In this document: positions 1 to 64,000 of the stretch, one piece after another
Numbering within the stretch: position 1 is the stretch's first letter
Layout of the letters: each line of letters begins with the position of its first letter
Assembly (NCBI GenBank): GCA_944389535.1
Contig: CALXMS010000003.1
Coordinates: 39,419-103,418 of the forward strand
Direction of reading: 5' to 3'
Length of the DNA stretch: 64,000 nucleotides
Source of the DNA: an uncultured Alphaproteobacteria bacterium
GTDB taxonomy: Bacteria; Pseudomonadota; Alphaproteobacteria; Rs-D84
Program-made: the position numbers and the translations under genes
Notes under the pieces: model-generated
What the model saw: only the letters and a program-made list of their open reading frames with translations
What the model was told of the DNA's origin: nothing
Databases searched by the model: none

Positions 1-2719
1 TGCGTTCGGCAAAAATTTCCTCTACGTTCGGTATTTTCAATTCAAACAACAATCCCTTTAATGTATCCCGTTTTTGGTTTAACGCCATACGCATGCCTAA
101 ACCATACTCCGCATTATCTTCAAACAACGAATTTGACCAAGCAGGCCCTCTACCATTTGCATCGCAAGTCCATGGAGTCGTTGGCAAATTAGCCCCATAA
201 ATGGAGGAACAACCTGTCGCATTAGCCACAACCATTCTATCACCGAACAAATGCGCCATCATCTTAATATAAGGCGTTTCACCGCAACCTGCACATGCAC
301 CTGGAAATTCAAAATAATGAGGCAATAATTCAACGTGCTTTGGAATATTTAAATTTAATTTTTCACGCGGAATATCTGGAATCTTTTGCGCTGCATTAAA
401 CGCTTTTTGTTGAGATTCTGAATCTTTCAGTGCCATCATAGATAATGCCTGAACCGGACAATTTTTTACACACACATTACACCCCGTACAATCTGCGGGT
501 GATATGTTCAATGTATAATACATATTCTGACCTAATTCTGGCGTTTTCATCGGTACAACGATGACACCGTCAGCACGAGCCTGTTCCGCCTGCTCTTCCG
601 TCATAACTTTTATACGAATCGCGGCATGCGGACATAAAGTTGAACATTTACCACATTGAATGCATTTAGATAAGTCAACTGTTGCAATGCGTTCTGATAT
701 CGCACGCTTTTCATACTTAGCGGTCCCCACAGGATATTGACCTGCCCCGAATTCCCCGTCAACACGAAAACGAGAAACAGGTATATCATCACCACGCTGC
801 GCAGCCATTTCACCTAAAGTTCCTGCAATTTCTGCCGGCGTATCTAATACCATAGCTGGCACAAAATCGGGTGCAAAGTTTGACACAGATGACGGCAATT
901 TGTACTCGTGTAAATACTCTGCCGCTTTATCTACCGCCGCCCAATTTGCTTGTACAACATCCATCCCTTTCTTTTTGTAAGTTTTTTCTATCGCAACTTT
1001 TGCACTTTTGGCAGCAACGTCTGGATCAATCACATGTGTCAGGTTAAAGAAATTTAACATAATGAAAGTATTAATTCTATTTCCTAAACCTAATTCCGCC
1101 GCCGCCGCATTCGCGTTCAAAAAGAATACTTTTGCGCGCAAACGCATTAAGTGCTCTTGCGTTTCACGTGGAAGATTTGCAAACGCAACTTCCGGGGCCA
1201 TAGATGTATTTATCATTACAGTACCACCGGCGCGCAACCCTTTAAAAACATCAAATCGTTGCGCAATCATAAAATTAGAAACACTTATAAAGTCTGCAAC
1301 TTCTACTAAATACTGACTTTTAATTGGTTGGTCTGAAAAACGAATATGTGACGCAGTCAATCCGCCAGATTTTTTAGAATCGTACACTGCATAAGACTGT
1401 GGATATAACTCTGAATTTTCACCAACTATTTTTACTACGTTTTTAACAGCACCGACAGTACCGTCTGAACCAATTCCATATAAAATCGCTGTCTTAAAAT
1501 TAGAATCCTGAACCGCAAATGCAGGATCTGTTTTCAGTGACAATCCACTTAAATCGTCGTCTATACCAACTGTAAAATTATGGTGTAAAGTATCACGCAT
1601 CATGTTTTCGTAAACCGCCTTTACATCACGTGGTTTAAATTCTTTTGAACCCAAACCATACCGTCCACCGAACACTGCGGCCTTATCACCGACAACAGTC
1701 TTTACGTCTTGATATAATGGTTCACCCAACGCCCCTGGTTCTTTACACCTATCCAAAACGGCAATACGTTTTACTTTTTTAGGTAAAGCAGATAAAAACG
1801 CTTCACGTGGGAACGGACGGAATAAATGTACTTTCATTAAGCCTAAACCTTTCGGAAGATGCGGTAAGGTTTCTTCTATTGTTTCGCAAGCACTGCCCAT
1901 TGCAACAATTACATTTTCTGCCTTAGGATCACCGACATAATCTACCAAGTGATATTGACGTCCGGTCAATTTAGCAAACTTATCCATACACTCTTGTACT
2001 ATTTCCGGCGTTGCGACGTAAAGCGGGTTTGCTGCTTCCCGTCCTTGAAAGAATACATCCGGGTTCTGTGCGGTACCGCGTATAGTCGGTTTATCAGGCG
2101 TCATACCACGCGCACGATTTTTTAGCACTAAATCATCCGGTATCATTTCATGCAGAATGTCGTCACTGATTCTTTCCAACCTAGATTCTTCGTGACTTGT
2201 GCGAAATCCGTCAAAGAAATGCAAGAAAGGAACGCGGCTACGCAACGTTGCGGCATGTGCAATTGCCGCCATATCATGAGCCTGCTGTACACTATGGCTG
2301 GACAATAAAGCGAAACCAGTAGAACGAACTGACATAACGTCGCTATGATCACCAAAAATTGATAACGCATGAGTCGCCAGCGCACGTGCCGCAACGTGCA
2401 TCACAAACGGCGTTTGTTCACCCGCTATCTTATACATATTAGGTATCATCAACAACAAACCCTGAGACGCGGTAAATGTCGTAGCCAACGACCCCATTTG
2501 CAAAGCACCGTGCATAGCCCCCGCCGCACCAGCCTCAGATTGCATTTCTATAATATTTGGAATTGCCCCCCATATATTTTTTTTATGCTGGAACGACCAT
2601 TCATCTGCCAGTTCACCCATAGTGCTGCTGGGGGTTATAGGATAAATAGCCGCAAAATCAACACATCTGTACGCGACGTCTGCCGCTGCCCAGTTACCGT
2701 CTACAATTAAATTCGCCAT
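1..2719 (-). CDS. nifJ: Pyruvate:ferredoxin (flavodoxin) oxidoreductase, homodimeric NifJ/PFOR type. The N-terminal ~906 codons are present; the gene runs off the window start.
   Basis: Minus-strand translation from the ATG at 2717-2719 gives MANLIVDGNWAAADVAYRCVDFAAIYPITPSS...GELADEW, a typical PFOR domain I. Further downstream it shows two CxxCxxCxxxCP ferredoxin-type clusters (NCGKCSTLCP, CTGCNVCVKNCP) and a TPP-domain GCxG motif. The reading frame is open to position 1. The SD AAGGAA lies 8 nt upstream. The ORF track does not list it because no stop codon falls inside the window. Confidence 0.85.
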   Translation of the reverse strand, partial: MANLIVDGNWAAADVAYRCVDFAAIYPITPSSTMGELADEWSFQHKKNIWGAIPNIIEMQSEAGAAGAMHGALQMGSLATTFTASQGLLLMIPNMYKIAGEQTPFVMHVAARALATHALSIFGDHSDVMSVRSTGFALLSSHSVQQAHDMAAIAHAATLRSRVPFLHFFDGFRTSHEESRLERISDDILHEMIPDDLVLKNRARGMTPDKPTIRGTAQNPDVFFQGREAANPLYVATPEIVQECMDKFAKLTGRQYHLVDYVGDPKAENVIVAMGSACETIEETLPHLPKGLGLMKVHLFRPFPREAFLSALPKKVKRIAVLDRCKEPGALGEPLYQDVKTVVGDKAAVFGGRYGLGSKEFKPRDVKAVYENMMRDTLHHNFTVGIDDDLSGLSLKTDPAFAVQDSNFKTAILYGIGSDGTVGAVKNVVKIVGENSELYPQSYAVYDSKKSGGLTASHIRFSDQPIKSQYLVEVADFISVSNFMIAQRFDVFKGLRAGGTVMINTSMAPEVAFANLPRETQEHLMRLRAKVFFLNANAAAAELGLGNRINTFIMLNFFNLTHVIDPDVAAKSAKVAIEKTYKKKGMDVVQANWAAVDKAAEYLHEYKLPSSVSNFAPDFVPAMVLDTPAEIAGTLGEMAAQRGDDIPVSRFRVDGEFGAGQYPVGTAKYEKRAISERIATVDLSKCIQCGKCSTLCPHAAIRIKVMTEEQAEQARADGVIVVPMKTPELGQNMYYTLNISPADCTGCNVCVKNCPVQALSMMALKDSESQQKAFNAAQKIPDIPREKLNLNIPKHVELLPHYFEFPGACAGCGETPYIKMMAHLFGDRMVVANATGCSSIYGANLPTTPWTCDANGRGPAWSNSLFEDNAEYGLGMRMALNQKRDTLKGLLFELKIPNVEEIFAER

Positions 2720-2826
2720 TTTATTTTTTCCTTAAAAATTCATACGGGCTATATAATACCCCGAAAATCATCATAAGGCAAGATTTATAAAAGAATTGAC
2801 AAAATTACATAATAGTAAAACATCAT

Positions 2827-3732
2827 TTACCGACAAACTTCTTGAAGTATCTTACCGCGTTTTATTTCTAATCGCTTTTTATACGTTTCATAAACGGGGT
2901 TGTCTTCAAAAACTAAGCAATCACAATTTACAGGTAAATAAGCCAGTGTCTTAATATTATTCTTTGAACAATCAAGTATTTCTACTTTTTGGGGACAAAA
3001 CTTTAAATCTTTTAAAAGATTCCACCCGCAATCAAATTCCTCTAATTCCAGAGGCGCACCTTTTAAAGACCGTAATTTATTATTGCTACAATAATAATTG
3101 TTTACTTTTTGTGGTCCCCCGATCAAATTTGATAATCTATTATCTTCACAATAAAAAAAGTTTTTTACCTCTATTGGGGCGCCTTTTAAAGTACGCAATT
3201 TATTAAATGAACAATTATACACATTCACCTTTTCTGGTCCGCCTTCTAGAGTTATTAAATCATTAAAGGAACAATAAAAAATTTCCGTAAATTTTGGTGC
3301 CCCATTTAAAGTCTTCAAATGATTCCAGCAACAAACGTATTTTATTGTTTTAACGGGTCCACCAACCAAAGATTCTAATTGATTATGGTTACACAAAAAT
3401 TCTTCCACCTCTTTCGGCGCAAAGTTTAAAGACGACAAGGCATTATGGGAACAATCATATACTTCCGCTTTACTAGGTCCCCCTTCAAGACTAGTTAATA
3501 AATTTGAATCGCAATAGAAACGTTTTACCTCTTTTGGCGCACCTTTTAATGAAGTTAATTGATTATATGAACAATTAAAATAACTTAAACAAACACACGT
3601 CGAAAGATCTGGTAATTCAGTCAAACCCATTTTGGCAAGATTTATGCCTTCTTTTATAACAAAATTCTTTGGCAACTCAAATACATCATACTTTTTTCCG
3701 TCTTGATAAAAGTACCTGCTTGGTTCACCCAT
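2827..3732 (-). CDS. Leucine-rich-repeat protein with about 11 tandem 20-residue repeats. No signal peptide, so a possible eukaryote-like effector.
   Basis: The 301-aa ORF has a repeat unit xCsxNxLxSLxGaPxxVxxF, for example YCDSNLLTSLEGGPSKAEVY, DCSHNALSSLNFAPKEVEEF and YCSFNDLITLEGGPEKVNVY. The period is 20 aa (60 nt). The N-terminus is not hydrophobic. Confidence 0.7.
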   Translation of the reverse strand: MGEPSRYFYQDGKKYDVFELPKNFVIKEGINLAKMGLTELPDLSTCVCLSYFNCSYNQLTSLKGAPKEVKRFYCDSNLLTSLEGGPSKAEVYDCSHNALSSLNFAPKEVEEFLCNHNQLESLVGGPVKTIKYVCCWNHLKTLNGAPKFTEIFYCSFNDLITLEGGPEKVNVYNCSFNKLRTLKGAPIEVKNFFYCEDNRLSNLIGGPQKVNNYYCSNNKLRSLKGAPLELEEFDCGWNLLKDLKFCPQKVEILDCSKNNIKTLAYLPVNCDCLVFEDNPVYETYKKRLEIKRGKILQEVCR

Positions 3733-3747
3733 ATTTAAAACCCTACG

Positions 3748-5190
3748 TTATTTTTTATCCGATTTATTGCCCTTATTTTCCGATTTTTTATCGTCGGCTG
3801 CCTTGGTATCCTCAACCATATCCGCATCCAACGCAACTTCATCATCTGGCGTTAACGGAACTATGCTGGCCCGTTCGTTTAATTTTGACATAGCCCGAAC
3901 CATGTCCATGGCACGTTGTAATTGATAGTCCAAAGCGTCTTTTTCTTCATCTGTTAACTCTTTGTCATCATCCGACTTCTTTTTATCGTCTTTTTCAGCC
4001 TCTTCGTTTTTCAAAGCATTCTTAAACGAAGCTTCAGAGTACAAACTTTCCTTACGTTCCAAAACTTCCACTTTACTTTGCAGAACCTCTATATCTGGTG
4101 TTATACCCTCGTTCTGAATTGAACGCCCCGACGGAGTATAATAACGCGCAATTGTAATGTGTATTGCGGTACCATCACCCAAAGGTTTTTGCTGCTGAAC
4201 ACTGCCCTTACCGAAAGATTGAGACCCCATAACCAATGCTCGACCATTGTCTTGTAATGCACCGGCAACAATTTCAGACGCAGATGCAGAACCATGATTT
4301 ATTAATACGACCACAGGTTTACCGTTTGCTAAATCACCGGGTTTAGCAAAGTTTCGCTCAATATCAGTCTTATGCTTACCACGCGTAGAAACGATTTCTC
4401 CAGCATCTAAGAAGGCATCAGCAACGTCAATTGCCGCTGTCAAATAACCGCCTGGATTATTACGAACATCCAAAACATAACCTATAACGTCTTTCTTTTC
4501 TAATTTTTCTAGCGCTTTTTCTAACTCTTTTGCAGTTGTTGCCCCAAAATCAGATATACGAATATAACCTATTTTTTCGTCTGTATCTTCATCTGACCCA
4601 GCGATGGACTTTTCTTCATACTTTACAGATTCCACTTTTATTATCGCACGCTTTAAAGTTATAGTACGCGGTTCTTCCCCTTCCGAGATTATAGTAAGTT
4701 TAACTTTTGTACCCGGCCTACCTTTCATTTTTTTTACCGCTTGATTTAAGGTCATATCAAATACCTGTTCGTCATCAATATGAGTAATATAATCACCGGC
4801 CTTAATTCCTGCTTTATCAGCCGGGGTGTCATCAATAGGTGATATAACCCGAACCGCACCGCGATCGCTTGTAATCTGAATACCTAAACCACCGAATTCC
4901 CCCAATGATTTGTCATTGAATTCTTTGAAATCGTCCGCTGATAAATACGAAGAATGCGGATCCAAAGCCTGCAACATACCATTCATTGCAGCTTCTAACA
5001 TTTTCTTTTCGTCGGCTTCTTCAACGAAACTGTCACGCGCAGTTTCAAAAACCAAAGCCAACTTTTTTAACTGCTCATAAATCTGCTCGTCCGTCAAGTG
5101 TTCTACAGGTTCGTCTTTCTTTGCTTTATCTGCCCCAAAAGCCACGACTGGTACGATCAAAGCTATTAAAATCACCAACTTTTTTAACAT
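3748..5190 (-). CDS. ctpA: Carboxyl-terminal processing protease (S41 family with a PDZ domain), secreted, with a long charged C-terminal tail
   Basis: It has a signal peptide. The PDZ region reads GGLGIQITSDRGAVRVISPIDDTPADKAGIKAGDYI and the S41 catalytic region reads GYVLDVRNNPGGYL...INHGSASASEIVAGALQD. The last ~110 aa are rich in K, D and E. Confidence 0.9.
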   Translation of the reverse strand: MLKKLVILIALIVPVVAFGADKAKKDEPVEHLTDEQIYEQLKKLALVFETARDSFVEEADEKKMLEAAMNGMLQALDPHSSYLSADDFKEFNDKSLGEFGGLGIQITSDRGAVRVISPIDDTPADKAGIKAGDYITHIDDEQVFDMTLNQAVKKMKGRPGTKVKLTIISEGEEPRTITLKRAIIKVESVKYEEKSIAGSDEDTDEKIGYIRISDFGATTAKELEKALEKLEKKDVIGYVLDVRNNPGGYLTAAIDVADAFLDAGEIVSTRGKHKTDIERNFAKPGDLANGKPVVVLINHGSASASEIVAGALQDNGRALVMGSQSFGKGSVQQQKPLGDGTAIHITIARYYTPSGRSIQNEGITPDIEVLQSKVEVLERKESLYSEASFKNALKNEEAEKDDKKKSDDDKELTDEEKDALDYQLQRAMDMVRAMSKLNERASIVPLTPDDEVALDADMVEDTKAADDKKSENKGNKSDKK

Positions 5191-5356
5191 AAGCTTTCCT
5201 TTACAGTTAAATATACATAAATACGTTGTGAATAAGCATAAAACAAAAAGATAACCGCCGCAAGCGCGTTTTTATATAAATTTATTGAAAACGCCAAAAA
5301 ATATTGACAAATTTTATTTAAGGGCTATATTATATGATAAACACCAAGAGAAATAA

Positions 5357-6082
5357 ATGACCAAGACGCCGAAATTTTCAAAGCAAATTGAGGAAAATCG
5401 TGAAACGATATCTAAACTGTTATCTGGTGCTGATACAGTCAAACGTTTGAACAATTTTAATTGGTTACGGCACGAAATATCATATACAGAACCAAGAATT
5501 TTATTTTACGTCCCCAGCAAAGAACAACAACCATATTTGGACTATAATTCTATGAAAAATATTGGTGACGCATATGATTATATATTACAAAACCCGAAAA
5601 AAAACATAGATATATATGAAATTTGTAAAATACACAGCACAATATGTACGGGAACGCATATTCAGGGGGGATTATTTAGAACCAGCCCAAAAATAATAGA
5701 AATACAAGTTAATGGCCATCGATTACATGCACCAGACGAAACGCAAATTTTATCGAAGATGACCGAAATTATTTTCAAATTAAACGACCGTAATGTCTGC
5801 GTATTAAAACGCGCATTTCGTATTCATTACGATTTAATTATGTTGCAACCGTTTGATGACTTTAATAAGCGCACCGCACGACTTATTATGAATTGGGTAT
5901 TAATACAGAACGGATACAGACCTATAGTATTTAATCAACCAACGGATAAGCAAAAATATAAAGAAGCAATTACTGCTTGTGCAAATGGTCGACCTAAAGA
6001 ATATATATACTATATGTCATATTGTATGGCTAGAACGCAAAAACAAATCATATCTTTATTGAATAACTCTAAAATGTTATAG
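5357..6082 (+). CDS. Fic/Doc-fold protein with a non-canonical active-site motif, QPFDDFNKRTAR in place of HPFx(D/E)GNGRxxR
   Basis: The layout is Fic-like: HIQGGLFRTSP...VNGHRLHAPDETQILSKMTEII...AFRIHYDLIMLQPFDDFNKRTARLIMNWVLIQNGYRP. This aligns residue-for-residue with the canonical Fic core, which ends in ...IHPFxDGNGRxxRLLxNLxLxxxGYPP. The catalytic His is replaced by Gln, and GNG becomes FNK, which resembles the Doc NKR motif. Confidence 0.7.
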   Translation: MTKTPKFSKQIEENRETISKLLSGADTVKRLNNFNWLRHEISYTEPRILFYVPSKEQQPYLDYNSMKNIGDAYDYILQNPKKNIDIYEICKIHSTICTGTHIQGGLFRTSPKIIEIQVNGHRLHAPDETQILSKMTEIIFKLNDRNVCVLKRAFRIHYDLIMLQPFDDFNKRTARLIMNWVLIQNGYRPIVFNQPTDKQKYKEAITACANGRPKEYIYYMSYCMARTQKQIISLLNNSKML

Positions 6083-6090
6083 GTTTTTAC

Positions 6091-7017
6091 ATGGCTGATG
6101 AAATCATAAATCTTCCAAATCACGGTCGCGAGACATATGCAGTTTATTACGGGGATCGATTCGTATTGAAACGCCCTTTGCCGTACTTTAACGATGCCTC
6201 AAAAAAAGCATGGTTAAAAAAACAACATGACACAAAGCAAAAAATTGATGACATTCGAAAAGTCGGGAACCCTGTTTATAATATCCCAGAAATGATATTT
6301 ATAAATGATGAAGAATACCAGGTTCTAGAAGAACGCGCTTTGGGTGAACCGCTTACAAGACAACTTTACGACAATCTATCTAAACGTCAGCAATTTGAAA
6401 TCATAAATAGTTTAGGCAGTTTTCTTGTTGATATGAACGAACTGAAACCTATTGGACAAATTCAGAAATACAAAATTGCAAACGACATAAAGTTTTCTCG
6501 TTTAGACAGATTTATAGAAACCAAAATGTCTAATTGGTTCACAAAAAGCGAAGTGGTACAAATGGCCAAAGTTCGTGATGAGATAGGCTCTTTCGAATAC
6601 GAAACAAGACTTGCTTGGTCGCACGGCGATATAAATGCAGGCAACGTATTATATGATGTCGGTAACAATAAATTATCTTTTATAGATTTTGCTGAAACGG
6701 GTTATAAATATATTTATCGCGATATTTTTGCCCCGCTACAAGTAGAATTAGATATATATAAGCGAGTTTATGAAACATATTATCAATTACACAATAAAAA
6801 TTTATATGTGATGCCCAGCATAAAAAATGAAAACCTACGTGAAATTATGAAATATAGAATTTTAGCAGTCGTATTACGTCGCATAATAAAGGCATCCGAC
6901 GACCTACGCCGCAATCCTGCGTCACCAAAAAGTGAGGCAAATAATCTAGAAAAAATATTTTTCATTCGTCGTCAAATGCAAAAATTTGAAATCATAGAAA
7001 AAATGTTTTCAAAATAA
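6091..7017 (+). CDS. Protein with an aminoglycoside-phosphotransferase or protein-kinase-like fold
   Basis: It carries the Brenner-type catalytic motif SHGDINAGNVLYD and the metal-binding IDFAETG (DFG-like) motif. A Lys-containing strand, VLKRPLP, sits in the N-lobe. The gene starts 9 nt after the stop of the Fic-like gene, so the two are probably co-transcribed. Confidence 0.65.
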   Translation: MADEIINLPNHGRETYAVYYGDRFVLKRPLPYFNDASKKAWLKKQHDTKQKIDDIRKVGNPVYNIPEMIFINDEEYQVLEERALGEPLTRQLYDNLSKRQQFEIINSLGSFLVDMNELKPIGQIQKYKIANDIKFSRLDRFIETKMSNWFTKSEVVQMAKVRDEIGSFEYETRLAWSHGDINAGNVLYDVGNNKLSFIDFAETGYKYIYRDIFAPLQVELDIYKRVYETYYQLHNKNLYVMPSIKNENLREIMKYRILAVVLRRIIKASDDLRRNPASPKSEANNLEKIFFIRRQMQKFEIIEKMFSK

Positions 7018-7020
7018 GCA

Positions 7021-8124
7021 TTAATCTTCTTCTTTAAACAATCTAGCAGGGTCAACCGCTTTATTTCCGCGTCGAACTTCTAAATACATTTCTGGTTTAT
7101 CGGAACTCATTCTGCCGATAGGTTCACCGGCAAGAACATCTTGCCCCAACATAACATTTATTTCACCTAAATTGGTCATAACTGTATTATACCCATTTTT
7201 ATGAGACATAATTATTACCTTACCGAAACCTTTGAAACTATCGGCAAATTTAACTTCTCCGTCAGCGGGCGCCATTACCAAAGCATCTCCGCGGGCACGT
7301 ATATGCCATCCATCAGACTTTAGCCCCAAAGCAGTTTGTTCTGCGAAACGAACGACGACTTTTCCCCGAACTGGTTTATTTAATTTACGTAATGAAAAAC
7401 GTGAATCGGATGACATTTCTGAACTCCCTACGCCGGCAGATAATTCAGATATAGTTTTTGCGCGCGCCGACAAATCACGCAATTTTTTCTGTAAAGCAGT
7501 CTGCTGAGTACGTAACTTTTGGTTCTGCGCAGAACGAGTACGTAATAGTTTATCTAATTCATCTTTTTCATCGGCATAACGTTTTGCTGTGCGATCTAAT
7601 TTTTCCTTTTCGATGGCTCGTTCTTCACGAATTTTTGTAAGCTCTTTTATCTGATCTGTCGCGGTTTGTATTTCAGCATCAAAACTATCGGCCATTCCAG
7701 ACAATATAGCGGAAGTTAAAACATATTCACGCATATTTTCTGAATCAAAACTGGGATGTGATGCAACAAATAAAACACTAGCCGCCGCATCGGCAATTCG
7801 TTCCTGGTTTTTCTTTAACTCTTTCTCCAACTTTTTACGTTTTGCGTCAAGATCATTTATTTTCTTAGATACGGCACTACGTTGTTCTTCCAAAGTACTG
7901 ACACGATCTGCCGCCTTTACCAACTTCTTTTTCGTAGATTCTACTTCTTTATTAGACGTTTTTACTTGCTGTTCTAATTTTTTATTTTGTTGCTCTGTTT
8001 TTTTGATTTGTGCCTGAATATTTGCCAGTTCACTTGCCCCATAAGAATAATTCGGGGAATAGACAGTAAATATAAAAAATAAAATACTAATTATTTTTAA
8101 AAGATTGCGCGAAATTTTTTTCAT
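7021..8124 (-). CDS. M23/LytM-family peptidase with an N-terminal coiled-coil (EnvC/NlpD-like murein hydrolase or activator), secreted
   Basis: The signal peptide is MKKISRNLLKIISILFFIFTVYSPNYSYGA. A long K/E/Q-rich coiled-coil follows, then a C-terminal LytM domain (DGWHIRARGDALVMAPADGEVKFA...GFGKVIIMSHKNGYNTVM...GEPIG). The start is placed at the MKK codon at 8124. The ORF is open back to 8154. Confidence 0.8.
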   Translation of the reverse strand: MKKISRNLLKIISILFFIFTVYSPNYSYGASELANIQAQIKKTEQQNKKLEQQVKTSNKEVESTKKKLVKAADRVSTLEEQRSAVSKKINDLDAKRKKLEKELKKNQERIADAAASVLFVASHPSFDSENMREYVLTSAILSGMADSFDAEIQTATDQIKELTKIREERAIEKEKLDRTAKRYADEKDELDKLLRTRSAQNQKLRTQQTALQKKLRDLSARAKTISELSAGVGSSEMSSDSRFSLRKLNKPVRGKVVVRFAEQTALGLKSDGWHIRARGDALVMAPADGEVKFADSFKGFGKVIIMSHKNGYNTVMTNLGEINVMLGQDVLAGEPIGRMSSDKPEMYLEVRRGNKAVDPARLFKEED

Positions 8125-8176
8125 AGCCATAACATTGTAACAAAATAACCGCAAAAATCAAACAAGATACATATAA

Positions 8177-8203
8177 ATAAAACGAGCAAAAGGCTCGTTT
8201 TAT
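8177..8203 (-). terminator. Rho-independent terminator downstream of tyrS. It has an A-tract on one side and a T-tract on the other, so it could act in both directions.
   Basis: The stem aacgagc/gctcgtt has an aaaag loop. It is flanked by an A-run and a T-run, and lies just past the tyrS stop codon. Confidence 0.6.
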
Positions 8204-8205
8204 TC

Positions 8206-9420
8206 TTATTTTCTTATAACCCGAAGAAAAGTTTTCTTTCCTTTCTGTACCATTATTTCATCTGCAACCTTAACTTCTGATTTCCAATCTGTAACTTTAA
8301 TACCATCAATTTGAATCCCCCCCTGCTCTATCATGCGTCTTGCCTCTGATTTCGATGAAAACATTTTTATGTTAACTAAGAAATCAACAACGTTCATTTT
8401 TTCAGGTATTTCTAACTTCACACTAGGCACATCATCAGATTTTATGCCGCCACCAAACAAAGCATCCGATGCAGTTTCTGCCGCCACAGCCGCGTCATGA
8501 CCATGAGCTATTTCCGTTGCCGCAAAAGCTAAAATTTTCTTAGCCTTATTTAATTCTGCACCATCTAACTTAGATAGCTTAGCGATTTCATCCAATGGAA
8601 TTTCCGTAAATATTTTTAAGAACTTTTCAACCAAGTCATCTGGTGTATTACGAAAATATTGATAATATTCATACGGTGTTGTTTTATTCTCGTTTACCCA
8701 AACGGCGTTTCCGGCAGATTTGCCTATCTTTTCACCTTTTGAATCCGTAATCAAAGCCGTTGATAGAACGAATACTTCTTTCCCCAACTTTTTACGTATC
8801 AATTCGACGCCCATCACACTATTTCCCCACTGATCAGCACCGCAAAACTGCAACGTACAATTATACTTTTTATTAAGAGTTAAAAAGTCAACAGCTTGAA
8901 ATGTCATATAGTTAAATTCCAGAAATGTCATACCGTTTTCCAAACGTCTTTTTACGCTTTCCATCGATAACATACGCGGAACTGTAAAGTCTGTACCGAA
9001 TTCGCGCAGGAAATCCATATGACTATATCCTTTCATCCAATCATAATTATCTACCATAATGGCGTCGTTTTCATCGTCACCAAATTTTATAAATTTAGAT
9101 ATAGATTTCCGTAATCCAGAACAATTTTTTTCAATCTGCTCGTCCGTCAACATCGGTCGCCCTTTATCGCGACCGGATGGATCACCGATACGACCAGTTG
9201 CACCGCCTATTAATAAAATAGGTTTATTCCCATATTTCTGAAACCAGCGCATTAACATCAGTGACGCCAAATGACCAACGTGCAAAGAATCACCCGTCGG
9301 ATCCGTTCCCCAATATCCAACAATTTGTCCGGCGTTTAAAGCTTCGTCCAAACCTTCTAAATTAGACGATTGATTTATAAAGCCCCTGGCTTCTAATTCT
9401 TGTAATAATTTACTTTTCAT
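8206..9420 (-). CDS. tyrS: Tyrosyl-tRNA synthetase
   Basis: The class I HIGH motif reads LHVGHL and the KMSKS-type motif reads KIGKSAGNAV. There is a C-terminal S4-like domain, and the N-terminus begins MKSKLLQELEARGFINQ. Confidence 0.93.
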   Translation of the reverse strand: MKSKLLQELEARGFINQSSNLEGLDEALNAGQIVGYWGTDPTGDSLHVGHLASLMLMRWFQKYGNKPILLIGGATGRIGDPSGRDKGRPMLTDEQIEKNCSGLRKSISKFIKFGDDENDAIMVDNYDWMKGYSHMDFLREFGTDFTVPRMLSMESVKRRLENGMTFLEFNYMTFQAVDFLTLNKKYNCTLQFCGADQWGNSVMGVELIRKKLGKEVFVLSTALITDSKGEKIGKSAGNAVWVNENKTTPYEYYQYFRNTPDDLVEKFLKIFTEIPLDEIAKLSKLDGAELNKAKKILAFAATEIAHGHDAAVAAETASDALFGGGIKSDDVPSVKLEIPEKMNVVDFLVNIKMFSSKSEARRMIEQGGIQIDGIKVTDWKSEVKVADEIMVQKGKKTFLRVIRK

Positions 9421-9483
9421 AAACCATTTCCCTTTTATGGTTATAATATCAGAATAAAATCTAATATTCCATAATCTTTGAAT

Positions 9484-9516
9484 AAAAAACCGCTCTTTAT
9501 AAAAGCGCGGTTTTTT
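9484..9516 (-). terminator. Rho-independent terminator of the rpsB-tsf operon
   Basis: An imperfect hairpin, aaccgc...gcgcggtt, is followed on the minus strand by a U-run. It lies 25-60 nt past the tsf stop codon. Confidence 0.5.
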
Positions 9517-9541
9517 ACGTTGTTATATTCTTGGTTAAATC

Positions 9542-10411
9542 TTATTGCAACATTTTTGCAACTTCATCTGCCAAATTATCTTCACGCTTTTGAATACCTT
9601 CACCCAAGACAAAATACGCAAAACCAGCCAATTTACCACCAGCTTCTTCAACAACTTGCTTTACTGTCTTTGAAGGGTCCATAACAAATGGTTGTTCTTC
9701 AAGAACGCTTTCTGCGTAATACTTATTTATGCGACCTTGAACCATTTTTTCAACGACCTGCTCTGGTTTGCCAGCGGTTGCACCTGATTCGATAAACACT
9801 TTCTTTTCACGTTCAACGGCTGCTGGATCAACGTCTGCAATTGTCATATATTCAGGTTTGTTTGCGGCAATGTGCATAGCAATTTTATTACCGATTTCAT
9901 CAATTTTATCGGAATTACCGTTTATTGCGACAACCACACCGATTTGCCCCATTCCTGGAACCAAGGCATTGTGAATATAAGAATAAATATGATCGCCAGA
10001 AACTTTAGCGATACGACGCAAATTCATATTTTCACCAATTGTAGAAATCGTAGCGGCAATATCATCTTTTACCGCTTCCATTGTTGCATCAAAGTCCCCT
10101 TTCATTTCTGCGGCTTTTTTTGCGATATCTGCAACCAATTTCTGAAATTTGTCGTTCTTTGCAACAAAGTCTGTTTCAGCGTTAACCTCAACGACACACC
10201 CCATATCATCGCATTTTACAACGGTAACCAAACCAGATGCCGCGACACGCCCAGCTTTTGACGCCGCTTTAACAATACCTTTCTGACGCAACCAATCTGC
10301 CGCCGCTTCAATATCGCCATTGTTTTCGACCAAAGCTTTTTTACAATCCATCATTCCCGCGGATGTTTTTTCGCGCAGTTCTTGAATTAATTTTGCGGTT
10401 ACTTCTGCCAT
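9542..10411 (-). CDS. tsf: Elongation factor Ts
   Basis: The N-terminus reads MAEVTAKLIQELREKTSAGMMDCKKALVENNGDIEAAADWLRQKG, which is the UBA-like EF-Ts N-terminal signature. The gene follows rpsB, as in the conserved operon. Confidence 0.93.
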   Translation of the reverse strand: MAEVTAKLIQELREKTSAGMMDCKKALVENNGDIEAAADWLRQKGIVKAASKAGRVAASGLVTVVKCDDMGCVVEVNAETDFVAKNDKFQKLVADIAKKAAEMKGDFDATMEAVKDDIAATISTIGENMNLRRIAKVSGDHIYSYIHNALVPGMGQIGVVVAINGNSDKIDEIGNKIAMHIAANKPEYMTIADVDPAAVEREKKVFIESGATAGKPEQVVEKMVQGRINKYYAESVLEEQPFVMDPSKTVKQVVEEAGGKLAGFAYFVLGEGIQKREDNLADEVAKMLQ

Positions 10412-10505
10412 TGTAAATCCCCCATAATTATATTTTTATTTTTTATATGCTGATGCGTCTTTTTTATTGACGCATCAACAACTTTGTTCATCAGAAACAG
10501 ATATA

Positions 10506-11366
10506 TTATTTATCTGCCTTTTCTGCTTTTTCCATCATCTTACCGCGACGTTCTGCACGCGCTTCTGAAGTTTTAGATTTCTGACGGGCTTCTTTATCTT
10601 TTACGTCCGCTTCAAAATCTTCCGCGGCGGAATCTGCCATATCAGATTCAACTTTTTTACCGGCTGCCCCACCAAGACGCTTTTCAATACCAGATAAAAT
10701 CGCGTCTACAAACAAATCACAGTACAATTGAGTCGCACGTGCGGCATCATCGTTACCAGGTACCGGATAATCAACCAGTTCTGGATTTGCGTTTGTATCG
10801 CATATGGCTATCGTAGGTATATCCAAAATTTTTGCCTCACGTACCGCATTAATTTCTCTGGGAACGTCAATAACAATCATCGCTTGCGGCGTACCATGCA
10901 TCTCCAAAATACCGCCAAAAATATCGCGCAATTTTTCAACTTCTTTCGTCATAACGCCGACTTCTTTCTTTGTTAAACCAAGTTTATCAGCGTTTTCTAT
11001 ATCTGATTCCATCTTCTTCAGACGACGAATGGATTGTGAAACAGTCGTCCAGTTAGTCAGCATACCACCCAACCAACGATTATTTACATAGAATTGCCCG
11101 CAACGTTCGGCTGCATCTTTAACAATATCTTTTGCTTGATGCTTTGTTGCTACGAATAAAACCTTACCGCCAGCCGCGGAAATAGCTTCCAACGCAACTA
11201 AAGCACGGTGTAATAACGGTGCTGTTTTATTCAAGTTAATAATGTGAATTTTGTCCTTTACACCATAAACATATGGAGTCATTAATGGGTTCCAACGACG
11301 CGTATGATGACCGAAATGTACGCCCGCTTCCATTAATTGTTTCATTGTAAATGTTGGCAATGCCAT
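10506..11366 (-). CDS. rpsB: 30S ribosomal protein S2, with a Lys/Glu/Asp-rich C-terminal extension
   Basis: It carries VHFGHHTRRWNPLM and the rest of the S2 core. About 50 charged residues follow at the C-terminus. Confidence 0.93.
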   Translation of the reverse strand: MALPTFTMKQLMEAGVHFGHHTRRWNPLMTPYVYGVKDKIHIINLNKTAPLLHRALVALEAISAAGGKVLFVATKHQAKDIVKDAAERCGQFYVNNRWLGGMLTNWTTVSQSIRRLKKMESDIENADKLGLTKKEVGVMTKEVEKLRDIFGGILEMHGTPQAMIVIDVPREINAVREAKILDIPTIAICDTNANPELVDYPVPGNDDAARATQLYCDLFVDAILSGIEKRLGGAAGKKVESDMADSAAEDFEADVKDKEARQKSKTSEARAERRGKMMEKAEKADK

Positions 11367-11556
11367 TTTAAAATCCTTTTTTCTGTTGTTATCCTCATCG
11401 TCGGTAAAAAAACCAGATTTCCATCCGGACAGAAATTTTAAACCAAACGACTGTGTTTTTCACGCTCTCGCGCGTAGCCCGATAATAGAATAAATATATA
11501 CAAAAATCAAGAAAAATTTAACAATTATCAATATGCTCGCATAATACATATACGAT

Positions 11557-11585
11557 TTGACAAAAACAATATGTGTATTAAGATA
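11557..11585 (+). promoter_or_regulatory. Candidate sigma70-type promoter upstream of the subtilisin-like gene
   Basis: TTGACA lies at 11557-11562, then a 16-nt spacer, then TAAGAT at 11579-11584. The ATG at 11597 would be nearly leaderless. This is weak evidence. Confidence 0.25.
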
Positions 11586-11596
11586 TTACAAAAATT

Positions 11597-13438
11597 ATGC
11601 GATCATTTTACCAGATTTTTACTGCAGTTATATTTATCACGACGGCGACGTCAAATACACTTGCCGCCAAAGATCAAAGCAAACATGAAAAATGTTATGA
11701 CATAAATTATAAAAAATCTAATCCAGATAAATGCGCATCTTTTTTTAACGTTACGACAGCCCCATTGCTATCAGGCGCAACCGTTTTCGGCGGCGCGTTA
11801 GCCTTAATAAGTATCGCAAACGCAACAAATAACGCTTCAAGTAACCCAACAAAGTATTACCAACCCACTTTACCGACATATAATATGGTTGGCGGTGATG
11901 TAGACTCAATCAAACTGGCTGCAGCAACAAGTACACCAGAATACACGCAAAACATAAATCAATATAATGACATTCGCCTTGGTTATTCAATTGCAAGGGG
12001 TTATACAGGCCTAGGAACAAAGATAGCCATCCTAGACTCAGGTCCTAATACATTTCATGGTTCAGCAGTCGAAGCAATCGCTTCTGGTCCGATAGCAAAA
12101 AATGCAGTTGTTGAATCATATGATATTTTATACAAAAACGAGTTTCTTTCATACGACGAAATTGGAGATGTTATAGCAACAGCTTCTGATGCAGATATAT
12201 TTAACGCCAGTTGGTCCGTATCAATGCAAGCAAATAAACTTAGTTCTCGTAACCAATTAATAAAACTGACCGGTGAAAATTTTGTAAACCAAATATCTGC
12301 AGCGGCACAAAGAGGAGCTATATTTGTATGGGCCGCAGGTAATGACTATGGGGCTCAAAGCAGCGCATTATCTGCCCTTCCGATTGTTATGCCAGAACTA
12401 AACGGTCACTTTGTAAATGTCGTGGCATGGGACAGTGAAACTGGGGCATTAGCGGAATATAGTAACGCTTGTGGTATTACTAAGAACTGGTGTATAACCG
12501 CACCAGGAACAAATATAAATACTGAAAATAATACCATTGTCAGCGGTACAAGTTTTGCTGCGCCGATAGTATCTGCTGCTATCGCAGTAATACGAGAAGC
12601 TTTTCCTTATATGTCTTCTCAAGAAATCACAAGCCTTTTGTTTGAAACGGCTCGTGACTTAGGAGAACCAGGAATAGATGACATTTACGGTCATGGCATG
12701 CTAGATTTAGAACGCGCAACCCGCCCTGTTGGTGCCCCTCTTGTACCAATGGAAGATGGAACGATGCAAATACTACAACCAGCGCGAGTTTCAGGAACGC
12801 TTGCACATAATATATTAAGTGCATCCCCAAAATTGGCATACTTTGATAAATATGGTCGCGCCTTTAACGCGGATTTAAAAGACCTTATTTCAATTAAAAA
12901 TCCGGGAATAGGATTTAAAAGACTGCGCCAAAAATCTGATATAGAAATTATACGTATAAATAACTTTGAAGCAGGTTTAAAAAACAGTGATCTAATAGTT
13001 GGCGACGGTTTCTTAAATAAGCACGGATCAGATTGGTTAGGATTCATCGGAACAAACAATGAGTTTTCTATAGGTACATTCAATTTATTTCAACGGGCGC
13101 GACTATCTTTTGGTACCCCAAAAATTGATGAACAATCAATGATACAATCTTTTTCAAATATATATGCATTATCCTTTGATATAGGTGCTAAAATTACCGA
13201 CTGGTCTTTTGGAATATCAATTCCAGACACAATTATTAATGGAAGCATGGAAATGAGATTACCAATAGGACGGGCAAACGATGGGGCTATAATATACAAA
13301 GATTATAATATAAAAATGAACGGCAGACCACCTATTGAATATTCAATATCATATAAGTCTATTACTGCTAGTTTTGTTGATAATCCGTACGGTACAGATG
13401 AATTCTTTATTCTGACGCGTGGAAAACTTTATTTCTAA
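11597..13438 (+). CDS. Secreted subtilisin-like (S8) serine protease whose C-terminal domain may be an autotransporter-type beta-barrel
   Basis: There is a signal peptide. The catalytic Asp is in AILDSG, the His in HGS, and the Ser in GTSFAAPIVSAAIAV. The ~230-aa C-terminal region is rich in alternating hydrophobic and aromatic residues and ends ...RGKLYF, an OMP-like terminal aromatic. Confidence 0.75.
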   Translation: MRSFYQIFTAVIFITTATSNTLAAKDQSKHEKCYDINYKKSNPDKCASFFNVTTAPLLSGATVFGGALALISIANATNNASSNPTKYYQPTLPTYNMVGGDVDSIKLAAATSTPEYTQNINQYNDIRLGYSIARGYTGLGTKIAILDSGPNTFHGSAVEAIASGPIAKNAVVESYDILYKNEFLSYDEIGDVIATASDADIFNASWSVSMQANKLSSRNQLIKLTGENFVNQISAAAQRGAIFVWAAGNDYGAQSSALSALPIVMPELNGHFVNVVAWDSETGALAEYSNACGITKNWCITAPGTNINTENNTIVSGTSFAAPIVSAAIAVIREAFPYMSSQEITSLLFETARDLGEPGIDDIYGHGMLDLERATRPVGAPLVPMEDGTMQILQPARVSGTLAHNILSASPKLAYFDKYGRAFNADLKDLISIKNPGIGFKRLRQKSDIEIIRINNFEAGLKNSDLIVGDGFLNKHGSDWLGFIGTNNEFSIGTFNLFQRARLSFGTPKIDEQSMIQSFSNIYALSFDIGAKITDWSFGISIPDTIINGSMEMRLPIGRANDGAIIYKDYNIKMNGRPPIEYSISYKSITASFVDNPYGTDEFFILTRGKLYF

Positions 13439-13459
13439 TACCAGAACAAATTGACGCAC

Positions 13460-14380
13460 TTATAATAAAAACTGAGTTATATAATTAAAAGATACCCCCA
13501 TTATCAAATTGCTGCCATAATGTTCGGCCCCCCTGGCTTTTGCAAGTCTATACTGAACATATGGTCCCATAGTAAAACTGCCGAAAATATTCGTATCTAA
13601 TCTAAGCACTGCACTAAAATCACGTTCTAAATCTGTTGTAATATATCTAGAATATGAAAAATATTCACGGTAATAACCGTCTGCAGAAAACTTAACACCT
13701 TCTCTAAGCAAATATTCCAAGCGCCATCCAAATTCTGCGCCGGACTTACTGTTCTGTTGATGCGCATAAGTAAAGTCATATTCATGAACACCTGTTAGAT
13801 ACAAACTTTTTACAATATCATGATCAAACAAAGAAATACCGGCGTTGGAACGAATAATATTCTGCCGAGGTGATTCTTCTCTATCTATAAATTGGGTTTC
13901 ATAAGCGGCACGAACAATTGGACCGAATTTCAAACCAGAAAACTCCCAACATTCATATGATACGTCACTAGAATATAATATTTTATCTGCATTTTCATCA
14001 GTTGTTGCTGGCTCATTATACGGTTTCAAAGTTGTTCTGCCGTATTCCATAAACAAACTATTATCCCATTTAAATTTATTTTTAGTAAATTCCAGAATCG
14101 TATCAAATACACTTTTTATATAATCTTGACTTGTGGCATTTAATGCAGACACAGGCGAGTCTTGATATTCACCAGCGTTTCCAACCTGTGTTTTAGACCA
14201 ATCCAATCCTATTCTGCGAACAGAAAGCTGCAATTTACTTTCTGTATCAGACATACCAAATAAAGGAATTGCCTCTTTTTCATCTGCATCTGTATTTGTA
14301 TCAACATCTGTACCCGCATAAGCAGATACGGAAAGAAAACAAACGAATAAAAATAAGATAAGTTTTTTCAAGACACACAC
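13460..14380 (-). CDS. Hypothetical secreted protein, probably an outer-membrane beta-barrel
   Basis: The signal peptide is MCVLKKLILFLFVCFLSVSAYA. The protein is rich in aromatic residues with alternating amphipathic stretches. No enzymatic motif was recognised. Confidence 0.45.
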   Translation of the reverse strand: MCVLKKLILFLFVCFLSVSAYAGTDVDTNTDADEKEAIPLFGMSDTESKLQLSVRRIGLDWSKTQVGNAGEYQDSPVSALNATSQDYIKSVFDTILEFTKNKFKWDNSLFMEYGRTTLKPYNEPATTDENADKILYSSDVSYECWEFSGLKFGPIVRAAYETQFIDREESPRQNIIRSNAGISLFDHDIVKSLYLTGVHEYDFTYAHQQNSKSGAEFGWRLEYLLREGVKFSADGYYREYFSYSRYITTDLERDFSAVLRLDTNIFGSFTMGPYVQYRLAKARGAEHYGSNLIMGVSFNYITQFLL

Positions 14381-14399
14381 TACCTAACATATACCGGCG

Positions 14400-15014
14400 T
14401 TATTTTATTATATGCAGAATCCCGTTTTGATCTGTATAACGCCACCCTGCTTCTCGTATCGCGATGGTAAAAACCGAACGACGCGAGACGGGAATTTCCA
14501 TTGTTACTTGGTTACCATTTATATATTTGGTAAGAAAATCTATTCCCTCTGCCCTGGCAATCTGATTTAGTTCAATCCAACCTGCAACTTTATCTGTCAT
14601 CGTTACTTGTACAAGAAAAAGATTTTCTGAACTGCCGTCTGTCAACCAATTCTGAACATTATTAGAATTCAACCAAGTCTTTGCAGCATCTTTATCTATC
14701 GTCATTTTTATATTTGCAGAATATGTCGTATCAGATTGTTGTTCGCTATCGATACTAGAAGCAGCGATGATATTAGTAAGCTCTGCAGAAGAAGCGTTTT
14801 TTACCGCTTCTTCAAGTTGATCAGGTATTGAATATTGACCAAGAACATCGGATATAATTTGTCTGCGCGCTTCATCAAACGCTATATTTTTTGCGGTTGC
14901 CGCGGTATCACTTGTAATGTTAACAGATGCCACGCCTGATAAATCCGCACCAAACGCAGTGCAAGACAGCACCGCACTTAAAAATACGCATAAAATATTT
15001 TTAACGTTTGACAT
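14400..15014 (-). CDS. Hypothetical secreted or lipo-protein of 204 aa
   Basis: The N-terminal hydrophobic segment ends VLSCTAFGA, which could be either a lipobox or a signal peptidase I site. No motif was recognised. It sits between two OMP-like genes on the same strand. Confidence 0.4.
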   Translation of the reverse strand: MSNVKNILCVFLSAVLSCTAFGADLSGVASVNITSDTAATAKNIAFDEARRQIISDVLGQYSIPDQLEEAVKNASSAELTNIIAASSIDSEQQSDTTYSANIKMTIDKDAAKTWLNSNNVQNWLTDGSSENLFLVQVTMTDKVAGWIELNQIARAEGIDFLTKYINGNQVTMEIPVSRRSVFTIAIREAGWRYTDQNGILHIIK

Positions 15015-15026
15015 TTAATAACCAAT

Positions 15027-16508
15027 TTAAAATTGCGCGTTTACACCGACACGAATCCCCATAGACTTATAGAATGATTCTATTTCGCCACTCATTGAAC
15101 ATACCCAACCAGGACATTCTGTTTCAAGATTCTTAATATTGATTGCGATCGGATCTCCTGGCGTCCCTTCAACTAAGCCCAGCATTTTATCCTCATCGCC
15201 ACCCCACTTATTTGAATTAAGAATCGTGTTATATAAATCCGTATAATACGTACTATTCAAATATGTTTTTGCGTCGGCACCGCTAACCGAATAATAATCA
15301 TACGTTAAGCCAATTGACAAAGCAACAGAATTTGTTATCGCGGTCGTCCAATTCGCACCCATACCTATATGAAATGCTCCGAACATCCCTGTACTATCTT
15401 CAACGCTCTTCGGATGTGCCCAGTCAAAGCGATAGGGTTGGTCGCCAACAGATTCATAACCAGGCAACCCCAGCTCTACACGACCATTAACTGCATTGTT
15501 CTGATTTATGATATAATCCATATCCAACGCAATGTATGGTCCAGCCCACGTTGTTTCATACGAATGGCTGACACCAGGCTGTTGGTAATAATACGTACTG
15601 GCTGTATCTATGCTATCTATATTTGAACTTGTAATTGGTTGCATCTCATCTGTTATGTTATCACGCCAAATTATCTGTTGCGTACCATCAGAGTAATTTA
15701 TTATTATCGCAGGATCGCACTGTATCTCTCCGTTTACATCGAAACATGCGGCCGTATCAACAGATAAACCATAATTTTTTTCTGTTTCTAGTTTATATTT
15801 CAAGTACCGATAACCTATTGATGGCGTAATTTTGACGTTTCCCCATTTAAAGAAATCTGTTAAACCAAAACCTACGTTAAAGCCCATCATATTACCACCC
15901 TGACTGGTACCAATAGACATTGCGTGCCCAATTTGATCACCTATCTTGCTATTATTATCATCGGCATTTACCCACGTAGTTTGTAAAAAACCACCGTTCG
16001 TAATATCATCGTCATACATGGCAGATTCACCCCACTGCATACCGTACTTCAATCCTGCGTCAACCTGCATTGTTGTATTACCGACATTAAAATAATATCC
16101 CCCAGTAACGTCTAAAACGTTCCAGCCGATATTATCATAACTTAAAATACTACCAGATTGGTTCATTTCCATCTGCCATTGCGAAAATTCGTGGGTTATA
16201 CCTGCGTCTACCCAGAAACCCGATTTTTTTGAGTTCGATGTAGACGCCTGTGAAGACGTTGCAGCTGTGGTTCTTTGCGCCGTGGTCGTAGCTGCAGCGT
16301 TATTATATCTGGACGCATATGATGGCGTCGAATAGTAGTTGCTTGAATAATATGGACTGGTATAGCCTGTTTGACGCTGTGCATAAGTTTGTGACGAGTA
16401 AGACGTTTGCGGAGATTGATAAGAGCCACCAGTATAATATGTCCCTGCCGCATTCGCCATCACAGGTGTAATCGCAGTTAATAAAAACAGAGATATTTTT
16501 TTCATCAT
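15027..16508 (-). CDS. Outer-membrane beta-barrel protein with an N-terminal Tyr/Ser/Thr/Gln-rich low-complexity region
   Basis: The signal peptide is MMKKISLFLLTAITPVMANA. A ~90-aa stretch of Y/S/T/Q low complexity follows (GTYYTGGSYQSPQTSYSSQTY...). The rest is aromatic-rich with alternating strands and ends ...RVGVNAQF, an OMP C-terminal Phe. Confidence 0.55.
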   Translation of the reverse strand: MMKKISLFLLTAITPVMANAAGTYYTGGSYQSPQTSYSSQTYAQRQTGYTSPYYSSNYYSTPSYASRYNNAAATTTAQRTTAATSSQASTSNSKKSGFWVDAGITHEFSQWQMEMNQSGSILSYDNIGWNVLDVTGGYYFNVGNTTMQVDAGLKYGMQWGESAMYDDDITNGGFLQTTWVNADDNNSKIGDQIGHAMSIGTSQGGNMMGFNVGFGLTDFFKWGNVKITPSIGYRYLKYKLETEKNYGLSVDTAACFDVNGEIQCDPAIIINYSDGTQQIIWRDNITDEMQPITSSNIDSIDTASTYYYQQPGVSHSYETTWAGPYIALDMDYIINQNNAVNGRVELGLPGYESVGDQPYRFDWAHPKSVEDSTGMFGAFHIGMGANWTTAITNSVALSIGLTYDYYSVSGADAKTYLNSTYYTDLYNTILNSNKWGGDEDKMLGLVEGTPGDPIAINIKNLETECPGWVCSMSGEIESFYKSMGIRVGVNAQF

Positions 16509-16639
16509 AAATTCCCCTACATTATATTTATCTTACATATTTTATCATAAAAAGGTTGAAAATAAAAATGCTTCTTGCAAGAATTGGCAAAGAAAATATG
16601 TTTTATCTACAAAAAGCTGGTTTGTTTTTTGTAAATGAA

Positions 16640-16726
16640 GCGGATATGGCGAAACTGGTAGACGCGCAGCACTAAGGATGCTGTGGATAAAAATCCTTGG
16701 GGGTTCAAATCCCCCTATCCGCACCA
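16640..16726 (+). tRNA. tRNA-Leu, type II with a long variable arm. A manual fold gives the anticodon as AAG.
   Basis: The acceptor stem is GCGGATA/TATCCGC. The D-arm is GCG-AAACTGGTAGA-CGC. The anticodon stem is CAGCA/TGCTG with loop C-U-A-A-G-G-A. The variable arm is GGAT-AAAA-ATCC. The T-arm is GGGGG-TTCAAAT-CCCCC, and ACCA follows. Confidence 0.85.
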
Positions 16727-16803
16727 AAAAGCAAGAAACTTTTATTTATAAAGTACTTGCTCGACTTTTCTAAAATTTGCTAACATTATTATACATAATA
16801 AGG

Positions 16804-19800
16804 ATGAAAGGATTTAAACTGCTTTTTGCCGGTTGCCTGACATTGTTAGCATTTGCCTTTTATAACTATGCAAATGCCGACGATTCGGTTGATGCTGCGC
16901 GCGCGGCAACGCGCCGTAATACCTCAACGACAGTCGTAAGGCAACAAACAGATATATCTAACGAACAACAGCAACAAAGTCTATCTGGAACTTCGCGTTC
17001 TACCAACCTATCGTCTGTTGGAACGCGCGATCGTAATACCACAACGGCAACAAGGAATAATGCTATTTCACGCGAAATAGGAACGCGTACCTCATCTAAC
17101 GAAACCAATCAATCAGTTTCTGCTCGTACAACTTCAAACGTAACGTCACGTTCTGTAACAGATACGACGAATGTTATATCTTCCCCTTCACGATCCACCA
17201 CACCAAGAAGCACAACAACTATATCCAGGACTGGTACTACCCCTACGCGCAATGCTATAACTTCATCGACAACTGCACGTACAGCTGCGCCAACTGTTTC
17301 ACGCAATGCATCTGTTAATCGTTCAGGCAGCGCAACAAATACAACTGCCATTATTTCTCGTGCCGCAAATACAACGTCTTCTACAACCACATCTCGTGCA
17401 GGAACTTTGACGGCAGAAGAAATAATAAATAGAGACTATACGACGTGTCGCGAAGTCTATTATAGCTGTATGGACGAATTCTGTGCGAATAAAGACAGCC
17501 AATTAAAACGCTGTGCTTGTTCTTCGCGGGTAAACGAATTTGACTCAATTAAAGAGCAGCTTGCACAAGTTGAAGATAAAATGTTAGATTTTAATCAACG
17601 CTTATTAACTGTCAACATGGATAAAGAAGATGCAGAGGCAATATTTCAGGCCACAGAAGGTGAACTGGCTTTCCAGCAAGAAGATAAATCCGAATCAAAA
17701 AAATTATTAGACGAAATTGCGAACAAACTAAATACAACTTTTGACACCAGTACTTTTGATTCTAATCTATCACCCATATCTCTTTCATTAAACGTGGACG
17801 CCGCATTTGATAGCGTTGATTCTTTAGCCGGCGCATCTACAACAACAAAATCTGGTACGGCACTATACAGCGCAGCATTACCAATATGCAGGGAAATGGC
17901 ACTAGAAGTATGTACTCAAGACGAACTAGACATCATTGAAAGTGGTTATCAAATGGCCATAGAACAGGATTGCAATACGGTTGCCAAAGCATATGAAACA
18001 CAACAAGATTTGGCGCGGGAACAAATTCGCGAAGGAAGTGCTCTTTTAGATATGTCCCGTTTAGATATATATCAGAAACGTAACTCTGATGACATACTTA
18101 CATGTAAAAAGAAAATGTTAGATATGCTTACGAACACGGCAGTATGCGGAACAGATTTACAGAAATGCTTGGACATCAGTGGACAGTATATCGATCCATC
18201 TACGGGTGAGGCAATCCTTACGGTTAATTTAGTTAATTTGGGTAACCTGATAACACGTCCCAGCGCAGATCAAACATGGACGAACACACCTGGGAATGAA
18301 AAGTTCGTATCATATTTAAATTCAAAAAAGCTATTTTTAGAATCCGCAACGGAAAACTGTCAAGATATCGCAGATTATGTATGGGACGAATTTATAGAAG
18401 ATGCATTAGCCCAAATAAAATTAGCTCAAGAAAGCAAATTGGAAGAAGTTAGACAAAGTTGTACAACATTGACAACACAATGTTTAACAGAATCGGCGGA
18501 ATCATTAGAAGATTTTGATGCTCGTGCACTATCTATTTTCGGCGTAGAAGCCGATAAGACAGTAAAACAAATGTGTTCAGAGGTTCAAACCGCTTGTACT
18601 GCATTGCTTGATACCGTTGATGGAGGATATGACTGGAGTACCGGTATAACAGAAATTGCCACAGATAAAACCTATGAAACTATATTACAAACATGCCGAG
18701 AAGTTGGACGAGCATGCATAATACAATCTTGTAAATCTATATCTGGTAATTTTGGTTTATGCGAAAACATTCAAACTTCTGTTAACAGAAAATCTATAAT
18801 TAACCGTACAGCATGTTGGGAAGAGGTACTTGAATGTGTTGAAAGTGCTGGTATAGATTCAATAAACAAAATAACAGAACTGCAGCTAAATCATTTGGAT
18901 GAATTTAATAGGTCCTTTTACACAGAGTTATATGGTGTCTATACCGCACAAGATATAACTAATGACGAATTAAATGCTGGGTTTGATATCTCTCAATCAT
19001 GTATTATCGGCGATAACGGTAATTGCATATATGATATATGCGCAAATGAATGCGGTTTTAACGCAGAAACTTCAACATACAGCAAAATTACATCTAACGA
19101 CTGTCAGGTATGTCGTTTAGCCGAAAAAGTTTGGGGTAATTGTGAGGCTCATCCGACGGCCAACTTACAGGCAAGCGAATCGCATAACAAAATTAAAATA
19201 CCAATTGATAGCACACAAGATACTTTATTATCTTGGTTTGCAAAAAATACAAATACAGAAAATGCAGACGATAGCTGTCGTGATACTTCTTGTGGCCCGG
19301 GATACATATCTTCTTGGGATTCAGAAAAACAAACTTCTGTATGTGTACCGCGCTCTCAGTTATCAGATGACGGTCTAATCTGTTCTTCAGATACCTATTG
19401 GCGCTTAAATATAAACGGATATAACAATTGTTGTCGTACGTCCAGTGGGTCAACTGGTGGCGCACGCGATGGTTTTGGAAATTGCTGTTTAGGTTCAACC
19501 ATCGGTGCAGAAACGAATACCATAGCAGGTGTTAATTGGGAAACAACAACAGGATATTGGAACCGTAACGCTGTTTCAACTGAACTGCCAAGAAAGACAG
19601 ATGAAGTACAGGGAACTTTGGCGCCGAATAAAAACGGAGGGCTCTGTTTACCGTCTACCTCAAAATTTGTTATGGCATTTCCATTAACGGACTCATATTA
19701 TGGTGACTCTGGTATCGGGTTCTTGTTCTGTACTGGAACAATACGTGATATAACCAATCAAACATCTACTTTCCCAAGCGGACAAACGGTACAATGTAAT

Positions 19801-20013
19801 GGTGATTATATAATAGTTACTCAAGACGGCAGATATTTGTCACCACAATACAAAGATTCTGATGCAACATCAATAACGACTTTCTATAGAGAACAAGAAG
19901 ATGTCGGTGGTGTTTGCATAAATACATATTCAGACTCGTCATGGTCTTGGATAAAAGATTCTGATCAACAATGTGATTTGCAGACCCCGACTAACTGGTT
20001 AATACAAAATTAA
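16804..20013 (+). CDS. Large secreted cysteine-rich protein, member 1 of a paralogous family. It has an N-terminal Thr/Arg/Ser/Asn-rich low-complexity region.
   Basis: The signal peptide is MKGFKLLFAGCLTLLAFAFYNYANA. An alternative upstream ATG lies at 16777. A ~200-aa T/R/S/N-rich region follows. The family signature is YYSCMDEFCANKDSQLKRCACSS. Further shared blocks are VCGTDLQKCLD and ENCQDIADYVWDEF. There are more than 60 Cys in total. Confidence 0.8.
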   Translation: MKGFKLLFAGCLTLLAFAFYNYANADDSVDAARAATRRNTSTTVVRQQTDISNEQQQQSLSGTSRSTNLSSVGTRDRNTTTATRNNAISREIGTRTSSNETNQSVSARTTSNVTSRSVTDTTNVISSPSRSTTPRSTTTISRTGTTPTRNAITSSTTARTAAPTVSRNASVNRSGSATNTTAIISRAANTTSSTTTSRAGTLTAEEIINRDYTTCREVYYSCMDEFCANKDSQLKRCACSSRVNEFDSIKEQLAQVEDKMLDFNQRLLTVNMDKEDAEAIFQATEGELAFQQEDKSESKKLLDEIANKLNTTFDTSTFDSNLSPISLSLNVDAAFDSVDSLAGASTTTKSGTALYSAALPICREMALEVCTQDELDIIESGYQMAIEQDCNTVAKAYETQQDLAREQIREGSALLDMSRLDIYQKRNSDDILTCKKKMLDMLTNTAVCGTDLQKCLDISGQYIDPSTGEAILTVNLVNLGNLITRPSADQTWTNTPGNEKFVSYLNSKKLFLESATENCQDIADYVWDEFIEDALAQIKLAQESKLEEVRQSCTTLTTQCLTESAESLEDFDARALSIFGVEADKTVKQMCSEVQTACTALLDTVDGGYDWSTGITEIATDKTYETILQTCREVGRACIIQSCKSISGNFGLCENIQTSVNRKSIINRTACWEEVLECVESAGIDSINKITELQLNHLDEFNRSFYTELYGVYTAQDITNDELNAGFDISQSCIIGDNGNCIYDICANECGFNAETSTYSKITSNDCQVCRLAEKVWGNCEAHPTANLQASESHNKIKIPIDSTQDTLLSWFAKNTNTENADDSCRDTSCGPGYISSWDSEKQTSVCVPRSQLSDDGLICSSDTYWRLNINGYNNCCRTSSGSTGGARDGFGNCCLGSTIGAETNTIAGVNWETTTGYWNRNAVSTELPRKTDEVQGTLAPNKNGGLCLPSTSKFVMAFPLTDSYYGDSGIGFLFCTGTIRDITNQTSTFPSGQTVQCNGDYIIVTQDGRYLSPQYKDSDATSITTFYREQEDVGGVCINTYSDSSWSWIKDSDQQCDLQTPTNWLIQN
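16890..17420 (+). repeat. Low-complexity, degenerate short-period coding repeats (T/R/S/N-rich) at the N-terminus of family member 1
   Basis: The protein sequence shows recurring TxR/SRxxT units (TRRNTSTT, TRDRNTTTATRNN, TRTSSNET, SRSTTPRSTTT...). The compositional bias also creates long spurious antisense ORFs at 16866-17390. Confidence 0.6.
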
Positions 20014-20016
20014 ACT

Positions 20017-20043
20017 AGCCTTCGTTTAAAAGAAGGCTTTTTA
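20017..20043 (+). terminator. Rho-independent terminator after family member 1. Flanking A and T tracts suggest it is bidirectional and also serves pth.
   Basis: The stem agccttc/gaaggct has a gtttaaaa loop. It is followed by TTTTTAT. Confidence 0.6.
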
Positions 20044-20046
20044 TAT

Positions 20047-20565
20047 TTACAAATTTATTTTTGAAATTACGTCGTTTATTACTTTAAATTCTGCATCTGA
20101 AAGTTTACCCAAAACCCAATCTGCTGGGTCAATGGCTAAACCGACGTCACGTGGGTGACCGATTCCGATTCTTATACGTCTATATTCTGGTCCGACAGCC
20201 GCATCAATAGATTTTATGCCGTTATGCCCTGCACTGCCGCCACCGATTTTTTCACGCAAGCTGCCTATTTTTAGGTCCATATCATCATGAATAACAATTA
20301 AATTTTCAAGCGGTATTTTATAAAAAGTCATCAATGCCCTAACGGCATCTCCGCTGTTATTCATGAACGTTTGCGGTAAAGCGAATATAAATTTTTTACC
20401 GTTTATTTTTTCTGTATAAGTTAATGCCTCATGCTCTTTACGCCATACAGAATCTTCCGGAACGAAATGCCGCACTGCCACGAAACCAACGTTATGACGA
20501 GTACGCTCATATTTAGTCCCCGGGTTACCAAGTCCAACAATCAAAATCGGTTTATTTTCTTGCAT
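20047..20565 (-). CDS. pth: Peptidyl-tRNA hydrolase
   Basis: It carries LIVGLGNPGTKYERTRHNVGF and the internal HNGIKS motif. Confidence 0.93.
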   Translation of the reverse strand: MQENKPILIVGLGNPGTKYERTRHNVGFVAVRHFVPEDSVWRKEHEALTYTEKINGKKFIFALPQTFMNNSGDAVRALMTFYKIPLENLIVIHDDMDLKIGSLREKIGGGSAGHNGIKSIDAAVGPEYRRIRIGIGHPRDVGLAIDPADWVLGKLSDAEFKVINDVISKINL

Positions 20566-20610
20566 ATATATCTCTTTTTTTTATTATAATATCATATAAA
20601 GGAGAAAAAT

Positions 20611-21147
20611 ATGAAATTAAAATATTTTGGTATTTTAGCAGCTTTTTCCGTTGTACTTTTAGGAGCTAACGCAAACGCAGGTATGCTTTTTGATTTGTAT
20701 GCTGGGGGCACTATTGGTGCCGGTGCGTCCACAATGTTTCTTGAAGAAGAAGACGAAACTCATTCGGCACAATCTTACGGTGCAGTCATCGGATTAGACA
20801 TCCCTGTATTTCGATTTGAATTAGAATATGATTACTTAAATCAAGAAAGTGCAAATTTACATCTTGGTATGATAAATGCTTATTTAAAGTTACCTACCCC
20901 TGTTGTAAAACCTTATATCGGTGCGGGTGCGGGCAACGTATTTGGTGGTAAGGTCAGTGACATTGAAGTAGACTCTGTTATGGCATATCAAGGCATGTTA
21001 GGGGTAACGTTTGATATCCCCGCGTTACCAATTAATATTGATGCCGAAGGTCGGGCTTTATATATACATGATATTTATGACATAAATAATGTAAGTCCAG
21101 ACTTGTTACAATATGAACTTCGTTTAAAATTACGCTATATATTTTAA
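20611..21147 (+). CDS. Small outer-membrane beta-barrel protein (OmpW/OmpA-like 8-strand class)
   Basis: The signal peptide is MKLKYFGILAAFSVVLLGANANA. The protein is Gly/aromatic rich and ends ...LRLKLRYIF. Confidence 0.6.
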   Translation: MKLKYFGILAAFSVVLLGANANAGMLFDLYAGGTIGAGASTMFLEEEDETHSAQSYGAVIGLDIPVFRFELEYDYLNQESANLHLGMINAYLKLPTPVVKPYIGAGAGNVFGGKVSDIEVDSVMAYQGMLGVTFDIPALPINIDAEGRALYIHDIYDINNVSPDLLQYELRLKLRYIF

Positions 21148-21156
21148 GGTAATGCT

Positions 21157-23940
21157 ATGTTAACGCTAATTGACGGTAATTCCATATTATTTCGGGCATA
21201 TTATGGTGTACACAGTCGTTTAACAAGATCTGACGGTACACCAACTGGTGCAGTTTACGGTTTCTTTAATATGGTATTACCGCTTTTGGCGGCTGCAAAA
21301 CCCAATGATTCCTTCATATGCGTTTTTGATGCATCCAGGATATCGTTCAGACAAGATATTTTTTCTGCATATAAAGCGAATCGGCAAGAAACGCCTGCAG
21401 ATCTTATAACACAATCTTATCTTGTACGCGAAGGCGTTGCGGCAATGGGAATACCTGTTTTATGTATTCCCGGGGTCGAAGCAGATGACGTAATTGCAAC
21501 TTTGGCACGTGAAAATTGTAATTCGCACGATGCCACGCGCGTTATTACAAGCGATAAAGACTTAATGCAATTAGTGTCAGATTGCGTATTTCTGTATGAC
21601 GGCATGAAAGAGCGAGAAATTCGCCAACCAGAAGTTCTAGAAAAATTTGGTGTTCGCCCGGACCAAGTCATTGATGTACAAAGTTTAATGGGCGATTCAT
21701 CCGATAATGTTCCGGGGGTTCCTGGTATAGGTCCAAAAAAAGCGTCTGAACTTATTAATCAATTCGGTTCACTTGATGCGTTATACGAACACCTGGATGA
21801 AGTTAAAAACGAACGTATTCGTACTTTGTTAAAAGACAACAAAGACAGCGCATATATTTCTAAAAAACTGGTAACACTGAAAACAGATGTGGATTTAACG
21901 GGTTTAAAAATAACGCCCTTTATCTTTAATACTCCGGAAGCATTAAAATTTGTACGTGAAAAACTGGAAAGCAATTCTTTATCGACAAAAATAGAAAAAC
22001 TATTTCCATTAGAAAAATTCAAAATTGGACCGCAACCAGAAAAATTTGAATATTCTGGCTCTGCATGTGAAATGCCGAAAAATATAAATAACGATGTAAC
22101 GAATCAAACCGCGTTTAAAAAAAGTTTTACTTATGAAACAATAAAGAACCTAGATGAACTAGATAAATTTTTATCTGGCGTAACAGATATCCTAGCACTA
22201 GATACGGAAACCACTGGTTTAAATCCATTAGAGGCAAAAATCGTTGGAATATCTTTGGCAGCTGATGATACACATGGTGTATACATACCGATTCGTCATC
22301 AAGTAAAAACAAACGATTTATTTGCAGAAAATACAATCGCACCAGATCAAATTGATATAAAGACGGTACACGATAAGCTATGGCCAATATTTACTGACAA
22401 ACGAATTTTGAAAATCGGTCACAATCTAAAATATGACTTACACGTCATGGCTAACGAAGGATGGAATATAGATGAAATTGCCCCAATTGACGATACAATG
22501 CTGATATCATATGCATTACATGGAACGTTACATGGTCATGGGTTAGATGAACTTGCTCAAAAATATCTGGCACACACGAACATTTCTTTTGCATCGCTAT
22601 TTCCGCCCAAAACAAAAGATGCAGATATGCATTTCGATTCGCTGGATATTGCAACGGCTACCCCGTATGCTGCCGAAGATGCGACTATTTGTATGGCGCT
22701 TTATAAACATATGCGGCCAGAGTTAAATAAAAATGAAAAACTACGTCATCTTTATGAAATATGTGATTTACCGTTAATGCCGATTTTGTTAACAATGGAA
22801 CGTGCCGGCGTTTTGGTAAATAAAACTGGATTGCAACAATTATCAAACGTATTTCATAACCAACTAACGCAGTTGGAGGCGGAAATATGGCAAATGGTCG
22901 GACATGAATTTAATATTGCCAGTCCGAAACAACTTGGGGTAATTTTATTTGATGAACTACATCTGCCGGCGAATAAAAAACGCTCTACCGATGCAGATGC
23001 ATTGAATGATTTAATTGATGCGCATCCGGTAATAGAAAAGATATTAAATTGGCGGTCAATTGCAAAACTAGCGGGCACGTACGCAGACGCATTGCCGCGA
23101 CAGATCGCATCCGACGGCAGAATTCATACGACATATTTACAGACCAGCACGAATACTGGGCGTCTATCCAGTCGTGACCCTAACCTGCAAAACATCCCTA
23201 TAAAAACAGAGCTTGGGGAAGAAATTAGAAAATGCTTTATCGCACCAGAGGGGAAAGTTTTAATATCTGCGGATTATTCTCAAATTCAACTTAGATTACT
23301 TGCAGACGTCGCAAATGTAAAAACGTTTAAAGAAACATTTAATTCAGGGAAAGATATTCACGAACAAACTGCCCGACAAATATTTGGCATTGCGGAAGGC
23401 ACACCGGTACCAAAAGATTTACGTCGTGCCGCAAAGACTGTAAACTTTTCCATAATATACGGAATATCTTCGTTTGGTTTATCTGGACAGCTGGGCATAT
23501 CGCGCGCGGCAGCTCAAGAAATAATAAACGCTTATATGGCGGGATTACCAGAGGTAAAAGAATATATAGAAAAAGTAAAAAACTTTGCCCTGCAACATGC
23601 CTGCGTCTATACGCCATGGGGGCGCAGAATAGAATTACCAGAAGTAAAAAACCCAAGAATGCGTGGTTATGCTATGCGTGCAGCGGTAAATGCTCCAATT
23701 CAAGGTTTCGAAGCAGACCTAATGCGTCGTGCAATGGTAAATATAAACAACGACATAATTAAACCAAACGCTGATAAAATACGTATGATTATGCAGGTAC
23801 ATGACGAAATCATATTTGAATGTGATAAAACAGTTGCCAAGGAATTCGCACTGAAAATAGAATCTGCTATGGAAAACGTAACCAAACTTTCTGTACCACT
23901 TGCCGCAGATTACGTAATTGGTCCGGTATGGGGCAAATAA
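21157..23940 (+). CDS. polA: DNA polymerase I, comprising the 5'-3' exonuclease, 3'-5' exonuclease and polymerase domains
   Basis: The N-terminus reads MLTLIDGNSILFRAYYG, typical of the 5' nuclease domain. Polymerase motifs are present: RRAAKTVNFSIIYG, and QVHDEIIFE (motif C region). The length is 927 aa. Confidence 0.93.
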   Translation: MLTLIDGNSILFRAYYGVHSRLTRSDGTPTGAVYGFFNMVLPLLAAAKPNDSFICVFDASRISFRQDIFSAYKANRQETPADLITQSYLVREGVAAMGIPVLCIPGVEADDVIATLARENCNSHDATRVITSDKDLMQLVSDCVFLYDGMKEREIRQPEVLEKFGVRPDQVIDVQSLMGDSSDNVPGVPGIGPKKASELINQFGSLDALYEHLDEVKNERIRTLLKDNKDSAYISKKLVTLKTDVDLTGLKITPFIFNTPEALKFVREKLESNSLSTKIEKLFPLEKFKIGPQPEKFEYSGSACEMPKNINNDVTNQTAFKKSFTYETIKNLDELDKFLSGVTDILALDTETTGLNPLEAKIVGISLAADDTHGVYIPIRHQVKTNDLFAENTIAPDQIDIKTVHDKLWPIFTDKRILKIGHNLKYDLHVMANEGWNIDEIAPIDDTMLISYALHGTLHGHGLDELAQKYLAHTNISFASLFPPKTKDADMHFDSLDIATATPYAAEDATICMALYKHMRPELNKNEKLRHLYEICDLPLMPILLTMERAGVLVNKTGLQQLSNVFHNQLTQLEAEIWQMVGHEFNIASPKQLGVILFDELHLPANKKRSTDADALNDLIDAHPVIEKILNWRSIAKLAGTYADALPRQIASDGRIHTTYLQTSTNTGRLSSRDPNLQNIPIKTELGEEIRKCFIAPEGKVLISADYSQIQLRLLADVANVKTFKETFNSGKDIHEQTARQIFGIAEGTPVPKDLRRAAKTVNFSIIYGISSFGLSGQLGISRAAAQEIINAYMAGLPEVKEYIEKVKNFALQHACVYTPWGRRIELPEVKNPRMRGYAMRAAVNAPIQGFEADLMRRAMVNINNDIIKPNADKIRMIMQVHDEIIFECDKTVAKEFALKIESAMENVTKLSVPLAADYVIGPVWGK

Positions 23941-23943
23941 AAA

Positions 23944-23965
23944 CACCCCTGTCGGGGTATTTTAT
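23944..23965 (+). terminator. Candidate terminator hairpin after polA
   Basis: The stem acccc/ggggt has a tgtc loop. It is followed by ATTTTATTT. Confidence 0.4.
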
Positions 23966-23968
23966 TTC

Positions 23969-24052
23969 TGGTGGCCCTGGTCGGACTCGAACCGACACTC
24001 CTTGCAGAACTTGATTTTGAGTCAAGCGCGTCTACCAATTCCGCCACGGGGC
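23969..24052 (-). tRNA. tRNA-Leu (anticodon CAA), type II
   Basis: The minus-strand sequence is GGCCCCGTGGCGGAATTGGTAGACGCG-CTTGA-CUCAAAA-TCAAG, then the long variable arm, then GTCGG-TTCGAGT-CCGAC-CAGGGCC-ACCA. The anticodon loop is C-U-C-A-A-A-A. There is one acceptor-stem mismatch in my fold, so the 5' boundary is uncertain by 1 nt. Confidence 0.75.
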
Positions 24053-24071
24053 CAAAACGCAATGCAACGAA

Positions 24072-24446
24072 TTATTTCGTCGCTGCTTTACGCGCTTCGA
24101 CCTTCTTTACCAAACGAGCACTACGATTTGCTTTGTGTGCAGGTTTTTTTACCGGTTTTTCAGACGCACCAACTTTTTTATTGATAGCTTTCTTAATCGC
24201 CGCCATTTCCGGTGTCAAACGAGAAGGTGATTTTGACATTACATATGCATCCAAACCACCGTGTTTCGTCAATGTACGAAGACCCGCAGTTGAAATACGT
24301 AATGAGAAGTCGCGATTTAAAATATCGCTATGAAATTTTAATTTTTGCAAATTTGGCAAAAAAGTGCGCTTTGTATGACGCATAGAGTGAGATACATTCA
24401 TCCCAACTTCTGTTTTTTTACCTGTAACTTTACATACACGTGGCAT
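24072..24446 (-). CDS. rpmB: 50S ribosomal protein L28 with a Lys-rich C-terminal extension
   Basis: MPRVCKVTGKKTEVGMNVSHSMRHTKRTFLPNLQ matches the L28 N-terminus. The SD AAGGA lies 9 nt upstream of this ATG. The ORF is open further upstream to 24473. Confidence 0.85.
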   Translation of the reverse strand: MPRVCKVTGKKTEVGMNVSHSMRHTKRTFLPNLQKLKFHSDILNRDFSLRISTAGLRTLTKHGGLDAYVMSKSPSRLTPEMAAIKKAINKKVGASEKPVKKPAHKANRSARLVKKVEARKAATK

Positions 24447-24513
24447 AATATAATCCTTTAATAACTGCGCCATAATTTATAATAAAAATCCCGTAAAGTC
24501 AAGAATTCTTTTA

Positions 24514-25974
24514 TTAATTCCCTCTTTTACTCTGATGTTCCGGCAATAATAAGTCCGAAACATATTTAACCGGCGAAAAAGTCGTTACGGGAACATCAAC
24601 AAAAATACTTATCCAATGCGCCATAGCACCATTCCATAACCCCGGTCGTTCCATGGCTCTTAACGCCTTACCTGATTTAGTTTTTTCTGATATGAAACCG
24701 GTCGCCTCGTCAACAAAATCCTTTAAATTGAATTTATTCCCTAGGTAATCTTTGATACCGCATACCAAATCAACAGGATTAAAATGAGAAGACTTATTCA
24801 TTATATCCCTTGCCGCAGGTGCAATCTGACTGGATTCTATAATTTGTAATCTTTCCACGTCATCTTCAGATTTTACCCAAAAAGGCCCCCCACCTGGCGC
24901 ACCGGTATTTTTTACCATTCCGCAAACGCGCATAGGTCTATTTAGCAAATCTTTATAATATTGAGCAGAAGCATCATCCGGCAAATTTTTTTGCTGTAAT
25001 TCATTTGATAAAAAGTCTTTAACTTCTTCAATAAAATCTGGGGTTTCACTCCAATTGCGCAAATAACCGAATACACGTTTCTGTAATCTTATTAATAAAC
25101 CAGCCAAAGCCTTTTTGTATCTGACGGCATCTGCCCGTTTATCTGCAACACAAACATTATCAATATTTTTTATAAATATAATGTCTGCATCTAAATCATT
25201 TAAATTTTCAATTAATGCTCCATGTCCTGCCGGCCTAAAAAGTAACCGTCCGTCAGAATCCCTGAAAACCGTATTATCTGGGTTTACTGCAATGGTATCT
25301 GTTGATTTTTTCTGTTCAGACATTGAAATTTCATATTTAACCCTAAGGACTGATTGATAATTATCCAGAACGGTATTTAATAACTTTTCAAAACCGCTTC
25401 TATGCTCTGGAGACACAGTAAAATGAATTTTTACGCTTCCGTTACTGCAGGCGTATTGAGCCCCCTCCACAAGATGTTCTTCCAACGCAGTTACAGACAC
25501 CTGATCATATTTATGAAATTTTATTAATGCTTTCGGTAAATTCCCATACCCCAAACCGTCATCATATAAAATTCTAGATATAACAGTTTTATCATCAGCA
25601 GTATCTGGTAATACGCCTTTTAAATCGTCATAAAAAGCGAATCGATTAATATTGTCCAAAACTTTTTGAACGACATCTGTTTTCTTGCCATCAGACAAAT
25701 ATTCAAACAAATCTTTGAACATTCTTGTCGCGGCCCCAGATGCCGGAACAAACTTTACCACCGAATAATCATTTATATCGGCATCATACAAAGATATTAG
25801 GTTTTCTATTTCGTTTTCGTTCAAACACAAAATGCCGTTATTAACAGATGCCGGTTCTGTTATATTTACATATGGAAACCCCGTTTTAAACAAATCAATT
25901 TGTTTATTTACTTCTTCAACGGTTAAACCATTTTTTTGAATTTGTAACAAATCTTCTGCATTAAATTCTGTCAT
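24514..25974 (-). CDS. UDPGP-family (eukaryotic-type UTP:sugar-1-phosphate uridylyltransferase-like) nucleotidyltransferase, probably DUF4301-like
   Basis: The N-terminal glycine-rich loop reads FVPASGAATRMF (compare LNGGLGTxMG). The motif block reads FRPAGHGALIENLNDLDADIIFIKNIDNVCV (compare PPGHGDIY...FVSNIDNLGA of UGPases). Confidence 0.45.
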   Translation of the reverse strand: MTEFNAEDLLQIQKNGLTVEEVNKQIDLFKTGFPYVNITEPASVNNGILCLNENEIENLISLYDADINDYSVVKFVPASGAATRMFKDLFEYLSDGKKTDVVQKVLDNINRFAFYDDLKGVLPDTADDKTVISRILYDDGLGYGNLPKALIKFHKYDQVSVTALEEHLVEGAQYACSNGSVKIHFTVSPEHRSGFEKLLNTVLDNYQSVLRVKYEISMSEQKKSTDTIAVNPDNTVFRDSDGRLLFRPAGHGALIENLNDLDADIIFIKNIDNVCVADKRADAVRYKKALAGLLIRLQKRVFGYLRNWSETPDFIEEVKDFLSNELQQKNLPDDASAQYYKDLLNRPMRVCGMVKNTGAPGGGPFWVKSEDDVERLQIIESSQIAPAARDIMNKSSHFNPVDLVCGIKDYLGNKFNLKDFVDEATGFISEKTKSGKALRAMERPGLWNGAMAHWISIFVDVPVTTFSPVKYVSDLLLPEHQSKRGN

Positions 25975-26121
25975 TTATCTAACCCCTAATTAGTGATATA
26001 AGCATAGCCAAAAATAAAAATGTCTTCAACTGTATAAAAAGTTTCTTTTCCCATATATTGAAAAATTAAATTATGCAACTATATATAAACTCAGTAATAA
26101 ATTATAAGGAGGATTTAACAA

Positions 26122-28179
26122 ATGAATCCAGAAGAAATGCAAGAAACGCCGGAACAAGCGATTGCTAAATATACAACAGATTTTACGAAATTGGCGGCGG
26201 ATGGTAAATTAGATCCCGTAATCGGGCGAGACGATGAAATTCGCCGTACGATACAAGTATTATCACGTCGCACAAAAAACAACCCCGTTTTAATAGGAAA
26301 TCCTGGGGTTGGTAAAACTGCAATTGTAGAGGGATTAGCCGAACGTATCGTATCTGGTGACGTACCCGAAAATTTGTTAAAGAAAAAACTACTATCACTG
26401 GACATGGGGGCATTAATGGCCGGTGCTATGTTTCGCGGGCAATTTGAAGGACGTTTCAAAGCTATATTAAAAGCCGTAAAAGATTCTGACGGACAAATAA
26501 TATTATTCATTGATGAACTGCATACTTTGGTCGGTGCAGGTAAAGGTGAAGGCAGTATGGATGCCGGGAATCTATTAAAACCTATGCTGGCTCGTGGTGA
26601 ACTGCACTGCCTTGGTGCAACTACTTTAGATGAATATCGTCAATATATCGAGAAAGACCCTGCATTGGCGCGTCGTTTTCAACCTGTATATGTTGACGAA
26701 CCAACTGTTGACGATACAATTTCTATTTTGCGCGGTTTAAAAGAGAAATACGAAGGTCATCATGGGGTTCGTATTTCTGACGCTGCTTTGGTTGCGGCTG
26801 TACGTTTGTCAAATCGTTATATAACGGACAGGTTCTTACCAGATAAAGCTATTGACCTTATTGATGAAGCGGCCGCACGCGTTCGCATAGAAATTGCCTC
26901 AAAACCAGAAAAATTAGATGAAATTGATCGACATTTGATGCAACTAAAAATAGAACAACAAGCTTTAAAGAAAGAAAAAGATGAAGATTCTAAAAAACGC
27001 TTAAAAGAATTAGAATCTGTAATCAAAGATATAGAATCAGAATCGGAAAAGCTAACTGCCGAATGGCGTGAAGAACAGAAAAAAATGCGCGGATTATCCG
27101 ACGCCATGGCAGCTTTGGACGCAGCTAAAGCAGAAGTTGCAACGGCAATGCGTAACGGTGATTATGAAAAGGCATCTGCTTTGCAATATGGTAAGATCCC
27201 GGAATTAGAAGAAGAAATTCGCAAGATGAATGCTGAATCCAAAGAATATAAAACGGTACTACCCGAACATATCGCTGCGGTTGTAAGCAAATGGACAGGT
27301 GTTCCGGCTGATAAATTAAGTGTTGAAGAACAATCTAAGTTACTGAACATAGAAGATGAATTACGTAAACGTGTTGTCGGACAGGATCATGCTCTTAACG
27401 TCATATCTCGTGCGATTCGTCGCAGCCGCGCAGGGTTATCCGATCCACATCGTCCCGCAGGTAGTTTCATGTTCTTAGGTCCAACGGGCGTCGGCAAGAC
27501 AGAAGTTGCCAAAGCATTAGCAGAATACTTATTTAACGACGATACCGCAATGACTCGTATAGATATGAGTGAATATATGGAACCACACTCTGTATCACGT
27601 CTGATTGGTAGTCCTCCGGGATATGTCGGATATGAGCAAGGCGGGGTACTGACAGAAAGTGTTCGACGTCGCCCCTATCAAGTATTATTATTTGATGAAA
27701 TTGAAAAAGCAAATCCAGACGTATTCAATGTCTTTTTACAGATATTAGACGATGGACGCTTAACCGATGGTCAAGGACACGTTGTTAACTTTACCAACAC
27801 CATTATTATAATGACCAGTAACTTGCCAGATATGGAAGCTGTAAAGAAACGTTTCCGCCCAGAATTTATAAATCGTATAGATGAAATCGTATTCTTTAAC
27901 CCATTGGGTAAAGACGTAATGGCAGGAATAGTAAAAATACAACTACATAACCTGGAAAAGCGACTGGAAGAACGTCGTATAGATCTGAATGTTTCAGACA
28001 AAGCCATCAAATGGTTGGGTGACAATGGTTATGACCCAGTATTTGGTGCACGTCCTTTAAAACGTCTTATAACATCTGCCGTTGAAGATAAAATCGCAGA
28101 TTTGATTTTATCTGGGACAGTCGGAGAAGGAAGTACAGTATATGTTGACGTTCATGGTAAAGAGTTAACAGTTAAATAA
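26122..28179 (+). CDS. clpB: ClpB-type AAA+ disaggregase encoded without the N-terminal domain
   Basis: The protein is 685 aa. It starts at the pre-NBD1 linker ([37 protein letters not shown]). A long coiled-coil M-domain separates NBD1 from NBD2 (GPTGVGKTE, and sensor/Arg finger GARPLKR). Only 147 nt lie upstream before the previous gene, so there is no room for an N-domain. Confidence 0.85.
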
Positions 28180-28222
28180 CAAAGCATAACAACAAATAAA
28201 GGGCGCCTAAAAACGCCTCTTA

Positions 28223-30199
28223 TTATTTTACTTTTTCTAACACGAATTTCTTACCTTCTGCTATTTTCTTCATTAGGTCATTTCTAAAATATATTTGTGT
28301 TTTATTATCAATATCTAATCGCATCATATCTAATAACTGATGAACACTTTTTGCATACACATAGTAACCAGAAAAAATATTTCTACTTTTAGGTAATCTT
28401 AAGCGCAGATTTGTATCGTACACTAACCACATAGGTGTTGAAGGGTAGTCACTATTATTTTCTAATATTCCATGTATCGCCAAAACCGTATCATCACAAA
28501 ATAATTTAATCTCTGTATTTATATGTCGTGGTAATAATTTATTCCCATTCACCCACACTTCGTTATACACACCATTTAATGTTGTTTTTATATGCTTTAT
28601 TTTTATTCTTAGTAAACCATCTTCACTATAATCTATAATATTTTCTGGCGTAACATTAGGCTTCGAAAGCTTTTCATCTGCCAGCTGTGGTATAGATTCT
28701 TTTTTATTATTTGTAGCAAATTCTTCAATTGTTCCTTTGCCTAAATTTTCTATTTTATACCTTTGATTTGCTTCTTTTAAAAGACTGTTAATTAACTTAT
28801 TGTTAGATTCTATGCTACTTAATTCACCTATTTCAATCAACGGGCATATAAGGTATCCACAATTCTTAGATATAATTACTGTGTTTGTGTTTACGCCTTT
28901 TGCATTGATAACACCAGCTTCTGCTGGTACATTTTTTACCCTGCGATTAGTATCATAAGGAGAAATCACAATATAAGAACACGCACTGGGTGATTCCAAA
29001 AAAAGCTCATGACTTTTATCCATATATTTAATTATTTTAACGCCTGATTTAGATTCCTGTAAAACATTTCCAGTTTTTAAATTTATAACATATAACACAA
29101 AATTATTTACCGACCTTTTCTTTCTTACAATGGCAAAGTTTGATACCTCATCAAAAAAGACTAAATGATAAGGAACATTAGAACCGCTTAATAATCTAGC
29201 CGTTGTATATTCTTTTCCGAAACATAAATTATATTTGCCTTTACCAGTTAACACAGAGAATAATGGTACTTTTAAACCAACATCTAAATATTGTTGTTGG
29301 ACCATTTTTGGTTGTTTTTTTAAACTTTTTTTGGGTTTACGTATAAAAATTTGATTAGCTGCATCATAAGATGGAAATCTTTTAATCAATTCGTTTTGTA
29401 AAGATACATCTATTGGCATTCCATACTTCTTACAACGATAAAGTGCTACTTTTATATAAGCATCATTCGCTGTCGACCAATCCTTTTTCTTTTTGTGTCT
29501 TATCCGTATAAATCTTTGATTTATCGGATCATATGAAGAAAATCTTTTAGATAGTTCCGTATTTAAACTTTCATCTATAACTTTTTTATTACTTTTAAGA
29601 TTATAAAATAACTTTTTTAAACGATCGTCATCAATTATGCTTAAGTCTTTTTTTTGGAAAATTCTGTTAAACTTTTTGTTTTCTTTGTCATAACTTGGAA
29701 ACCTTTTTATAAGCTCTGTTTGTAGCGCATCTTCTATAGGTTTCCCAAATCTTTTCCTAGTATATAAAATACATTTTAAATTATCGTCACTTAACTTTGT
29801 CCAATCTTTTACCCTTGGTGCACGACGAAGCGTACGCGTTTTTTTATCATACTCAGGAAAACGTTTATGTAACTCTTGGCTTAATTCATCTTCGATTTTT
29901 AAACCGCGCTTATACCGATAATGATATGACGCACGTAAGCTTACATCAGACATTAATGACCACTCATATTGAGTTTTTCTACGGCTGACATATTTTCCTT
30001 CATTTTGTACGTTGAGTACGCTATTTTTTAAGGAAGGTTTAACAATACTTTTAACATATGCAGAAATCAAACTTATTGATAACAAAGGGGCAGACATTAT
30101 TATAGCTTTTTCTAATTCTGACACCGCCTTTACAACAGCTTGATCTTTTAATAAACTTTCAACAATATAAGTTGCTATAGATTCTTCTGTATTTTTCAT
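28223..30199 (-). CDS. Hypothetical protein with four tandem ~54-aa repeats built around an ELxKRFPSYD motif
   Basis: The repeats are SQELHKRFPEYDKKTRTLRRAPRVKDW..., QTELIKRFPSYDKENKKFNRIFQKKDL..., NTELSKRFSSYDPINQRFIRIRHKKKKDW... and QNELIKRFPSYDAANQIFIRKPKK.... There is no signal peptide. One possible N-terminal TM helix is IIMSAPLLSISLISAYVKSIV. Confidence 0.55.
   Translation of the reverse strand: MKNTEESIATYIVESLLKDQAVVKAVSELEKAIIMSAPLLSISLISAYVKSIVKPSLKNSVLNVQNEGKYVSRRKTQYEWSLMSDVSLRASYHYRYKRGLKIEDELSQELHKRFPEYDKKTRTLRRAPRVKDWTKLSDDNLKCILYTRKRFGKPIEDALQTELIKRFPSYDKENKKFNRIFQKKDLSIIDDDRLKKLFYNLKSNKKVIDESLNTELSKRFSSYDPINQRFIRIRHKKKKDWSTANDAYIKVALYRCKKYGMPIDVSLQNELIKRFPSYDAANQIFIRKPKKSLKKQPKMVQQQYLDVGLKVPLFSVLTGKGKYNLCFGKEYTTARLLSGSNVPYHLVFFDEVSNFAIVRKKRSVNNFVLYVINLKTGNVLQESKSGVKIIKYMDKSHELFLESPSACSYIVISPYDTNRRVKNVPAEAGVINAKGVNTNTVIISKNCGYLICPLIEIGELSSIESNNKLINSLLKEANQRYKIENLGKGTIEEFATNNKKESIPQLADEKLSKPNVTPENIIDYSEDGLLRIKIKHIKTTLNGVYNEVWVNGNKLLPRHINTEIKLFCDDTVLAIHGILENNSDYPSTPMWLVYDTNLRLRLPKSRNIFSGYYVYAKSVHQLLDMMRLDIDNKTQIYFRNDLMKKIAEGKKFVLEKVK
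29330..29900 (-). repeat. About four tandem repeats of ~162 nt (54 aa) within the coding sequence of the hypothetical protein
   Basis: They were derived from the protein-level repeats. Coordinates are approximate. Confidence 0.45.
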
Positions 30200-30239
30200 T
30201 ATTTAATACGTTTATATTTTTGCCCCCTCATTCAAAAAT

Positions 30240-32045
30240 TTATTTCCTTTTTTTATCTTTAAATTGTATATCACGAAGTTTTTTATACTCGCCATCCAAT
30301 GCAACCAGTTCCGCATCAGTTCCCTGCTCTACAATATGCCCATCTTTAACTACGCATATTATATCCGCATCTAAAATAGTTGAAAGACGATGAGCAATAA
30401 CAAACGTTGTACGACCGCGCATCAAATCCCGCAATGCCGACTGTATAAGCTTTTCACTTTGCGTATCTAGCGCCGAAGTCGCCTCATCCAATAATAAAAT
30501 TGGTGCATCTTTTAATATAGCACGTGCAATTGCAATACGCTGTTTTTGCCCTCCGGATAACAAAGCACCGCCTTCACCGACTTTAGATTTATACTTATGC
30601 GGGAACCCCATAATGAAATCATGCGCGTTCGCGGCCTTAGCGGCAGCCACAACTTGTTCCGATGTCGCATCTGGAGCACCGTATTTTATGTTATCTTCTA
30701 TGGTACCGTTAAAAAGAAAAACATCCTGAGAAACTTCTGCTATATTTTCACGCAAAGAATGCAAAGTGAACTTTTTAATATCTGTATTATTAATCTCAAT
30801 TTTACCTTTTTGCGGTTCGTAGAAACGTTCTATCAAATTAAACATTGTCGTCTTACCGCCACCAGACGGTCCGACCAAGGCGCAAACTTTACCTGCAGGA
30901 ACGTCAAGATTTATGTTCTGTAAAACTGGTTCGCCGGGAATATATTCAAAAAATACCTTATTAAATTTAACCGACATTTTACCCGGTTTTAAAATTTTAG
31001 CGTTTGGAGCATCTTCAATACTTGGTTTACTATCCAAGAAATCAAAAAGAACTTCTGCTGCTAATAACCCGTGCTGAACTGTATTGCTGGTACTTGTAAT
31101 GCTACGAGCAGGTTTATACGCCGCAGTAAGCGCCAATAAAAACGCCGTAAAGTCACCGGTAGTTATTGCACCCGTCACAATAAAATGACCACCTGCAATC
31201 ATTGCTAAGCACAAACCTATGGAAATCATTATTTCTAATAACGGAGACTGTAAAGCAAAGGCTTGAGTCCCTTTATACGAATTGACCATAGAGTTATTTA
31301 ATACATGGGAAAATTTTTTAGCTTCTGTTTCTTCGTTTGCAAATGCTTGTATAGTTTTTATTCCATGCAAAGTCTGATTTAAATGTTGTGATACGTCGTT
31401 CGCAATTCCGAAAGATTCACGTGATAACTTACGACGTTTACGCATGATAAGAACCATAGGAACCATAATTGCCGGTACCAAAAATATCAAAACAGCACAC
31501 AACTGTGGCGCATAATAAATCATCAAACCTAACGTCATTGCTAACGTAGCGATCTGCTGAACTGTATTTACCAATGTGTTTGTGACCAAATTCAAAACGG
31601 CCCCAGCCTGTACGCTGAAATAATTCAAATGTTTACCGATACCATCACCATAAAACTTAGCGATATCCATTTTAACCATGTGATCATAAATCCGTTGCTG
31701 TAAGGCTGCACTAGCATTTAAACCTGCTTTTGCCATCAGCAAAGATTTGGCATAACTAAACACGCCCTTAAAACCGAACGCCGCAATAATCTGAACTCCG
31801 AAAAAGTAAATATTCGCCATACTTTTCTGTATGAACGCCTTATCTACAACTTGTTGAACAAGCGTGATAGTATAAGCTTCTGCACCGGCAGCTAAAACAG
31901 TTGCGACAACACCTAATATCAACCACTTTAATTGAGGTTTACCTATTTCACGCCATACGCGTGCATATAACGACCACTTTATTCGACGATTATTTTCATC
32001 GCCTTTAAAAAGTTTTTTTACTTTTTTCTTTATATTCTTAAACAT
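30240..32045 (-). CDS. ABC transporter, fused permease and ATPase, MsbA-like lipid or multidrug exporter
   Basis: A six-TM N-terminal domain is followed by an ABC domain. The Walker A reads GPSGGGKTT, the signature LSGGQKQRIAIARA, and the Walker B ILLLDEATSALD. Confidence 0.88.
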   Translation of the reverse strand: MFKNIKKKVKKLFKGDENNRRIKWSLYARVWREIGKPQLKWLILGVVATVLAAGAEAYTITLVQQVVDKAFIQKSMANIYFFGVQIIAAFGFKGVFSYAKSLLMAKAGLNASAALQQRIYDHMVKMDIAKFYGDGIGKHLNYFSVQAGAVLNLVTNTLVNTVQQIATLAMTLGLMIYYAPQLCAVLIFLVPAIMVPMVLIMRKRRKLSRESFGIANDVSQHLNQTLHGIKTIQAFANEETEAKKFSHVLNNSMVNSYKGTQAFALQSPLLEIMISIGLCLAMIAGGHFIVTGAITTGDFTAFLLALTAAYKPARSITSTSNTVQHGLLAAEVLFDFLDSKPSIEDAPNAKILKPGKMSVKFNKVFFEYIPGEPVLQNINLDVPAGKVCALVGPSGGGKTTMFNLIERFYEPQKGKIEINNTDIKKFTLHSLRENIAEVSQDVFLFNGTIEDNIKYGAPDATSEQVVAAAKAANAHDFIMGFPHKYKSKVGEGGALLSGGQKQRIAIARAILKDAPILLLDEATSALDTQSEKLIQSALRDLMRGRTTFVIAHRLSTILDADIICVVKDGHIVEQGTDAELVALDGEYKKLRDIQFKDKKRK

Positions 32046-32187
32046 AGCACTATATTATATGTTGCGTTAATAAATCTGTCCAGTGAAAGATTCAGACCAT
32101 AAAAATGCATTTTTAATTTGACAACAACATCAAAAGTGTATAAAATCTGTGGGCTTTAAGATATTAAATGAAACAAAGCAAAGTTTT

Positions 32188-32263
32188 GGGGTCATAGCTC
32201 AGTTGGTAGAGCACCTGCTTTGCAAGCAGGGGGTCGTCAGTTCGAGTCTGATTGGCTCCACCA
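32188..32263 (+). tRNA. tRNA-Ala (anticodon UGC)
   Basis: The sequence is GGGGTCATAGCTCAGTTGGTAGAGCACCTGCTTTGCAAGCAGGGGGTCGTCAGTTCGAGTCTGATTGGCTCCACCA. The G3:U70 Ala identity pair is present. The anticodon loop is CUUUGCAAG. Confidence 0.92.
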
Positions 32264-32294
32264 AAATTAATGCGTTAAAGGGGGTGAATAACTG

Positions 32295-32501
32295 ATGGTA
32301 AAAGTTCTAGTTCGCGACAATAACGTTGAACAGGCGTTGCGCGTTGCAAAGCGTAAATCTCAGAAAGAAGGTCTGTATCGCGAAATGAAAGAACGTCAGC
32401 GTTATGAAAAACCAACTACAAAACGCAAACGTTTAAAAGAAGAAGCCGTTCGCAACGAAAAGAAGCGTCAATCAAAACAACGTATGGTTTTCGGTTTCTA
32501 A
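32295..32501 (+). CDS. rpsU: 30S ribosomal protein S21
   Basis: [51 protein letters not shown] matches the S21 signature (compare [28 protein letters not shown]...EKPTTERKR). Confidence 0.9.
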
Positions 32502-32511
32502 TCACAATAAA

Positions 32512-32538
32512 AATCTGCCGATTTGGCAGATTTTTTTA
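32512..32538 (+). terminator. Rho-independent terminator after rpsU. It is probably bidirectional and shared with clpX.
   Basis: The stem tctgcc/ggcaga has a gattt loop. An A-run precedes it and a 7-T run follows. Confidence 0.65.
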
Positions 32539-32550
32539 TTTTCTTACTTA

Positions 32551-33831
32551 TTAAGCCGCTTTTTTGGTATCACGCAATATCTCTATTGGCGGTTTCTTAC
32601 CCATGACAACGCTTTTATCTATGACTATTTCCGCCAAATCTTCTTTATCCGGTGCATCAAACATAGACTGCAGCAGCAGTTTTTCAAGTATGCTACGCAA
32701 ACCGCGAGCCCCCGTCTTACGAGCAACAGCTAATTTCGCAATTTCACGAAGCCCATCTTCAGTTATCGTAAGTTTAACACCATCTGTTTCCAACATAGCG
32801 GCATATTGCTTTACAATTGCATTTTTAGGTTCGGTCAAAATTTTAACTAGTGCGGCCTCATCTAATTCTTGCAACGTTGTGACAACCGGTAATCGACCGA
32901 CCAATTCTGGAATTATCCCAAATTTCACTAAATCTTCTGGTTGCACGTCATCTAAATAATTTTTTGATTCACGATCCTTTTTGGACTGAACGTTTGCCCC
33001 AAAACCTATACCCGCACGCTCATTTTTACGTGAACCTATAATCTTATTTAAACCATCAAACGCTCCGCCACAGATGAATAATATTTTACTGGTATCAAGC
33101 TGTACAGTTGCTTCACCTGGATGCTTACGCCCCGCACCACCGGCCGGAACGTTTGCGACTGTACCTTCCACCAATTTTAACAATGCTTGTTGAACGCCTT
33201 CACCAGATACGTCTCTGGTCAAAGAAGGGTTTTCAGACTTACGAGCAATCTTATCTATTTCATCAATATATATTATTCCGCGCCCGGCACGTTCCACATC
33301 AAAATTAGCGTTTTGTAACAAACGCGTAAGAACGCTTTCAACATCGTCACCGACATAGCCCGCCTCAGTTAAAGTCGTGGCATCGGCAATAGCAAAAGGT
33401 ACGTCTAATATTCTTGCCAAAGTTTGCGCAAATAATGTCTTACCGGTTCCGGTAGGTCCAATCAACAAAACATTAGATTTTTGAATTTCTACGTTAGTAT
33501 TTATTGCAACGCTGTGACGTTTATAGTGATTATATACAGCGACAGACAATGTACGTTTGGCATCGTCTTGACCGATAATATACTCATTTAAGAAATTATA
33601 AATCTGACGTGGCGTCGGCAATTTGGACTTATCATGCCCAACTTCTGCCTTCATATCATCCGCCATGATATCGTTACACAAATTTATACATTCATCACAT
33701 ATACAAACGTTTCGACCACTTACAAGTTTTTTTACCTCATAAACAGCCTTACCACAAAAACTACAAAATTGCGGTGTTCCACCCGTCTGATTTTCTTCTG
33801 TAGATTTTATCTTATCGTCGCTCATATCCAA
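32551..33831 (-). CDS. clpX: ATP-dependent Clp protease ATP-binding subunit ClpX
   Basis: The N-terminal C4 zinc-binding domain reads CSFCGK...CICDECI. The Walker A is GPTGTGKTL. The IGF-like loop region is present. The gene lies downstream of clpP. Confidence 0.93.
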
Positions 33832-33856
33832 AATTCTCCCACGCCTTCAGATAAAT

Positions 33857-34438
33857 TTATTTACGTTTTAATACCCCGTCTATTAAACCAAAGTCTTTAG
33901 CTTCATCAGGTGTCATCCAATTATCTCGTTCCATTGCATCAAATAATTCTTTTTCTTTGCGCCCTGTGAATTCAGACATCTGTTTAATCAATGCTTTTTT
34001 ATTCTTTTGATACTGGGTCATACGAATTTCCATATCTGTAATTTGACCTTCTGCCCCAGCCAATGGTTGATGTATCATTATTTGAGTATTAGGTAATACG
34101 AACCTTTTACCCTTTTCACCGGCAGCCAATAAAACAGAGCCCATCGACGCCACCAATCCCATACCAATAGTAGAAACAGGAGATTTAATATACTGCATAG
34201 TATCCATAATCGCCCAACCAGCAGAAACGTCACCACCAGGAGAATTTATATACAAAGATATTTCTGCATTTGGGTTTTCTGATTCTAAAAACAACAACTG
34301 CGCCACGACTGTATTTGCCATATTCGGTTCAATTTGCCCGTTTATCATGACAATACGATCGCGTAGTAATCTAGAATAAATATCAAAAGACCGTTCACCA
34401 CGTGGTGATTCTTCAATAACAACAGGTATTAAAGCCAT
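33857..34438 (-). CDS. clpP: ATP-dependent Clp protease proteolytic subunit ClpP
   Basis: It carries [64 protein letters not shown]. The Ser, His and Asp catalytic-triad context is present. Confidence 0.93.
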
Positions 34439-34544
34439 TTCATCAAATCCTTACTTTTATAAATAAAACTATACCATACAAAAACCCGATTCGCGAATTT
34501 ATCATATATATAGTCATATTATTAAAAAAAACAAGATTTTGCTT

Positions 34545-35645
34545 TTAAGCGACTTTTTTCATATCACGTTTGATACCGCGAACATATTTCCGCAATTCAT
34601 CAATCGGGACCAAAGACCCGTCACGCTTTTCGGCTGACCAGTAATCCCAACCGTTAAAACTTACACTGCGCTGTAATTTTGCCGCCATAACATGAATGGA
34701 AGCCTTGCCATGTAAAGAATGAGCCAACATACCATCCTTAGTAATCATAACTCGTTCCCCACGAGGACTTACCAACGTCTGCCCAACATATAAAAGGCCC
34801 GCCTCTATCAACTCTTTGAAAGCGACGCGAACTTCTGCCCTTTTGGGTATTGCAACTTCTATTTCAGATATATTTATCGGTTTAACCGCGTCAACACGTG
34901 CACGAGCAGCCGCAACATACGCCTCTTCACGCTCTATACCGATAAAGTTACGACCTAACTCTTTTGCGGCCGCAGCTGTTGTTCCGCTTCCTAAGAAAGG
35001 ATCTAAAATAACATCTCCTTGCTTTGTGGAAGCCAAAATTACACGACGCAATAATTCTAGTGGTTTCTGGGTATTATGTAAACTTTTACCATCAGCCCCC
35101 TTTATACGTTCTTCGCCAAGACAAATATTAATATTCCAGTCGGAACGCATTTGTTTTCCGCCGTTTAGCTTTTTCATGGTTTCATAATTAAACGTATATT
35201 TACCAGTTTTACGGGGCGTTGCCCAAATTAAAGTCTCGTGTGCATTAGTAAATCGCGTTCCACGAAAATTCGGCATAGGATTGGTTTTTACCCAGACAAT
35301 ATCATTTAAAATCCAAAAACCCAAATCCTGCAAAATGGCTCCAACGCGAAATATATTATGATAACTTCCTATTACCCAAAGAGCACCATCAGGTTTTAAA
35401 ACGCGTTTACATTCCGCCAACCAAGCACGAGTAAAAATGTCATATTCTTCCTGACTATCAAACGAGTCCCAAGAATCACGAACCGCACGAGCAGCAGTTT
35501 GGTCTTCTGGCCGATAAAGCGTTTTTGCCCCCAATTGCAAATTATAAGGAGAATCAGCAAAAACAGCATCAACCGATGCATCGGGAATTCCGCGCATTAC
35601 CTCAACGCAATCACCGGTTAAAATCTTATTCAAATATTTTTCCAT
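34545..35645 (-). CDS. ccrM: CcrM-type N6-adenine DNA methyltransferase (beta class, GANTC-specific family) with the C-terminal non-specific DNA-binding domain
   Basis: It aligns along nearly its full length with Caulobacter CcrM. Shared blocks include FADSPYNLQL (motif IV), WVIGSYHNIFRVG, FWILNDIVWVKTNPMPNFRGTRFTNAHETLIWA, ERIKGADGK..HNTQKP and DPFLGSGTT (motif I), plus a C-terminal ~90-aa extension. Confidence 0.88.
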   Translation of the reverse strand: MEKYLNKILTGDCVEVMRGIPDASVDAVFADSPYNLQLGAKTLYRPEDQTAARAVRDSWDSFDSQEEYDIFTRAWLAECKRVLKPDGALWVIGSYHNIFRVGAILQDLGFWILNDIVWVKTNPMPNFRGTRFTNAHETLIWATPRKTGKYTFNYETMKKLNGGKQMRSDWNINICLGEERIKGADGKSLHNTQKPLELLRRVILASTKQGDVILDPFLGSGTTAAAAKELGRNFIGIEREEAYVAAARARVDAVKPINISEIEVAIPKRAEVRVAFKELIEAGLLYVGQTLVSPRGERVMITKDGMLAHSLHGKASIHVMAAKLQRSVSFNGWDYWSAEKRDGSLVPIDELRKYVRGIKRDMKKVA

Positions 35646-35821
35646 CTCTCTCTGGTCTCAAAACACATTTTACCATAAAAAGCCCCTATTAAAAAGCCGT
35701 TCCGAAGCATAACGAATAAAATAAAATGCTTGATTTTTATAAAAAGTGCATTTTTTGGTAATGGGGTTATAAATCAATTTCTACTTTACAGGGGTGGATT
35801 TGATTGCTACCGTATACCAGT

Positions 35822-36322
35822 ATGAGATGTCCATATTGTAATTCAACCGACAGTCGTGTAACCGACTCACGTCCAGATACCGAAGATGCAATTATTCGGC
35901 GACGTCGCGTTTGCAATCAATGCGGCGCAAAGTTTACAACTGTCGAGCGCGTACAAATGCGCGATCTTATGGTACGCAAAAACAGCGGTAAGTTAGAAGC
36001 TTTTGATCGTGAAAAATTACGTCGCAGCATAAAATTGGCGTGCAGAAACCGTGACGTTGGCGACGAACAAATTGAAAAATTAGTTACATCTATACATCGT
36101 AGACTGGAAACAGAAACAGCTGATGATACGGTAAGCAGTGCCATGGTCGGTCAGATGGTTTCTGATTCATTATTAAACTTAGACCCGATCGCGTTTGTAC
36201 GTTTTGTATCTGTGTACCGTAAGTTTTCGCGTATATCGGATTTTAAGAAAATTCTTGATCAAATACCAGAAGCGGAAGAAGGTGCCGCCGTTTGTAAATT
36301 GCCGAAAACATCACTATTTTGA
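35822..36322 (+). CDS. nrdR: Transcriptional repressor NrdR
   Basis: The zinc ribbon reads MRCPYCNSTDSRVTDSR...VCNQCGAKFTTVERV, followed by an ATP-cone domain. The ORF is open from 35804. The MRCPYC start at 35822 matches the usual NrdR N-terminus. Confidence 0.88.
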   Translation: MRCPYCNSTDSRVTDSRPDTEDAIIRRRRVCNQCGAKFTTVERVQMRDLMVRKNSGKLEAFDREKLRRSIKLACRNRDVGDEQIEKLVTSIHRRLETETADDTVSSAMVGQMVSDSLLNLDPIAFVRFVSVYRKFSRISDFKKILDQIPEAEEGAAVCKLPKTSLF

Positions 36323-38061
36323 CAGCCGACATGAAGAAAATACTAACATTTTTAATAGCAATACTATTGCCTATAGGGGCAGTTGCGGCTGACATGCCAA
36401 GTATAAACATATTATCAGAATCAGATGAAACTTTGTACAAGCAAATATTCCTTTTACAATCAAAAGAGGAAATCAGTGCAGCCCAAACTCTTGAAACGCA
36501 ACTGACAGATGATATTTTGATGAATGAGGTTTTATATCAAAGATACATTTCAGACACATATCGCACACGCGGTAAAGAACTCAAAGCATGGATGGACAAA
36601 TATTATGATATGCCGGGTGCCGAACGTATGGAAAAATTAGCAAAAATAAAACAGGCAACCGTTCGTAAAGCCTATGTTCCAAGAACAATCGCTGGTGGGG
36701 CGTCAATAGAAACAGCACAATCAGAAACTTGGACAGAAAAGAAATATACCGGAGAAACAAATACAAAAATAAACAAATTTAAACGTGCAATACGCAGCGG
36801 TGCGACGAAAACGGCACGCCTCATACTAGAAGACCCGGCATTTAAGAAAAAATTAACAGAATCTGACTATGGACGCTTAGCAGGAAGATTATCTTTTATA
36901 TATTATACCAACGGGGAATTTGAATTAGCAAAGAAATGGGGATTTGTTGCATCAGATGCAAAGTCTGAATACGGTTTGTGGGCAATGGGGTTATTGTATT
37001 TCAAAGAAGAAAAATATGACGAAAGTGAAAAATATTTTAGCGCCATTTTAGATCTTGAACAAATAAATAACGCCAGAAAAACCGAAGCTGCATTTTGGGC
37101 TGGTCGCGCAGCCGAAGCAAACGGGAATAGAACAGATGCAAAAACTTATTGGAAAATAGCAGCCACACATCCAATGGCGTTTTATGGTGCTCTGGCCTCT
37201 GTGATGCTTGGTCATACACCAAATTATGAGTTTTTTGAACAAGAATATACCGAAGAAGATATTGATACTTTACGCGAAACGAAATACGGAAAAAAAGCCT
37301 TAGCACTGCTACAAGTCGGTCAGAAAGATCGGGCAGAATTATATCTAAAATATATGATAACATCAAAAATTAGTGACAGAACTTTACATGCAATAAATTC
37401 TATAGCAACAGCATACGGTTTACCCAGAGTATCTATTCAAGCCTCAAGTTTGGTAAAAGATCGCGGAATTCTAGAAATTGATGATAACATCATTTATTCG
37501 GCGCAGTACCCCCTGCCCGATTGGGAACCAATGGGCGGTTGGTCTATTGATCGTGCCCTATTGTTGGCTATAACGAAACAAGAAAGCGGATTCAGAGCAA
37601 ACGCAAAATCTGGTGCAGGTGCAAACGGTTTAATGCAGATCATGCCAAGCACAGCAAAAAAAGTCGCAAAAGAAAATAAAGTAAATATATCAGAAATTGA
37701 CATGTCGAACCCAGAACATAATATGTTTTTAGGTCAACAATATATTGTAGATTTACTGGCACATCAAAATATCAATAACAATATCATAAAAATGCTGGCA
37801 GCCTATAATGCGGGTATGGGCACCTTGGTTGAGTTTGAAAAAAATTTTGAAACTTACGATCCTCTTCTATATATAGAAAGCTTTCCTACTTATGAAACGC
37901 GCAGTTATATAAAACGTGTTATGTCTAACATGTGGTTATATCGCGCACGTTTAGATCAACCGTTAACAACAATGAAAGAATTGGCTGATGGGGAATGGCC
38001 CTTGTACAATAGCGAAGATGAATACGTACAAAAACAAATTGCTGATCGTATGTCTATATAA
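36319..38061 (+). CDS. Soluble lytic murein transglycosylase (Slt family), periplasmic
   Basis: There is a signal peptide. A superhelical TPR-like N-terminal region is followed by a C-terminal SLT catalytic domain with ESGFRANAKSGAGANGLMQIMPSTA. Confidence 0.85.
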   Translation: MTADMKKILTFLIAILLPIGAVAADMPSINILSESDETLYKQIFLLQSKEEISAAQTLETQLTDDILMNEVLYQRYISDTYRTRGKELKAWMDKYYDMPGAERMEKLAKIKQATVRKAYVPRTIAGGASIETAQSETWTEKKYTGETNTKINKFKRAIRSGATKTARLILEDPAFKKKLTESDYGRLAGRLSFIYYTNGEFELAKKWGFVASDAKSEYGLWAMGLLYFKEEKYDESEKYFSAILDLEQINNARKTEAAFWAGRAAEANGNRTDAKTYWKIAATHPMAFYGALASVMLGHTPNYEFFEQEYTEEDIDTLRETKYGKKALALLQVGQKDRAELYLKYMITSKISDRTLHAINSIATAYGLPRVSIQASSLVKDRGILEIDDNIIYSAQYPLPDWEPMGGWSIDRALLLAITKQESGFRANAKSGAGANGLMQIMPSTAKKVAKENKVNISEIDMSNPEHNMFLGQQYIVDLLAHQNINNNIIKMLAAYNAGMGTLVEFEKNFETYDPLLYIESFPTYETRSYIKRVMSNMWLYRARLDQPLTTMKELADGEWPLYNSEDEYVQKQIADRMSI

Positions 38062-38107
38062 AAATTCTATTTAATTAACGTAATAATGGTGATATCTTTT
38101 TATTACT

Positions 38108-38743
38108 ATGAAGATAAACCCTACTTTTGAATTAGAACGAAACTGTGGCTTTGATGTTGTAGCTGGGGTTGACGAAGCCGGTCGCGGTCCCCTATGCGGT
38201 CCCGTTGTTGCGGCCGCGGTAATATTTACCGACACCAAATTAGAGATTCCGGTAACCATCAGGGATTCAAAACAAATGACGCCAAAAATGCGCGCAGCAG
38301 CATATGATTGGCTAACGCATAATACTGTATGGGCCGTTGCTGAATGCAGCCCAGCCGAAATAGACGAAATGAATATATTACAGGCGTCTTTAACGGCTAT
38401 GACGCGCGCAGTTAATAAACTAAGCTGTAAGCCACAATTTTGCTTAATAGACGGGAACAAATTGCCGCCATTTTTAACTGGTGCACCTATTATAAAAGGC
38501 GATACAAAGTCTTTATCTATTGCTGCAGCATCCATAATAGCAAAAGAAACGCGAGATAAAATAATGCATGAATTAGCGCAAAAATACCCTATGTATAATT
38601 GGGATAAAAATGCAGGTTACCCAACTGCAGATCATTTGCGTGCGATAGATAAATATGGTATAAACGAACATTATAGAAAAAGTTATAAACCTATAAAAGA
38701 AAGGATGACAAAAAATGAAACTACGTACGATAGAAAACATTGA
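38108..38743 (+). CDS. rnhB: Ribonuclease HII
   Basis: It carries VAGVDEAGRGPLCGPVVAAAVI and a downstream DSK motif. Confidence 0.9.
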   Translation: MKINPTFELERNCGFDVVAGVDEAGRGPLCGPVVAAAVIFTDTKLEIPVTIRDSKQMTPKMRAAAYDWLTHNTVWAVAECSPAEIDEMNILQASLTAMTRAVNKLSCKPQFCLIDGNKLPPFLTGAPIIKGDTKSLSIAAASIIAKETRDKIMHELAQKYPMYNWDKNAGYPTADHLRAIDKYGINEHYRKSYKPIKERMTKNETTYDRKH

Positions 38744-39884
38744 CGTTCGTGGAAAATTCGTTTTATTACGAGATGATTTCAACGTTCAAATAGTTGACGG
38801 CGTTATTACAGACACGTTCAGAATAGAACAAAGCATGCCAACGATAAATGCTTTACGTGCCGGTGGTGCTCGCATAGCAATATGTGCCCACTTGGGTCGC
38901 CCCAAAGGTACGAAAAACATGGAATATTCAATGACCCCTGTTGCAAAATATATGAATATTCCGCTAATTCCTGATTGCCTTGATAAAGAATTTATGAAAA
39001 ATATGAAGGACGGAGATGTGGTACTGTTAGAAAACGTACGCTTTTATCCAGGCGAAGAATCAAACGACCCGAACTTTTCCCAGAAACTAGCCGAAGGTTT
39101 TGATATATTCATAAACGATGCATTTGCAGTTTCTCATCGCGCTCATGCAAGTACTGTGGGGGTTGCAGAGATTCTGCCATCGTATGCCGGAAAATTATTA
39201 GCTTCTGAGATAGAACATTTATCTGCTGTAATGGAAAACCCGAAAAGACCTTTATTATCAATAGTCGCTGGCAGTAAGGTTTCAACAAAAATTGGCGTAT
39301 TAAAAGCACTGGCTAAATTATCGGATAAACTGATTATTGGCGGCGCGCTTGGCACAACATTTAACTATGCATTGGGCGGGAAAGTCGGAAACTCTTTATA
39401 TGAAGCAGATCAAAAAGATACAGCACTAAAGATTTTAGAATATGCCAAACGAAACAACTGTGAAGTATTATTACCGCTGGATAAAGGTGTTGCAAAAGAA
39501 TTCACTAAAGATGCGAAACGCGTTAATAAAAACTTTACAGAAATAGAAGACGATGACGTCATAATTGATGCGGGTATAGCCACAACGGAACGAGACACAG
39601 CAGCGATTCGCAACGCAGCAACGGTAATCTGGAACGGCACCGTCGGTATGGCAGAATGGCAACCAACTTGGTCATACGGTTCTTTTGCGATTGCCAAAAC
39701 AATAGCCGAACAAACGCGTGCCGGTAAATTAGAAAGCATTGTTGGGGGCGGTGACACTGTTGCAGCACTAACCGCATGCGGTGTAAAAGATGATATAACA
39801 TACGTATCAACTGGTGGGGGGGCCTTCTTAGAATTTATAGAAGGTCGCAAATTACCTGGTATTATGATATTAGAAAACAAATAA
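38715..39884 (+). CDS. pgk: Phosphoglycerate kinase
   Basis: The N-terminus reads GKFVLLRDDFNVQ. The protein is 389 aa and shares blocks with PGK. The SD AAGGA lies upstream. It overlaps the rnhB 3' end by 29 nt. Confidence 0.9.
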   Translation: MKLRTIENIDVRGKFVLLRDDFNVQIVDGVITDTFRIEQSMPTINALRAGGARIAICAHLGRPKGTKNMEYSMTPVAKYMNIPLIPDCLDKEFMKNMKDGDVVLLENVRFYPGEESNDPNFSQKLAEGFDIFINDAFAVSHRAHASTVGVAEILPSYAGKLLASEIEHLSAVMENPKRPLLSIVAGSKVSTKIGVLKALAKLSDKLIIGGALGTTFNYALGGKVGNSLYEADQKDTALKILEYAKRNNCEVLLPLDKGVAKEFTKDAKRVNKNFTEIEDDDVIIDAGIATTERDTAAIRNAATVIWNGTVGMAEWQPTWSYGSFAIAKTIAEQTRAGKLESIVGGGDTVAALTACGVKDDITYVSTGGGAFLEFIEGRKLPGIMILENK

Positions 39885-39912
39885 AAAATCCCGCATATGC
39901 GGGATTTTTATT
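39884..39912 (+). terminator. Rho-independent bidirectional terminator between pgk and the dsbA-like gene
   Basis: A perfect palindrome, tcccgcat/atgcggga, is flanked by an A-run and a T-run. Confidence 0.7.
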
Positions 39913-39927
39913 TGTACTTCAACTTAA

Positions 39928-40755
39928 TTATTCATCCAAAGCAGCTTCAATTTGTTCTGCAGGAATTGCACCAGGGAACGCTTGTTCACCGATGATCAAG
40001 AATGGCGTACCGCTTATTTCAAAACGCTGTGCCAAATCACGAACGTTTCTCATTTCACGTGCAACAACTTCACCATTCATGTCTTCTTTCAATTTTGCTG
40101 TATCTAATCCAGCTTCTGCAGCCATTTTCATTACATTTGCTTCAATCTTTTCAGCTATTGTAGACTGATCTTCTAAGTCTTCTTGACTATAGAAATCACG
40201 AGTCATTAACATGTTGGTCAATTGAGCAGCTTTTTCTGGATCCTGTAACTTTGCAGCAATAACTGCTTTCGCAGGACCATCAGACAATGGACCATGTATA
40301 GAGAAGTTCTTAATTACTACACGGGTATCATCACGATCTGCTAATACACGTTCAATTTCACCGTGTACACGACGACAATATGGGCAAGAGAAATCAGTCC
40401 ACACATAAATTGTCTTTTTACCTTCACGATTACCCAAAACTGGAGCATCACGCATCATCTGTTCGCCTTCAGAACGAACGAACTTACGAATTTGTTTATT
40501 TTTTTCTGCCTGCTGCTGTTCTTGCATGCGGTTAACCATTTCCTGTATAATTGCTGGATTTACAGCCGTCAGATAAAACGGTGTATACAAACGACACATA
40601 CTGCCAGAAATCAAAATGATAGATATTAATGTTATGCATTTTTTAGCAATGATTTTACTAGCAGATGGTTTTTTCTCATCCCCTTTCGGCAGCAACATAC
40701 CACCAAACAAGAATAAAAGAATACCGACTACTAGAACTAATATTGTCCAAGTCAT
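39928..40755 (-). CDS. Membrane-anchored DsbA-like thiol:disulfide oxidoreductase (thioredoxin fold)
   Basis: There are N-terminal TM segments. The thioredoxin-fold CPYC active site sits in WTDFSCPYCRRVHGE. The C-terminus reads SGTPFLIIGEQAFPGAIPAEQI, like DsbA. Confidence 0.75.
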   Translation of the reverse strand: MTWTILVLVVGILLFLFGGMLLPKGDEKKPSASKIIAKKCITLISIILISGSMCRLYTPFYLTAVNPAIIQEMVNRMQEQQQAEKNKQIRKFVRSEGEQMMRDAPVLGNREGKKTIYVWTDFSCPYCRRVHGEIERVLADRDDTRVVIKNFSIHGPLSDGPAKAVIAAKLQDPEKAAQLTNMLMTRDFYSQEDLEDQSTIAEKIEANVMKMAAEAGLDTAKLKEDMNGEVVAREMRNVRDLAQRFEISGTPFLIIGEQAFPGAIPAEQIEAALDE

Positions 40756-40849
40756 ATTTTTTCTCCTTTATCTGTTGAACGAAAATAGAATAACCAAAAA
40801 AAATCGTATTCGCAAGAAATAATTCAACTAAAAATCATAAAAATTACTT

Positions 40850-41497
40850 TCACGCTAACCTTACCCTAACCATAGGCAAATCAATGCCTTGGACCGAACA
40901 GGCACGATCAAGAAAAGCACGCGTTATATTCAAATTTAAAGGCAATTTATACAACCTATCAATATACGGCAACGCACAACTTGAACATACGGCTCTACCA
41001 GTTTTTGGTGAAAGATACGTTAAATTACTGCCGGTGCCGCAACCAGAACACACATTTAAATTTAAGGCATACCCAAGTTCTCTTAACAAAGAAATCTCCC
41101 ACTGTAAATAAAGATTGTCAGGGTCACCTGCGTTTAAATTCTGTAATAAATTTATAGTATCTTCATATAGTTTTTCATATTTTTCTCTTTCTGGCAGCAG
41201 AGATGATATTAATGCAAACGAACAGTTCATATATTCTAATGGTTTTCGCGTCTGCATTAAATATGCCGCCAAGTTTTTTTCTGATTCCCAATGAAAAACT
41301 CCTAACTGAGATTCTAGACGCGCGTTCCAAGAAACTTTACCTACCTGCCCTATAAGAGGTTTGTTCTTTCTTGCCGTCTGTCCACCGCGCAGCACCCCAC
41401 ACAAAACCCCAAAATCATAGGTAAAAAATCGCGCAATAAAATCACGTTCACCTAATGGTCGTAAATCTATTAAAATTCCGACAGATTCTAAATTCAT
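40850..41497 (-). CDS. recO: DNA repair protein RecO
   Basis: An N-terminal OB-fold is followed by a C4 zinc motif, CSGCG...CSSC. The length is 215 aa. Confidence 0.8.
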   Translation of the reverse strand: MNLESVGILIDLRPLGERDFIARFFTYDFGVLCGVLRGGQTARKNKPLIGQVGKVSWNARLESQLGVFHWESEKNLAAYLMQTRKPLEYMNCSFALISSLLPEREKYEKLYEDTINLLQNLNAGDPDNLYLQWEISLLRELGYALNLNVCSGCGTGSNLTYLSPKTGRAVCSSCALPYIDRLYKLPLNLNITRAFLDRACSVQGIDLPMVRVRLA

Positions 41498-41561
41498 TGT
41501 TTAATAATTATATATAATTTCATAAGAAACCCAAATTAAAAACGCCCAAATGGGCGTTTTT

Positions 41562-42155
41562 TTATTTCGCTTCTTCTGAGTTTTCTTCTTTCTTTTCTTC
41601 AGGTTTTTCTTCATTCGCATCAGAAGCTTTTTCCTCAACAGATTCTTCTTCAAGCTTTTTCGTTCCGAAAGTCAAGACTTTACCTGCAACCAAAGCCTCT
41701 ATTTCATCCTGAGTCTGCGCAACATATATTTTTACAGGCACAATAACATCTGGATGTAAAGCAATCTGAGTATCAAATACACCTACTGATTTAATAGGTG
41801 CACCCAACAAGACCTGTGCAGATTCAACTGAAACGTTTGCAACTTCTTTAAGCATACGTGCAATATCACGCGTTGAAACAGAACCATACAACTGCCCAGT
41901 ATCACCAGCTTGACGTATCATATACAGTTTGGCGTTCTTAACTGCGTCAACGTTTGATTCAGCAGCCTTTTTAGCGGCATCCTGACGAGCCTGCAATTCT
42001 GCTTTTTTCGCTTCAAACAAAGCAACGTTTTCACGAGACCAGCGCATAGCCTTACCAGTCGGCAATAAATAATTGCGCGCGAACCCAGTTTTTACTTCAA
42101 CCGTGTCACCTATGTTACCCAGTTTAGTGATCTTTTCTGTTAAAATAACCTTCAT
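41562..42155 (-). CDS. rplI: 50S ribosomal protein L9 with an acidic C-terminal extension
   Basis: MKVILTEKITKLGNIGDTVEVKTGFARNYLLP matches the L9 N-terminus. It follows the rpsF-rpsR operon order. Confidence 0.92.
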   Translation of the reverse strand: MKVILTEKITKLGNIGDTVEVKTGFARNYLLPTGKAMRWSRENVALFEAKKAELQARQDAAKKAAESNVDAVKNAKLYMIRQAGDTGQLYGSVSTRDIARMLKEVANVSVESAQVLLGAPIKSVGVFDTQIALHPDVIVPVKIYVAQTQDEIEALVAGKVLTFGTKKLEEESVEEKASDANEEKPEEKKEENSEEAK

Positions 42156-42203
42156 CTTATCTGTCCTTTATTTCAAGTTAGGGATAAACCCAAATATTTG
42201 TTA

Positions 42204-42431
42204 TTAACCCAAATTATTACGAACGAACGGCATTAATCCTAAATGACGCGCACGTTTAATCGCAGTAGCCAAAGCGCGCTGATCTTTCTGAGAAACACCG
42301 CTTATACGACTTGGCACTATTTTACCACGTTCCGTAATATAATGAGATAATGTTTTTACATCTTTATAGTCTATGACCTTACCTTTTAACGGGTTAGACT
42401 TTTTACGATAAATTGCTGCACGAACTGCCAT
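42204..42431 (-). CDS. rpsR: 30S ribosomal protein S18
   Basis: It carries [50 protein letters not shown]. Confidence 0.92.
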
Positions 42432-42769
42432 TATTCTACCTCTTCATTATTTTTTTTCATCATGATTGACGGTGTTGTTGACAACGCAGCAACACGAACG
42501 TTTAAAAAGCGAATGACATCTTCGTCAATACGTGCACGACGTTCTAATTCCGCGATTTTGTCACCGGCAAGTTCTACGTTAAACATAACATAATGAGCCT
42601 TGCGGTTTTTACGAATGACATATGCTAAGTTTTTTAAACCCCAGAATTCTGTGGACTTAACATCACCACCCAATTCTTTAATAACATCTGTGTATTTTGC
42701 CGCTTTTTCTTTAACCTGCGGTTCGGTCAGGTCCTGGCGGAAAACCAAGACGCTTTCATAATAAGCCAT
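42431..42769 (-). CDS. rpsF: 30S ribosomal protein S6
   Basis: It carries [37 protein letters not shown]...[10 protein letters not shown]. Its stop codon overlaps the rpsR start by 1 nt. Confidence 0.92.
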
Positions 42770-42906
42770 TTTATTTCCTTTGGTTTATGCAGCCAACAGC
42801 ACCATTACTGTCAGCAGGAACAGCACACATTATGGCGATTTTTTTAATAAAATCAAGCATTTTATACTTTATCGCTTTTTTAAAACATCTTATTAATAAT
42901 CTTTTG

Positions 42907-42936
42907 TTGACTTAAAACCTTAAAGTTTACTATCAT
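42907..42936 (+). promoter_or_regulatory. Candidate sigma70 promoter for the motA/motB-like operon
   Basis: TTGACT lies at 42907-42912, then an 18-nt spacer, then TATCAT at 42931-42936. The position is about 28 nt upstream of the ATG at 42964. Confidence 0.3.
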
Positions 42937-42963
42937 CTTAATAGTACAGAAGAGAGATCATAA

Positions 42964-43740
42964 ATGACAAATAATTTTCATCGCGCTTTAAATAGAATGG
43001 CGTTATTTACTGCTTTTTTAATTGCGGGTTTAATTTTGTTTTATGATACATTCTTACAAGTCGCCGCTGCCAATGTGTTATTAAACGGCATTATTATCGG
43101 TACGACTATTTTCGGAATAGGTTTATGTTTCGTAGAAATGTTTCGTTTATTACCTGAATATAAATGGGCAAAAGCATATTTTTCTGGCCGTAAAAACGCG
43201 CCCCTACCCCCCAGGTTATTAAGGCCTGTTGCTTTAATATTACGCGCCCGTCCTTTACGTATATCCGCAACCACGTTAAACGGCATGTTAGACATAATTT
43301 TGCTTAGGTTTGAAGATTCCAGAGAATCAATACGTTATATAACTAACACATTAATATTTTTGGGTTTATTGGGTACTTTTTGGGGATTAATTATAACGGT
43401 TGGTGGTTTTGCGAATCTTATAAGCAACCTTAACTTTGCCGACGAATCAGTTCTGACTACAATGCAAAACGGTTTAACTCGCCCACTATCTGGCATGGCA
43501 ACTGCTTTTACAAGTTCTTTAATGGGATTGGCGGGTAGTCTTACCATCGGGTTCTTAGGTTTACAAGTCCAATTGGCGCAAAATGGTATATTTAGGGAAT
43601 TGGAAGATTATCTATCGGCACATACAAGCGTCGCGACGACTGACACAGTAACGACTATTTTACCGCAAATAAATGAAACGACGAACGAATTAAATAAAAA
43701 CGTAAAAGAATTAAAACAAACATTTTCGGAAATTGCCTGA
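42964..43740 (+). CDS. MotA/TolQ/ExbB-family proton-channel protein
   Basis: Four predicted TM helices are present. The family signature reads LIFLGLLGTFWGLIITV, and the C-terminal helix reads AFTSSLMGLAGSLTIG. It is followed directly by a MotB-like gene. Confidence 0.7.
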   Translation: MTNNFHRALNRMALFTAFLIAGLILFYDTFLQVAAANVLLNGIIIGTTIFGIGLCFVEMFRLLPEYKWAKAYFSGRKNAPLPPRLLRPVALILRARPLRISATTLNGMLDIILLRFEDSRESIRYITNTLIFLGLLGTFWGLIITVGGFANLISNLNFADESVLTTMQNGLTRPLSGMATAFTSSLMGLAGSLTIGFLGLQVQLAQNGIFRELEDYLSAHTSVATTDTVTTILPQINETTNELNKNVKELKQTFSEIA

Positions 43741-43770
43741 TAACAATAAAAATCAAGCGAGAGGGAAAAA

Positions 43771-44841
43771 ATGCTAAACATAAGATTTCGTGAAAAGACA
43801 AATACTTGGCCGGCTTTTGTAGACTTGTTCTCAAATCTGGTAATTATATTAATCTTTTTGTTAATCGTATTCGTGTTCTTATGGACTACGACCAGCGTAT
43901 TTAATAAAGATACGGGTGCAAAGACTGTCGCCGATTTGAAACGCACAAATGAAGAACAGGCTCAACGAATCGTACAAATGAGTGCCGACGAAGAAGAAGC
44001 AAAACGTTTGCTGGTCTTAGCACGTGCAGAGCTAGAAAATCTGACGGCAAATAATAACGAATTAAACAACGAGCTGTCACAAATCGACGCCAGTATGGAA
44101 GAGCTAATCGCAGATTATGAAGCAAAGGTTGCAGAATTAACGAATCAACTAAACCAAGCGACATTAGATAAACAGCGTACGGCTGAACTGGAGCAAGAAA
44201 GACGTACTTTACAACAGCAAATGACCGAACAACGTGCATCTTTAGCAGAGCAATTAAGTAAATTACAAGCAGCTTTAGATGCGGCCGAAGAAGAAGCGAA
44301 TCAGAAAGAAATTCAATATGTAGAAATGTCTACACGCTTAAATAAAGCATTAGCCGATAAAGTAGCAGAATTAAATGACGTTGCCAGATATCAATCAGCG
44401 TTTTATAAAGCAATCAAAGACGCTCTTGGAGATGATAACTTTATCAAAACAGAAGGTGATCGTTTCATAATATCAAGCGATATTTTATTTGGCAGCGGAT
44501 CTTATACTTTATCTGAAGAAGGGAAAAATCAATTACGGTTAATCGCAAACGTAATAAAAGATCTAGAAAACAAAATTCCGACAAACGTAGATTGGATAAT
44601 TCGCGTTGACGGTCATACCGATAAAAAGCAGGTTGTTCCGGGTACTCGCGGTTATTCAAATAATATGGAATTATCTTTATTACGCGCCAATTCTGTTGCG
44701 ACAGAATTGGCAAAAGACGGTGTATCCCGTCGTCGCTTAATACCAAGTGGTTTCGGGGACTTACACCCTGTTTCATTAGGTACAGACGCCCAAAGCTTGC
44801 AACAAAATCGTCGCATAGAGCTTCAACTGACCAACAGATAA
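43771..44841 (+). CDS. MotB-like protein with an N-terminal TM or plug carrying a conserved Asp, a long coiled-coil linker and a C-terminal OmpA-like peptidoglycan-binding domain
   Basis: The MotB TM with Asp reads WPAFVDLFSNLVIILIFLL. A ~180-aa Q/E/A/L-rich coiled coil follows. The OmpA-like domain reads ILFGSGSYTLSEEGKNQL...LSLLRANSVATELAKDGV...NRRIELQL. Confidence 0.7.
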   Translation: MLNIRFREKTNTWPAFVDLFSNLVIILIFLLIVFVFLWTTTSVFNKDTGAKTVADLKRTNEEQAQRIVQMSADEEEAKRLLVLARAELENLTANNNELNNELSQIDASMEELIADYEAKVAELTNQLNQATLDKQRTAELEQERRTLQQQMTEQRASLAEQLSKLQAALDAAEEEANQKEIQYVEMSTRLNKALADKVAELNDVARYQSAFYKAIKDALGDDNFIKTEGDRFIISSDILFGSGSYTLSEEGKNQLRLIANVIKDLENKIPTNVDWIIRVDGHTDKKQVVPGTRGYSNNMELSLLRANSVATELAKDGVSRRRLIPSGFGDLHPVSLGTDAQSLQQNRRIELQLTNR

Positions 44842-44870
44842 AAAACGCGCTGATAAGCGCGTTTTTTTTA
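44842..44870 (+). terminator. Rho-independent bidirectional terminator after the motB-like gene, facing the BOF gene
   Basis: The stem aacgcgc/gcgcgtt has a tgataa loop. An A-run and a T-run flank it. Confidence 0.65.
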
Positions 44871-44887
44871 CATCGAATAGATTAAAC

Positions 44888-45259
44888 TTACATTTTTTCA
44901 ACGTAATCTACATCTATTTCCGTTTTAAATAACCCTGCATCAACTTCACCGTACAATTTCACTGTATCTGATGGGCTAACGGTTTGACCACGCCAATCTT
45001 CATTATCAATTTCAACAGTGATAGAACCTGTCTTATCTTCAAATAAATACTTTTCTCCGCCCATACGTTGAACAATGTTTCCTTGAACAATAACAGGTAC
45101 GTCGTCACGCATTTCTTTTACCTGTTTTATAGTAACAATATTTTCTGTACTGCCGACGAATCCACCGCCCATATTGTTTTGATTGGCAGGTTGAAAACCA
45201 GCAAATGCACCACCAGACATCAAAATAGCTGCCATTGCAATAACATAAATTTTTTTCAT
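44888..45259 (-). CDS. YgiW/YdeI (BOF, bacterial OB-fold) family periplasmic stress protein
   Basis: The protein is 123 aa with a signal peptide. It carries TIKQVKEMRDDVPVIVQGNIVQRMGGEKYLFEDKTGSITVEIDNEDW...VKLYGEVD...TEIDVDYVEK, which matches the BOF family pattern. Confidence 0.75.
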   Translation of the reverse strand: MKKIYVIAMAAILMSGGAFAGFQPANQNNMGGGFVGSTENIVTIKQVKEMRDDVPVIVQGNIVQRMGGEKYLFEDKTGSITVEIDNEDWRGQTVSPSDTVKLYGEVDAGLFKTEIDVDYVEKM

Positions 45260-45367
45260 ATATTTTACCCCCTTTGTTTGTTTATATAAATAATAATATC
45301 ATATTTATTCTAATAAATGTCTAGGAATTTATTATTCAAATTAAAAGCCCGTTTAAACGGACTTGCG

Positions 45368-47881
45368 TTACATAACTATATCTTCACAGACCTCTTCTGA
45401 CACGTTAGTCGTACAACTAGTATTGCGATTATTATGAAACCAGCTACTGCTGCCTGTTGTTTTGCAATCTTGAGATGTGGTTTGTGTACAAATATGACAA
45501 GTTCTTGTATCACGACTAAATATTGCTCTAACGGTTTTCGTCATACCGGCATTATCCATACTAGAACCGCCAAGGTAACCACTGTTTGTAAATGTAACAC
45601 CATCTGTTTGCAATACACCTGCCCCACCCTTAGCCAAGTCTTCCGTTGTCAAACCAGAACCAACGTCATAACTAATTGCGTATGGTGGTGTTAACGGCGT
45701 AGACGCAGTAATAGCCCCACCACCAGCGCCACCGTTTTCGGCAATTTTCTGACACATATATTGCGCCAAATCTGTAGAAGCATTCTTTGTTGCTTCAGCA
45801 ATTTCATAATTAAGCTTCGTATTATAGTTATCCTGAGCTTTACGCAACGCAGCCACTGCTATTTGCATTTTTACCTGATTTAATAAATTCGGGAAGCGAC
45901 CAACAGTCGATGCATTTGCCTCACCTGTAATTTGCTCCAAACTGCGCCCACTTACACAATATTGAATTTCAGGGTCGCTTTCTATCATTTCTATTGTGCG
46001 ATTTATTGTACCAGCAATATTATTCAGCTCTTCTTCTATAGAAGAAATTATACCGTCATAATTAGCAACACCTACGTTATTTTCTTTTACTTTCGCAAGG
46101 TATTCTTCAATGCCTATTTCACCCGGTTCCAAAGTAACCGTGTTACCGCTGCCGTCTTCCATTTTAGTCTGACCGCTGGCATCTCCCATCTTGATACTAC
46201 CGAAAGATATCATACCCGTAACGCGATATGTTGTACCATCTTTCTGAGAACGTAAAGACCCCGTACCGATCGTATCATCAGCTGCGAATCTATTACAATC
46301 TGTGGTACTGCCGCAAACCTCTGCCATCTTTTTATCAACGATATTCTGGCACTGTTCCATCATTGCATTATCAATATTCAGATATAATCCCATCAACATA
46401 CTATCTAAATCGTCCATGGAAAAATTAGGGTTATTTGCTTTACATACAACCAAACTATCAATCGGACATATGTCATGAATATAGTTATAATCCATCCCTA
46501 TACAATTTTCAAAGTTAGGACCACAACGAGTATCTGCAGTAAAGCAATCTTTTACTTCTTGGGTACACGCATCAACGCGCATTGCCGCAAGCTTATCTTC
46601 AACGTACCCCCAAATTAAAGGTTCCATTCTTTCACAAGGGTCTATTTCTACCTTACAAAAACTACGCGCCATTTCAGGTCTAGATAAGCAAGCATCCATC
46701 GTTGCAACGCCTTTACCCGCAATATCGTCACGACACGCAGTCTGAATACAGTCAGAAATCGTCGTTAAACAAGATTGACGGAACTTAGATTCTGCCTGTA
46801 TTTCTGCAACCTTTATTGTTGGTGCCGCCTCACGCAGAAAGTTCGGCCAGACCAAATCACGTACAGCAACACACTGATCTAAAACATTTTCACATATTGG
46901 ACGCTTTGTATTTAATATGTTCATCGTAGACGTAGTAATGTCATAAGTATCAACAGTTTCAACTGTCGTCCCGGCAGTACTTGTTGCGGTGTTATTCTGC
47001 ATATTTTCCATCGCAATTGTCGCAACGCAATTTTCCCAATCCTCGCCACAGGCATCATCGGTCTGCATACACTTCTTAAATTCTACCATGCACTGTCCAA
47101 GGTCATACTTATTTGCACTTTCAAAACTTTCTTGTAACGCTGCACGTACTTCAGATTCTGCTGCGGCAAGTTCGTTTTCAGCATTATCACGCTGTTGAGA
47201 TAAAGAATTTTTATACCCCAAACAATCTGATGTTATCTGACGAGAATAAAGCTGCTGTAAAAATACAATATCTCCAGAACAAGATTCTGGAACCTGATTC
47301 AAACATAAATTATTAGCCGCGTTATACAATTCGCTGCCGATCATATCTGCCATATCCGCCACAGTACTTTGTAACTCTGCTGAATCATCTTCATAAATAC
47401 TGTTATTATTAAATATTGCCAATAAGTCTGCACGCTTTTGAGCTTTCTGCTTTTCTTCTGTTAACTGCCCCGATGCCAAAATATTACCATCAGCGTCATA
47501 TTGACGAGTACCAGTAAAAACTATATCTGCATTAGCGCCAGCTTTAACACGCTCAACCTCTTCTGTACGAAGACGATTCGCTTCGTCCAGTATAGACTGA
47601 ATAGACGCCATTTCTTGATTATATTCTATTATATTATCACTGCATGTGCATGCACCACCGCTGGCATTATCAGTAATACAAAACTGATCCATGCAACCAA
47701 AATACGCATCGTAACACGCCTGATCATATAAACCAGTTGCTTCAATTTTTGTTCTTACTGTCGTTCCCTGTTGAATCGCGGATTGACGAGAATTCTTACT
47801 GGTAGTAAGAGCATAAGAGTTTGTAACAACCCCAACCACCAAATAAGTAAATAACGAAACAAACATAATTTTATTTCTCAT
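45368..47881 (-). CDS. Large secreted cysteine-rich protein, member 2 of the paralogous family
   Basis: The signal peptide is MRNKIMFVSLFTYLVVGVVTNSYA. The SD GGGGGA lies 8 nt upstream, and the ORF is open to 47899. The family signature reads CYDAYFGCMDQFCITDNASGGACTCSDN. It shares CENVLDQCVAVRD and CGxxFENC blocks with member 3. The C-terminus reads ...VCEDIVM. Confidence 0.8.
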   Translation of the reverse strand: MRNKIMFVSLFTYLVVGVVTNSYALTTSKNSRQSAIQQGTTVRTKIEATGLYDQACYDAYFGCMDQFCITDNASGGACTCSDNIIEYNQEMASIQSILDEANRLRTEEVERVKAGANADIVFTGTRQYDADGNILASGQLTEEKQKAQKRADLLAIFNNNSIYEDDSAELQSTVADMADMIGSELYNAANNLCLNQVPESCSGDIVFLQQLYSRQITSDCLGYKNSLSQQRDNAENELAAAESEVRAALQESFESANKYDLGQCMVEFKKCMQTDDACGEDWENCVATIAMENMQNNTATSTAGTTVETVDTYDITTSTMNILNTKRPICENVLDQCVAVRDLVWPNFLREAAPTIKVAEIQAESKFRQSCLTTISDCIQTACRDDIAGKGVATMDACLSRPEMARSFCKVEIDPCERMEPLIWGYVEDKLAAMRVDACTQEVKDCFTADTRCGPNFENCIGMDYNYIHDICPIDSLVVCKANNPNFSMDDLDSMLMGLYLNIDNAMMEQCQNIVDKKMAEVCGSTTDCNRFAADDTIGTGSLRSQKDGTTYRVTGMISFGSIKMGDASGQTKMEDGSGNTVTLEPGEIGIEEYLAKVKENNVGVANYDGIISSIEEELNNIAGTINRTIEMIESDPEIQYCVSGRSLEQITGEANASTVGRFPNLLNQVKMQIAVAALRKAQDNYNTKLNYEIAEATKNASTDLAQYMCQKIAENGGAGGGAITASTPLTPPYAISYDVGSGLTTEDLAKGGAGVLQTDGVTFTNSGYLGGSSMDNAGMTKTVRAIFSRDTRTCHICTQTTSQDCKTTGSSSWFHNNRNTSCTTNVSEEVCEDIVM

Positions 47882-47923
47882 CACTTTATCCCCCGCCATG
47901 CCATAAAAGACGGCATATAAACC

Positions 47924-50050
47924 TTACATATTTATATCTTCACAACTTTCGATTTCTTGACAGAACTCTTGTTCTCCTCCGGCACTACGCCCAGCAAAGA
48001 AACCACCGACACCACCGACGATTGCACCAATTGCAGTCCCCCAACCCGGAGATACCATCGTACCAGCAGACGCACCCGCAGCAAGCCCCCCCGCAGCCCC
48101 CTGTAATCCAGCGGTACCCTTTGATTGCCCCCCGGTTTCACATACTTGTTGCATACGACAAACGTGACAATTACGCAACGCCGGTTCAAAAGCAACACTG
48201 CGAATATAACTATAGTTTTTACTTGATTTATCAGGTGTTTCAACTTGATAAGTATTATAACAGTTCTGCTCTGCCGCTTCTAAATCCTGCTGACGCGATA
48301 ATTCTGCAATTTTAGATTCCAACTCACGCATAGCACGATTTTCTGCGCTTATCTGCGCAATCATTTTTGCGCTATTAAACACACTATCACCTAAACTTTC
48401 ACGATCTGACGGTTTCTGACTATCTTGACATGCTGCAACAGTCTTGTCTTGTTCAAACTGTACGAAAAATTCATTTACAGCGCTTTCTGTATTGGCACGA
48501 ACACTTTCTCGCAAAGCCGCTAATTCTTCTTGCGTTTCAGGTACAGCAACAAGAGAAGTAATTTGTGTATCCGTTGTCAAACATGACATATCAGTTCCAC
48601 AAACGTTACCAAGTTGTTCACTGAAGTAATTTAAACACCCCTGTAACATTTGATAATCCATTTGTAACATTGCCGCCTGAACTATAATATCAAACTGACT
48701 TTCATTCTTACAAGACGGGAACATACTTTGTGGACACATAGCAGAAATCTCTATTGCACTTTTACCGACGCATTCCGGTGCAGTAAAGTTTTCGCCGCAT
48801 CTATCACGCAAACACTGGTCGACGTCATTCTGACAAAATTGCGTACGTAGATACCCCAATTTATCATTAACAACAGTCTTAATTCCCGGTATCATTTCTT
48901 CACATTCGTCAATTACAGGGCAAATTCCAGCCGCAACGTTTACATCTGTTAAACATGCAGAATTAGTTTCTGTTGAACAACCGTCTTCCAGACACAACTG
49001 AATTCTTGCCAAACATGTTGCTCTAGCGTTTTTATCGGCATATTTTGCGGCATCAGCTAAAATGCTTACCGCTTCGTCTTCCCAGTCTGCTAACACATAT
49101 TCACGAACCGCCATACACTGATCCAAAACGTTTTCACACGCATTTGCACGACGCGCCAACAAATCGGCATCCAAGCAATTTTCAAAATTTACACCACAAC
49201 CACCTTTATCAGCAATACAAGAACGATACGCCAACAAACATTCACCGCGGTTGTATTTATTCGTCGTATCCAACATTTCTAAACGCGCCTGACGAACCGC
49301 GGCCTCCGCAGTACGTTTATTAGATTCTGCAATTGCTTTCTGATCGTTCAAATAAGATTCAAAATTTTTACAATCTTGAACTATTTGACGCGCATACAAA
49401 ACCTCTTCCATTTCTGCGCTACTGCCACATGCCGCCAACCTATCAGCACAATATTCTGACGCCATTGCATATAACGGATCACCTATATCATTATCAGTAC
49501 CTAAACTTGCCTCTTCTTCGGTACCAGAATTTATCCAATCCGCAAAACTTATACCAGATATACTAGAACTTTTCTTTGCCTCTTCGCTTTCACCGAACAC
49601 CAGTCGAGCCTGTGCCCCCAACTGTTCACGTTCAACGCCTTCTGTATAAAGCAAATCAGCCTCTTCCTGAATTTTCTGAATCTCTTGTATCAAAGATTTT
49701 GACTGATTAATGTTTGAAGAACATGCACACCTACTACCTTCTGACTCATCCAAAAGACAAAATTCGTCCATGCAAGCACGATAAGCATCACGACACGTCT
49801 GTGAAGATCCGCTTTCATCGCTACCAGAAGAATCCCCAGTATCTGTTGAAGACGAACCACCATTACCAGGTTTTATATTTAATGTAGGCATTGACGTTCC
49901 AGAATCAAGATTTGGGGACATGTTTACAGAATGCACAGCAGCCTGAGACATCCTGCTGACGCCGACGCGCACAGTAGAATCATCTCTTGTTGCGGCACCA
50001 GCAAAACTTGGTAAAAGAAATATTAAACCTAAAAAAATTCCTAGTTTCAT
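47924..50050 (-). CDS. Large secreted cysteine-rich protein, member 3 of the paralogous family, in tandem with member 2
   Basis: The signal peptide is MKLGIFLGLIFLLPSFAGA, with the SD GGAAGGGA upstream. The family signature reads CRDAYRACMDEFCLLDESEGSRCACSSN. Shared blocks are CENVLDQCMAVRE and CGVNFENCLD. A Gly/Ala-rich hydrophobic stretch sits near the C-terminus. It ends ...SCEDINM. It lies 24 nt upstream of member 2 on the same strand. Confidence 0.8.
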   Translation of the reverse strand: MKLGIFLGLIFLLPSFAGAATRDDSTVRVGVSRMSQAAVHSVNMSPNLDSGTSMPTLNIKPGNGGSSSTDTGDSSGSDESGSSQTCRDAYRACMDEFCLLDESEGSRCACSSNINQSKSLIQEIQKIQEEADLLYTEGVEREQLGAQARLVFGESEEAKKSSSISGISFADWINSGTEEEASLGTDNDIGDPLYAMASEYCADRLAACGSSAEMEEVLYARQIVQDCKNFESYLNDQKAIAESNKRTAEAAVRQARLEMLDTTNKYNRGECLLAYRSCIADKGGCGVNFENCLDADLLARRANACENVLDQCMAVREYVLADWEDEAVSILADAAKYADKNARATCLARIQLCLEDGCSTETNSACLTDVNVAAGICPVIDECEEMIPGIKTVVNDKLGYLRTQFCQNDVDQCLRDRCGENFTAPECVGKSAIEISAMCPQSMFPSCKNESQFDIIVQAAMLQMDYQMLQGCLNYFSEQLGNVCGTDMSCLTTDTQITSLVAVPETQEELAALRESVRANTESAVNEFFVQFEQDKTVAACQDSQKPSDRESLGDSVFNSAKMIAQISAENRAMRELESKIAELSRQQDLEAAEQNCYNTYQVETPDKSSKNYSYIRSVAFEPALRNCHVCRMQQVCETGGQSKGTAGLQGAAGGLAAGASAGTMVSPGWGTAIGAIVGGVGGFFAGRSAGGEQEFCQEIESCEDINM

Positions 50051-50194
50051 AAGTCCCTTCCTACGTTATACGTTATATATAATTTTATCAAATGAGCCCC
50101 CCATGTGCAAGCAGATAAAAACAACTTGCTTTTTTTTATGTAAAATAATATCATAAAATCCAGAATTTTTCTAAGTAAAAACAGAGGAAAATAT

Positions 50195-50449
50195 ATGGCA
50201 AAAGATGACGTTATTGTTTTCAGCGGCGTTGTAGAAGATAAACTACCTAACACCATGTTTCGCGTAAAACTGGAAAACGGTCACGAAATATTAGCAACTG
50301 TATGCGGTAAAATGCGCAAAGCTAGAATTTGGGTTAACGTCGGAGAACACGTTCGCGTTGAAATGACACCGTATGACTTAGATAAGGGTCGCATAACATT
50401 TGTTGAACGTGCAAGATCTTCAAATGAAACTGCGTCAGAAAACAATTAA
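50195..50449 (+). CDS. infA: Translation initiation factor IF-1 with a short C-terminal extension
   Basis: [67 protein letters not shown] is near-identical in pattern to E. coli IF-1. Confidence 0.92.
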
Positions 50450-50450
50450 T

Positions 50451-50478
50451 AAAAATCTCGCTTTGGCGAGATTTTTTG
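50451..50478 (+). terminator. Rho-independent terminator after infA
   Basis: The stem atctcgc/gcgagat has a tttg loop and is followed by TTTTTT. Confidence 0.7.
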
Positions 50479-50559
50479 ATAAAAAACCTTATTAAATCAT
50501 TAAATATTACTTCCCATAAAAATATATTTTTGTTATCATTTACCTATATATAAATAAGT

Positions 50560-53046
50560 ATGAGGAATGTTTTATTCTTTATTATTGCGTGTTTAATCGG
50601 CATCGCAGATGTCGATGCTGCAGTTCGTGGAACAGAATCCGTAAATCGCCAATCAGCAGACAATGCTGCTACGAATACCCTTGTTGCCAGAACGACACGT
50701 ACCCCGACAACTAATTCTGTAAGGACCTCGTCTGAAACCGCTATAACAAGAAATAATACGAATACAGTTACAAGATCATCAAATGGTACGGTAACCGCAC
50801 GCAGTGCAAACGATCAGGTCGCAACTGCGCGCAACGGTACGACGACGGCACGCACTGCTAAGACAACGGTAACTTCAAGTTCTCCGCGAAATGCAACGAA
50901 TAATAATACAATCGTACGAAGCGCTACAAATACTGAAAGAACGGCTACGTCGGCAAACGCTCGTACAGCAAGGGCAACAACCGTCGCTTCATCAACGGTA
51001 ACGAATACTTTTGGTACAGGGTATAACACATGCAGGAATGCTTACTTCACATGTATGGACCAGTTCTGTGCAACGGCTAATGACACTTATAGACGTTGCG
51101 TATGTTCTTCCAGACTTACTGACGTGCAAGAAAGAGAAAGAGCTCTTTCTCAAACGTCGGGGCAATTACAGGATTTTAAAAATTTGAACATAGAGGTAAT
51201 CCCTAAAACTGCAGAAGAAGTCAATGCTATGCTTACCGCCAGCGAAGGAGAACTGGCAATAATGGAAGATACATCATCTTCTTCTCAAGAATTGGCCGGC
51301 ATAAGAGAAGTTCTATCATCATCTAAGAACCAAGCATTGTCAACCTTAGGAACCCTAGATATAGCCGGTGACATAAATCAAATATGGGCAACAACAGATT
51401 TAGCCTCGGGGCAAAACATAGCAAATCTTACAGGTGAGGCATTATATAACGCTGTACACTCGCAATGTGTTAATCTGATATCAGATCAATGTCCATCAAC
51501 ATCGACACTAAATATGGTTGTATCAGCGTATGGCATGTATATTGAAAACGATTGTTCTACACTATTAAACGCTTTGGATAGTAAACTAGTTCAAGCAAAT
51601 AGCAGCATTCGCGAAACAGAAAGAGAGATGAATTTGGCGCGACTAGAAAACTATAATGCTCATAATTCTACATCAATCAATGATTGCATTGCACAAGTAC
51701 GAAAAGACATTACAGCAGATACTGCATGCGGAACAGATTATGTACATTGCTTAGATATAACAGGTCTTTATTTAAATAGAGACACCGGGGAACCGATTTA
51801 TTCACAGAACTTTTACCAACTTGGTAATCAAATATCTTTGGACGGAGACGTGTTAACTAACTCAACCAACCGTCTTATTGTCGCCGAACTAAATAATAAG
51901 CGTATATATGCTGAAAGAGGGTTGGAAACGTGTCAGGATATCGCAGACGAAGTCTGGGATGAATTTGTTCGTCAAGCAATAGTAGAAATTTATCAGGGAC
52001 AGCAGTCAAAAATCCGCGACGTAAAGAACGAGTGTCTTGACGTTGTAAATGCATGTTACGACGAGCAAAGCGAATCGTTAAAAGATTTTAGTAATGTTAA
52101 AGAAGAATTATTATTAGGTTCACGTCTTGAATTATCAGAAGAATTATGTGAAGAAAAACTATACGCCTGCAGTAATTTATATGGCGACCCTAATGGGGAT
52201 GGTTTGGAATTATTATTAACGGCAATGCATGACATCACAGATCAAAAAATTGCTGCAGAATGCAAATCTCTTCTTGAAGCATACGCTTTAGATATGTGTA
52301 CAGTTCCTAGCAATGATAGTTTACATGCTTATCCATATGGATGTCGCGTTTATGCACCTGGTGACGCAATATATGCATCCAAAGCTTACTGTAATCAATT
52401 ACAATGGACTAACCCTACTACTTCCAATCCGTCAACCCCAGGAGGAGGAGGAGAAGAAGAACCAACAACAGGTTATGTATGTCCATCTTATATAAAATAC
52501 ACTTCCTGCGCACCTGGTTATTACATGGCGACCCTAAATATAATGCAAGAATGGGAATACAACGGAACACCTGTGGCAGGTAATAAATGTAAACCATGTC
52601 CTTCTAATGCAATCTGCGAAGGTGGCACTTCGGAACCATTAATAATCGCCGCACCAGAAGTTGATGAAGATAAAGATTGTGGCACAGATTATGCGGGCAG
52701 TTTATATCAAAAGATGGTAAAATATTCTACTCAGGTATGCGTTCGCCCATCTGACTACGATCAAATAACTGCTGGTAATAAAGAAATACCGTCAAACGTA
52801 TTACAAGATGTAAATATAGTAATGGATACAATAAGAGTAGAAATGGCAACAGTATTATCACAAGAGTGTGATAGATTAGGTGGCACATGGGTTGACACCC
52901 AATGGGTTGACCAAGATTATAATGACAAACACGATAAAACTGGGCACATACTATTTAAATATTTTTATGATGAAACCGGTTCTAACACCAAATGGGGATA
53001 TTGTGCAGATCCAGAAAGTGTATCAACGGCAACGTTGGGTGTATAA
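50560..53046 (+). CDS. Large secreted cysteine-rich protein, member 4 of the paralogous family, with an N-terminal T/R/S/N-rich low-complexity region
   Basis: The signal-peptide-like N-terminus is MRNVLFFIIACLIGIADVDAA. A ~150-aa T/R/N/A-rich region follows (TARSANDQVATARNGTTTARTAK...). The signature reads YFTCMDQFCATANDTYRRCVCSS. It shares ACGTDYVHCLD and ETCQDIADEVWDEF with member 1. Confidence 0.8.
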   Translation: MRNVLFFIIACLIGIADVDAAVRGTESVNRQSADNAATNTLVARTTRTPTTNSVRTSSETAITRNNTNTVTRSSNGTVTARSANDQVATARNGTTTARTAKTTVTSSSPRNATNNNTIVRSATNTERTATSANARTARATTVASSTVTNTFGTGYNTCRNAYFTCMDQFCATANDTYRRCVCSSRLTDVQERERALSQTSGQLQDFKNLNIEVIPKTAEEVNAMLTASEGELAIMEDTSSSSQELAGIREVLSSSKNQALSTLGTLDIAGDINQIWATTDLASGQNIANLTGEALYNAVHSQCVNLISDQCPSTSTLNMVVSAYGMYIENDCSTLLNALDSKLVQANSSIRETEREMNLARLENYNAHNSTSINDCIAQVRKDITADTACGTDYVHCLDITGLYLNRDTGEPIYSQNFYQLGNQISLDGDVLTNSTNRLIVAELNNKRIYAERGLETCQDIADEVWDEFVRQAIVEIYQGQQSKIRDVKNECLDVVNACYDEQSESLKDFSNVKEELLLGSRLELSEELCEEKLYACSNLYGDPNGDGLELLLTAMHDITDQKIAAECKSLLEAYALDMCTVPSNDSLHAYPYGCRVYAPGDAIYASKAYCNQLQWTNPTTSNPSTPGGGGEEEPTTGYVCPSYIKYTSCAPGYYMATLNIMQEWEYNGTPVAGNKCKPCPSNAICEGGTSEPLIIAAPEVDEDKDCGTDYAGSLYQKMVKYSTQVCVRPSDYDQITAGNKEIPSNVLQDVNIVMDTIRVEMATVLSQECDRLGGTWVDTQWVDQDYNDKHDKTGHILFKYFYDETGSNTKWGYCADPESVSTATLGV

Positions 53047-53107
53047 AAATATTGTCGTCTTGCCTTAAAAAGTTTTTTTTGTTAGAATTTAATAACAAGA
53101 GAAAAAT

Positions 53108-53815
53108 ATGAAAAACGCCTTTACTATTTCAATCTGTTGTTTCAGTTTAATATCGGCAGCGTCAGCCGCAGCTATTCCATGGTGGGAACAAGCAACTGTA
53201 TGTAAATTAGATACAACAAAATGCTATCCTTCAATGGGTACAGGTTATGCCAGCGAACTTTGGGATAGTGTTACTGGATGCTGGGGTATGAAATATATCT
53301 GCCCAGAAGCATTATTATCTGACGAGTATATGCCTGTTCCTATGGGGCGTAAAGAAATATCTGCCGGGACAAATATAAATAAAGATTTTAATACAGATAT
53401 ATTAAACGGCGATTGCTTTGGGGTACGAAAAACCACAAACAATGGCGCTATGGCTTCTATAAACGGAGAATATATACCAGTATGGTGTAACGGTATTTTA
53501 AATGACGTTGACGAATATCTAGAAAATGGTGAAATAACATACGGGGCTCAACCAACATGTCAAGATTTGGCAGATTATGGATATGTGGCGACCGTAAATG
53601 GTCAATGTTACGGGAAATACTATGATCCATATAATTATTATATTGAATGTGATGGCTCATCCATTACACCAAGTCGCATAATAATATTAAACGGTGCAGA
53701 TTATATGGCATCATCTGACAGTTCACCATCTGATGAAAGTGCGGCATCAAAGTTATTTGATTCAATGCAATCTATATCTGAATCACAGCGTAAAATATAC
53801 TTTACAAACGATTAA
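53108..53815 (+). CDS. Small secreted cysteine-rich protein (235 aa) that shares one motif with the large Cys-rich family
   Basis: The signal peptide is MKNAFTISICCFSLISAASAAA. There are 14 Cys. TCQDLADYGY resembles (N/T)CQDIAD(Y/E)VWDEF of members 1 and 4. It lies immediately downstream of member 4. Confidence 0.6.
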   Translation: MKNAFTISICCFSLISAASAAAIPWWEQATVCKLDTTKCYPSMGTGYASELWDSVTGCWGMKYICPEALLSDEYMPVPMGRKEISAGTNINKDFNTDILNGDCFGVRKTTNNGAMASINGEYIPVWCNGILNDVDEYLENGEITYGAQPTCQDLADYGYVATVNGQCYGKYYDPYNYYIECDGSSITPSRIIILNGADYMASSDSSPSDESAASKLFDSMQSISESQRKIYFTND

Positions 53816-53843
53816 AAAAATCCCGTTTTTACGGGATTTTTTT
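53814..53843 (+). terminator. Rho-independent bidirectional terminator between the small Cys-rich gene and the Pmp-like gene
   Basis: The stem atcccgt/acgggat has a tttt loop. An A-run and a T-run flank it. Confidence 0.7.
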
Positions 53844-53855
53844 ATGCATTATTTT

Positions 53856-56135
53856 TTAAAACTTATATCTAAATTTTAACATTCCGGTTTGTGATGTATA
53901 ATCTTTGTGTATGTCTAAATCATAATTTACCGAAAACACCCAAGCATTATACATTGCGCTTAAACCTACTCCGACTTCACCGCCAAATCTGGATAAATTT
54001 TCACTTGTTACTTTATACGAAGCCAGTCCTGGAACCGTTACTATTGCAACTGCTTCGTCGGATATAAAATCATAAGTGGCAGCGGCACGTATTTCTGGGC
54101 GAAGTTTTAACCGTCCTTCTGCTTCGATCACAAAACCATATTTTAAACCAGCCACTCCTGTAAGATAGTTTGTATTCGTATCAGAAATATCAGCTATACC
54201 ATTATTATATGCGTCTTGATTTATATGTAAATAACGTATAGCAACTTCTGGTATTATACCAGACGATAATTCATAACCTGTAACCATCTGACCGCCAAAA
54301 GAATCAACGTCATATTCAGGATTAATTGTAAGGTTCTCGAATGCAGTTGCCATTTCCGTATAATCAGCCATAGTATATGTTAAAGTAGCACCAACATACC
54401 ATTTTGAAGGTTTATACTGACCGTACAAGAACAAACTATTACTGGATATTTCTGTATCTCGAGTATTTGTCTCTACTTCTGTTTCGTTATACGCATACCC
54501 TATACCAATTGTATATTTATCTTTGATCAAAGTATCAAAACCAACAGATATACCATTCGTATCACCTGTAAATTTATCGGAATACTTTGTTCTATTCATC
54601 AAGCCTTGGGCCCATACTCCATAATCTATCTTTGGCCAATCACCGCCACTGCGTCCGATACCAGAAATACTGCTCATACGATCTGACGTCACAGATAAAA
54701 CCTGATTATTTACAGCCGTAGCAACTGAATGTACAATAGGTTTGTCTTCATTTCTAAGTTTAGCAGATTCTTGTTCTACATAATCTATATCACCCTCTTT
54801 CAAAGCATTTTGAGCAATTAATGCCGCTGAATTAACGAAAGAATCAGAACTATTTGCTAATCCGACTAATACCAACGCCGCATCAGAAGAAATATTTGTA
54901 TTATTTGAAATATCTGAAACGTCTTTGGTTTCAACAACAATATTCGTGCCGTCTATAGATACATTATATATCAAATCTGCATATTTTATATTATTGATAT
55001 CAATTGCCGCCCCGAAATCGTACTTACCTACGGCCCCCAGTGTTAAATCTAGCACTGCATTTTCACCGATACTGATTTCATCAATATCTATGGCTGCAAA
55101 ACTAGATGGATTTAAAATCGAAGCTGCTAACGTACCATCCAGGACTAATTTTCCTTGTTCCAAAACTGTGGAACCAATATTTAAAACGGCATTTTCGGCA
55201 ATGGTAAGCGTTCCTGTTCCTTTAATTCCACCGTCCATTATGGTCATACCATCAGCAATTATTATATTACCAGAATTATAAATATCGTTTGCGGATTCTT
55301 CGGCAACGTTTCCAGAAAACGTATTATTTCCGTTAAACGTTATCTTTCCTTGATTATAAATTGCACCGCCTAAACTTCCGGCTTTATTTCCTGTAAACGA
55401 TGAATCAGATATCGATTCGATAACACCAGAATTTGAAATTGCACCGCCCTGCTTTACTTCACCCATCAACGCATAGTTTGAATCAAACGTTGCATTGCTA
55501 ATCAAACTTATAAGACCATATTCATCATTACTTATCGCACCACCATCACTAGCTATATTAGTTCTAAATGCAACAGTTTCTATGCTGTTAACTGTCCCAG
55601 AATTAAGCAGCACACCACCTTTATTAACACCGGCAGAATTTTCAATAAACGAAGCATTGGCAATTTTACTAATGTTTCCCCCACCCGTACTACCTGTTGA
55701 ATTAGAATTGTAAATTACCCCTCCTGCTTCCCCTTGGTTGCGTTGAAACAAAGCGTGTGAAATTTCGCTTATTTTTCCGGAATCTGCATTATAAATGACA
55801 CCGCCCTCCATGGCAGTATTTGACCCGAAGACAGAGTTACCGCTTAAACTTGTAATGGAAACTGTTCCTTCATTATAAATTACCCCGCCCATATTTCCGG
55901 TATTGTTTTTAAACGACGCAGGACCGTTAACATTAAGCGTTCCACTGACTGATGCAACAGCACCATTTAAGTCCTCGTTTTGATATTTTGTATAACTTGC
56001 ATCTTTATCTATGTTATAAGTCTCACCTTCCGCAACAGTTATTTGTTCTGATGCGTTTGCCGCAGTCCATATAGACATAATAAATAAAAAAGGGAAAATT
56101 TTTAATGAATAAAAAGAAAATTCACTGGCAGACAT
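53856..56135 (-). CDS. Autotransporter with polymorphic-membrane-protein (Pmp)-like GGA(I/L/V) and FxxN passenger repeats and a C-terminal beta-barrel
   Basis: The protein is 759 aa with a signal peptide. There are many GGVIYN, GGAISN and GGAIYN units alternating with FKNN, FQRN, FIEN, FRTN, FDSN and FTGN. The ~270-aa C-terminus has alternating amphipathic strands and ends ...MLKFRYKF. Confidence 0.8.
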   Translation of the reverse strand: MSASEFSFYSLKIFPFLFIMSIWTAANASEQITVAEGETYNIDKDASYTKYQNEDLNGAVASVSGTLNVNGPASFKNNTGNMGGVIYNEGTVSITSLSGNSVFGSNTAMEGGVIYNADSGKISEISHALFQRNQGEAGGVIYNSNSTGSTGGGNISKIANASFIENSAGVNKGGVLLNSGTVNSIETVAFRTNIASDGGAISNDEYGLISLISNATFDSNYALMGEVKQGGAISNSGVIESISDSSFTGNKAGSLGGAIYNQGKITFNGNNTFSGNVAEESANDIYNSGNIIIADGMTIMDGGIKGTGTLTIAENAVLNIGSTVLEQGKLVLDGTLAASILNPSSFAAIDIDEISIGENAVLDLTLGAVGKYDFGAAIDINNIKYADLIYNVSIDGTNIVVETKDVSDISNNTNISSDAALVLVGLANSSDSFVNSAALIAQNALKEGDIDYVEQESAKLRNEDKPIVHSVATAVNNQVLSVTSDRMSSISGIGRSGGDWPKIDYGVWAQGLMNRTKYSDKFTGDTNGISVGFDTLIKDKYTIGIGYAYNETEVETNTRDTEISSNSLFLYGQYKPSKWYVGATLTYTMADYTEMATAFENLTINPEYDVDSFGGQMVTGYELSSGIIPEVAIRYLHINQDAYNNGIADISDTNTNYLTGVAGLKYGFVIEAEGRLKLRPEIRAAATYDFISDEAVAIVTVPGLASYKVTSENLSRFGGEVGVGLSAMYNAWVFSVNYDLDIHKDYTSQTGMLKFRYKF

Positions 56136-56290
56136 ACAATCTCCTTATTAATAGCCCCACTAAACTTAAGCGTATCATAGTAAGAAGAACTTTCAATAAA
56201 AATAGTTATTTTTTCTTAGTTGCTTATATTTAAATGCCGTAAAAAATTAATTGCAAAAAGGTAAATAGCAATATATAATGTGGCGCACAT

Positions 56291-56364
56291 TGGGGCATAG
56301 TTTAATGGTAGAACTCCGGACTCTGACTCCGTCAGTGTTGGTTCGAATCCAGCTGCCCCAACCA
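56291..56364 (+). tRNA. tRNA-Gln (anticodon CUG)
   Basis: The sequence is TGGGGCATAGTTTAATGGTAGAACTCCGGACTCTGACTCCGTCAGTGTTGGTTCGAATCCAGCTGCCCCAACCA. The U1:A72 pair is typical of bacterial tRNA-Gln. The anticodon loop is C-U-C-U-G-A-C. Confidence 0.85.
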
Positions 56365-56537
56365 AGAATTCAACCCGCCTTGTGCGGGTTTAATTTATTG
56401 GTCCGAAATGATAGGATATAAGTCTCATATCTTGATTTTTTTGCTGATTTATGGTATAATTAAGTCCAACAGATTTAGGTGAACTTTGGTTCGCCTTTTT
56501 TATTTTCCCCACATTTTATCAACATAAGGTTTTTAAT

Positions 56538-57446
56538 ATGCCACTTAAAAGCACTAAGCTTCATCGTGCCAAGCGATTAAAAAATGACGAATTCTATACC
56601 CAATACCAAGATATTGAATCTGAATGCTCTAATTACTTAGAGCATTTTTTTAATAAAGTCATATATTGCAATTGCGATACCGCTGATAGTAATTTCGTTA
56701 AATACTTCAAAAATCTTAAAAGCCAAGGATTAATAAAAGACATATTATGGTCTGGTGGGTTAAATGGGCTGGACTTCCGCAGCAATGCATCCATAGAACT
56801 ATTAAAGCAGTCGGACATAGTTGTCACCAATCCGCCGTTTTCTTTATTTATTCCGTATATCAACCAGTTGGTTAAATACGACAAGCAATTTTTAATTATG
56901 GGCAACAGAAATGCCGTCAGTTACAGGGAAGTTTTTGAATTAATCAAAGACAATAAACTCTGGATTGGCACTATACCATTTGGGGCAAGTATGTTGTTTG
57001 ATGTGCCAGAACCTGAAAAACTATTAATACAAGGCAAAGAAAACATAACCTATGCCATTAAAGACGGAATTATAAAGGCAAGAGTTCCAGCGACTTGGTT
57101 TACAAACATCCATCATAAAAATATGCCAAAAGAAATCCCATTGGTTAAACAATATACTGGTAATGAAGCCGCCTACCCAAAATACGATAACTTTGATGCA
57201 ATTGAAGTTAAATGCAAAAGAAATATTCCATACGACTATATGGGTATAATGGGTGTTCCTGTAACCTTTATAGACAGATATAACCCACAGCAGTTTGAAA
57301 TATTGGGTATGGACAAAGATTTTACTTATGACAGCAAAAGTGTCCGCATAGGCAGTAAAAACCTTTATACACGGATATTTATAAGGCGAAAATGCAATAT
57401 GTCAGAAGCATCCAATGACAACTGTCTATTAAAAACCGCCGTTTAA
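56538..57446 (+). CDS. Solitary N6-adenine DNA methyltransferase candidate, EcoRI-methylase-like family, with an NPPF motif IV
   Basis: The N-terminus reads ...KNDEFYTQYQDIESE. The catalytic motif reads DIVVTNPPFS. No restriction-endonuclease partner with cytoplasmic features lies adjacent. Confidence 0.55.
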   Translation: MPLKSTKLHRAKRLKNDEFYTQYQDIESECSNYLEHFFNKVIYCNCDTADSNFVKYFKNLKSQGLIKDILWSGGLNGLDFRSNASIELLKQSDIVVTNPPFSLFIPYINQLVKYDKQFLIMGNRNAVSYREVFELIKDNKLWIGTIPFGASMLFDVPEPEKLLIQGKENITYAIKDGIIKARVPATWFTNIHHKNMPKEIPLVKQYTGNEAAYPKYDNFDAIEVKCKRNIPYDYMGIMGVPVTFIDRYNPQQFEILGMDKDFTYDSKSVRIGSKNLYTRIFIRRKCNMSEASNDNCLLKTAV

Positions 57447-58021
57447 TATAAATTCCACAGGTAATTAAACTGATTGGTAAATACTTTATTGGAAGATTGT
57501 TGAAAGAAAGTGCAGTTTTCTGCATTTGATTTACTGGCACTTTCTGTCCAATTATAAGAACCATTTTCTATATTCTTGCCGTCAAATATTGCGAATTTGT
57601 GGTGCATAATCTTATGCTTTACATTTGTTTTGACGGCTATTCCAGCATCAATCAGTTTAGATACCAGCGAATATTTACCCTTAGATTGTAATCTGTCTGT
57701 AATCACCCTGATTTTAGCCCCACGGTCTTTGGCAGTAATTAAAGCATCATACTTCCACTCAATATCGCCATATTCTGTAATTTGATTATCACCGATATAT
57801 ACATATTCTGTTTCAAAAGTCGCCTCAGCAGAGCCAAATAACCCGACAAAAGATTGCGACCCCATAATTCTGTTATTGCTATGCTTACCGTATAAAGAAT
57901 CTCGTTCTGTAAAGGTTTTAACAGCAACCCCTGAATAATCCGCCAGGTCTTTAATTTCAAACCCAAAGCAATAAATGGGCAAGCATAAGACGAACAGAAA
58001 AGCCAGTATTAGTTTTTTCAT
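57443..58021 (-). CDS. Secreted phospholipase-D-family (Nuc-like) endonuclease
   Basis: The signal peptide is MKKLILAFLFVLCLPIYCFG. The single HKD motif reads HHKFAIFDGKNIENGSYNWTESA. The size (about 170 aa mature) matches the Nuc subfamily. Confidence 0.7.
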   Translation of the reverse strand: MKKLILAFLFVLCLPIYCFGFEIKDLADYSGVAVKTFTERDSLYGKHSNNRIMGSQSFVGLFGSAEATFETEYVYIGDNQITEYGDIEWKYDALITAKDRGAKIRVITDRLQSKGKYSLVSKLIDAGIAVKTNVKHKIMHHKFAIFDGKNIENGSYNWTESASKSNAENCTFFQQSSNKVFTNQFNYLWNLY

Positions 58022-58192
58022 AATCGTGGATTAATTCCTTCAATGGATGTACAGGGATAATATCGTAAACATAGTGGGTAATCAAGATATCTAAAAATTT
58101 ATATAAACTAATAACATGTTGCACTAATATATTATGCTATAATATAATAAATATTATGAATAAACACCCATTAAATATAAACAGGATTTAAC

Positions 58193-59272
58193 ATGAAAAA
58201 ACTTGCTTTGGTATTATCTCTTTCATTACTAACCGCATGTGGCGGTGGTTCTGGCAACAGTGATTACAATACCCCAGGGGAAATATTTACACCTGAACAA
58301 CGCTTAGCCGCGGAAAGTAACGCTTATGTAACAGGTATGAAATCACATGTAATTATTGGTGGAAGCGATGCAACAGTTAATCCAAATGCACGCGCCACAA
58401 CAAGTGGTGGTCACGGTAACGGAAAATTATATGATCTGGAAAACGTTATATTTCAATCTGCAGATAAAGAGTTTAGTACCCCAGACGAAGATCTTACAAT
58501 AACCTTCGTTACAGATGACAACGGTAAAATTATCGCGGTCAAATCTATGGATGACGGAAGCGTTGATATTTTTGACCGTCATGATGATAAAAGCAACCGT
58601 TTTGACATTCCAGAAGAAAAGCTTCATGCACGTGTAAACCTGATTGGTAAACAATTGGGGCTGGCATATTCTGACTTTGGTTTCGTGCAAACATATAAAG
58701 ACTCAGATCCTGATAACCATATGTTCATAATGCCAATTGCGGGGGGGTATCAAGAGAAATTAGTTAAAGCTGAAGAATTAACAAAAGATATAACTTTTAA
58801 TGGCATTGCGATCGGATCTGTGGGTGAAGCCAATTCTAATGTAGAAGGCGAACGTCTTGACCTGTATGATAGCAATGCGACATTAGTTTTTAACAAAGAT
58901 ACAGGAACAGAAACGCTTACTGCTGATTTTACGGGTAAAAGTCATCAAAACGACCCATGGTATAAGGTTGTTGCCACGCGATATAATGACGGTGACGCAC
59001 AAATTGTGTTTACAGACGGTACAAACGTTGAAAACGATCGCTTTATGTTCCGTCAAGACGGTCAAACCGTTGAAAATTTTGATTCTGGGAAAGTTGTAAA
59101 TAACAGTCCAGAAAATAAGTTAAGCGTCGGCTTTGAATATTTTGGTGATAATAAAACAGCACAAGAATCAACCGGCATCATCTATTTTCAAAAATCCGAA
59201 ACCCAAGACGCGTCACAAGACCCCAACAAAATCGATTTTTACATGGGCTTTGGCGGTGTGGCAAAGAAATAA
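58193..59272 (+). CDS. Lipoprotein with a possible TbpB-like C-terminal beta-barrel domain (surface-lipoprotein type)
   Basis: The lipobox is LLTAC followed by GGGSGN, a Gly-rich linker like neisserial surface lipoproteins. The C-terminus reads ...IDFYMGFGGVAKK, which resembles the TbpB/fHbp-family endings ...FGAKK. Confidence 0.5.
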   Translation: MKKLALVLSLSLLTACGGGSGNSDYNTPGEIFTPEQRLAAESNAYVTGMKSHVIIGGSDATVNPNARATTSGGHGNGKLYDLENVIFQSADKEFSTPDEDLTITFVTDDNGKIIAVKSMDDGSVDIFDRHDDKSNRFDIPEEKLHARVNLIGKQLGLAYSDFGFVQTYKDSDPDNHMFIMPIAGGYQEKLVKAEELTKDITFNGIAIGSVGEANSNVEGERLDLYDSNATLVFNKDTGTETLTADFTGKSHQNDPWYKVVATRYNDGDAQIVFTDGTNVENDRFMFRQDGQTVENFDSGKVVNNSPENKLSVGFEYFGDNKTAQESTGIIYFQKSETQDASQDPNKIDFYMGFGGVAKK

Positions 59273-59368
59273 ATATAAAGAATTATATTTTGTATGTTTA
59301 GATTAAATTATAGATTTTTATTATCATAAATATTATAATAGGTCTAAACATCAAAGAGAGAAATCATC

Positions 59369-60091
59369 ATGATTGATAAGAAACTAAAAAGCATAATTAT
59401 AATTGCCCTAGCTTTTGTCTTAGCGGGGTTCTTTCCGGGATACTTTTATTACACTTCGCATATAAACAACAGAACTGTTACGGTCAAGGGCTTAGCAGAA
59501 ATGGACGTGAAAGCCGACCTTGCTTTCTGGAAAATAAAATTCAAAACAACAGGGAACGATCTTTTTGTAGCACAGCAAAAACTGAATACCGATTTGAATT
59601 TAATTACAGAATTTCTTAAAGAACAGGGATTTTCAGATGCAGAAATTGCGATTGAACGCATCAACACAAATGACTTAATGACGGATCCATATCGTTCTTC
59701 TCAACCCATTGATTCCAGATATATACTGGATCAGACAATTACTGTGCGCACACAAAATGTAGACTTAGTAGAATCCGCTTTAAGTAAAATTGGTTCGCTA
59801 GTCGCACAGGGGGTAATTTTTGATAATCAAAGTTATATGTCACCAGTTTCTTATTTATTTACAGGTTTAAACGAAATAAAACCGGCAATGTTAGAAGAAG
59901 CAACACAAAACGCAAGATTAGCGGCAGAGCAATTTGCAGAAAGTTCTAACAGTAAAGTCGGGAATATAAAAACAGCGAACCAAGGCGTTTTTTCTGTTCT
60001 GCCACGCGAACAAATTCCTGGTACTAATGAAAGCGAACAAATAAATAAAACTGTCAGGGTTGTTTCAACGATAGTTTACTATCTGAATTAA
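59369..60091 (+). CDS. SIMPL-domain (DUF541, YggE-like) protein
   Basis: There is an N-terminal TM or signal. RTVTVKGLAEMDVKADLAFWKIKFKTTGNDLFVAQQKLNTDLNLITEFLKEQGFSDAEI follows the SIMPL pattern. The length is 240 aa. Confidence 0.55.
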   Translation: MIDKKLKSIIIIALAFVLAGFFPGYFYYTSHINNRTVTVKGLAEMDVKADLAFWKIKFKTTGNDLFVAQQKLNTDLNLITEFLKEQGFSDAEIAIERINTNDLMTDPYRSSQPIDSRYILDQTITVRTQNVDLVESALSKIGSLVAQGVIFDNQSYMSPVSYLFTGLNEIKPAMLEEATQNARLAAEQFAESSNSKVGNIKTANQGVFSVLPREQIPGTNESEQINKTVRVVSTIVYYLN

Positions 60092-60093
60092 AA

Positions 60094-60116
60094 GGCCGCC
60101 GAAACGGCGGTTTTTA
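60094..60116 (+). terminator. Rho-independent terminator after the SIMPL-domain gene
   Basis: The stem ccgccg/cggcgg has an aaa loop and is followed by TTTTTATTT. Confidence 0.7.
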
Positions 60117-60173
60117 TTTAAATATTTTTTATAGATATCTTTCCTGTAGAATTATTTTGGTACTTATATAATA

Positions 60174-61268
60174 ATGTGTTACATGGAAGGGAGAAAATTA
60201 TTTTCTGCGCTGGTTATTATACTTAGCATATGCGCAAACAAAGCGAATGCCTGTACAGGTATCACTTTGACGTCTAAAGATAATGGTGTTGTGGCTGCTC
60301 GCACTATTGAATGGGGCGAATCAGAAATGGAAAATTTATACACCATTGTCCCGCGTGGTTACATTCAGCAATCAATGTTACCAAATGGTGAAACGGGTGG
60401 TATGGCCTTTTCAAGCATGTATGGGTACGTTGGTCTGGCTGTTGTAAAACCAGAATGGGTTGTTGACGGTATGAACGAAGCGGGTCTATCAGCGGGATTA
60501 TTTTATTTTCCAGGTTACGGGCAATACCCAGAATACAATCCAGAATATAAAGCAAATACAATATCTGACTTTCAATTAGTATCATGGATTTTATCCAGGT
60601 TTTCAACCGTTGATCAGGTTAAGGCGGCAATAAAAAATATTCGCGTAACAAGCATCGACCCACGTGCGTCAACCGCACATTGGCGGGTAACAGAACCATC
60701 TGGTAAACAGATAATCATCGAATTTGTAAATGGCAAAGCCAATGTATATGATAGCGAGCTTGGGGTATTAACAAATTCACCTGACTATCCATGGCAATTA
60801 AAAAATCTTAATAATTATGTAAACCTTGCACCTGGTACTGCTGGTCCAGTTGATTTTGGTAAAATAAAATTAACTGCTTTTGGTGCAGGCTCTGGTTTCC
60901 TTGGCTTACCTGGTGATTTTACACCCCCATCTCGATTCGTTCGCGCTTCTTTCTTGCAAACTTATTCAATACAACAAGACAAATCTTACGATTCGGTTTT
61001 ATTGGCATTTCATATATTAAATAACTTTGATGTTCCATTAGGAACGGAATTCCCCGTTGGTAAATATCCCGTAAATATGCCTTCTGCAACGCAATGGACG
61101 ATTGCTACAGATATGCACGATCGTATAGTTTACTATCATACAATGTACAACAGAACGTTACGTTCTATTGACTTAAATAAGATTGACTTTGCAACGGTAC
61201 CATTTCAATCTTACCCGTTAGATGAAAGTAAATCAGAAACAATAATTCCGGCAAGAGTGGATTTTTAA
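60174..61268 (+). CDS. Choloylglycine hydrolase / linear amide C-N hydrolase (Ntn-hydrolase) family protein, secreted
   Basis: The signal peptide ends ...NKANA. This is followed directly by CTGITLTSKDNGVVAARTIEWGE, where the Cys is the predicted N-terminal nucleophile, as in the bile-salt hydrolase and penicillin V acylase family. Confidence 0.65.
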   Translation: MCYMEGRKLFSALVIILSICANKANACTGITLTSKDNGVVAARTIEWGESEMENLYTIVPRGYIQQSMLPNGETGGMAFSSMYGYVGLAVVKPEWVVDGMNEAGLSAGLFYFPGYGQYPEYNPEYKANTISDFQLVSWILSRFSTVDQVKAAIKNIRVTSIDPRASTAHWRVTEPSGKQIIIEFVNGKANVYDSELGVLTNSPDYPWQLKNLNNYVNLAPGTAGPVDFGKIKLTAFGAGSGFLGLPGDFTPPSRFVRASFLQTYSIQQDKSYDSVLLAFHILNNFDVPLGTEFPVGKYPVNMPSATQWTIATDMHDRIVYYHTMYNRTLRSIDLNKIDFATVPFQSYPLDESKSETIIPARVDF

Positions 61269-61273
61269 ACACA

Positions 61274-61831
61274 TTACTGATTCACAAAATGTTTTCGTGA
61301 CTCATACAGTTTTAACCATTCAACCATGAAACCACACAAGGCAAACAACAATAACGCCAACTGTAAAATCACGCCCATAACATTGTGTAAGAAAACATTA
61401 TACACAATTAGTAACGAGTTAGTAATTACACCAGCGAATCGATAAAACAACAAATTCTTTTGCCATATAGCAATTGTAAAAATTGTTGTAGAAAAATACG
61501 GCAACATTGACAACAAACCATGTGCAGTTATCGCATTACCTATTGTAAGTAAACTAATCCATAACAACAATAACCAACGATCCGTATAAGTTGTTTTTTC
61601 TGCATCATTAAAATTTCGATGAGAATATAAATACTCGCTGGTTAGATCACGAGCAATAGCTATCATAGCCATAGCCACAGCAACATAACCGCCTAAAATA
61701 AGAAAACATATGGCGGATGACAGATTGCTCATAATCATTATAAATAATTGTACAGGACGTCTTTTAACAAAATATGTACATCCTTGAGCAACTAATGCAA
61801 TAGTTATAAAAATTTGACTGATAATATACAT
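61274..61831 (-). CDS. Integral membrane protein (5-6 TM), possibly YgjV-like
   Basis: The protein is 185 aa, hydrophobic and multi-span. No catalytic motif was found. Confidence 0.4.
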   Translation of the reverse strand: MYIISQIFITIALVAQGCTYFVKRRPVQLFIMIMSNLSSAICFLILGGYVAVAMAMIAIARDLTSEYLYSHRNFNDAEKTTYTDRWLLLLWISLLTIGNAITAHGLLSMLPYFSTTIFTIAIWQKNLLFYRFAGVITNSLLIVYNVFLHNVMGVILQLALLLFALCGFMVEWLKLYESRKHFVNQ

Positions 61832-61942
61832 TCTCTAAACATTATCAAAAATAACTATGGAATAGTTTTTAATACCAATTAACGAACTAATCAAGTATTT
61901 TACAAAAAAACGCCATTACCGGCGTTTTTTTATTACACGTAC

Positions 61943-63355
61943 TTAATTGGCAAAGAAACGATTATAAACTTTTTCATTAACTTTTATCGGATATTCACGA
62001 ATCAGAAAAGCGTTATAATCATCTATTATTTCCTGCGCAGCATTTTTTTCTAATTCTTTTCTTATATCTGCCATTTTTTTATCGTCCGGTGTCGCAGCAA
62101 TTTCTTTTTCTATATGCAAAACATAAAAAGAATTCTGGCCATTGACTATAGAATTATTACCTATTTCAGAATTAAACGCAGCATTAAGAACATCTATCGG
62201 CGCACCAGATGTACGCGTTACCGTAACTGTTTTCTTACCCTCCAAATTTCCTTCTTTATTTAGGTCAACCAATAATTCATTCGCACGAACATACGCCTGC
62301 TTACGCTGTTCAGCACGTTTCCAATCGTTTACCAAGTTCTTCTTTATGTCTTCAAATTCTGCGTTATGAGAAGGAATAATTTTATCTACGCGAACAATTA
62401 CAAAACCCCTTTTAGTTTCGATCAGTTCGCTTTCTAGTCCCTCTTCCATGTCAAATATACGTTTCATCATGTTATCTGTTAAAATTTCATCAACTGGTCT
62501 ATTTCCAGCATCAAACGTACCTAAAGAAACATACTTTGCATTATGACGAGACGCCGCAGCAGACATTGCATCACCAGCGATTATGTCATCTTCTACCAAT
62601 ATTGCGTTATCGTACGCATCATCATAGCTATCTGGTTTATCCATATCAGCAGGTATAAGAACGTATGATACTGTACGCTGTTCTGGTATTACATGCGGAT
62701 TTTGAGCATAGAAAGTACGCAATTGTTCATCTGTCGGTGCCCCTATTTTGAAATCATCGAAATCAACGGTTGTATAATCTATTTGCCGCTGACTATACCT
62801 TGCATCATATGCCGCCTGAACAGAAAAATCTGGCACATCAATCGGTAAAGACAAAGCACCCAAAACATATCCACGTAAAACCTGTCTACGTAAAACGTCT
62901 GCAAAAGAAGCTTCGCTATAACCGCTATTTGCTAGAACAGTATCAAACATATACGTAGAAAATTGTCCATCTAATTGAAATTCTGGAAAGTTACGAATTT
63001 CACGTGCAATCTGTGCATCTGAAACAACGAAACCTAAATCTTCGGCACGATTATCCGCCATCGCCTGCGTTGTCAAAGTAGACATAACTTTACTATTTAA
63101 TGCCTGAGTTAACGCTGGATCAGCATAAGTCGCCCGCTGTTGTTCACGAGTCATTTGTGCCAACTGACGATTTTTTTCTAAACTAAATTGCTGCATTGTT
63201 ACTTCTGCATCACCGACACGAACCAACGTGGTATCACCGGCTACATTGCCGAAAATCCATTCCGCCACTCCCCAACCTACGAAAGAAAAAGCCAAAATAC
63301 CAATCAATATTTTTGCGACTGGTTTATCTGCTGCGTTACGTAAATATTCTAGCAT
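61943..63355 (-). CDS. ppiD: Periplasmic chaperone and peptidyl-prolyl isomerase, PpiD-like (short form)
   Basis: The N-terminus reads MLEYLRNAADKPVAKILIGILAFSFVGWG, matching the PpiD anchor (compare MMDSLRTAANSLVLKIIFGIIIVSF). SurA_N-like and parvulin-like regions follow. The length is 470 aa. Confidence 0.7.
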   Translation of the reverse strand: MLEYLRNAADKPVAKILIGILAFSFVGWGVAEWIFGNVAGDTTLVRVGDAEVTMQQFSLEKNRQLAQMTREQQRATYADPALTQALNSKVMSTLTTQAMADNRAEDLGFVVSDAQIAREIRNFPEFQLDGQFSTYMFDTVLANSGYSEASFADVLRRQVLRGYVLGALSLPIDVPDFSVQAAYDARYSQRQIDYTTVDFDDFKIGAPTDEQLRTFYAQNPHVIPEQRTVSYVLIPADMDKPDSYDDAYDNAILVEDDIIAGDAMSAAASRHNAKYVSLGTFDAGNRPVDEILTDNMMKRIFDMEEGLESELIETKRGFVIVRVDKIIPSHNAEFEDIKKNLVNDWKRAEQRKQAYVRANELLVDLNKEGNLEGKKTVTVTRTSGAPIDVLNAAFNSEIGNNSIVNGQNSFYVLHIEKEIAATPDDKKMADIRKELEKNAAQEIIDDYNAFLIREYPIKVNEKVYNRFFAN

Positions 63356-63424
63356 TTAATCCCCTTTTGCGTTACCATAGCAAAACGATAGCGAAAAAAT
63401 CAATTAAAATAAAGGGGAAAAACA

Positions 63425-64000
63425 ATGAAAGTTATCGCAGGTAACTGGAAAATGAATGGAACGACGACGGGTTTAAAAGATATGATTTCCGCACTGCAAA
63501 ATGTAGACACAGAAAACAAAATTATACTATGCGTACCTTATACAATGTTAGGACTGGATAGTGGGCGTGCATTTTTGGGTGCTCAAGACGTCAGCACTCA
63601 CGATCATGGTGCTTACACTGGTGAAGTTTCTGCATCTATGATCGCAGATACCGGTGCAAAATATGTAATAGTCGGACACAGTGAAAGACGTCAATATCAT
63701 AGTGAAACAAACGATGTCGTACGACAGAAAGTTAGCGCTGCGTTATCCTTTGGTTTGACGCCAATCATATGTGTTGGTGAAACCATGGAAGAAAAACGGG
63801 CCGGAAAAACAATGGAAATAATAGAATCTGGTGTACGTGAATCGATACCCAATGACATTGATAAAGATATAATAGTTGCGTATGAACCACGTTGGGCCAT
63901 TGGTGCCGGTCTTACACCAACAACAGAAGAAATTACCGAAGCACATACTTTGATAGCAAACACATTATCATCTATGGGTTTATCAGGAACTCCGATTTTA
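63425..64000 (+). CDS. tpiA: Triosephosphate isomerase, N-terminal 192 codons. The gene continues past the window end.
   Basis: MKVIAGNWKMNG...VIVGHSERRQYH...AYEPRWAIGAG matches the TIM motifs. The SD AAAGGGGA lies upstream. No stop codon falls inside the window. Confidence 0.9.
   Translation, partial: MKVIAGNWKMNGTTTGLKDMISALQNVDTENKIILCVPYTMLGLDSGRAFLGAQDVSTHDHGAYTGEVSASMIADTGAKYVIVGHSERRQYHSETNDVVRQKVSAALSFGLTPIICVGETMEEKRAGKTMEIIESGVRESIPNDIDKDIIVAYEPRWAIGAGLTPTTEEITEAHTLIANTLSSMGLSGTPIL

Follow-up and report, generated by a model that had tools for sequence, protein, structure and literature searches.

The window, the whole stretch of 64,000 nucleotides that was analysed, carries two adjacent genes on its forward strand. 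The first (5357..6082) encodes a 241-aa protein assigned to the Fic fold by Pfam, PDB matches and a structural model, a class II-derived variant with Gln and the tripeptide NKR in its active-site motif. The second (6091..7017) encodes a 308-aa APH-type phosphotransferase with a eukaryotic-like kinase fold, identified by Pfam, profile and Foldseek searches. The TAG stop codon of the Fic-like gene is separated from the ATG of the kinase gene by an 8-nt spacer (6083..6090). A preliminary description had noted the close spacing correctly, but put it at 9 nt. A sigma-70-type promoter (5304..5333, forward strand), made by TTGACA and, 16 or 18 nt downstream, TATATT or TATTAT, matches the consensus at 11 of 12 positions and lies about 25 nt upstream of the ATG of the Fic-like gene. 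The arrangement TTGACAAA-N17-TATATT is kept in nearly all of 30 aligned related loci. No terminator was found in the window between the two genes. One promoter, a short spacer and no terminator support co-transcription of the pair, and the operon originally proposed is borne out in the window. On the reverse strand, ctpA (3748..5190), coding for an S41 C-terminal processing peptidase (Pfam Peptidase_S41, 4.9e-62), is divergent from the Fic-like gene, and a gene for a coiled-coil, EnvC-like M23 peptidase (7021..8154; Pfam Peptidase_M23, 2e-18) is convergent with the kinase gene. The GC content of the Fic-like/kinase region is about 4–6 points under that of the flanks.

Residues 84–182 of the Fic-like protein match the Pfam Fic family PF02661 (E=2.4e-12, 47.9 bits, cutoff 24). 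By sequence, human FICD is the top solved relative (E=1.8e-12), and in the alignment HPFIDGNGRTSR of FICD lies opposite QPFDDFNKRTAR of the Fic-like protein. The AlphaFold model (pLDDT 90.9) features about 10 helices and a hairpin, in agreement with an all-alpha Fic core in which two helices enclose the motif loop. For this model Foldseek ranks FICD and class II Fic proteins from bacteria highest, with TM scores of 0.69–0.78; structural matches in the PDB at E<=0.001 number 51, and the best 50 of 51 are all Fic-domain proteins. The Fic fold claimed at the outset is thus confirmed by the Pfam score above cutoff, the best PDB match and the quality of the model. The hairpin corresponds to the flap, the target-docking element in Fic enzymes, and spans residues 113–124 (5693..5728, forward strand; DSSP strands 113–118 and 121–124 in the model). 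It is followed by a conserved HAP triplet, the proline of which (Pro126) is invariant in the family alignment A1. Clustered at 90% identity, the family falls into 223 groups; at 50% identity, 39 cluster representatives match at E<1e-30. The canonical proteins closest to the family, among 1.84 billion representatives scanned, were of the HPFxDGNGR type. Fold and domain order are common to the Fic-like protein and class II Fic proteins (FICD/HYPE, SoFic, CdFic, BT_2513), among which FICD, BT_2513 and CdFic match best in both sequence and structure; the flap, the pattern HY...PF.D.N.R..R and a downstream R/D..Y are also held in common. Sequence and model together place the origin of the Fic-like protein among class II, FICD-like proteins. 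It differs from them in having Gln for His, Lys at motif position 8 and, in the family, Phe, Tyr or Cys at position 6, and in lacking both the inhibitory motif (S/T)xxxE(G/N) and TPR or wHTH accessory domains.

The active-site motif QPFDDFNKRTAR (residues 164–175; 5846..5881, forward strand) is the sole Fic-type motif within the 64-kb window. Compared with the canonical HPFx(D/E)GNGRxxR, the catalytic His at position 1 is replaced by Gln164, and the anion-hole glycines at positions 6 and 8 by Phe169 and Lys171. The Phe, the acidic residue at position 5 (Asp168), Asn170, Arg172 and the second Arg at position 12 (Arg175) are retained. Both substitutions that had been read from the single sequence, His to Gln and GNG to FNK, are seen in the FICD alignment as in the family, where position 6 is variable (F/Y/C/A/L/M) and the Lys at position 8 invariant; one group of Gln/NKR proteins reads QPFxDANKR. 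The signature QPF..NKR was found in 115 of 120 cluster representatives, and Gln occupies position 1 in 79 of 80 loci, each from one species-level genome of a single clade of gut Alphaproteobacteria (Candidatus Enterousia relatives, order Rs-D84). A SNP or sequencing error, which the preliminary description had set as an outcome that would overturn it, is excluded by these counts; the Gln variant is fixed family-wide. Some 40 clusters at 50% identity share Q164, N170, K171, R172 and R175 without exception, and Q164 is fixed even at 19–25% overall identity; E45, H93, G105, R108, H157, F166 and D168 hardly vary, even where identity drops to about 20%. The positions conserved in the Gln family are the same as in its canonical neighbours, except for the changes H to Q and G to K. 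On this pattern, and with a dN/dS of 0.05–0.11, the Gln variant is genuine, old and under selection. One nested lineage reads HPFDDYNKR in 15 of 15 members; since it branches within the Gln family, His and Gln are interchangeable in this scaffold. An invariant Gln, kept together with all other active-site residues, argues that the active site is in use.

Among 71 canonical neighbours of the family, 58 feature an N-terminal SNAIEG-type motif. In the Gln family, none of 120 representatives, 80 loci and 35 deep members has an (S/T)xxxE(G/N) motif at the corresponding N-terminal site; the inhibitory helix motif, which had been suggested as something to look for, is missing, and the Fic-like protein in this respect departs from class II. 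A Gln/NKR protein encoded on a viral contig (L092:4851-5609) has an intact SGKIEGN. The nearly invariant Glu45 (codon 5489..5491, forward strand) lies in this region, and its placement depends on the method. HMMER sets it on the E of SNAIEG, following a 4-residue gap; hhalign and tblastn set it on a downstream 'LTxxET' box, which implies that an inhibitory segment of 12 residues has been deleted. From the alignments, Glu45 is more likely the Glu of the 'LTxxET' box than an ex-inhibitory Glu, and the inhibitory motif was probably lost through the 12-residue deletion.

The motif had been called Doc-like. Doc enzymes feature HxFx(D/N)(A/G)NKR, and the Lys at position 8 of phage P1 Doc inverts the binding of ATP, leading to phosphoryl transfer, so that the Fic fold works as a kinase (PMC4177925). 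The Fic-like protein shares with Doc the Asp at position 5 and the tripeptide NKR, as well as the Phe of the motif, but has Gln at position 1, where Doc retains an essential His, and Phe at position 6. Doc furthermore has no second Arg in the extended motif (Hxxx..NKRxx[!R]; PMC4454073), and is made of six helices, without a beta-hairpin flap and always accompanied by the Phd antitoxin (PMC4177925). The description therefore stands for the NKR tripeptide, and not for fold, size, flap, second Arg or nearest relatives, all of which are of class II type. Doc proteins, of about 125 aa, are much shorter than the 241 aa found here. The TIGR01550 DOC_P1 model scored 18.8 bits (cutoff 38.65), and no Doc chain was found among 21 PDB sequence matches at E<=1. 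Membership in Doc is excluded by these two results and by the ten or so helices plus flap; the Lys171 shared with Doc is a case of convergence.

The same comparison bears on whether the pair is a toxin-antitoxin or anti-phage module, with a Doc-like or SoFic-like toxin and the kinase as its modulator. The NKR tripeptide would fit, as would two PADLOC matches, both weak, one to SoFic at 44 bits and one to the candidate system PDC-S04 at 53 bits, although PADLOC applies no curated cutoff and the SoFic match reflects general Fic homology. Such a module is very improbable. DOC_P1 falls under its cutoff, Doc is absent from the PDB matches, the flap and the number of helices set the protein apart from six-helix, flapless Doc (PMC4177925), and the catalytic His needed by SoFic-type and Doc toxins is missing. 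No Phd-like or other small partner ORF was found beside the Fic-like gene, upstream of which lies the divergent ctpA, and the surroundings are not those of a defence island.

Gln variants of the motif are not new, having been noticed computationally in 2015. Khater and Mohanty described in silico an uncharacterised clade, D2, with the consensus Qx[F/Y]x[D/E][G/V]NKR, formed by single-domain proteins found in bacteria only, and argued that the retention of this Gln clade implies function (PMC4454073). Gln for His and NKR are common to D2 and to the Fic-like family, and Q, F, D and NKR of the Fic-like protein fit the D2 consensus, but not the Phe at position 6. D2, assigned by its authors to the Doc subfamily, carries Gly or Val at this position, where the Fic-like family has Phe, Tyr or Cys; compared with the published D2 consensus, the family further stands out for its FICD-like length and architecture and its class II nearest neighbours. 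In the literature no operon joining Fic and APH genes was found described, nor any study of Gln-type Fic proteins beyond PMC4454073. A Fido fold devoid of the catalytic His motif is known also in AvrB of Pseudomonas syringae, which functions with protein kinases (PMC4177925). AvrB has an entirely different nine-residue segment, whereas the Fic-like family retains 6 of 9 core positions and the second Arg; moreover, AvrB is a type III effector, and the Fic-like protein has no evident secretion signal.

The product of the second gene matches the Pfam APH family PF01636 (1.6e-9, 38.3 bits, cutoff 23.2). Its profile has APH(2'')-Ia as top match in the PDB (2.4e-5), and the leading Foldseek matches of the model (pLDDT 86.9) are all APH(2'') enzymes, with TM scores of 0.41–0.50. 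Scores for the Choline_kinase, OspG and Bud32 models are all under their thresholds. Catalytic elements, all on the forward strand, include the ATP-anchoring beta-3 Lys27 (codon 6169..6171), the catalytic loop HGDINAGN (residues 178–185; 6622..6645) and the metal-binding, 'DFG-like' IDFAETG (residues 198–204; 6682..6702). Residues K27, H178, D180, N185 and the IDF triplet (I198, D199, F200) do not vary among the 22 sequences of alignment A3, and their conservation extends to 120 cluster representatives. The kinase motifs initially spotted thus belong to a complete APH catalytic residue set, and the enzyme looks catalytically competent. Like APH(2'')-Ia and APH(2'')-IVa, it combines an APH-type fold, the C-terminal lobe of which is helical, with the motifs HxDxxxxN and IDF. 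It differs from both in sequence (14–19% identity) and structure (TM about 0.45–0.5), and, unlike the APH(2'') enzymes, belongs to a lineage-specific, vertically inherited family showing no sign of antibiotic resistance.

Relatives of the Fic-like protein are encoded by 174 species genomes, all from gut or rumen Alphaproteobacteria. Carrier genomes are reduced (PMC12306168), measuring about 0.75–1 Mb; one is a circular chromosome of 958,618 bp. The genome surrounding the locus encodes also an LRR protein resembling the LRRs of SspH2 and internalin, several orphan proteins of very large size, and an autotransporter bearing Chlamydia PMP repeats. A fixed chromosomal slot beside ctpA houses either the pair or just the Fic gene in 76 of the 80 species-level genomes. 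ctpA is the most constant neighbour, being divergently adjacent to the Fic-like gene in 73 loci, with the kinase gene lying in between in 3 more; the M23 peptidase gene is found in the flank of 46/80 loci. Across syntenic loci protein identity ranges from 84% down to 44%. Both the clade-wide slot and this range imply that any acquisition is older than the clade. A recent horizontal acquisition is excluded by the small GC shift (about 4–6 points), the clade-wide synteny and the near-absence from viral contigs, 2.9 million of which yielded 1 distant relative only. The same slot and the single viral relative speak against the horizontally acquired module envisaged earlier: the locus is chromosomal, and vertically inherited in the gut-Alphaproteobacteria clade.

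The association with the kinase is looser. The kinase gene adjoins the Fic gene in 62 of 80 loci, in operon arrangement in 50 of these, and is inverted in 9; from the other 18 it is missing, the Fic gene being still present. In several loci the absence is clean, the M23 gene coming directly after the Fic gene. The kinase is therefore facultative at the locus. Among the distant Gln/NKR Fic proteins no kinase neighbour was found: the locus of one of them, P0344, features accB-accC and an ATP-grasp/7TM-transglutaminase cluster, without a kinase. A search with P0344 returned itself and one weak match only, and the proteins of the deep alignment A2 have diverged too much for a genome scan.

Fic-like and kinase genes are both under purifying selection (dN/dS 0.04–0.11), and within Fic allele lineages dN/dS is no higher than that of ctpA. 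The Fic gene is a local island of divergence. When two loci, L050 and L064, are compared, the kinases are 87% identical and the Fic proteins 50%; dS is 2.3 for the Fic gene versus 0.9–1.1 for the flanks, which denotes allele replacement, an occasional event at this locus. Fast positive selection as the source of Fic divergence is excluded by the dS of the replaced allele and the low dN/dS elsewhere. Variation in the kinase does not follow the Fic alleles, and this, along with the L050/L064 figures, disfavours a tight, specific Fic-kinase complex.

Allele replacement at a fixed locus recalls some defence genes. The Fic gene is however kept without the kinase in 18/80 loci, and is a syntenic core gene of essentially one clade, not associated with islands and with a single distant relative in viral contigs, all of which weigh against a toxin or defence module. 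An obligate partner and a patchy, mobile distribution, both typical of type II toxin-antitoxin systems, are not seen, and the toxin-antitoxin-like unit formerly envisaged is at odds with the absence of a small antitoxin gene, a kinase either missing or inverted in a number of loci, and the lack of co-variation.

Divergence and replacement of Fic alleles would suit also a pair of effectors, secreted or delivered by contact, acting on a host or partner cell. Effectors are common among Fic proteins, and the top solved relative by sequence is the eukaryotic FICD. The LRR protein, the PMP-repeat autotransporter and the very large orphan proteins of the surrounding genome are in keeping with this role, as is the partner-dependent lifestyle proposed for Rs-D84 (PMC12306168). 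On inspection of the sequences, neither protein showed a known translocation domain or anything that is obviously a signal peptide, and no secretion-system gene adjoins the locus. The low, ctpA-like dN/dS within allele lineages and a position fixed in the core genome also speak against effectors, and this role is judged improbable.

The reading we tentatively prefer, one that falls short of an even chance, is that the Fic-like protein is a Mg-nucleotide-dependent protein with altered chemistry needing no general base, accompanied by an independent, dispensable kinase. The flap, the Mg-binding Asp168, the anion-hole residues Asn170 and Arg172, and the second Arg175 have been retained. Three changes are coupled: the invariant Gln, the invariant Lys at position 8, and the loss of the autoinhibitory motif. 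The active site would still be used, its ligand being a Mg-nucleotide or another pyrophosphate-containing molecule. Lys at position 8 makes it probable, by analogy with Doc, that the nucleotide is bound inverted, though Doc lacks the second Arg kept here. Phosphoryl or nucleotidyl transfer may then occur without a general base, to water or to an acceptor that is anionic beforehand, either phosphate or carboxylate, which the neighbouring kinase might supply as its product. Gln164 would orient the nucleophile or the transferred phosphoryl group rather than deprotonate. The kinase would be an independent and dispensable enzyme of the small-molecule-kinase type, working in the same pathway in most lineages, and neither an antitoxin nor an obligate subunit of the Fic-like protein. 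A substrate-product relation between the two is left without direct support by the facultative kinase and the kinase-free distant Gln/NKR proteins. To our knowledge, His is needed for normal activity in every Fic or Doc enzyme studied, and Gln cannot act as a base.

Nearly as likely is that the Fic-like protein performs no catalysis, and that pocket and flap serve for binding only, the ligand being either a nucleotide or a peptide that carries a phosphate or nucleotidyl group. Such a pseudoenzyme could work as a sensor, as a reader or as an adaptor that regulates, for instance, the kinase or the neighbouring envelope proteases. The general base is missing in 79/80 species and in all deep members; the autoinhibitory motif, needed only for restraining AMPylation, has been lost, while the flap and the phosphate-binding residues are kept. 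The constant adjacency to ctpA (76/80 loci) also agrees with a regulatory role, and a precedent exists in AvrB, which interacts with RIPK and MPK4, and for which no direct catalysis was seen in vitro (PMC4177925). On the other side, the Mg-binding Asp, the Asn, the Lys, both Arg and the Gln are fixed down to about 20% identity. Pseudoenzymes usually show drift at several catalytic residues. From the retention of their Gln clade, Khater and Mohanty likewise argued for function (PMC4454073), and the lack of co-variation between kinase and Fic alleles speaks against a tight, specific complex with the kinase. A ligand-binding pseudoenzyme would nevertheless be expected to show an identical conservation pattern, which counts against the altered-enzyme reading.

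A bolder form of the altered enzyme, unlikely on present evidence, is that the Gln/NKR Fic proteins actively catalyse a reaction new to the Fic fold, either base-independent transfer from an inverted Mg-NTP or Ras-like NTP hydrolysis. By such a transfer, a phosphate monoester produced by the adjacent kinase could be pyrophosphorylated or nucleotidylated; in the Ras-like variant, Gln would position the water, the NTP would be hydrolysed, and the protein would work as a switch.

The catalytic histidine is the defining feature of Fic enzymes. A whole family in which Gln is fixed, the other active-site residues are kept, the Lys of Doc has been gained and the autoinhibitory motif lost is a natural experiment on the capabilities of a Fic pocket that has no general base. 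As the Fic-like proteins are small, soluble-looking and easily synthesised, the question is directly testable in vitro. Genomes of about 1 Mb keep few non-essential genes, and the Fic-like gene has been retained in nearly all species examined of a gut clade with genomes of this size, which suggests a role in a presumably partner-dependent life. If base-independent transfer were to prove true, kinase and Fic-like protein would form a two-step pathway, which genomes of about 1 Mb would keep because a partner-dependent lifestyle requires it.

The Fic-like ORF (5357..6082, + strand, 241 aa) and the APH-type kinase ORF (6091..7017, + strand, 308 aa) are separated by an 8-nt spacer. A near-consensus sigma-70 promoter (TTGACA, then 16 or 18 nt, then TATATT/TATTAT) is found at 5304-5333, and no convincing terminator was detected between the two genes; these features argue that the pair forms a single transcription unit in this genome. 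The pair is flanked by two co-oriented envelope-protease genes, ctpA (3748..5190, - strand, Peptidase_S41) and a coiled-coil M23 peptidase gene (7021..8154, - strand), and lies on the strand opposite to theirs. Farther out are tyrS, tsf and rpsB. The pair has 33% GC, versus 37-42% in the flanks.

The ctpA-Fic intergenic region contains CCGCAAGCGCGTTTTT at 5258-5273, part of a recognisable CCGCAAGCCCGTTTTT-like element, with variants such as ATTCAACACGATTTTT. The element is present in most of 30 related loci aligned, and may form part of the promoter or leader of ctpA. A gene for a 301-aa LRR protein (2827-3732, - strand), whose repeats weakly resemble those of SspH2 and internalin J, adjoins ctpA; its presence and copy number differ among related loci, several tandem LRR matches being found in two of them (L045, L046) and none in many others. 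Elsewhere in the window, five ORFs of 658-1078 aa (16777-20013, +; 28223-30199, -; 45368-47899, -; 47924-50050, -; 50560-53046, +) match nothing in Pfam at E<=1e-5; for a ~1-Mb genome, that makes the share of giant orphan proteins large. An autotransporter with the Chlamydia polymorphic-membrane-protein repeat (53856-56135, -) and a 613-aa S8 subtilase (11597-13438, +), surface or secreted proteins, are consistent with a cell-associated lifestyle.

The first protein has the Fic fold and motif, as the preliminary description had proposed. It scores 47.9 bits with Pfam Fic (cutoff 24), and, among solved structures, the closest in sequence are those of human FICD (1.8e-12), C. elegans Fic-1, BT_2513 and CdFic. 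In the FICD alignment, HPFIDGNGRTSR (residues 164-175) is placed opposite QPFDDFNKRTAR. The AlphaFold model, based on 27 family sequences, has a pLDDT of 90.9, and features a helical core and a beta-hairpin (residues 113-124); Foldseek matches it to FICD and to class II Fic proteins of bacteria (TM 0.69-0.78).

The Gln replacing the catalytic His is not an artefact. A search of 5.8 billion proteins identified 223 clusters of ~241 aa, named, where a name is given, only 'Fic family protein' and derived from Alphaproteobacteria MAGs; QPFxDxNKR is found in 115 of the top 120. Residues Q164, N170, K171, R172, R175, Y201 and Y216 are invariant in an alignment reaching down to 19-25% identity, and E45, H93, G105, R108, H157, F166 and D168 nearly so. 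When 1.84 billion cluster representatives were scanned with a profile, 39 clusters scored E<1e-30. All those with the motif region present carry Q-[PA]-F-x-D-x-N-K-R, except P0267, a canonical two-domain protein (HPFxDGNGR); beyond them the score drops sharply, and canonical HPFxDGNGR proteins follow. The conserved positions match those of the canonical neighbours, the exceptions being Gln for His and Lys for Gly. Pairwise dN/dS between closely related species ranges over 0.05-0.11 in the Fic gene, 0.04-0.08 in the kinase gene and 0.03-0.07 in ctpA. The active site, Gln included, is under selection. One nested lineage (cluster P0113; 5929-6723 in locus L065) has HPFDDYNKR in 15/15 members, resembling Doc at the His and NKR positions, with Tyr at position 6. 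At L065 the kinase is missing and the M23 gene lies in inverted orientation.

The class II inhibitory motif has been lost in the Gln/NKR family. An N-terminal SNAIEG-type motif marks 58 of the 71 nearest canonical neighbours, whereas (S/T)xxxE(G/N) was not found at the corresponding position in the family. Alignment methods conflict over Glu45, and under neither is the motif intact: HMMER places this residue, preceded by a 4-residue gap, opposite the inhibitory Glu, while hhalign sets 'SYTEP' opposite a downstream 'LTxxET' box, a pairing also given by tblastn against a viral-contig relative with SGKIEGN...TYVETE. The latter placement implies that ~12 residues including the motif were deleted.

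The motif had also been described as Doc-like. The likeness holds for the NKR tripeptide, whose Lys in Doc inverts ATP and turns the fold into a kinase (PMC4177925), and for nothing else. In contrast to Doc, the Fic-like protein scores under the TIGR01550 cutoff, retains the second Arg, is modelled with about ten helices and a flap, and has no Phd gene beside it; no Doc matches were found in the PDB search. This makes the motif a hybrid, of class II Fic ancestry and with a convergent Doc-like Lys and a Gln. Khater and Mohanty had earlier noted a D2 clade of 45 members with Qx[F/Y]x[D/E][G/V]NKR, and argued that these proteins are unlikely to be inactive (PMC4454073). Other scattered Gln/NKR Fic proteins have QPFxDANKR (a group of ~265 aa), QPFIDTNKR, or QPFGDNNKR (a Rickettsiales MAG). 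A 252-aa Fic protein on the viral or mobile contig IMGVR_UViG_2563367162_000001 (L092, 4851-5609) combines QPFIDCNKR with an intact inhibitory SGKIEGN, hence Gln/NKR occurs outside the clade, uncoupled from loss of the inhibitory helix. Three ORFs upstream (1849-2670) is a likely ParA-type partition ATPase, with a Walker-type GGVAKTT motif. Another distant Gln/NKR Fic protein (P0344, QPFFDANKR; 8001-8795 in locus L087) is encoded directly after accB-accC, convergent with a cluster of ATP-grasp, 7TM-transglutaminase and RimB-like genes, and without a kinase.

The kinase motifs noticed in the downstream gene were confirmed. The product scores 38.3 bits with Pfam APH (cutoff 23.2), its profile matches APH(2'')-Ia in the PDB (2.4e-5), and its model (pLDDT 86.9) has only APH(2'') enzymes as top Foldseek matches (TM ~0.45-0.5). 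The kinase is intact, with K27, H178, D180, N185 and I198-D-F invariant; its overall build, including a helical C-lobe, is like that of small-molecule kinases.

Among genomes scanned at one per species, 174 encode relatives of the Fic-like protein. The 80 loci kept are all in MAGs of Alphaproteobacteria from gut, rumen or faeces; several Candidatus Enterousia species are among them, as is a closed chromosome of 958,618 bp. Genomes of the Rs-D84 order measure ~0.75-1 Mb, and partner dependence has been proposed (PMC12306168). The pair had been viewed as a horizontally acquired module, a view at odds with synteny: ctpA adjoins the Fic gene divergently in 73/80 loci, and is adjacent with the kinase between in 3 more. 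The Fic gene, preceded by a conserved TTGACAAA-N17-TATATT promoter, is thus old, syntenic and almost universal within the clade. The kinase often adjoins it yet is dispensable, being located 3' of the Fic gene on the same strand in 50 loci and on the opposite strand in 9, upstream in 3, and missing from the locus in 18, in five of which the M23 gene directly follows the Fic gene. No adjoining kinase was found at distant Gln/NKR Fic genes. The locus has been inherited vertically across the clade, kinase linkage being facultative. A role of the pair in toxin-antitoxin or defence functions is very improbable, and a role as effector unlikely, both being less likely than the enzymatic and pseudoenzymatic readings of the Fic-like protein considered below. 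The alphaproteobacterial ctpA, Fic-kinase arrangement was also found in contigs CAVGNU010000010.1 (L016), labelled Bacteroides fragilis, and JAMPEH010000007.1 (L089), labelled Muribaculaceae and carrying in addition PFOR, M23, tyrS and tsf; the shared synteny indicates that both were almost certainly mis-binned in public assemblies.

Fic divergence is loosely coupled to that of the flanks (r=0.44 with CtpA, versus 0.70 for the kinase). Between loci L050 and L064, protein identity is 93% for CtpA and 87% for the kinase, and 50% for Fic; DNA identity falls from ~87% to 45-55% within the Fic ORF, rising again in the kinase. Synonymous divergence is 2.3 (saturated) in Fic versus 0.9-1.1 in the flanks. 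The identity dip and the raised synonymous divergence point to allele replacement by recombination and not to a faster-evolving protein, and at least 4 such Fic/flank incongruences occur among the 80 loci. A divergence island is seen in L050, L063 and L064 at ~5800-6750, homologous to 5357-6082 in the window.

The pocket of the Fic-like protein probably remains able to bind a ligand, either a Mg-nucleotide or a pyrophosphate. The favoured reading, held tentatively, is an altered enzyme which does not need a general base: the nucleotide would be bound inverted, as in Doc, with water or an anionic acceptor receiving the transferred group. A ligand-binding pseudoenzyme comes a close second. No annotation of the family goes past 'Fic family protein'. 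The Gln/NKR motif by itself had been noted before. In the literature searched, no description was found of a Fic family that combines a class II scaffold with both Gln and Lys, lacks the inhibitory motif, is encoded by a core gene in reduced genomes, and often has an APH-type gene next to it.

Follow-up and report, generated by a model that had tools for sequence, protein, structure and literature searches.

A four-paralog family of predicted exported, cysteine-rich proteins in Candidatus Enterousia and the fast-diverging tail of its member M1

Results

The window analysed here, a stretch of 64,000 nt, is DNA of Candidatus Enterousia. Members of this group, which falls in order Rs-D84, are uncultured Alphaproteobacteria of the gut and have genomes below 1 Mb. 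The gene M1 lies on its forward strand at 16804..20013 and encodes 1069 aa followed by a stop codon. The initial annotation had given it as a 1078-aa open reading frame at 16777-20013; this frame is present and opens at TTG, but the ATG at 16804 is almost certainly the true start, and a database protein of 1069 aa (P0001) is 100% identical to M1. With the ATG start, M1 begins with a classic Sec signal peptide, MKGFKLLFAGCLTLLAFAFYNYANA followed by DD. This Sec-type signal, as read from the sequence, covers residues 1-25 (16804..16878, forward strand), with a presumed cleavage site between ANA and DD, and forms a predicted helix in the AF2 model. Behind it, all on the forward strand, follow a disordered polycationic tract (residues 26-205, 16879..17418), an α-helical, cysteine-stapled core (residues 206-680, 17419..18843) and a cysteine-rich, β-rich tail specific to M1 (residues 681-1069, 18844..20010). 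A bidirectional terminator-like hairpin (20017..20038), a pattern match only from a consensus scan, separates the stop codon of M1 from the convergently oriented pth.

Orthologues of M1 were found in 80 species-level genomes, and the order DUF3078, orf204 and Pom porin on one side, M1, then pth, an outer membrane protein (OMP) and polA on the other is kept in about 68 of the 80. The setting, first described as one among housekeeping genes, is not purely of that kind, as three envelope genes lie directly upstream of the tRNA and one OMP gene sits between pth and polA. M1 is an ancient single-copy orthologue at a syntenic position and not a recent dispersed copy. A mobile-element origin was rejected, with no phage or plasmid relatives of M1 found by tblastn. 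Conserved synteny in such reduced genomes does not, in our reading, imply a functional link between M1 and the neighbouring OMPs. The Pom porin is of Protochlamydia type, and a PMP-repeat autotransporter is also encoded in the window; the neighbouring open reading frame at 53856-56135 has an Autotransporter Pfam match (5e-31). Peptidoglycan machinery is present as well (SLT, M23, OmpA-family), and MreB, RodA and MrdA have been reported (PMC12306168).

A six-frame scan for the motif C-M-D-x-F-C...C-x-C-S returned exactly four sites in the window, at 17467 (+), 51052 (+), 49774 (-) and 47695 (-), which map to the frames 16777-20013, 50560-53046, 47924-50050 and 45368-47899. Besides M1, these are Md (50560..53046, forward strand, 828 aa), the closest paralog of M1, with the same tract and core architecture and its own unrelated 230-aa tail; Mc (47924..50050, reverse strand, 708 aa), with a C-terminal glycine-zipper segment and the C-terminus CEDINM; and Mb (45368..47899, reverse strand), 843 aa as listed but with a likely start at M7 that gives 837 aa as in its orthologues, ending in CEDIVM. 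Signal peptides are visible on all four when their sequences are read. A 235-aa cysteine-rich frame downstream of Md was also tested as a family member and rejected.

Md is the protein that the initial annotation called member 4 and considered nearest to M1, and this relationship was borne out: M1 and Md share 32% identity over 496 aa (BLASTP, E=1.3e-66), the CMDxFC...CxCSS signature occurs in both, and both proposed pairs of collinear blocks (ENCQDIADYVWDEF with ETCQDIADEVWDEF, and VCGTDLQKCLDISGQYIDPSTGE with ACGTDYVHCLDITGLYLNRDTGEP) are found. Members 2 and 3 match each other at 30% over 478 aa (E=3e-56), while matches between the two subfamilies reach only E=1e-12 to 3e-22, in agreement with the proposed split into 1+4 and 2+3. 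The split is also seen family-wide, since the long S/T/A/R tract is present in M1-type and Md-type proteins and missing from Mb-type ones. Similarity between the cores is far above shuffle controls (z=72 for M1-Md, z=31 for M1-Mb), and hhalign gave probabilities of 100% (E=1.5e-90) and 99.7% (E=6e-26) for the same pairs. Lack of significant similarity beyond the motif would have spoken against a family, but removing the first 40, motif-bearing residues of the cores leaves scores of z=54 (M1-Md) and z=19 (M1-Mb), so that the similarity does not depend on the motif. About 17 cysteines are invariant across the paralogs.

We therefore treat these proteins as an Enterousia/Rs-D84 Cys-rich core family, a family defined in this analysis and without a Pfam or NCBIfam entry; M1 has its signature, core homology from end to end, an export signal and an even number of conserved cysteines. 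A core profile search gave 857 clusters at 50% identity with uniform architecture, and 962 homologues were found in the database; no name is attached other than "hypothetical protein" from Alphaproteobacteria, Rickettsiales or Proteobacteria MAGs. As far as these sequence comparisons reach, the four-paralog family is restricted to Candidatus Enterousia and its Rs-D84 relatives. No description of it was found in the literature on Enterousia and Rs-D84, and the M1 family is previously undescribed. Pfam, NCBIfam and PHROGs scans of the four paralogs and their isolated tails gave nothing above threshold, and a PDB sequence-profile search gave 0 matches. All that these scans returned were hits of the glycine-zipper or low-complexity kind in Mc and sub-threshold noise such as DUF730 and SpoIIIAH. 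A domain scan of 42 divergent family members gave essentially no information, returning one Flg_new match (a Listeria-Bacteroides surface repeat, in the tail of one distant member) and one artefactual DnaA fusion.

The N-terminal tract, long and rich in S/T/A/R between signal peptide and core, marks the M1/Md subfamily (180 aa in M1 and 135 aa in Md, net charge +11 each), with family-wide mean lengths of 149 aa in M1-type, 120 aa in Md-type and 43 aa in Mb-type proteins. Across 79 M1 orthologues it spans 137-222 aa with 22% T, 17% A, 14% S, 12% R and 1.4% K, a net charge of +10 to +23 and about 30% identity; its pLDDT is 24-33, and DNA tandem repeats were looked for and not found. A low-complexity domain shared by M1 and Md had been proposed; the two tracts do share a composition, but not alignable similarity (z=1.0, with 47 of 300 shuffles reaching the score).

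The segment of the core common to all four paralogs comprises M1 residues ~215-655, about 440-470 aa, and starts with the signature C-x6-C-M-D-x-F-C ... C-x-C-S, invariant in the 79 M1 orthologues and reading CMDEFC...CACS in M1, followed by recurrent CX6C pairs. In the AF2 model it consists of long helices of up to ~74 residues, at moderate confidence (pLDDT 45-80). Core identity among M1 orthologues is 72-90%, and pairwise Nei-Gojobori estimates of dN/dS on species representatives, which are not a codon-model test, gave an ω of 0.02-0.07 (≈0.03) for the core, 0.14-0.48 for the tract, ~0.3 for the tail and 0.01-0.27 for neighbouring genes. The core is thus under very strong purifying selection and as constrained as DNA polymerase I.

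The core has exactly 22 cysteines in 79 of 79 M1 orthologues, the M1 tail an even number in 70 and an odd one in 9, and cysteine numbers change in twos. Among 86 representatives below 50% identity, 68 carry an even number of cysteines in the mature protein (p=5e-8), as do all 119 Mb orthologues. A gene for a DsbA-family thiol-disulfide oxidoreductase (39928..40755, reverse strand, Pfam DSBA 3.8e-19) lies near the family cluster, an arrangement conserved in Ca. E. intestinigallinarum, and its product probably catalyses the formation of disulfides in these proteins. Even counts that shift by two, together with the DsbA gene, make it probable that all cysteines of the family are disulfide-bonded. 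From spacing and parity only, the CX6C pairs are predicted to join neighbouring helices; in such a stapled hairpin each pair would bond to a second one on the antiparallel helix, as in C553/C560 with C591/C598.

The initial annotation had described a cysteine-rich C-terminal region of ~450 aa in M1 that the other members lack; phmmer, hhalign and shuffles found no counterpart to it in them, but its size is ~390-415 aa, and the other paralogs are not tail-less, as each continues beyond the core with a tail of its own. The four tails are mutually unrelated (hhalign probability <1%) and the cores homologous end to end, which upholds the suggested modular diversification at the C-terminus. The M1 tail (~390 aa) is modelled with a pLDDT of 87, and its model has no significant structural match among solved folds or predicted viral folds; residues 681-1069 have no family match at E<=1 either. 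The tails of M1 and Md contain single 'C-x-PG-Y' type motifs reminiscent of Ephrin-receptor-like/TNFR-like repeats (PF07699); however, the M1 tail gives no Pfam match to them at E<=1. In many species, extra hypervariable small open reading frames lie downstream of M1, and the extra cysteine-rich one found 3' of M1 in other species matches PF07699 (3e-07 in L045). That such cysteine-rich frames between M1 and pth might be detached copies of the M1 tail was considered and rejected, as they show no similarity to it.

Among orthologues, no segment of the locus diverges faster than the M1 tail, whose distal ~230 aa vary most. Compared with Ca. E. intestinigallinarum, it is 55% identical (45% in its distal part), close to the PMP-repeat autotransporter (57%), while the M1 core stands at 88% and Mb, Mc and Md at 82-88%; Mb is strongly conserved between species in general (81-89%). 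Two loci (L033 and L055) are 96-99% identical over 15 kb except in the M1 tail, at 82-89%. The switch from core to tail divergence begins at about residues 661-680, and tail dS is 2-4 times core dS in most pairs, a pattern suggestive of allelic recombination where core and tail meet. The tail nevertheless stays homologous within the orthogroup, with BLAST-detectable similarity in 53 of 65 M1-type representatives, similar lengths and invariant cysteines. Present-day change in the M1 tail is rapid divergence and, probably, allelic recombination inside one homologous tail and not the swapping of unrelated modules. No sub-window of the tail has ω>1 (0.16-0.42) and regional positive selection was not found (maximum pN/pS 0.42); these values do not demonstrate diversifying selection, and the tail could have diverged under relaxed constraint.

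Discussion

Order Rs-D84 is predicted to be obligately partner-dependent and, with Enterousia, lacks standard nutrient transporters at genome sizes below 1 Mb, and unknown membrane proteins are suspected to act in its cell contact (PMC12306168). The reading that we favour, with belief and doubt about evenly balanced, is that M1 is an exported envelope or surface protein for cell contact whose stalk is conserved and whose head varies, that is, a stalk-and-head adhesin or ligand-binder. After Sec export, DsbA would staple the helices into a rigid stalk via CX6C pairs on neighbouring helices, and the conserved core, perhaps jointly with the paralogs, might be the scaffold on which the protein is assembled or anchored. 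An electrostatic tether to anionic polymers of the envelope or target (LPS, glycans, mucin) could be provided by the Arg-rich tract. The variable tail, as an exposed head, would bind a host ligand or a partner cell and experience pressure to vary. A surface position of the head is suggested by the tail divergence, which matches that of the PMP-repeat autotransporter, a bona fide class of surface proteins, and by the surface repeat in the tail of one distant family member.

Several known systems resemble parts of this arrangement. Stalk-and-head adhesins such as trimeric or classical autotransporters and Pmp proteins likewise combine a conserved anchoring or stalk part with a fast-diverging distal part, but M1 has no autotransporter β-domain, passenger β-helix repeats or known secretion or anchoring signal. 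A C-terminal β-barrel translocator was looked for, and neither an Autotransporter Pfam match nor a conserved C-terminal aromatic signature was found in M1, which belongs to no known adhesin family. Helicobacter Hcp proteins (SEL1-like repeat) are secreted helical proteins whose helix pairs are held together by disulfides from regular cysteine pairs with a spacing of about 7 residues. The helices of the M1 family have similarly regular cysteine pairs; however, they are much longer, the proteins are far larger and carry lineage-specific tails, and there is neither a Sel1 or TPR Pfam match at E<=1 nor a 36-aa repeat periodicity.

For passage across the outer membrane, M1 offers neither a β-barrel nor a lipobox, and no sortase-like signal or conserved sorting signal at its C-terminus; no secretion system was found in the window; the Sec signal alone makes the periplasm the default destination. 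The family might thus be a disulfide-rich structural scaffold of the periplasm or envelope that stiffens or spaces the envelope, similar in function to OmcA/OmcB, with the M1 tail as a less constrained periplasmic domain; we regard this as possible, if on balance doubtful. It would fit the extremely conserved core, the 82-89% overall identity of Mb, Mc and Md, the ~10 kb that the family takes up in a genome below 1 Mb, and the absence of any tail window with ω>1. The Pom porin and PMP-repeat neighbours add a chlamydia-like flavour to the envelope, and they prompted us to consider a Chlamydia-like disulfide-crosslinked outer-membrane complex. OmcB and OmcA of the chlamydial complex are also Sec-exported proteins with about 4-5% cysteine in a reduced-genome, host- or partner-dependent diderm. 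The basic N-terminal segment of OmcB is implicated in glycosaminoglycan binding and parallels the Arg-rich tract of the M1 family. On the other hand, no sequence homology to either protein was found (Pfam and NCBIfam at E<=1, PDB profile search), and the M1-family core is α-helical with CX6C pairs where OmcB is β-rich. Both the autotransporter of the window and its β-barrel OMPs are cysteine-poor (0-1% Cys), unlike the partners in the chlamydial complex, and even parity with pairwise gain and loss of cysteines points to intramolecular rather than intermolecular disulfides, so the crosslinked complex was downgraded. Peptidoglycan machinery is retained, making a wall substitute unneeded, and a divergence trough as sharp as that of the M1 tail in otherwise near-identical loci would be unusual for a periplasmic domain.

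The conserved N-terminal part, the variable C-terminal part and an apparent recombination boundary at their junction, along with the hypervariable small frames downstream of M1 in many species, also recall polymorphic toxins or secreted effectors, in which a conserved delivery region and stalk would carry a C-terminal effector swapped by recombination. We consider this very improbable. The M1 tail has diverged within one homologous lineage instead of giving way to unrelated toxin domains. Searches turned up no domain of the toxin, immunity or secretion-system kind, and in the window the terminator and convergent pth follow directly after M1 without a candidate immunity gene; the single copy at a fixed position and the lack of phage or plasmid relatives argue in the same direction. 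That the family similarity is an artefact of low-complexity or cysteine composition, or that M1 is a non-functional remnant or decaying duplicate, retains a negligible probability and was refuted, since compositional likeness is confined to the N-terminal tract and the shuffle and hhalign scores of the motif-free and full cores, the intact frame with its low core ω across 80 species and the confident AF2 tail model all contradict it.

The reading of M1 as a stalk-and-head contact protein can be extended to the whole family. The homologous disulfide-stapled cores of the four paralogs might come together to build a heteromeric stalk, either at the surface or across the envelope. In it, M1 would provide a recombining head of new fold to determine specificity for a partner or host, with the Arg-rich tracts as tethers to anionic surface polymers. 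This extension is speculative and rather improbable as it stands. If true, such a stalk would add a new class to the attachment structures of bacteria, as a cell-contact apparatus not known before in the partner-dependent Rs-D84 and comparable in role with the machinery by which Patescibacteria epibionts make contact.

The ~440-aa CX6C-stapled core and the ~390-aa tail lack a Pfam entry, and neither matched a sequence or fold in the libraries searched (PDB, Pfam, NCBIfam, PHROGs, viral folds); both are candidate new domain families and possibly new folds. Candidatus Enterousia and its order Rs-D84 occur widely in the guts of humans, livestock, rodents and birds. The family fills >1% of the genome, its core is constrained like DNA polymerase I and its M1 tail is the sharpest divergence hotspot in near-identical loci, which makes M1 a concrete candidate for a specificity determinant of the partner-dependent lifestyle of Rs-D84.

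Gene call and paralogy

The gene under study, M1, is present in the window as an open reading frame at 16777-20013 on the forward strand. Translation probably starts at the ATG at 16804, for a product of 1069 aa; P0001, a database protein with 100% identity, has this length, and the start yields a canonical Sec signal peptide, read from the sequence as MKGFKLLFAGCLTLLAFAFYNYANA with DD following the cleavage site. Searching all six frames for C-x-D-x-[FYW]-C ... C-x-C-S gave exactly four sites in the window, one each in M1 and in three Cys-rich paralogs: Mb (45368-47899, reverse strand), Mc (47924-50050, reverse strand) and Md (50560-53046, forward strand; member 4 of the initial annotation). 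M1 had been proposed as a fourth copy of this family closest to Md, which was borne out by BLASTP (E=1.3e-66, 32% identity across 496 aa) and by local alignment of the cores with a shuffle control (z=72 for M1-Md, 31 for M1-Mb). The proposed subfamilies M1+Md and Mb+Mc were likewise recovered, with Mb-Mc matching at E=3e-56 (30% identity across 478 aa) and inter-subfamily pairs at E=1e-12 to 3e-22. Removal of the first 40 core residues, which carry the motif, still left z=54 (M1-Md) and 19 (M1-Mb), so the similarity extends well past the motif.

Conserved C-termini, Cys-x-(x)-C-E-D-I-(V/N)-M, were seen in Mb (45368-45390) and Mc (47924-47950), and Mb-type orthologues retain CEDI(V/K)M. Just ahead of it, Mc has a glycine-zipper, membrane-like segment (residues ~640-692; Gly-zipper_Omp, E=0.005). 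This may be a signal for anchoring or sorting that only the Mb+Mc subfamily has. In the ENA record of Ca. E. intestinigallinarum, the Md orthologue (L081:4717-6720, 667 aa) is called from the internal Met of its CMDQFC motif and therefore lacks the signal peptide and low-complexity tract; family members are probably cut short in automated annotation.

Domain architecture and cysteines

M1 is a genuine exported protein of three parts, rich in disulfides. Its Sec-type signal peptide (residues 1-25, putatively cleaved between ANA and DD) is followed by a disordered, polycationic, T/S/A/R-rich N-terminal tract (26-205), a core of long helices with 22 invariant Cys that is common to all paralogs (206-680), and a β-rich, M1-specific, fast-diverging tail (681-1069). 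The core is 72-90% identical among M1 orthologues, has exactly 22 Cys in 79/79 of them, and was modelled by AF2 with long helices, one of ~74 residues (pLDDT 45-80). Homology spans residues ~215-655 in full across the four paralogs: hhalign gave probability 100% (E=1.5e-90) with Md-type and 99.7% (E=6e-26) with Mb-type cores, and ~17 Cys are invariant in all four. CX6C pairs recur along the whole M1 core, with disulfides inferred between pairs lying on antiparallel helices so as to staple hairpins.

The N-terminal tract (pLDDT 24-33 in the AF2 model) is conserved in character, not in sequence: across 79 orthologues it measures 137-222 aa, consists of T (22%), A (17%), S (14%) and R (12%) with K, D and E nearly absent, and carries a net charge of +10 to +23 at just ~30% sequence identity. 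No DNA tandem repeat was found in it. The tract is kept family-wide, averaging 149 aa in M1-type and 120 aa in Md-type members and being short (43 aa) in Mb-type ones. The low-complexity domain previously attributed to M1 and Md in common is thus shared in composition, but not as alignable similarity (z=1.0, shuffle control).

Modelled on residues 600-1069 (pLDDT 87, pTM 0.69), the tail consists of short helices and then a β-hairpin-rich structure. Its identity among M1 orthologues is 20-60%, yet its cysteines are invariant. It had no Pfam match at E<=1, none in a PDB sequence search, and no relation to the Md, Mb and Mc tails (phmmer; hhalign probability <1%; shuffle z=0.5), and may represent a new fold. 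An extra Cys-rich C-terminal region without counterpart in the paralogs had therefore been correctly recognised, although it spans ~390-415 aa rather than ~450 and each paralog has a tail of its own.

Each of the four paralogs has a signal peptide, and the window contains a gene of the DsbA family (39928-40755). Tail Cys counts are 18, 20, 22, 24 or 26 in 70 M1 orthologues and odd in just 9, while the mature protein has an even count in 68/86 representatives (<50% identity; p=5e-8) and in 119/119 Mb orthologues. With the core count fixed, cysteines thus come and go in twos, the hallmark of a protein whose cysteines are all disulfide-bonded within the molecule in an oxidising compartment.

Family extent and locus

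An exhaustive core-only profile search retrieved 857 clusters at 50% identity (E<=1e-3), 550 of which reach E<=1e-30. All have a ~440-aa core after an N-region of ~100-240 aa, at total lengths of 640-1186 aa. Among the best 150 of the 857 clusters (65 M1-type, 78 Md-type, 7 Mb-type), the M1-type tail occurs with M1-type cores only; therefore tails are orthogroup-specific and not shuffled. MAGs under the labels Rickettsiales, Alphaproteobacteria or Proteobacteria supplied the distant members, and no relatives were found in phage and plasmid sequences. The family is restricted to this lineage and undescribed; we found no description of it in the literature on Enterousia/Rs-D84.

M1 has 962 homologues in a large protein database, never named beyond "hypothetical protein" from Alphaproteobacteria MAGs. 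Full-length orthologues (46-72% identity) were found at 80 loci in a scan of species-representative genomes, titled Candidatus Enterousia, uncultured Alphaproteobacteria or Rickettsiales. They originate from the guts of humans, chickens, ruminants, rodents and other hosts, and two of them are circular chromosomes (0.72 and 0.96 Mb). About 68/80 loci preserve the order DUF3078 protein, orf204, Pom-type porin (divergent), tRNA-Leu, M1, pth (convergent), small OMP, polA. Therefore, M1 is not a recently dispersed copy but an ancient, fixed, single-copy orthologue. A terminator-like hairpin (20017-20038) lies between M1 and pth. The cluster Mb-Mc-IF1-Md-235aa-autotransporter is also kept in Ca. E. 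intestinigallinarum.

In many Enterousia species, a further secreted Cys-rich ORF separates M1 from pth on the strand of M1 (340-450 aa, 5.5-7% Cys; L004:10151-11380, L009:10071-11333, L017:11360-12589, L045:10209-11546 and L076:9678-10700); the window has none between 20013 and 20047. This ORF shows no relation to M1 and has 'C..C.aG.Y' motifs, a conserved end 'GTKFCD..GCFHLP' and, in L045, a Pfam Ephrin_rec_like match (3e-07). It is a divergence hotspot too (38-56% identity in L045 vs L051, flanks ~90%).

Evolutionary dynamics

Nei-Gojobori estimates for close species pairs gave ω (dN/dS) of 0.02-0.07 in the core, 0.14-0.48 in the N-terminal tract, 0.08-0.38 (mostly ~0.3) in the tail and 0.01-0.27 in neighbouring genes. 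Tail dS is 2-4x core dS in most pairs and, in the pairs calibrated against neighbouring genes, also exceeds theirs (0.69 vs 0.00-0.43 in L008-L013; 0.45 vs 0.04-0.15 in L033-L055), the shift starting at ~residues 661-680, the core/tail boundary. Over 15-kb loci, L033 and L055 are 96-99% identical throughout, with a sharp trough of 82-89% at the M1 tail; L008-L013 and L045-L051 have comparable troughs. That raised synonymous divergence is confined to the tail suggests that divergent alleles were imported by recombination. Positive selection was not demonstrated, as no tail sub-window had pN/pS>1 (range 0.16-0.42).

Compared with Ca. E. intestinigallinarum, identity is 88% in the M1 core, 48% in its N-terminal tract and 55% in its tail (45% distally), against 85% for Mb, 88% for Mc, 82% for Md and 57% for the PMP-repeat autotransporter. 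Therefore, the M1 tail diverges as a bona fide surface passenger domain does.

Between L008 and L013, the Pom porin gene (locus positions ~3900-5700) is 100% identical at the nucleotide level over ~1.8 kb, vs 93-98% in the flanks and 81-93% in the M1 tail, and M1 residues 241-420 have no substitutions (dN=dS=0). Such identity in two species-level representatives suggests that lineages have recently recombined at this envelope locus.

Other genes in the window

Two envelope proteins of this alphaproteobacterium are of chlamydial type: a Pom (Protochlamydia outer membrane protein) family porin (15027-16508, reverse; Pfam 2e-10) and the autotransporter with a Chlam_PMP repeat (53856-56135, reverse; Autotransporter 5e-31, Chlam_PMP 2e-06), which diverges faster than any other whole protein compared. 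Directly 3' of Md, a small secreted Cys-rich ORF (53108-53815, forward; 235 aa, 11 Cys, 4.7%) has no Pfam match and no similarity to the four-member family; its counterpart in Ca. E. intestinigallinarum (L081:3935-4642) is 74% identical in the same position, and it may be a partner of Md. A 301-aa ORF without signal peptide (2827-3732, reverse; 18 Cys, 6.0%) encodes a Cys-rich protein, cytoplasmic or effector-like, whose sole match is a weak one to LRR_4 (1.5e-05, below cut-off). The choloylglycine hydrolase family protein at 60174-61268 (forward; CBAH, 8e-65), with an N-terminal signal-like segment, is possibly a bile-salt hydrolase, consistent with a gut habitat. Defence or toxin-like genes in this <1 Mb genome (56538-57446, forward; 57443-58021, reverse; 34545-35645, reverse; 5357-6082, forward) are an EcoRI-like adenine methyltransferase adjoining an ORF of the PLD-like nuclease family, a second DNA methylase (N6/N4, with a RAMA domain) and a gene for a Fic/DOC family protein. 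A 658-aa ORF (28223-30199, reverse) without Pfam match at E<=1e-4 lies at 28-30 kb, where G+C is 0.31 vs ~0.38 elsewhere.

Interpretation

M1 combines a highly constrained shared core with a private, fast-diverging, confidently folded tail without known relative. We consider it reasonably plausible, with about even confidence, that it is a stalk-and-head envelope or surface protein. A periplasmic structural scaffold is the main, though rather unlikely, alternative: M1 has a Sec signal alone, no outer-membrane targeting feature was found in it, and no secretion system lies within the window, but OMPs are Cys-poor, Cys parity indicates intramolecular bonds, and the tail is a divergence hotspot. 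A polymorphic toxin is very improbable because the tail remains homologous throughout the M1 orthogroup and no toxin or immunity features were found. An artefact is excluded.

M1 resembles chlamydial OmcB/OmcA (Cys-rich envelope proteins that are exported, basic at the N-terminus and found in an organism with a reduced genome), Helicobacter Hcp/SEL1 (disulfide-stapled helices) and autotransporter/Pmp adhesins (conserved anchor and variable head). Every test of membership in these families failed, and the likeness is one of functional analogy only.

Enterousia/Rs-D84 have genomes <1 Mb, are strictly fermentative, retain peptidoglycan genes and are predicted to depend obligately on partners, and unknown membrane proteins are suspected of a role in their cell-cell interaction (PMC12306168). 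As a stalk-and-head protein, M1 would use its core as an assembly or anchoring scaffold and its Arg-rich tract as an electrostatic tether or spacer, while the tail would be an exposed head binding a ligand or partner.

Follow-up and report, generated by a model that had tools for sequence, protein, structure and literature searches.

What role might large, Cys-rich exported proteins play in a gut bacterium with a genome below 1 Mb? The question was raised by a 64,000-nt stretch of DNA (hereafter, the window) from Ca. Enterousia (order Rs-D84), a gut alphaproteobacterium belonging to a widespread uncultured lineage found in the guts of humans, poultry, ruminants and rodents. Rs-D84 genomes measure less than 1 Mb and lack biosynthesis and respiration, and a dependence on partners has been proposed; the host is a fermentative gut anaerobe, in which respiratory chains are reported to be absent (PMC12306168). 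Four paralogs of about 700–1080 aa, here termed M1–M4, and a small partner protein occupy about 11 kb of this genome. Since that much DNA is spent on them and their cores are conserved like replication and glycolysis genes, we regard M1–M4 and the partner as prime candidates for components of the Rs-D84 envelope or attachment machinery.

Members and signature of the Cys-rich family

M2, M3 and M4 are the three large Cys-rich exported proteins encoded around infA (50195–50449, plus strand), which lies between the M3-M2 and the M4 genes. The original prediction that they are paralogs was confirmed by BLASTP, with homology reaching beyond the short N-terminal motif: M2 and M3 shared 30% identity over 478 aligned aa (E 1e-55 to 1e-57), and M4 matched M2 with E 5e-21 and M3 with E 1e-11 to 1e-12. 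A 'member 1' that the prediction implied was found at 16.8 kb as a fourth paralog, M1 (16777–20013, plus strand), which showed 32% identity to M4 (E 1e-61 to 1e-65) and a family HMM score of 568 bits. Identity within paralog pairs was just 20–32%. Common to M1–M4 is a core of ~450 aa with 16 Cys that were invariant in 119 diverse members (in M3 numbering, 86, 93, 98, 108, 110, 201, 208, 227, 271, 285, 292, 312, 346, 353, 377 and 383) and that persisted even in members ~20% identical to M3.

The family signature C-x6-C-M-D-x-F-C-x9-C-x-C-S was common to M1–M4, its C, M, D, F and C columns being invariant or almost so among the 119 members. As predicted, an N-terminal signature is shared by the three large proteins: the strict motif C.[DN]AY..CMD.FC had exactly three matches in the six-frame translation of the window, in M3 (CRDAYRACMDEFC; 49757–49795, minus strand) and at the equivalent sites of M2 (47678–47716) and M4 (51031–51069), while M1 carries the variant CREVYYSCMDEFC (17446–17484). 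Of the further blocks put forward as shared, CENVLDQC[VM]AVR was indeed conserved between M2 and M3 but is specific to that pair, and CG(V/P)NFENC sits at non-equivalent positions in these two proteins, because a ~40-aa module is duplicated internally (hhalign probability 84%); residues 285–292 of M3 align with CGEDWENC of M2, and CGPNFENC of M2 aligns with CGENFTAPEC of M3.

No match to M1–M4 was obtained in Pfam, NCBIfam, PADLOC or PDB, in agreement with the earlier view that the signature lies outside any characterised family, and members are named only 'hypothetical protein' in public databases. The family comprised 861 clusters at 50% identity. In a few members the C-terminus holds an Ephrin_rec_like or Flg_new module, of a type usual in extracellular proteins; Ephrin_rec_like (PF07699; 1.9e-8) was present in one of 44 long members. 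On sequence comparison, M1–M4 are ancient paralogs, and their family is confined to Ca. Enterousia and the order Rs-D84. This new family is readily searchable, with CxxAYxxCMDxFC...CxCS followed by heptad-spaced Cys as its diagnostic, and merits a Pfam/DUF entry even if its function proves mundane.

Predicted export and cysteine pairing

The N-termini of all four proteins, and of most family representatives, showed the pattern of a Sec signal peptide, with a basic residue followed by a hydrophobic stretch and a small-x-small site, which fits the signal peptides previously assigned to the three large proteins. The predicted signal peptides of the family were Sec-type, and Tat-type signals were not seen among them.

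Cys accounted for 3.6–5.1% of the residues of M1–M4, compared with about 1% in most other ORFs of the window. The real counts (M1 43, M2 36, M3 36 and M4 30; range 30–43) are lower than the first estimate of about 40–60 each. Neighbouring Cys at a spacing of seven (C-x6-C) occurred 28 times, against 4.7 ± 2.1 in shuffles, and clusters such as C-x6-C-x4-C-x9-C-x-C were seen. Even Cys parity is a classic signature of disulfide pairing, and the mature count was even in 102 of 119 members (p=6e-16, the sequences not being independent), with M4 (29 mature Cys) as an exception.

A membrane-anchored DsbA-like thiol oxidoreductase with a CPYC site (FSCPYCRR; 39928–40755, minus strand; Pfam DSBA 3.8e-19, Thioredoxin_4 2.8e-17) is encoded about 5 kb from the cluster, and its gene stays nearby in the compared sequences L001, L090 and L091. 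It may be the catalyst of disulfide formation in the M1–M4 family, as context rather than as a proven partner. Together, the putative signal peptides, the even mature Cys counts, the heptad-like C-x6-C spacing and the nearby DsbA-like gene support the exported disulfide-rich fold that had been suggested for these proteins, and the even parity points to mainly intramolecular, not intermolecular, disulfides. Extensive disulfide formation in a fermentative anaerobe reported to be without respiratory chains raises a physiological question, which includes the re-oxidation of DsbA.

The M3-M2 operon

M3 (47924–50050, minus strand; 708 aa, 36 Cys) is the first and M2 (45368–47899, minus strand; 843 aa from ATG 47899, 36 Cys) the second gene of an operon that ends in a terminator-like hairpin directly past the M2 stop codon (45345–45364, minus strand). 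M2 probably starts at ATG 47881 (837 aa), as originally assumed, given the GGGGA Shine-Dalgarno sequence 8 nt ahead of it; the 24-nt gap to M3 reported before applies to a start at ATG 47899 and widens to 42 nt with a start at 47881. The tandem order of M3 and M2 was kept in L086 (57% identity) and L088 (51% identity).

AF2 modelled M3 as an all-alpha rod, with a pLDDT of about 90 in the core, after which comes a small beta-sheet at the C-terminus. Residues 641–692 (GLQGAAGGLAAGASAGTMVSPGWGTAIGAIVGGVGGFFAG; 47975–48130, minus strand) make up a Gly/Ala-rich, glycine-zipper-like hairpin, flanked by beta strands and followed by the terminal CEDINM; M2 also has a conserved C-terminus, ending ...CEDIVM. 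The Gly/Ala-rich segment was present in 120/120 M3 orthologues and the CEDINM ending in 118/120. Glycine-zipper models were the only Pfam matches in M3 (E 0.016 for Gly-zipper_Omp, and 0.076), residues 651–690 scoring 15.6 bits against PF13488 (cut-off 25) and 13.2 bits against PF13441 (cut-off 28.9), and the AF2 pLDDT was below 50 across the segment. We propose this putative hairpin as a candidate membrane anchor or oligomerisation element.

M1, M4 and the 235-aa partner

The M1 ORF encodes 1078 aa from a TTG, and ATG 16804 (MKGFKLLFAGC...) is its probable true start. The protein begins with a signal peptide and a ~180-aa basic tail rich in T, S and R (25%, 18% and 12%, respectively; net charge +10), continues with a conserved helical core (aa 215–670, 17419–18786) and ends in a Cys-rich, fast-evolving C-terminal region (aa 671–1078). 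M1 orthologues were found in 80 genomes with Pom-M1-PolA synteny, and a Pom-like porin adjoined M1 in 69/80 genomes.

M4 (50560–53046, plus strand; 828 aa; 30 Cys, 29 mature), the first gene of the M4-small operon, comprises a signal peptide, a disordered basic T/N/S/R-rich tail (aa 21–150), a helical core (153–606) and a Cys-rich alpha/beta C-terminal domain (650–828) that was modelled confidently by AF2; a weak DUF7631 / furin-like CxxC match (Pfam, E 0.066) fell within residues 675–692. Downstream of M4, a 235-aa exported protein (53108–53815, plus strand) has a signal peptide and 11 Cys. It is therefore Cys-rich as described, but its supposed homology to the large proteins was rejected, as against M1–M4 neither BLASTP (nothing under E=1) nor phmmer detected any similarity and the family HMM gave no match. 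Instead, it represents a lineage-restricted family of its own, with 149 homologues of about 232–240 aa in all cases and an odd number of mature Cys (nine) in 92 of 93. The order of M4 and the small gene was kept in L086, L090 and L091, and the 61 nt that separate the two genes showed no terminator. A bidirectional terminator-like hairpin (53813–53844) ends the operon, between the small gene and the convergent gene of an adjoining Pmp-like autotransporter (53856–56135; Autotransporter domain 5e-31). Judged from gene order and similarity searches, the 235-aa protein is a conserved operon partner of M4 from a separate family. The odd mature Cys numbers of M4 (29) and this partner (9) were the only hint of intermolecular cross-linking.

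Conservation and evolutionary rate

Throughout the lineage, each of M1–M4 had 1:1 orthologues whose synteny was conserved. Among 80 species-level genomes, the M1 core had a median identity of 74.9%, compared with 73.7% for DNA polymerase I, and the N- and C-terminal parts of M1 reached 39.5% and 33.5%, respectively. The dN values of M2 (0.075, computed against L090), M3 (0.078) and the cores (0.058–0.064; M4 core 0.064) were at the level of PGK (0.069) and L9 (0.073) and far under those of RecO (0.25) and the Pmp autotransporter (0.28); omega was about 0.02–0.05 for M3. Purifying selection on the cores is as strong as on housekeeping genes.

Fast evolution was confined to the N-terminal tails and to the C-terminal regions of M1 and M4 (in M4, dN of 0.53 and 0.22 for the N- and C-terminus). 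C-terminal divergence was gradual and scaled with species distance, evidence against the swapping of cassettes, and neither tandem repeats, cassettes and gene-conversion tracts nor DNA similarity between the paralogs, any of which might fuel variation, were found. A periplasmic role would be in keeping with how slowly M2 and M3 evolve, and so, equally, would any essential function.

Possible role and alternative explanations

We tentatively read M1–M4 as structural cell-envelope proteins in the form of helical rods, at chances that we put somewhat short of even. Each protein, with its recognisable signal peptide, would be exported by Sec and, once in the oxidising periplasm, would fold into three-helix-bundle-like segments that together make an elongated rod, as predicted by AF2, whose pTM of only 0.43–0.54 leaves the mutual arrangement of the bundles (rod vs compact) uncertain. 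Heptad-spaced C-x6-C on adjacent helices would then yield intramolecular disulfide staples, as even Cys parity, the C-x6-C spacing and the DsbA-like neighbour suggest, and the rod core would be the conserved load-bearing or assembly part. M3 and M2 would be co-transcribed and have in common the C-terminal beta element ending CEDI[NV]M, and the glycine-zipper hairpin, a feature of M3 only, would most likely serve to anchor or oligomerise the two proteins in a membrane, with the outer membrane as the probable site. In M1 and M4 the N-terminal tail is basic, disordered and rich in T, S and R, and the C-terminal head is Cys-rich and fast-evolving; with M4 co-transcribed with its 235-aa exported partner, these heads would most likely face outward and touch the partner cell or the host that the bacterium, being metabolically dependent, lives on. 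The envelope-type neighbours, a Pom-like porin beside M1 and a Pmp-like autotransporter beside the M4-small operon, speak for this reading, as do the extracellular-type modules of a few members and the partner dependence proposed for Rs-D84. That the family and the 235-aa partner, possibly with the adjacent porin and autotransporter, build an undescribed disulfide-stapled, spectrin-like helical lattice or attachment organelle seems unlikely. If they did, the structure would confer mechanical stability outside the host or partner as well as docking to a partner cell, and would be analogous in function to the chlamydial cysteine-rich outer membrane complex, with an unrelated new fold.

Sec export with no recognisable outer-membrane translocator, the very strong conservation of M2 and M3 and the many envelope and peptidoglycan genes of the window (SLT, M23, S41/Ctp, SurA-like, OmpA/MotB-like) would also suit a strictly periplasmic regulatory or chaperone-like scaffold which, by analogy with EnhC, would bind peptidoglycan-remodelling enzymes or outer-membrane proteins; the conserved hydrophobic-x-hydrophobic end (I-N-M) could serve as a PDZ ligand. 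We hold such a scaffold to be rather unlikely, given that the Sel1/TPR signature is absent, that fast M1/M4 heads and a few extracellular-type modules would be unexpected for a periplasmic housekeeping factor, and that four paralogs plus a partner would be costly for a regulator in a genome of <1 Mb. From multiplicity and divergence, the original prediction had instead deduced diversifying surface antigens, adhesins or effectors, i.e., a recent expansion with immune-, phage- or host-driven variation. This idea could draw on the four paralogs within 64 kb, the 861 clusters at 50% identity, the adjoining Pmp-like autotransporter, the rare Ephrin_rec_like or Flg_new fusions, and the tails and M1/M4 C-termini with 33–40% median identity vs 75% in the core (dN 0.22–0.53). 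It did not hold up and appears distinctly unlikely, as the paralogs are 20–32% identical and kept as 1:1 orthologues in fixed synteny, the cores, like M2 and M3 in full, evolve at the pace of PGK, L9 and PolA (omega about 0.02–0.05), repeats, cassettes and gene-conversion tracts were absent, and C-terminal divergence tracks species distance.

The high density and clustered motifs of the Cys might also reflect metal binding or a redox buffer or sensor (Zn, Fe-S, thiol) instead of structural disulfides, whose formation is not obviously supported in an anaerobic host without a respiratory chain (PMC12306168). This is highly unlikely in view of the even parity in 102/119 members, the DsbA-like gene, and signal peptides of the Sec and not the Tat type, which render cofactor-loaded export unlikely; moreover, the conserved columns contain no His or Asp partners except D95, and an i/i+7 spacing along long helices is that expected of staples between helices and not of tetrahedral metal sites. 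Barely plausible are polymorphic toxin-like or secreted effectors, in which a conserved delivery module would precede a variable C-terminal payload and the 235-aa gene would encode an immunity protein or chaperone. In favour of such effectors are the variable C-terminus behind conserved N-terminal and central parts and the small gene conserved right after M4; yet no toxin, Rhs, PT-TG or secretion-system domains were found in the family, the C-termini diverge gradually without swapping and are largely homologous over their whole length across orthologues, the small protein is constant in length and itself bears a signal peptide, M1, M2 and M3 are without such a partner, and the genes lie among housekeeping genes in stable synteny.

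Comparison with known systems

The structural rods that we favour have likenesses in several known systems. Helicobacter HcpA-E and Legionella EnhC/LpnE are exported Sel1-like-repeat proteins with disulfide-bridged helix pairs, EnhC being a large, periplasmic, Cys-paired helical-repeat protein. With these, M1–M4 would share Sec export and an all-alpha build of repeated helix pairs or bundles, according to sequence and models, as well as regular Cys pairs on helices, which would staple the helices of M1–M4; the hosts on both sides are host-associated Gram-negative bacteria. Neither Sel1 (PF08238, ~36-aa repeats) nor TPR was matched in M1–M4 by hmmscan against Pfam (E<=1), and M1–M4 did not show the alpha/alpha superhelix fold of the HcpB/HcpC structures. 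Spectrin-repeat or three-helix-bundle rods (spectrin, plectin, alpha-actinin; bacterial EzrA) are likewise among the closest known systems; the Pfam Spectrin model (~106-aa three-helix-bundle repeats) was not recognised in M1–M4.

Chlamydial OmcB/OmcA form, with MOMP and Pmps, a disulfide-cross-linked outer membrane complex. The parallel extends to a set of exported, Cys-rich envelope proteins, a small Cys-rich partner among them, to the obligate dependence and reduced genome of the bacterium, and to the Pmp-like autotransporter and Pom-like (Protochlamydia-type) porin beside the M1–M4 genes. In contrast, the fold predicted for M1–M4 is all-alpha, the even Cys parity of the family points mainly to intramolecular disulfides, sequence similarity to the chlamydial proteins is absent, and Pfam and NCBIfam gave no Chlamydia OMP family matches in M1–M4 or the 235-aa protein. 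The resemblance is functional speculation only. The C-terminal beta-barrel translocator of type V autotransporters and the Pmp family was found by Pfam solely in the neighbouring autotransporter and not in M1–M4, the AF2 models show no barrel, and no recognisable outer-membrane translocation route was found for such large, folded Sec-exported proteins.

Finally, the GxxxG-rich two-segment hairpin at residues 641–692 of M3 recalls SlyB/Pcp and the Rickettsia 17-kDa antigen (Gly-zipper_Omp PF13488). In M3, the lipobox is absent (signal peptide MKLGIFLGLIFLLPSFAGA|A, without Cys), and M3 differs from glycine-zipper lipoproteins in its sub-threshold Pfam score and in the C-terminal position of the zipper in a 708-aa protein.

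Paralogs, start sites and operons

An all-vs-all BLASTP comparison that took in every ORF of at least 200 aa in the window joined the three large cysteine-rich proteins encoded around infA (50195-50449, plus strand), namely M2 (45368-47899, minus; 843 aa), M3 (47924-50050, minus; 708 aa) and M4 (50560-53046, plus; 828 aa), with 30% identity over 478 aa for M2-M3 (E about 1e-55) and E values of 5e-21 for M2-M4 and about 1e-12 for M3-M4. A fourth paralog, M1 (16777-20013, plus; 1078 aa), was found, with M4 as its nearest relative (32% identity, E about 1e-61 to 1e-65). Homology of the three large proteins, as put forward in the original prediction, was confirmed in this way; the small 235-aa protein encoded directly downstream of M4 (53108-53815, plus), which had been counted as their relative, was ruled out as a family member by negative BLASTP, phmmer and family HMM searches.

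The family HMM picked out M1-M4 alone within the window. The strict signature C.[DN]AY..CMD.FC gave exactly three matches in the six-frame translation, one each in M2, M3 and M4, and M1 carries the variant CREVYYSCMDEFC. Sec-type N-termini are present in all four proteins, and their cysteine fraction ranges from 3.6 to 5.1%, compared with about 1% in most other ORFs of the window. Cysteine numbers were 43, 36, 36 and 30 in M1, M2, M3 and M4, respectively, and not 40-60 in each as first estimated. The block CG(V/P)NFENC, proposed as a shared element, is present in M2 and M3, but at differing positions, because a module of about 40 aa (C-x6-C-x4-6-C-G-x-NF-x-C) has been duplicated internally (M3 271-312 versus 406-447, hhalign probability 84%); this one module pair was supported, and other segment pairs were negative for further internal repeats with hhalign.

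The listed M1 ORF opens with a TTG at 16777. Since M1 orthologues begin with MKG[FL]K..., the ATG at 16804 seems the likelier true start. M1-type proteins share a conserved cysteine within the signal peptide, as residue 11 (LFAGC-like), which is too near the N-terminus to belong to a normal lipobox. Regarding M2, a GGGGA Shine-Dalgarno-like sequence lies 8 nt upstream of the ATG at 47881, which appears likelier as a start than the ATG at 47899; the 24-nt spacing originally given for M3 and M2 holds with the latter and becomes 42 nt with the former.

Terminator-like hairpins were located after M2 (45345-45364), after infA (50451-50476) and in the interval that separates the small gene from the autotransporter gene convergent with it (53813-53844); no terminator was found in the M3-M2 and M4-small intervals. 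On the basis of this arrangement, the genes were read as two operons, M3-M2 and M4-small, divergent around infA, with M1 as a solitary gene.

The 235-aa protein belongs to a conserved family of its own, with 149 homologues, nearly all of 232-240 aa, and in other genomes its gene stays directly 3' of the M4 orthologue. Nine mature cysteines are present in 92 of 93 homologues of this family (which includes proteins P0271-P0390), and mature M4 has 29. With such odd counts, a single intermolecular disulfide could link M4 to its partner, which is conceivable; with the mixed parity of M4-type representatives, it is only an idea.

A large, unannotated family in gut alphaproteobacteria

Searches of M1-M4 and the small protein against Pfam, NCBIfam, PADLOC and PHROGs yielded no match above threshold, the sole matches being sub-threshold ones to a Gly-zipper (M3 641-692) and to tape-measure Gly-rich sequence. 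Searched against PDB sequences, the core profile (the conserved helical region of about 450 aa common to M1-M4) reached an E value of 0.06 at best, with insect pheromone-binding proteins, and this match was discarded as not credible. None of the defining features of the families considered was established for M1-M4, and a Pfam domain was detected in only three of the 44 long members scanned (one each of Ephrin_rec_like, Flg_new and DUF7631). Public names of family proteins, where given, are 'hypothetical protein', and no account of the family was found in the literature on Enterousia, Rs-D84 and cysteine-rich proteins.

The four-paralog core profile, used in an exhaustive HMMER search, retrieved 861 clusters (50% identity) at E<=1e-3, 545 of them at E<=1e-30. 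When GTDB was scanned with one genome for each species, at least 545 stretches with genes for relatives were recovered, the best 80 of which all came from gut metagenome-assembled genomes (MAGs). Their labels are Candidatus Enterousia, uncultured Alphaproteobacteria, Rickettsiales or proteobacterium, apart from two bins that are evidently mislabelled, and they include two closed chromosomes, of 959 kb and 717 kb. The M1-M4 family is thus real, large and unannotated and, according to the genome scan, restricted to Enterousia-like gut alphaproteobacterial MAGs. Genomes of Enterousia and the order Rs-D84 are about 0.75-1.0 Mb in size and encode a fermentative metabolism without respiratory chains and most biosynthesis, and a partner-dependent lifestyle has been proposed for them (PMC12306168).

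Two loci, L034 (CAVGNU010000008.1) and L063 (OZ246409.1, a 716,531-bp chromosome), are labelled 'Bacteroides fragilis' and 'uncultured Muribaculaceae', respectively, and contain typical Enterousia-type M1 loci with 68-76% identity; these labels are probably taxonomic errors. At least one more orthogroup, absent from the window, exists in the lineage (P0230 type, with the C-terminus EWY..C..GG.Y..G.CY), and the related locus L086 encodes an additional M2-like paralog. No further family members were detected by HMM among the ORFs of the window and of related loci, including two short exported cysteine-rich proteins encoded near family members (L086 20570-21442, 290 aa, 20 Cys; L085 9479-10699, 406 aa, 23 Cys).

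Cysteine pattern and predicted structure

Neighbouring cysteines spaced as C-x6-C (spacing 7) were observed 28 times, compared with 4.7 +/- 2.1 in shuffled sequences. Across 119 members, mostly about 20% identical to M3, cysteine is invariant in 16 columns and about 95% conserved in another four, and residues D95, Y219 and N264 are also invariant. Even cysteine counts are a well-established mark of disulfide bonding among exported proteins. In this family, the mature cysteine count, which ranges from 21 to 70, was even in 102 of the 119 members (binomial p 6e-16, although these are related sequences and not independent).

AF2 models were obtained for M3 (119-sequence alignment; mean pLDDT 75.7, pTM 0.43) and M4 (95-sequence alignment; mean pLDDT 77.2, pTM 0.54). 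In both, a disordered N-terminal region follows the signal peptide (M3 13-78, M4 15-148), and the core is all-helical, with pLDDT of about 90 and helices of up to 53-56 residues. From these models, the fold is best described as a predicted rod built from helical bundles like those of spectrin, with no specific known relative, its overall shape being uncertain at such modest pTM values. From the even parity, the i/i+7 spacing on long helices and the presence of a neighbouring gene for a DsbA-like, membrane-anchored protein that carries a CPYC motif (39928-40755), we infer that intramolecular disulfides would staple neighbouring helices together, formed with the DsbA-like enzyme. That the proteins constitute an exported, disulfide-bonded helical family is held with high confidence.

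The C-terminus of M3 is modelled as a three-stranded sheet (613-638 and 696-707) broken by the low-confidence Gly-rich stretch 641-692, and that of M4 as a confident alpha/beta cysteine-rich domain (650-828). The glycine-zipper-like segment is present in 120 of 120 M3 orthologues and the terminal CEDINM in 118 of 120; M2-type proteins have the flanking element C-H-[IV]-C...C-E-D-I-x-M without the zipper, and other Ala/Gly/Val-rich hydrophobic segments occur near the C-terminus of some related members. The N-terminal tails of M1 and M4 (130-180 aa) consist of 25-28% Thr, 12-18% Ser and 12% Arg, almost without acidic residues (net charge +10/+11), and in many M1-type members a D-rich stretch followed by ARAAxR opens the mature part.

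Conserved cores and fast-evolving ends

M1 orthologues keep the context Pom-like porin/M1/PolA in dozens of species-level genomes, and conservation of the M3-M2 tandem, of the M4-small pair and of the BOF gene that follows M2 extends down to about 50-65% protein identity. Median identity to the window was 74.9% for the M1 core, in line with PolA (73.7%), and 39.5% and 33.5% for the M1 N-terminal tail and C-terminal region, respectively. Most genes showed saturation at synonymous sites over the distances at hand, which left dN and a small number of omega values as the usable measures. Compared with L090, a relative at about 90% identity, dN was 0.058-0.064 for the cores, 0.075 for M2 and 0.078 for M3, next to values of 0.044 for DsbA, 0.069 for PGK, 0.073 for L9, 0.128 for RNase HII, 0.154 for BOF, 0.25 for RecO and 0.28 for the Pmp autotransporter. 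The corresponding values were 0.21 for the small partner, 0.22 for the M4 C-terminal head and 0.53 for the M4 N-terminal tail. Omega of M3, from unsaturated dS, was about 0.02-0.05. The window holds four ancient paralogs, with the core under strong purifying selection and the ends evolving fast.

Functional interpretation

The nearest analogues of M1-M4 are the Hcp/EnhC-type disulfide-bridged helical repeat proteins and the chlamydial cysteine-rich envelope proteins, with a likeness that is functional and not homologous. The proteins were rated as candidate exported, disulfide-stabilised envelope proteins of host-dependent bacteria, the family itself being new. Our specific reading, a structural scaffold with variable heads, is a tentative one: M1-M4 would serve as structural components of the envelope, M3 may be anchored or oligomerised via its glycine zipper with M2 as its partner, and the heads of M1 and M4 (their C-terminal regions) together with the 235-aa partner would be the exposed, interacting parts.

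The main alternative, a purely periplasmic EnhC-like scaffold, is possible though improbable. Less likely still is that the proteins are diversifying surface antigens, as originally suggested. The ends do evolve fast, but this reading fails on the conserved synteny, on core identity close to that of PolA and dN close to that of PGK and L9, and on the lack of tandem repeats for phase or antigenic variation, the inter-paralog DNA similarity being confined to a single 43-nt conserved patch. The conserved context, slow cores and missing variation machinery thus define ancient, individually conserved, housekeeping-like genes with fast ends and not recently expanding variable antigens. Metal or redox proteins would be a poor explanation, behind the EnhC-like scaffold, and toxin-like effectors, which also rank behind it, a very unlikely one. 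M1-M4 represent a new, clearly delimited family of an enigmatic lineage, with an unusual pattern of conservation and a function tentatively proposed from sequence and models.

Neighbouring genes

Divergent from M1 lies the gene for a 493-aa protein (15027-16508, minus) that matches the Pom family (Protochlamydia outer membrane protein; 2e-10), and the two genes are adjacent in 69 of 80 related genomes. The gene for the fast-evolving Pmp-like autotransporter (53856-56135, minus; Autotransporter domain 5e-31, Chlam_PMP repeat 2e-6), of which L091 has two tandem copies, faces the M4-small operon in convergent orientation. A stator-like pair (42964-44841, plus) comprises a MotA/ExbB/TolQ-like membrane protein (258 aa, no Pfam match, ZorA-like in PADLOC at 5e-14) followed by a MotB/OmpA-like protein with a coiled coil of about 200 aa (ZorB-like, 7e-23), in a lineage reported to be without flagella; it adjoins BOF-M2-M3 in the close relatives L001, L090 and L091 and not in L086.

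Elsewhere in the window, a 301-aa leucine-rich-repeat protein without signal peptide (2827-3732, minus) contains 18 cysteines, one per repeat, and its repeats resemble those of SspH2 and internalin (3e-14 and 3e-9); it has the look of an effector from a bacterium associated with a host or partner. At 5357-7017 (plus), the gene for a Fic/DOC domain protein (241 aa) precedes that for an APH-like phosphotransferase (308 aa). The gene for an EcoRI-type adenine methyltransferase (56538-57446, plus) adjoins that of a PLD-like (PLDc_2) protein that has a signal peptide (57443-58021, minus), and another DNA methylase, which contains a RAMA domain, is encoded at 34545-35645. A choloylglycine hydrolase family protein (60174-61268, plus; CBAH, 8e-65), which also has a homologue near the cluster in L090, is possibly a bile-salt hydrolase, fitting a gut habitat. 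Finally, a 658-aa ORF without Pfam match (28223-30199, minus) falls within the part of the window where GC content is lowest (0.306 at 28-30 kb, compared with about 0.38 elsewhere).
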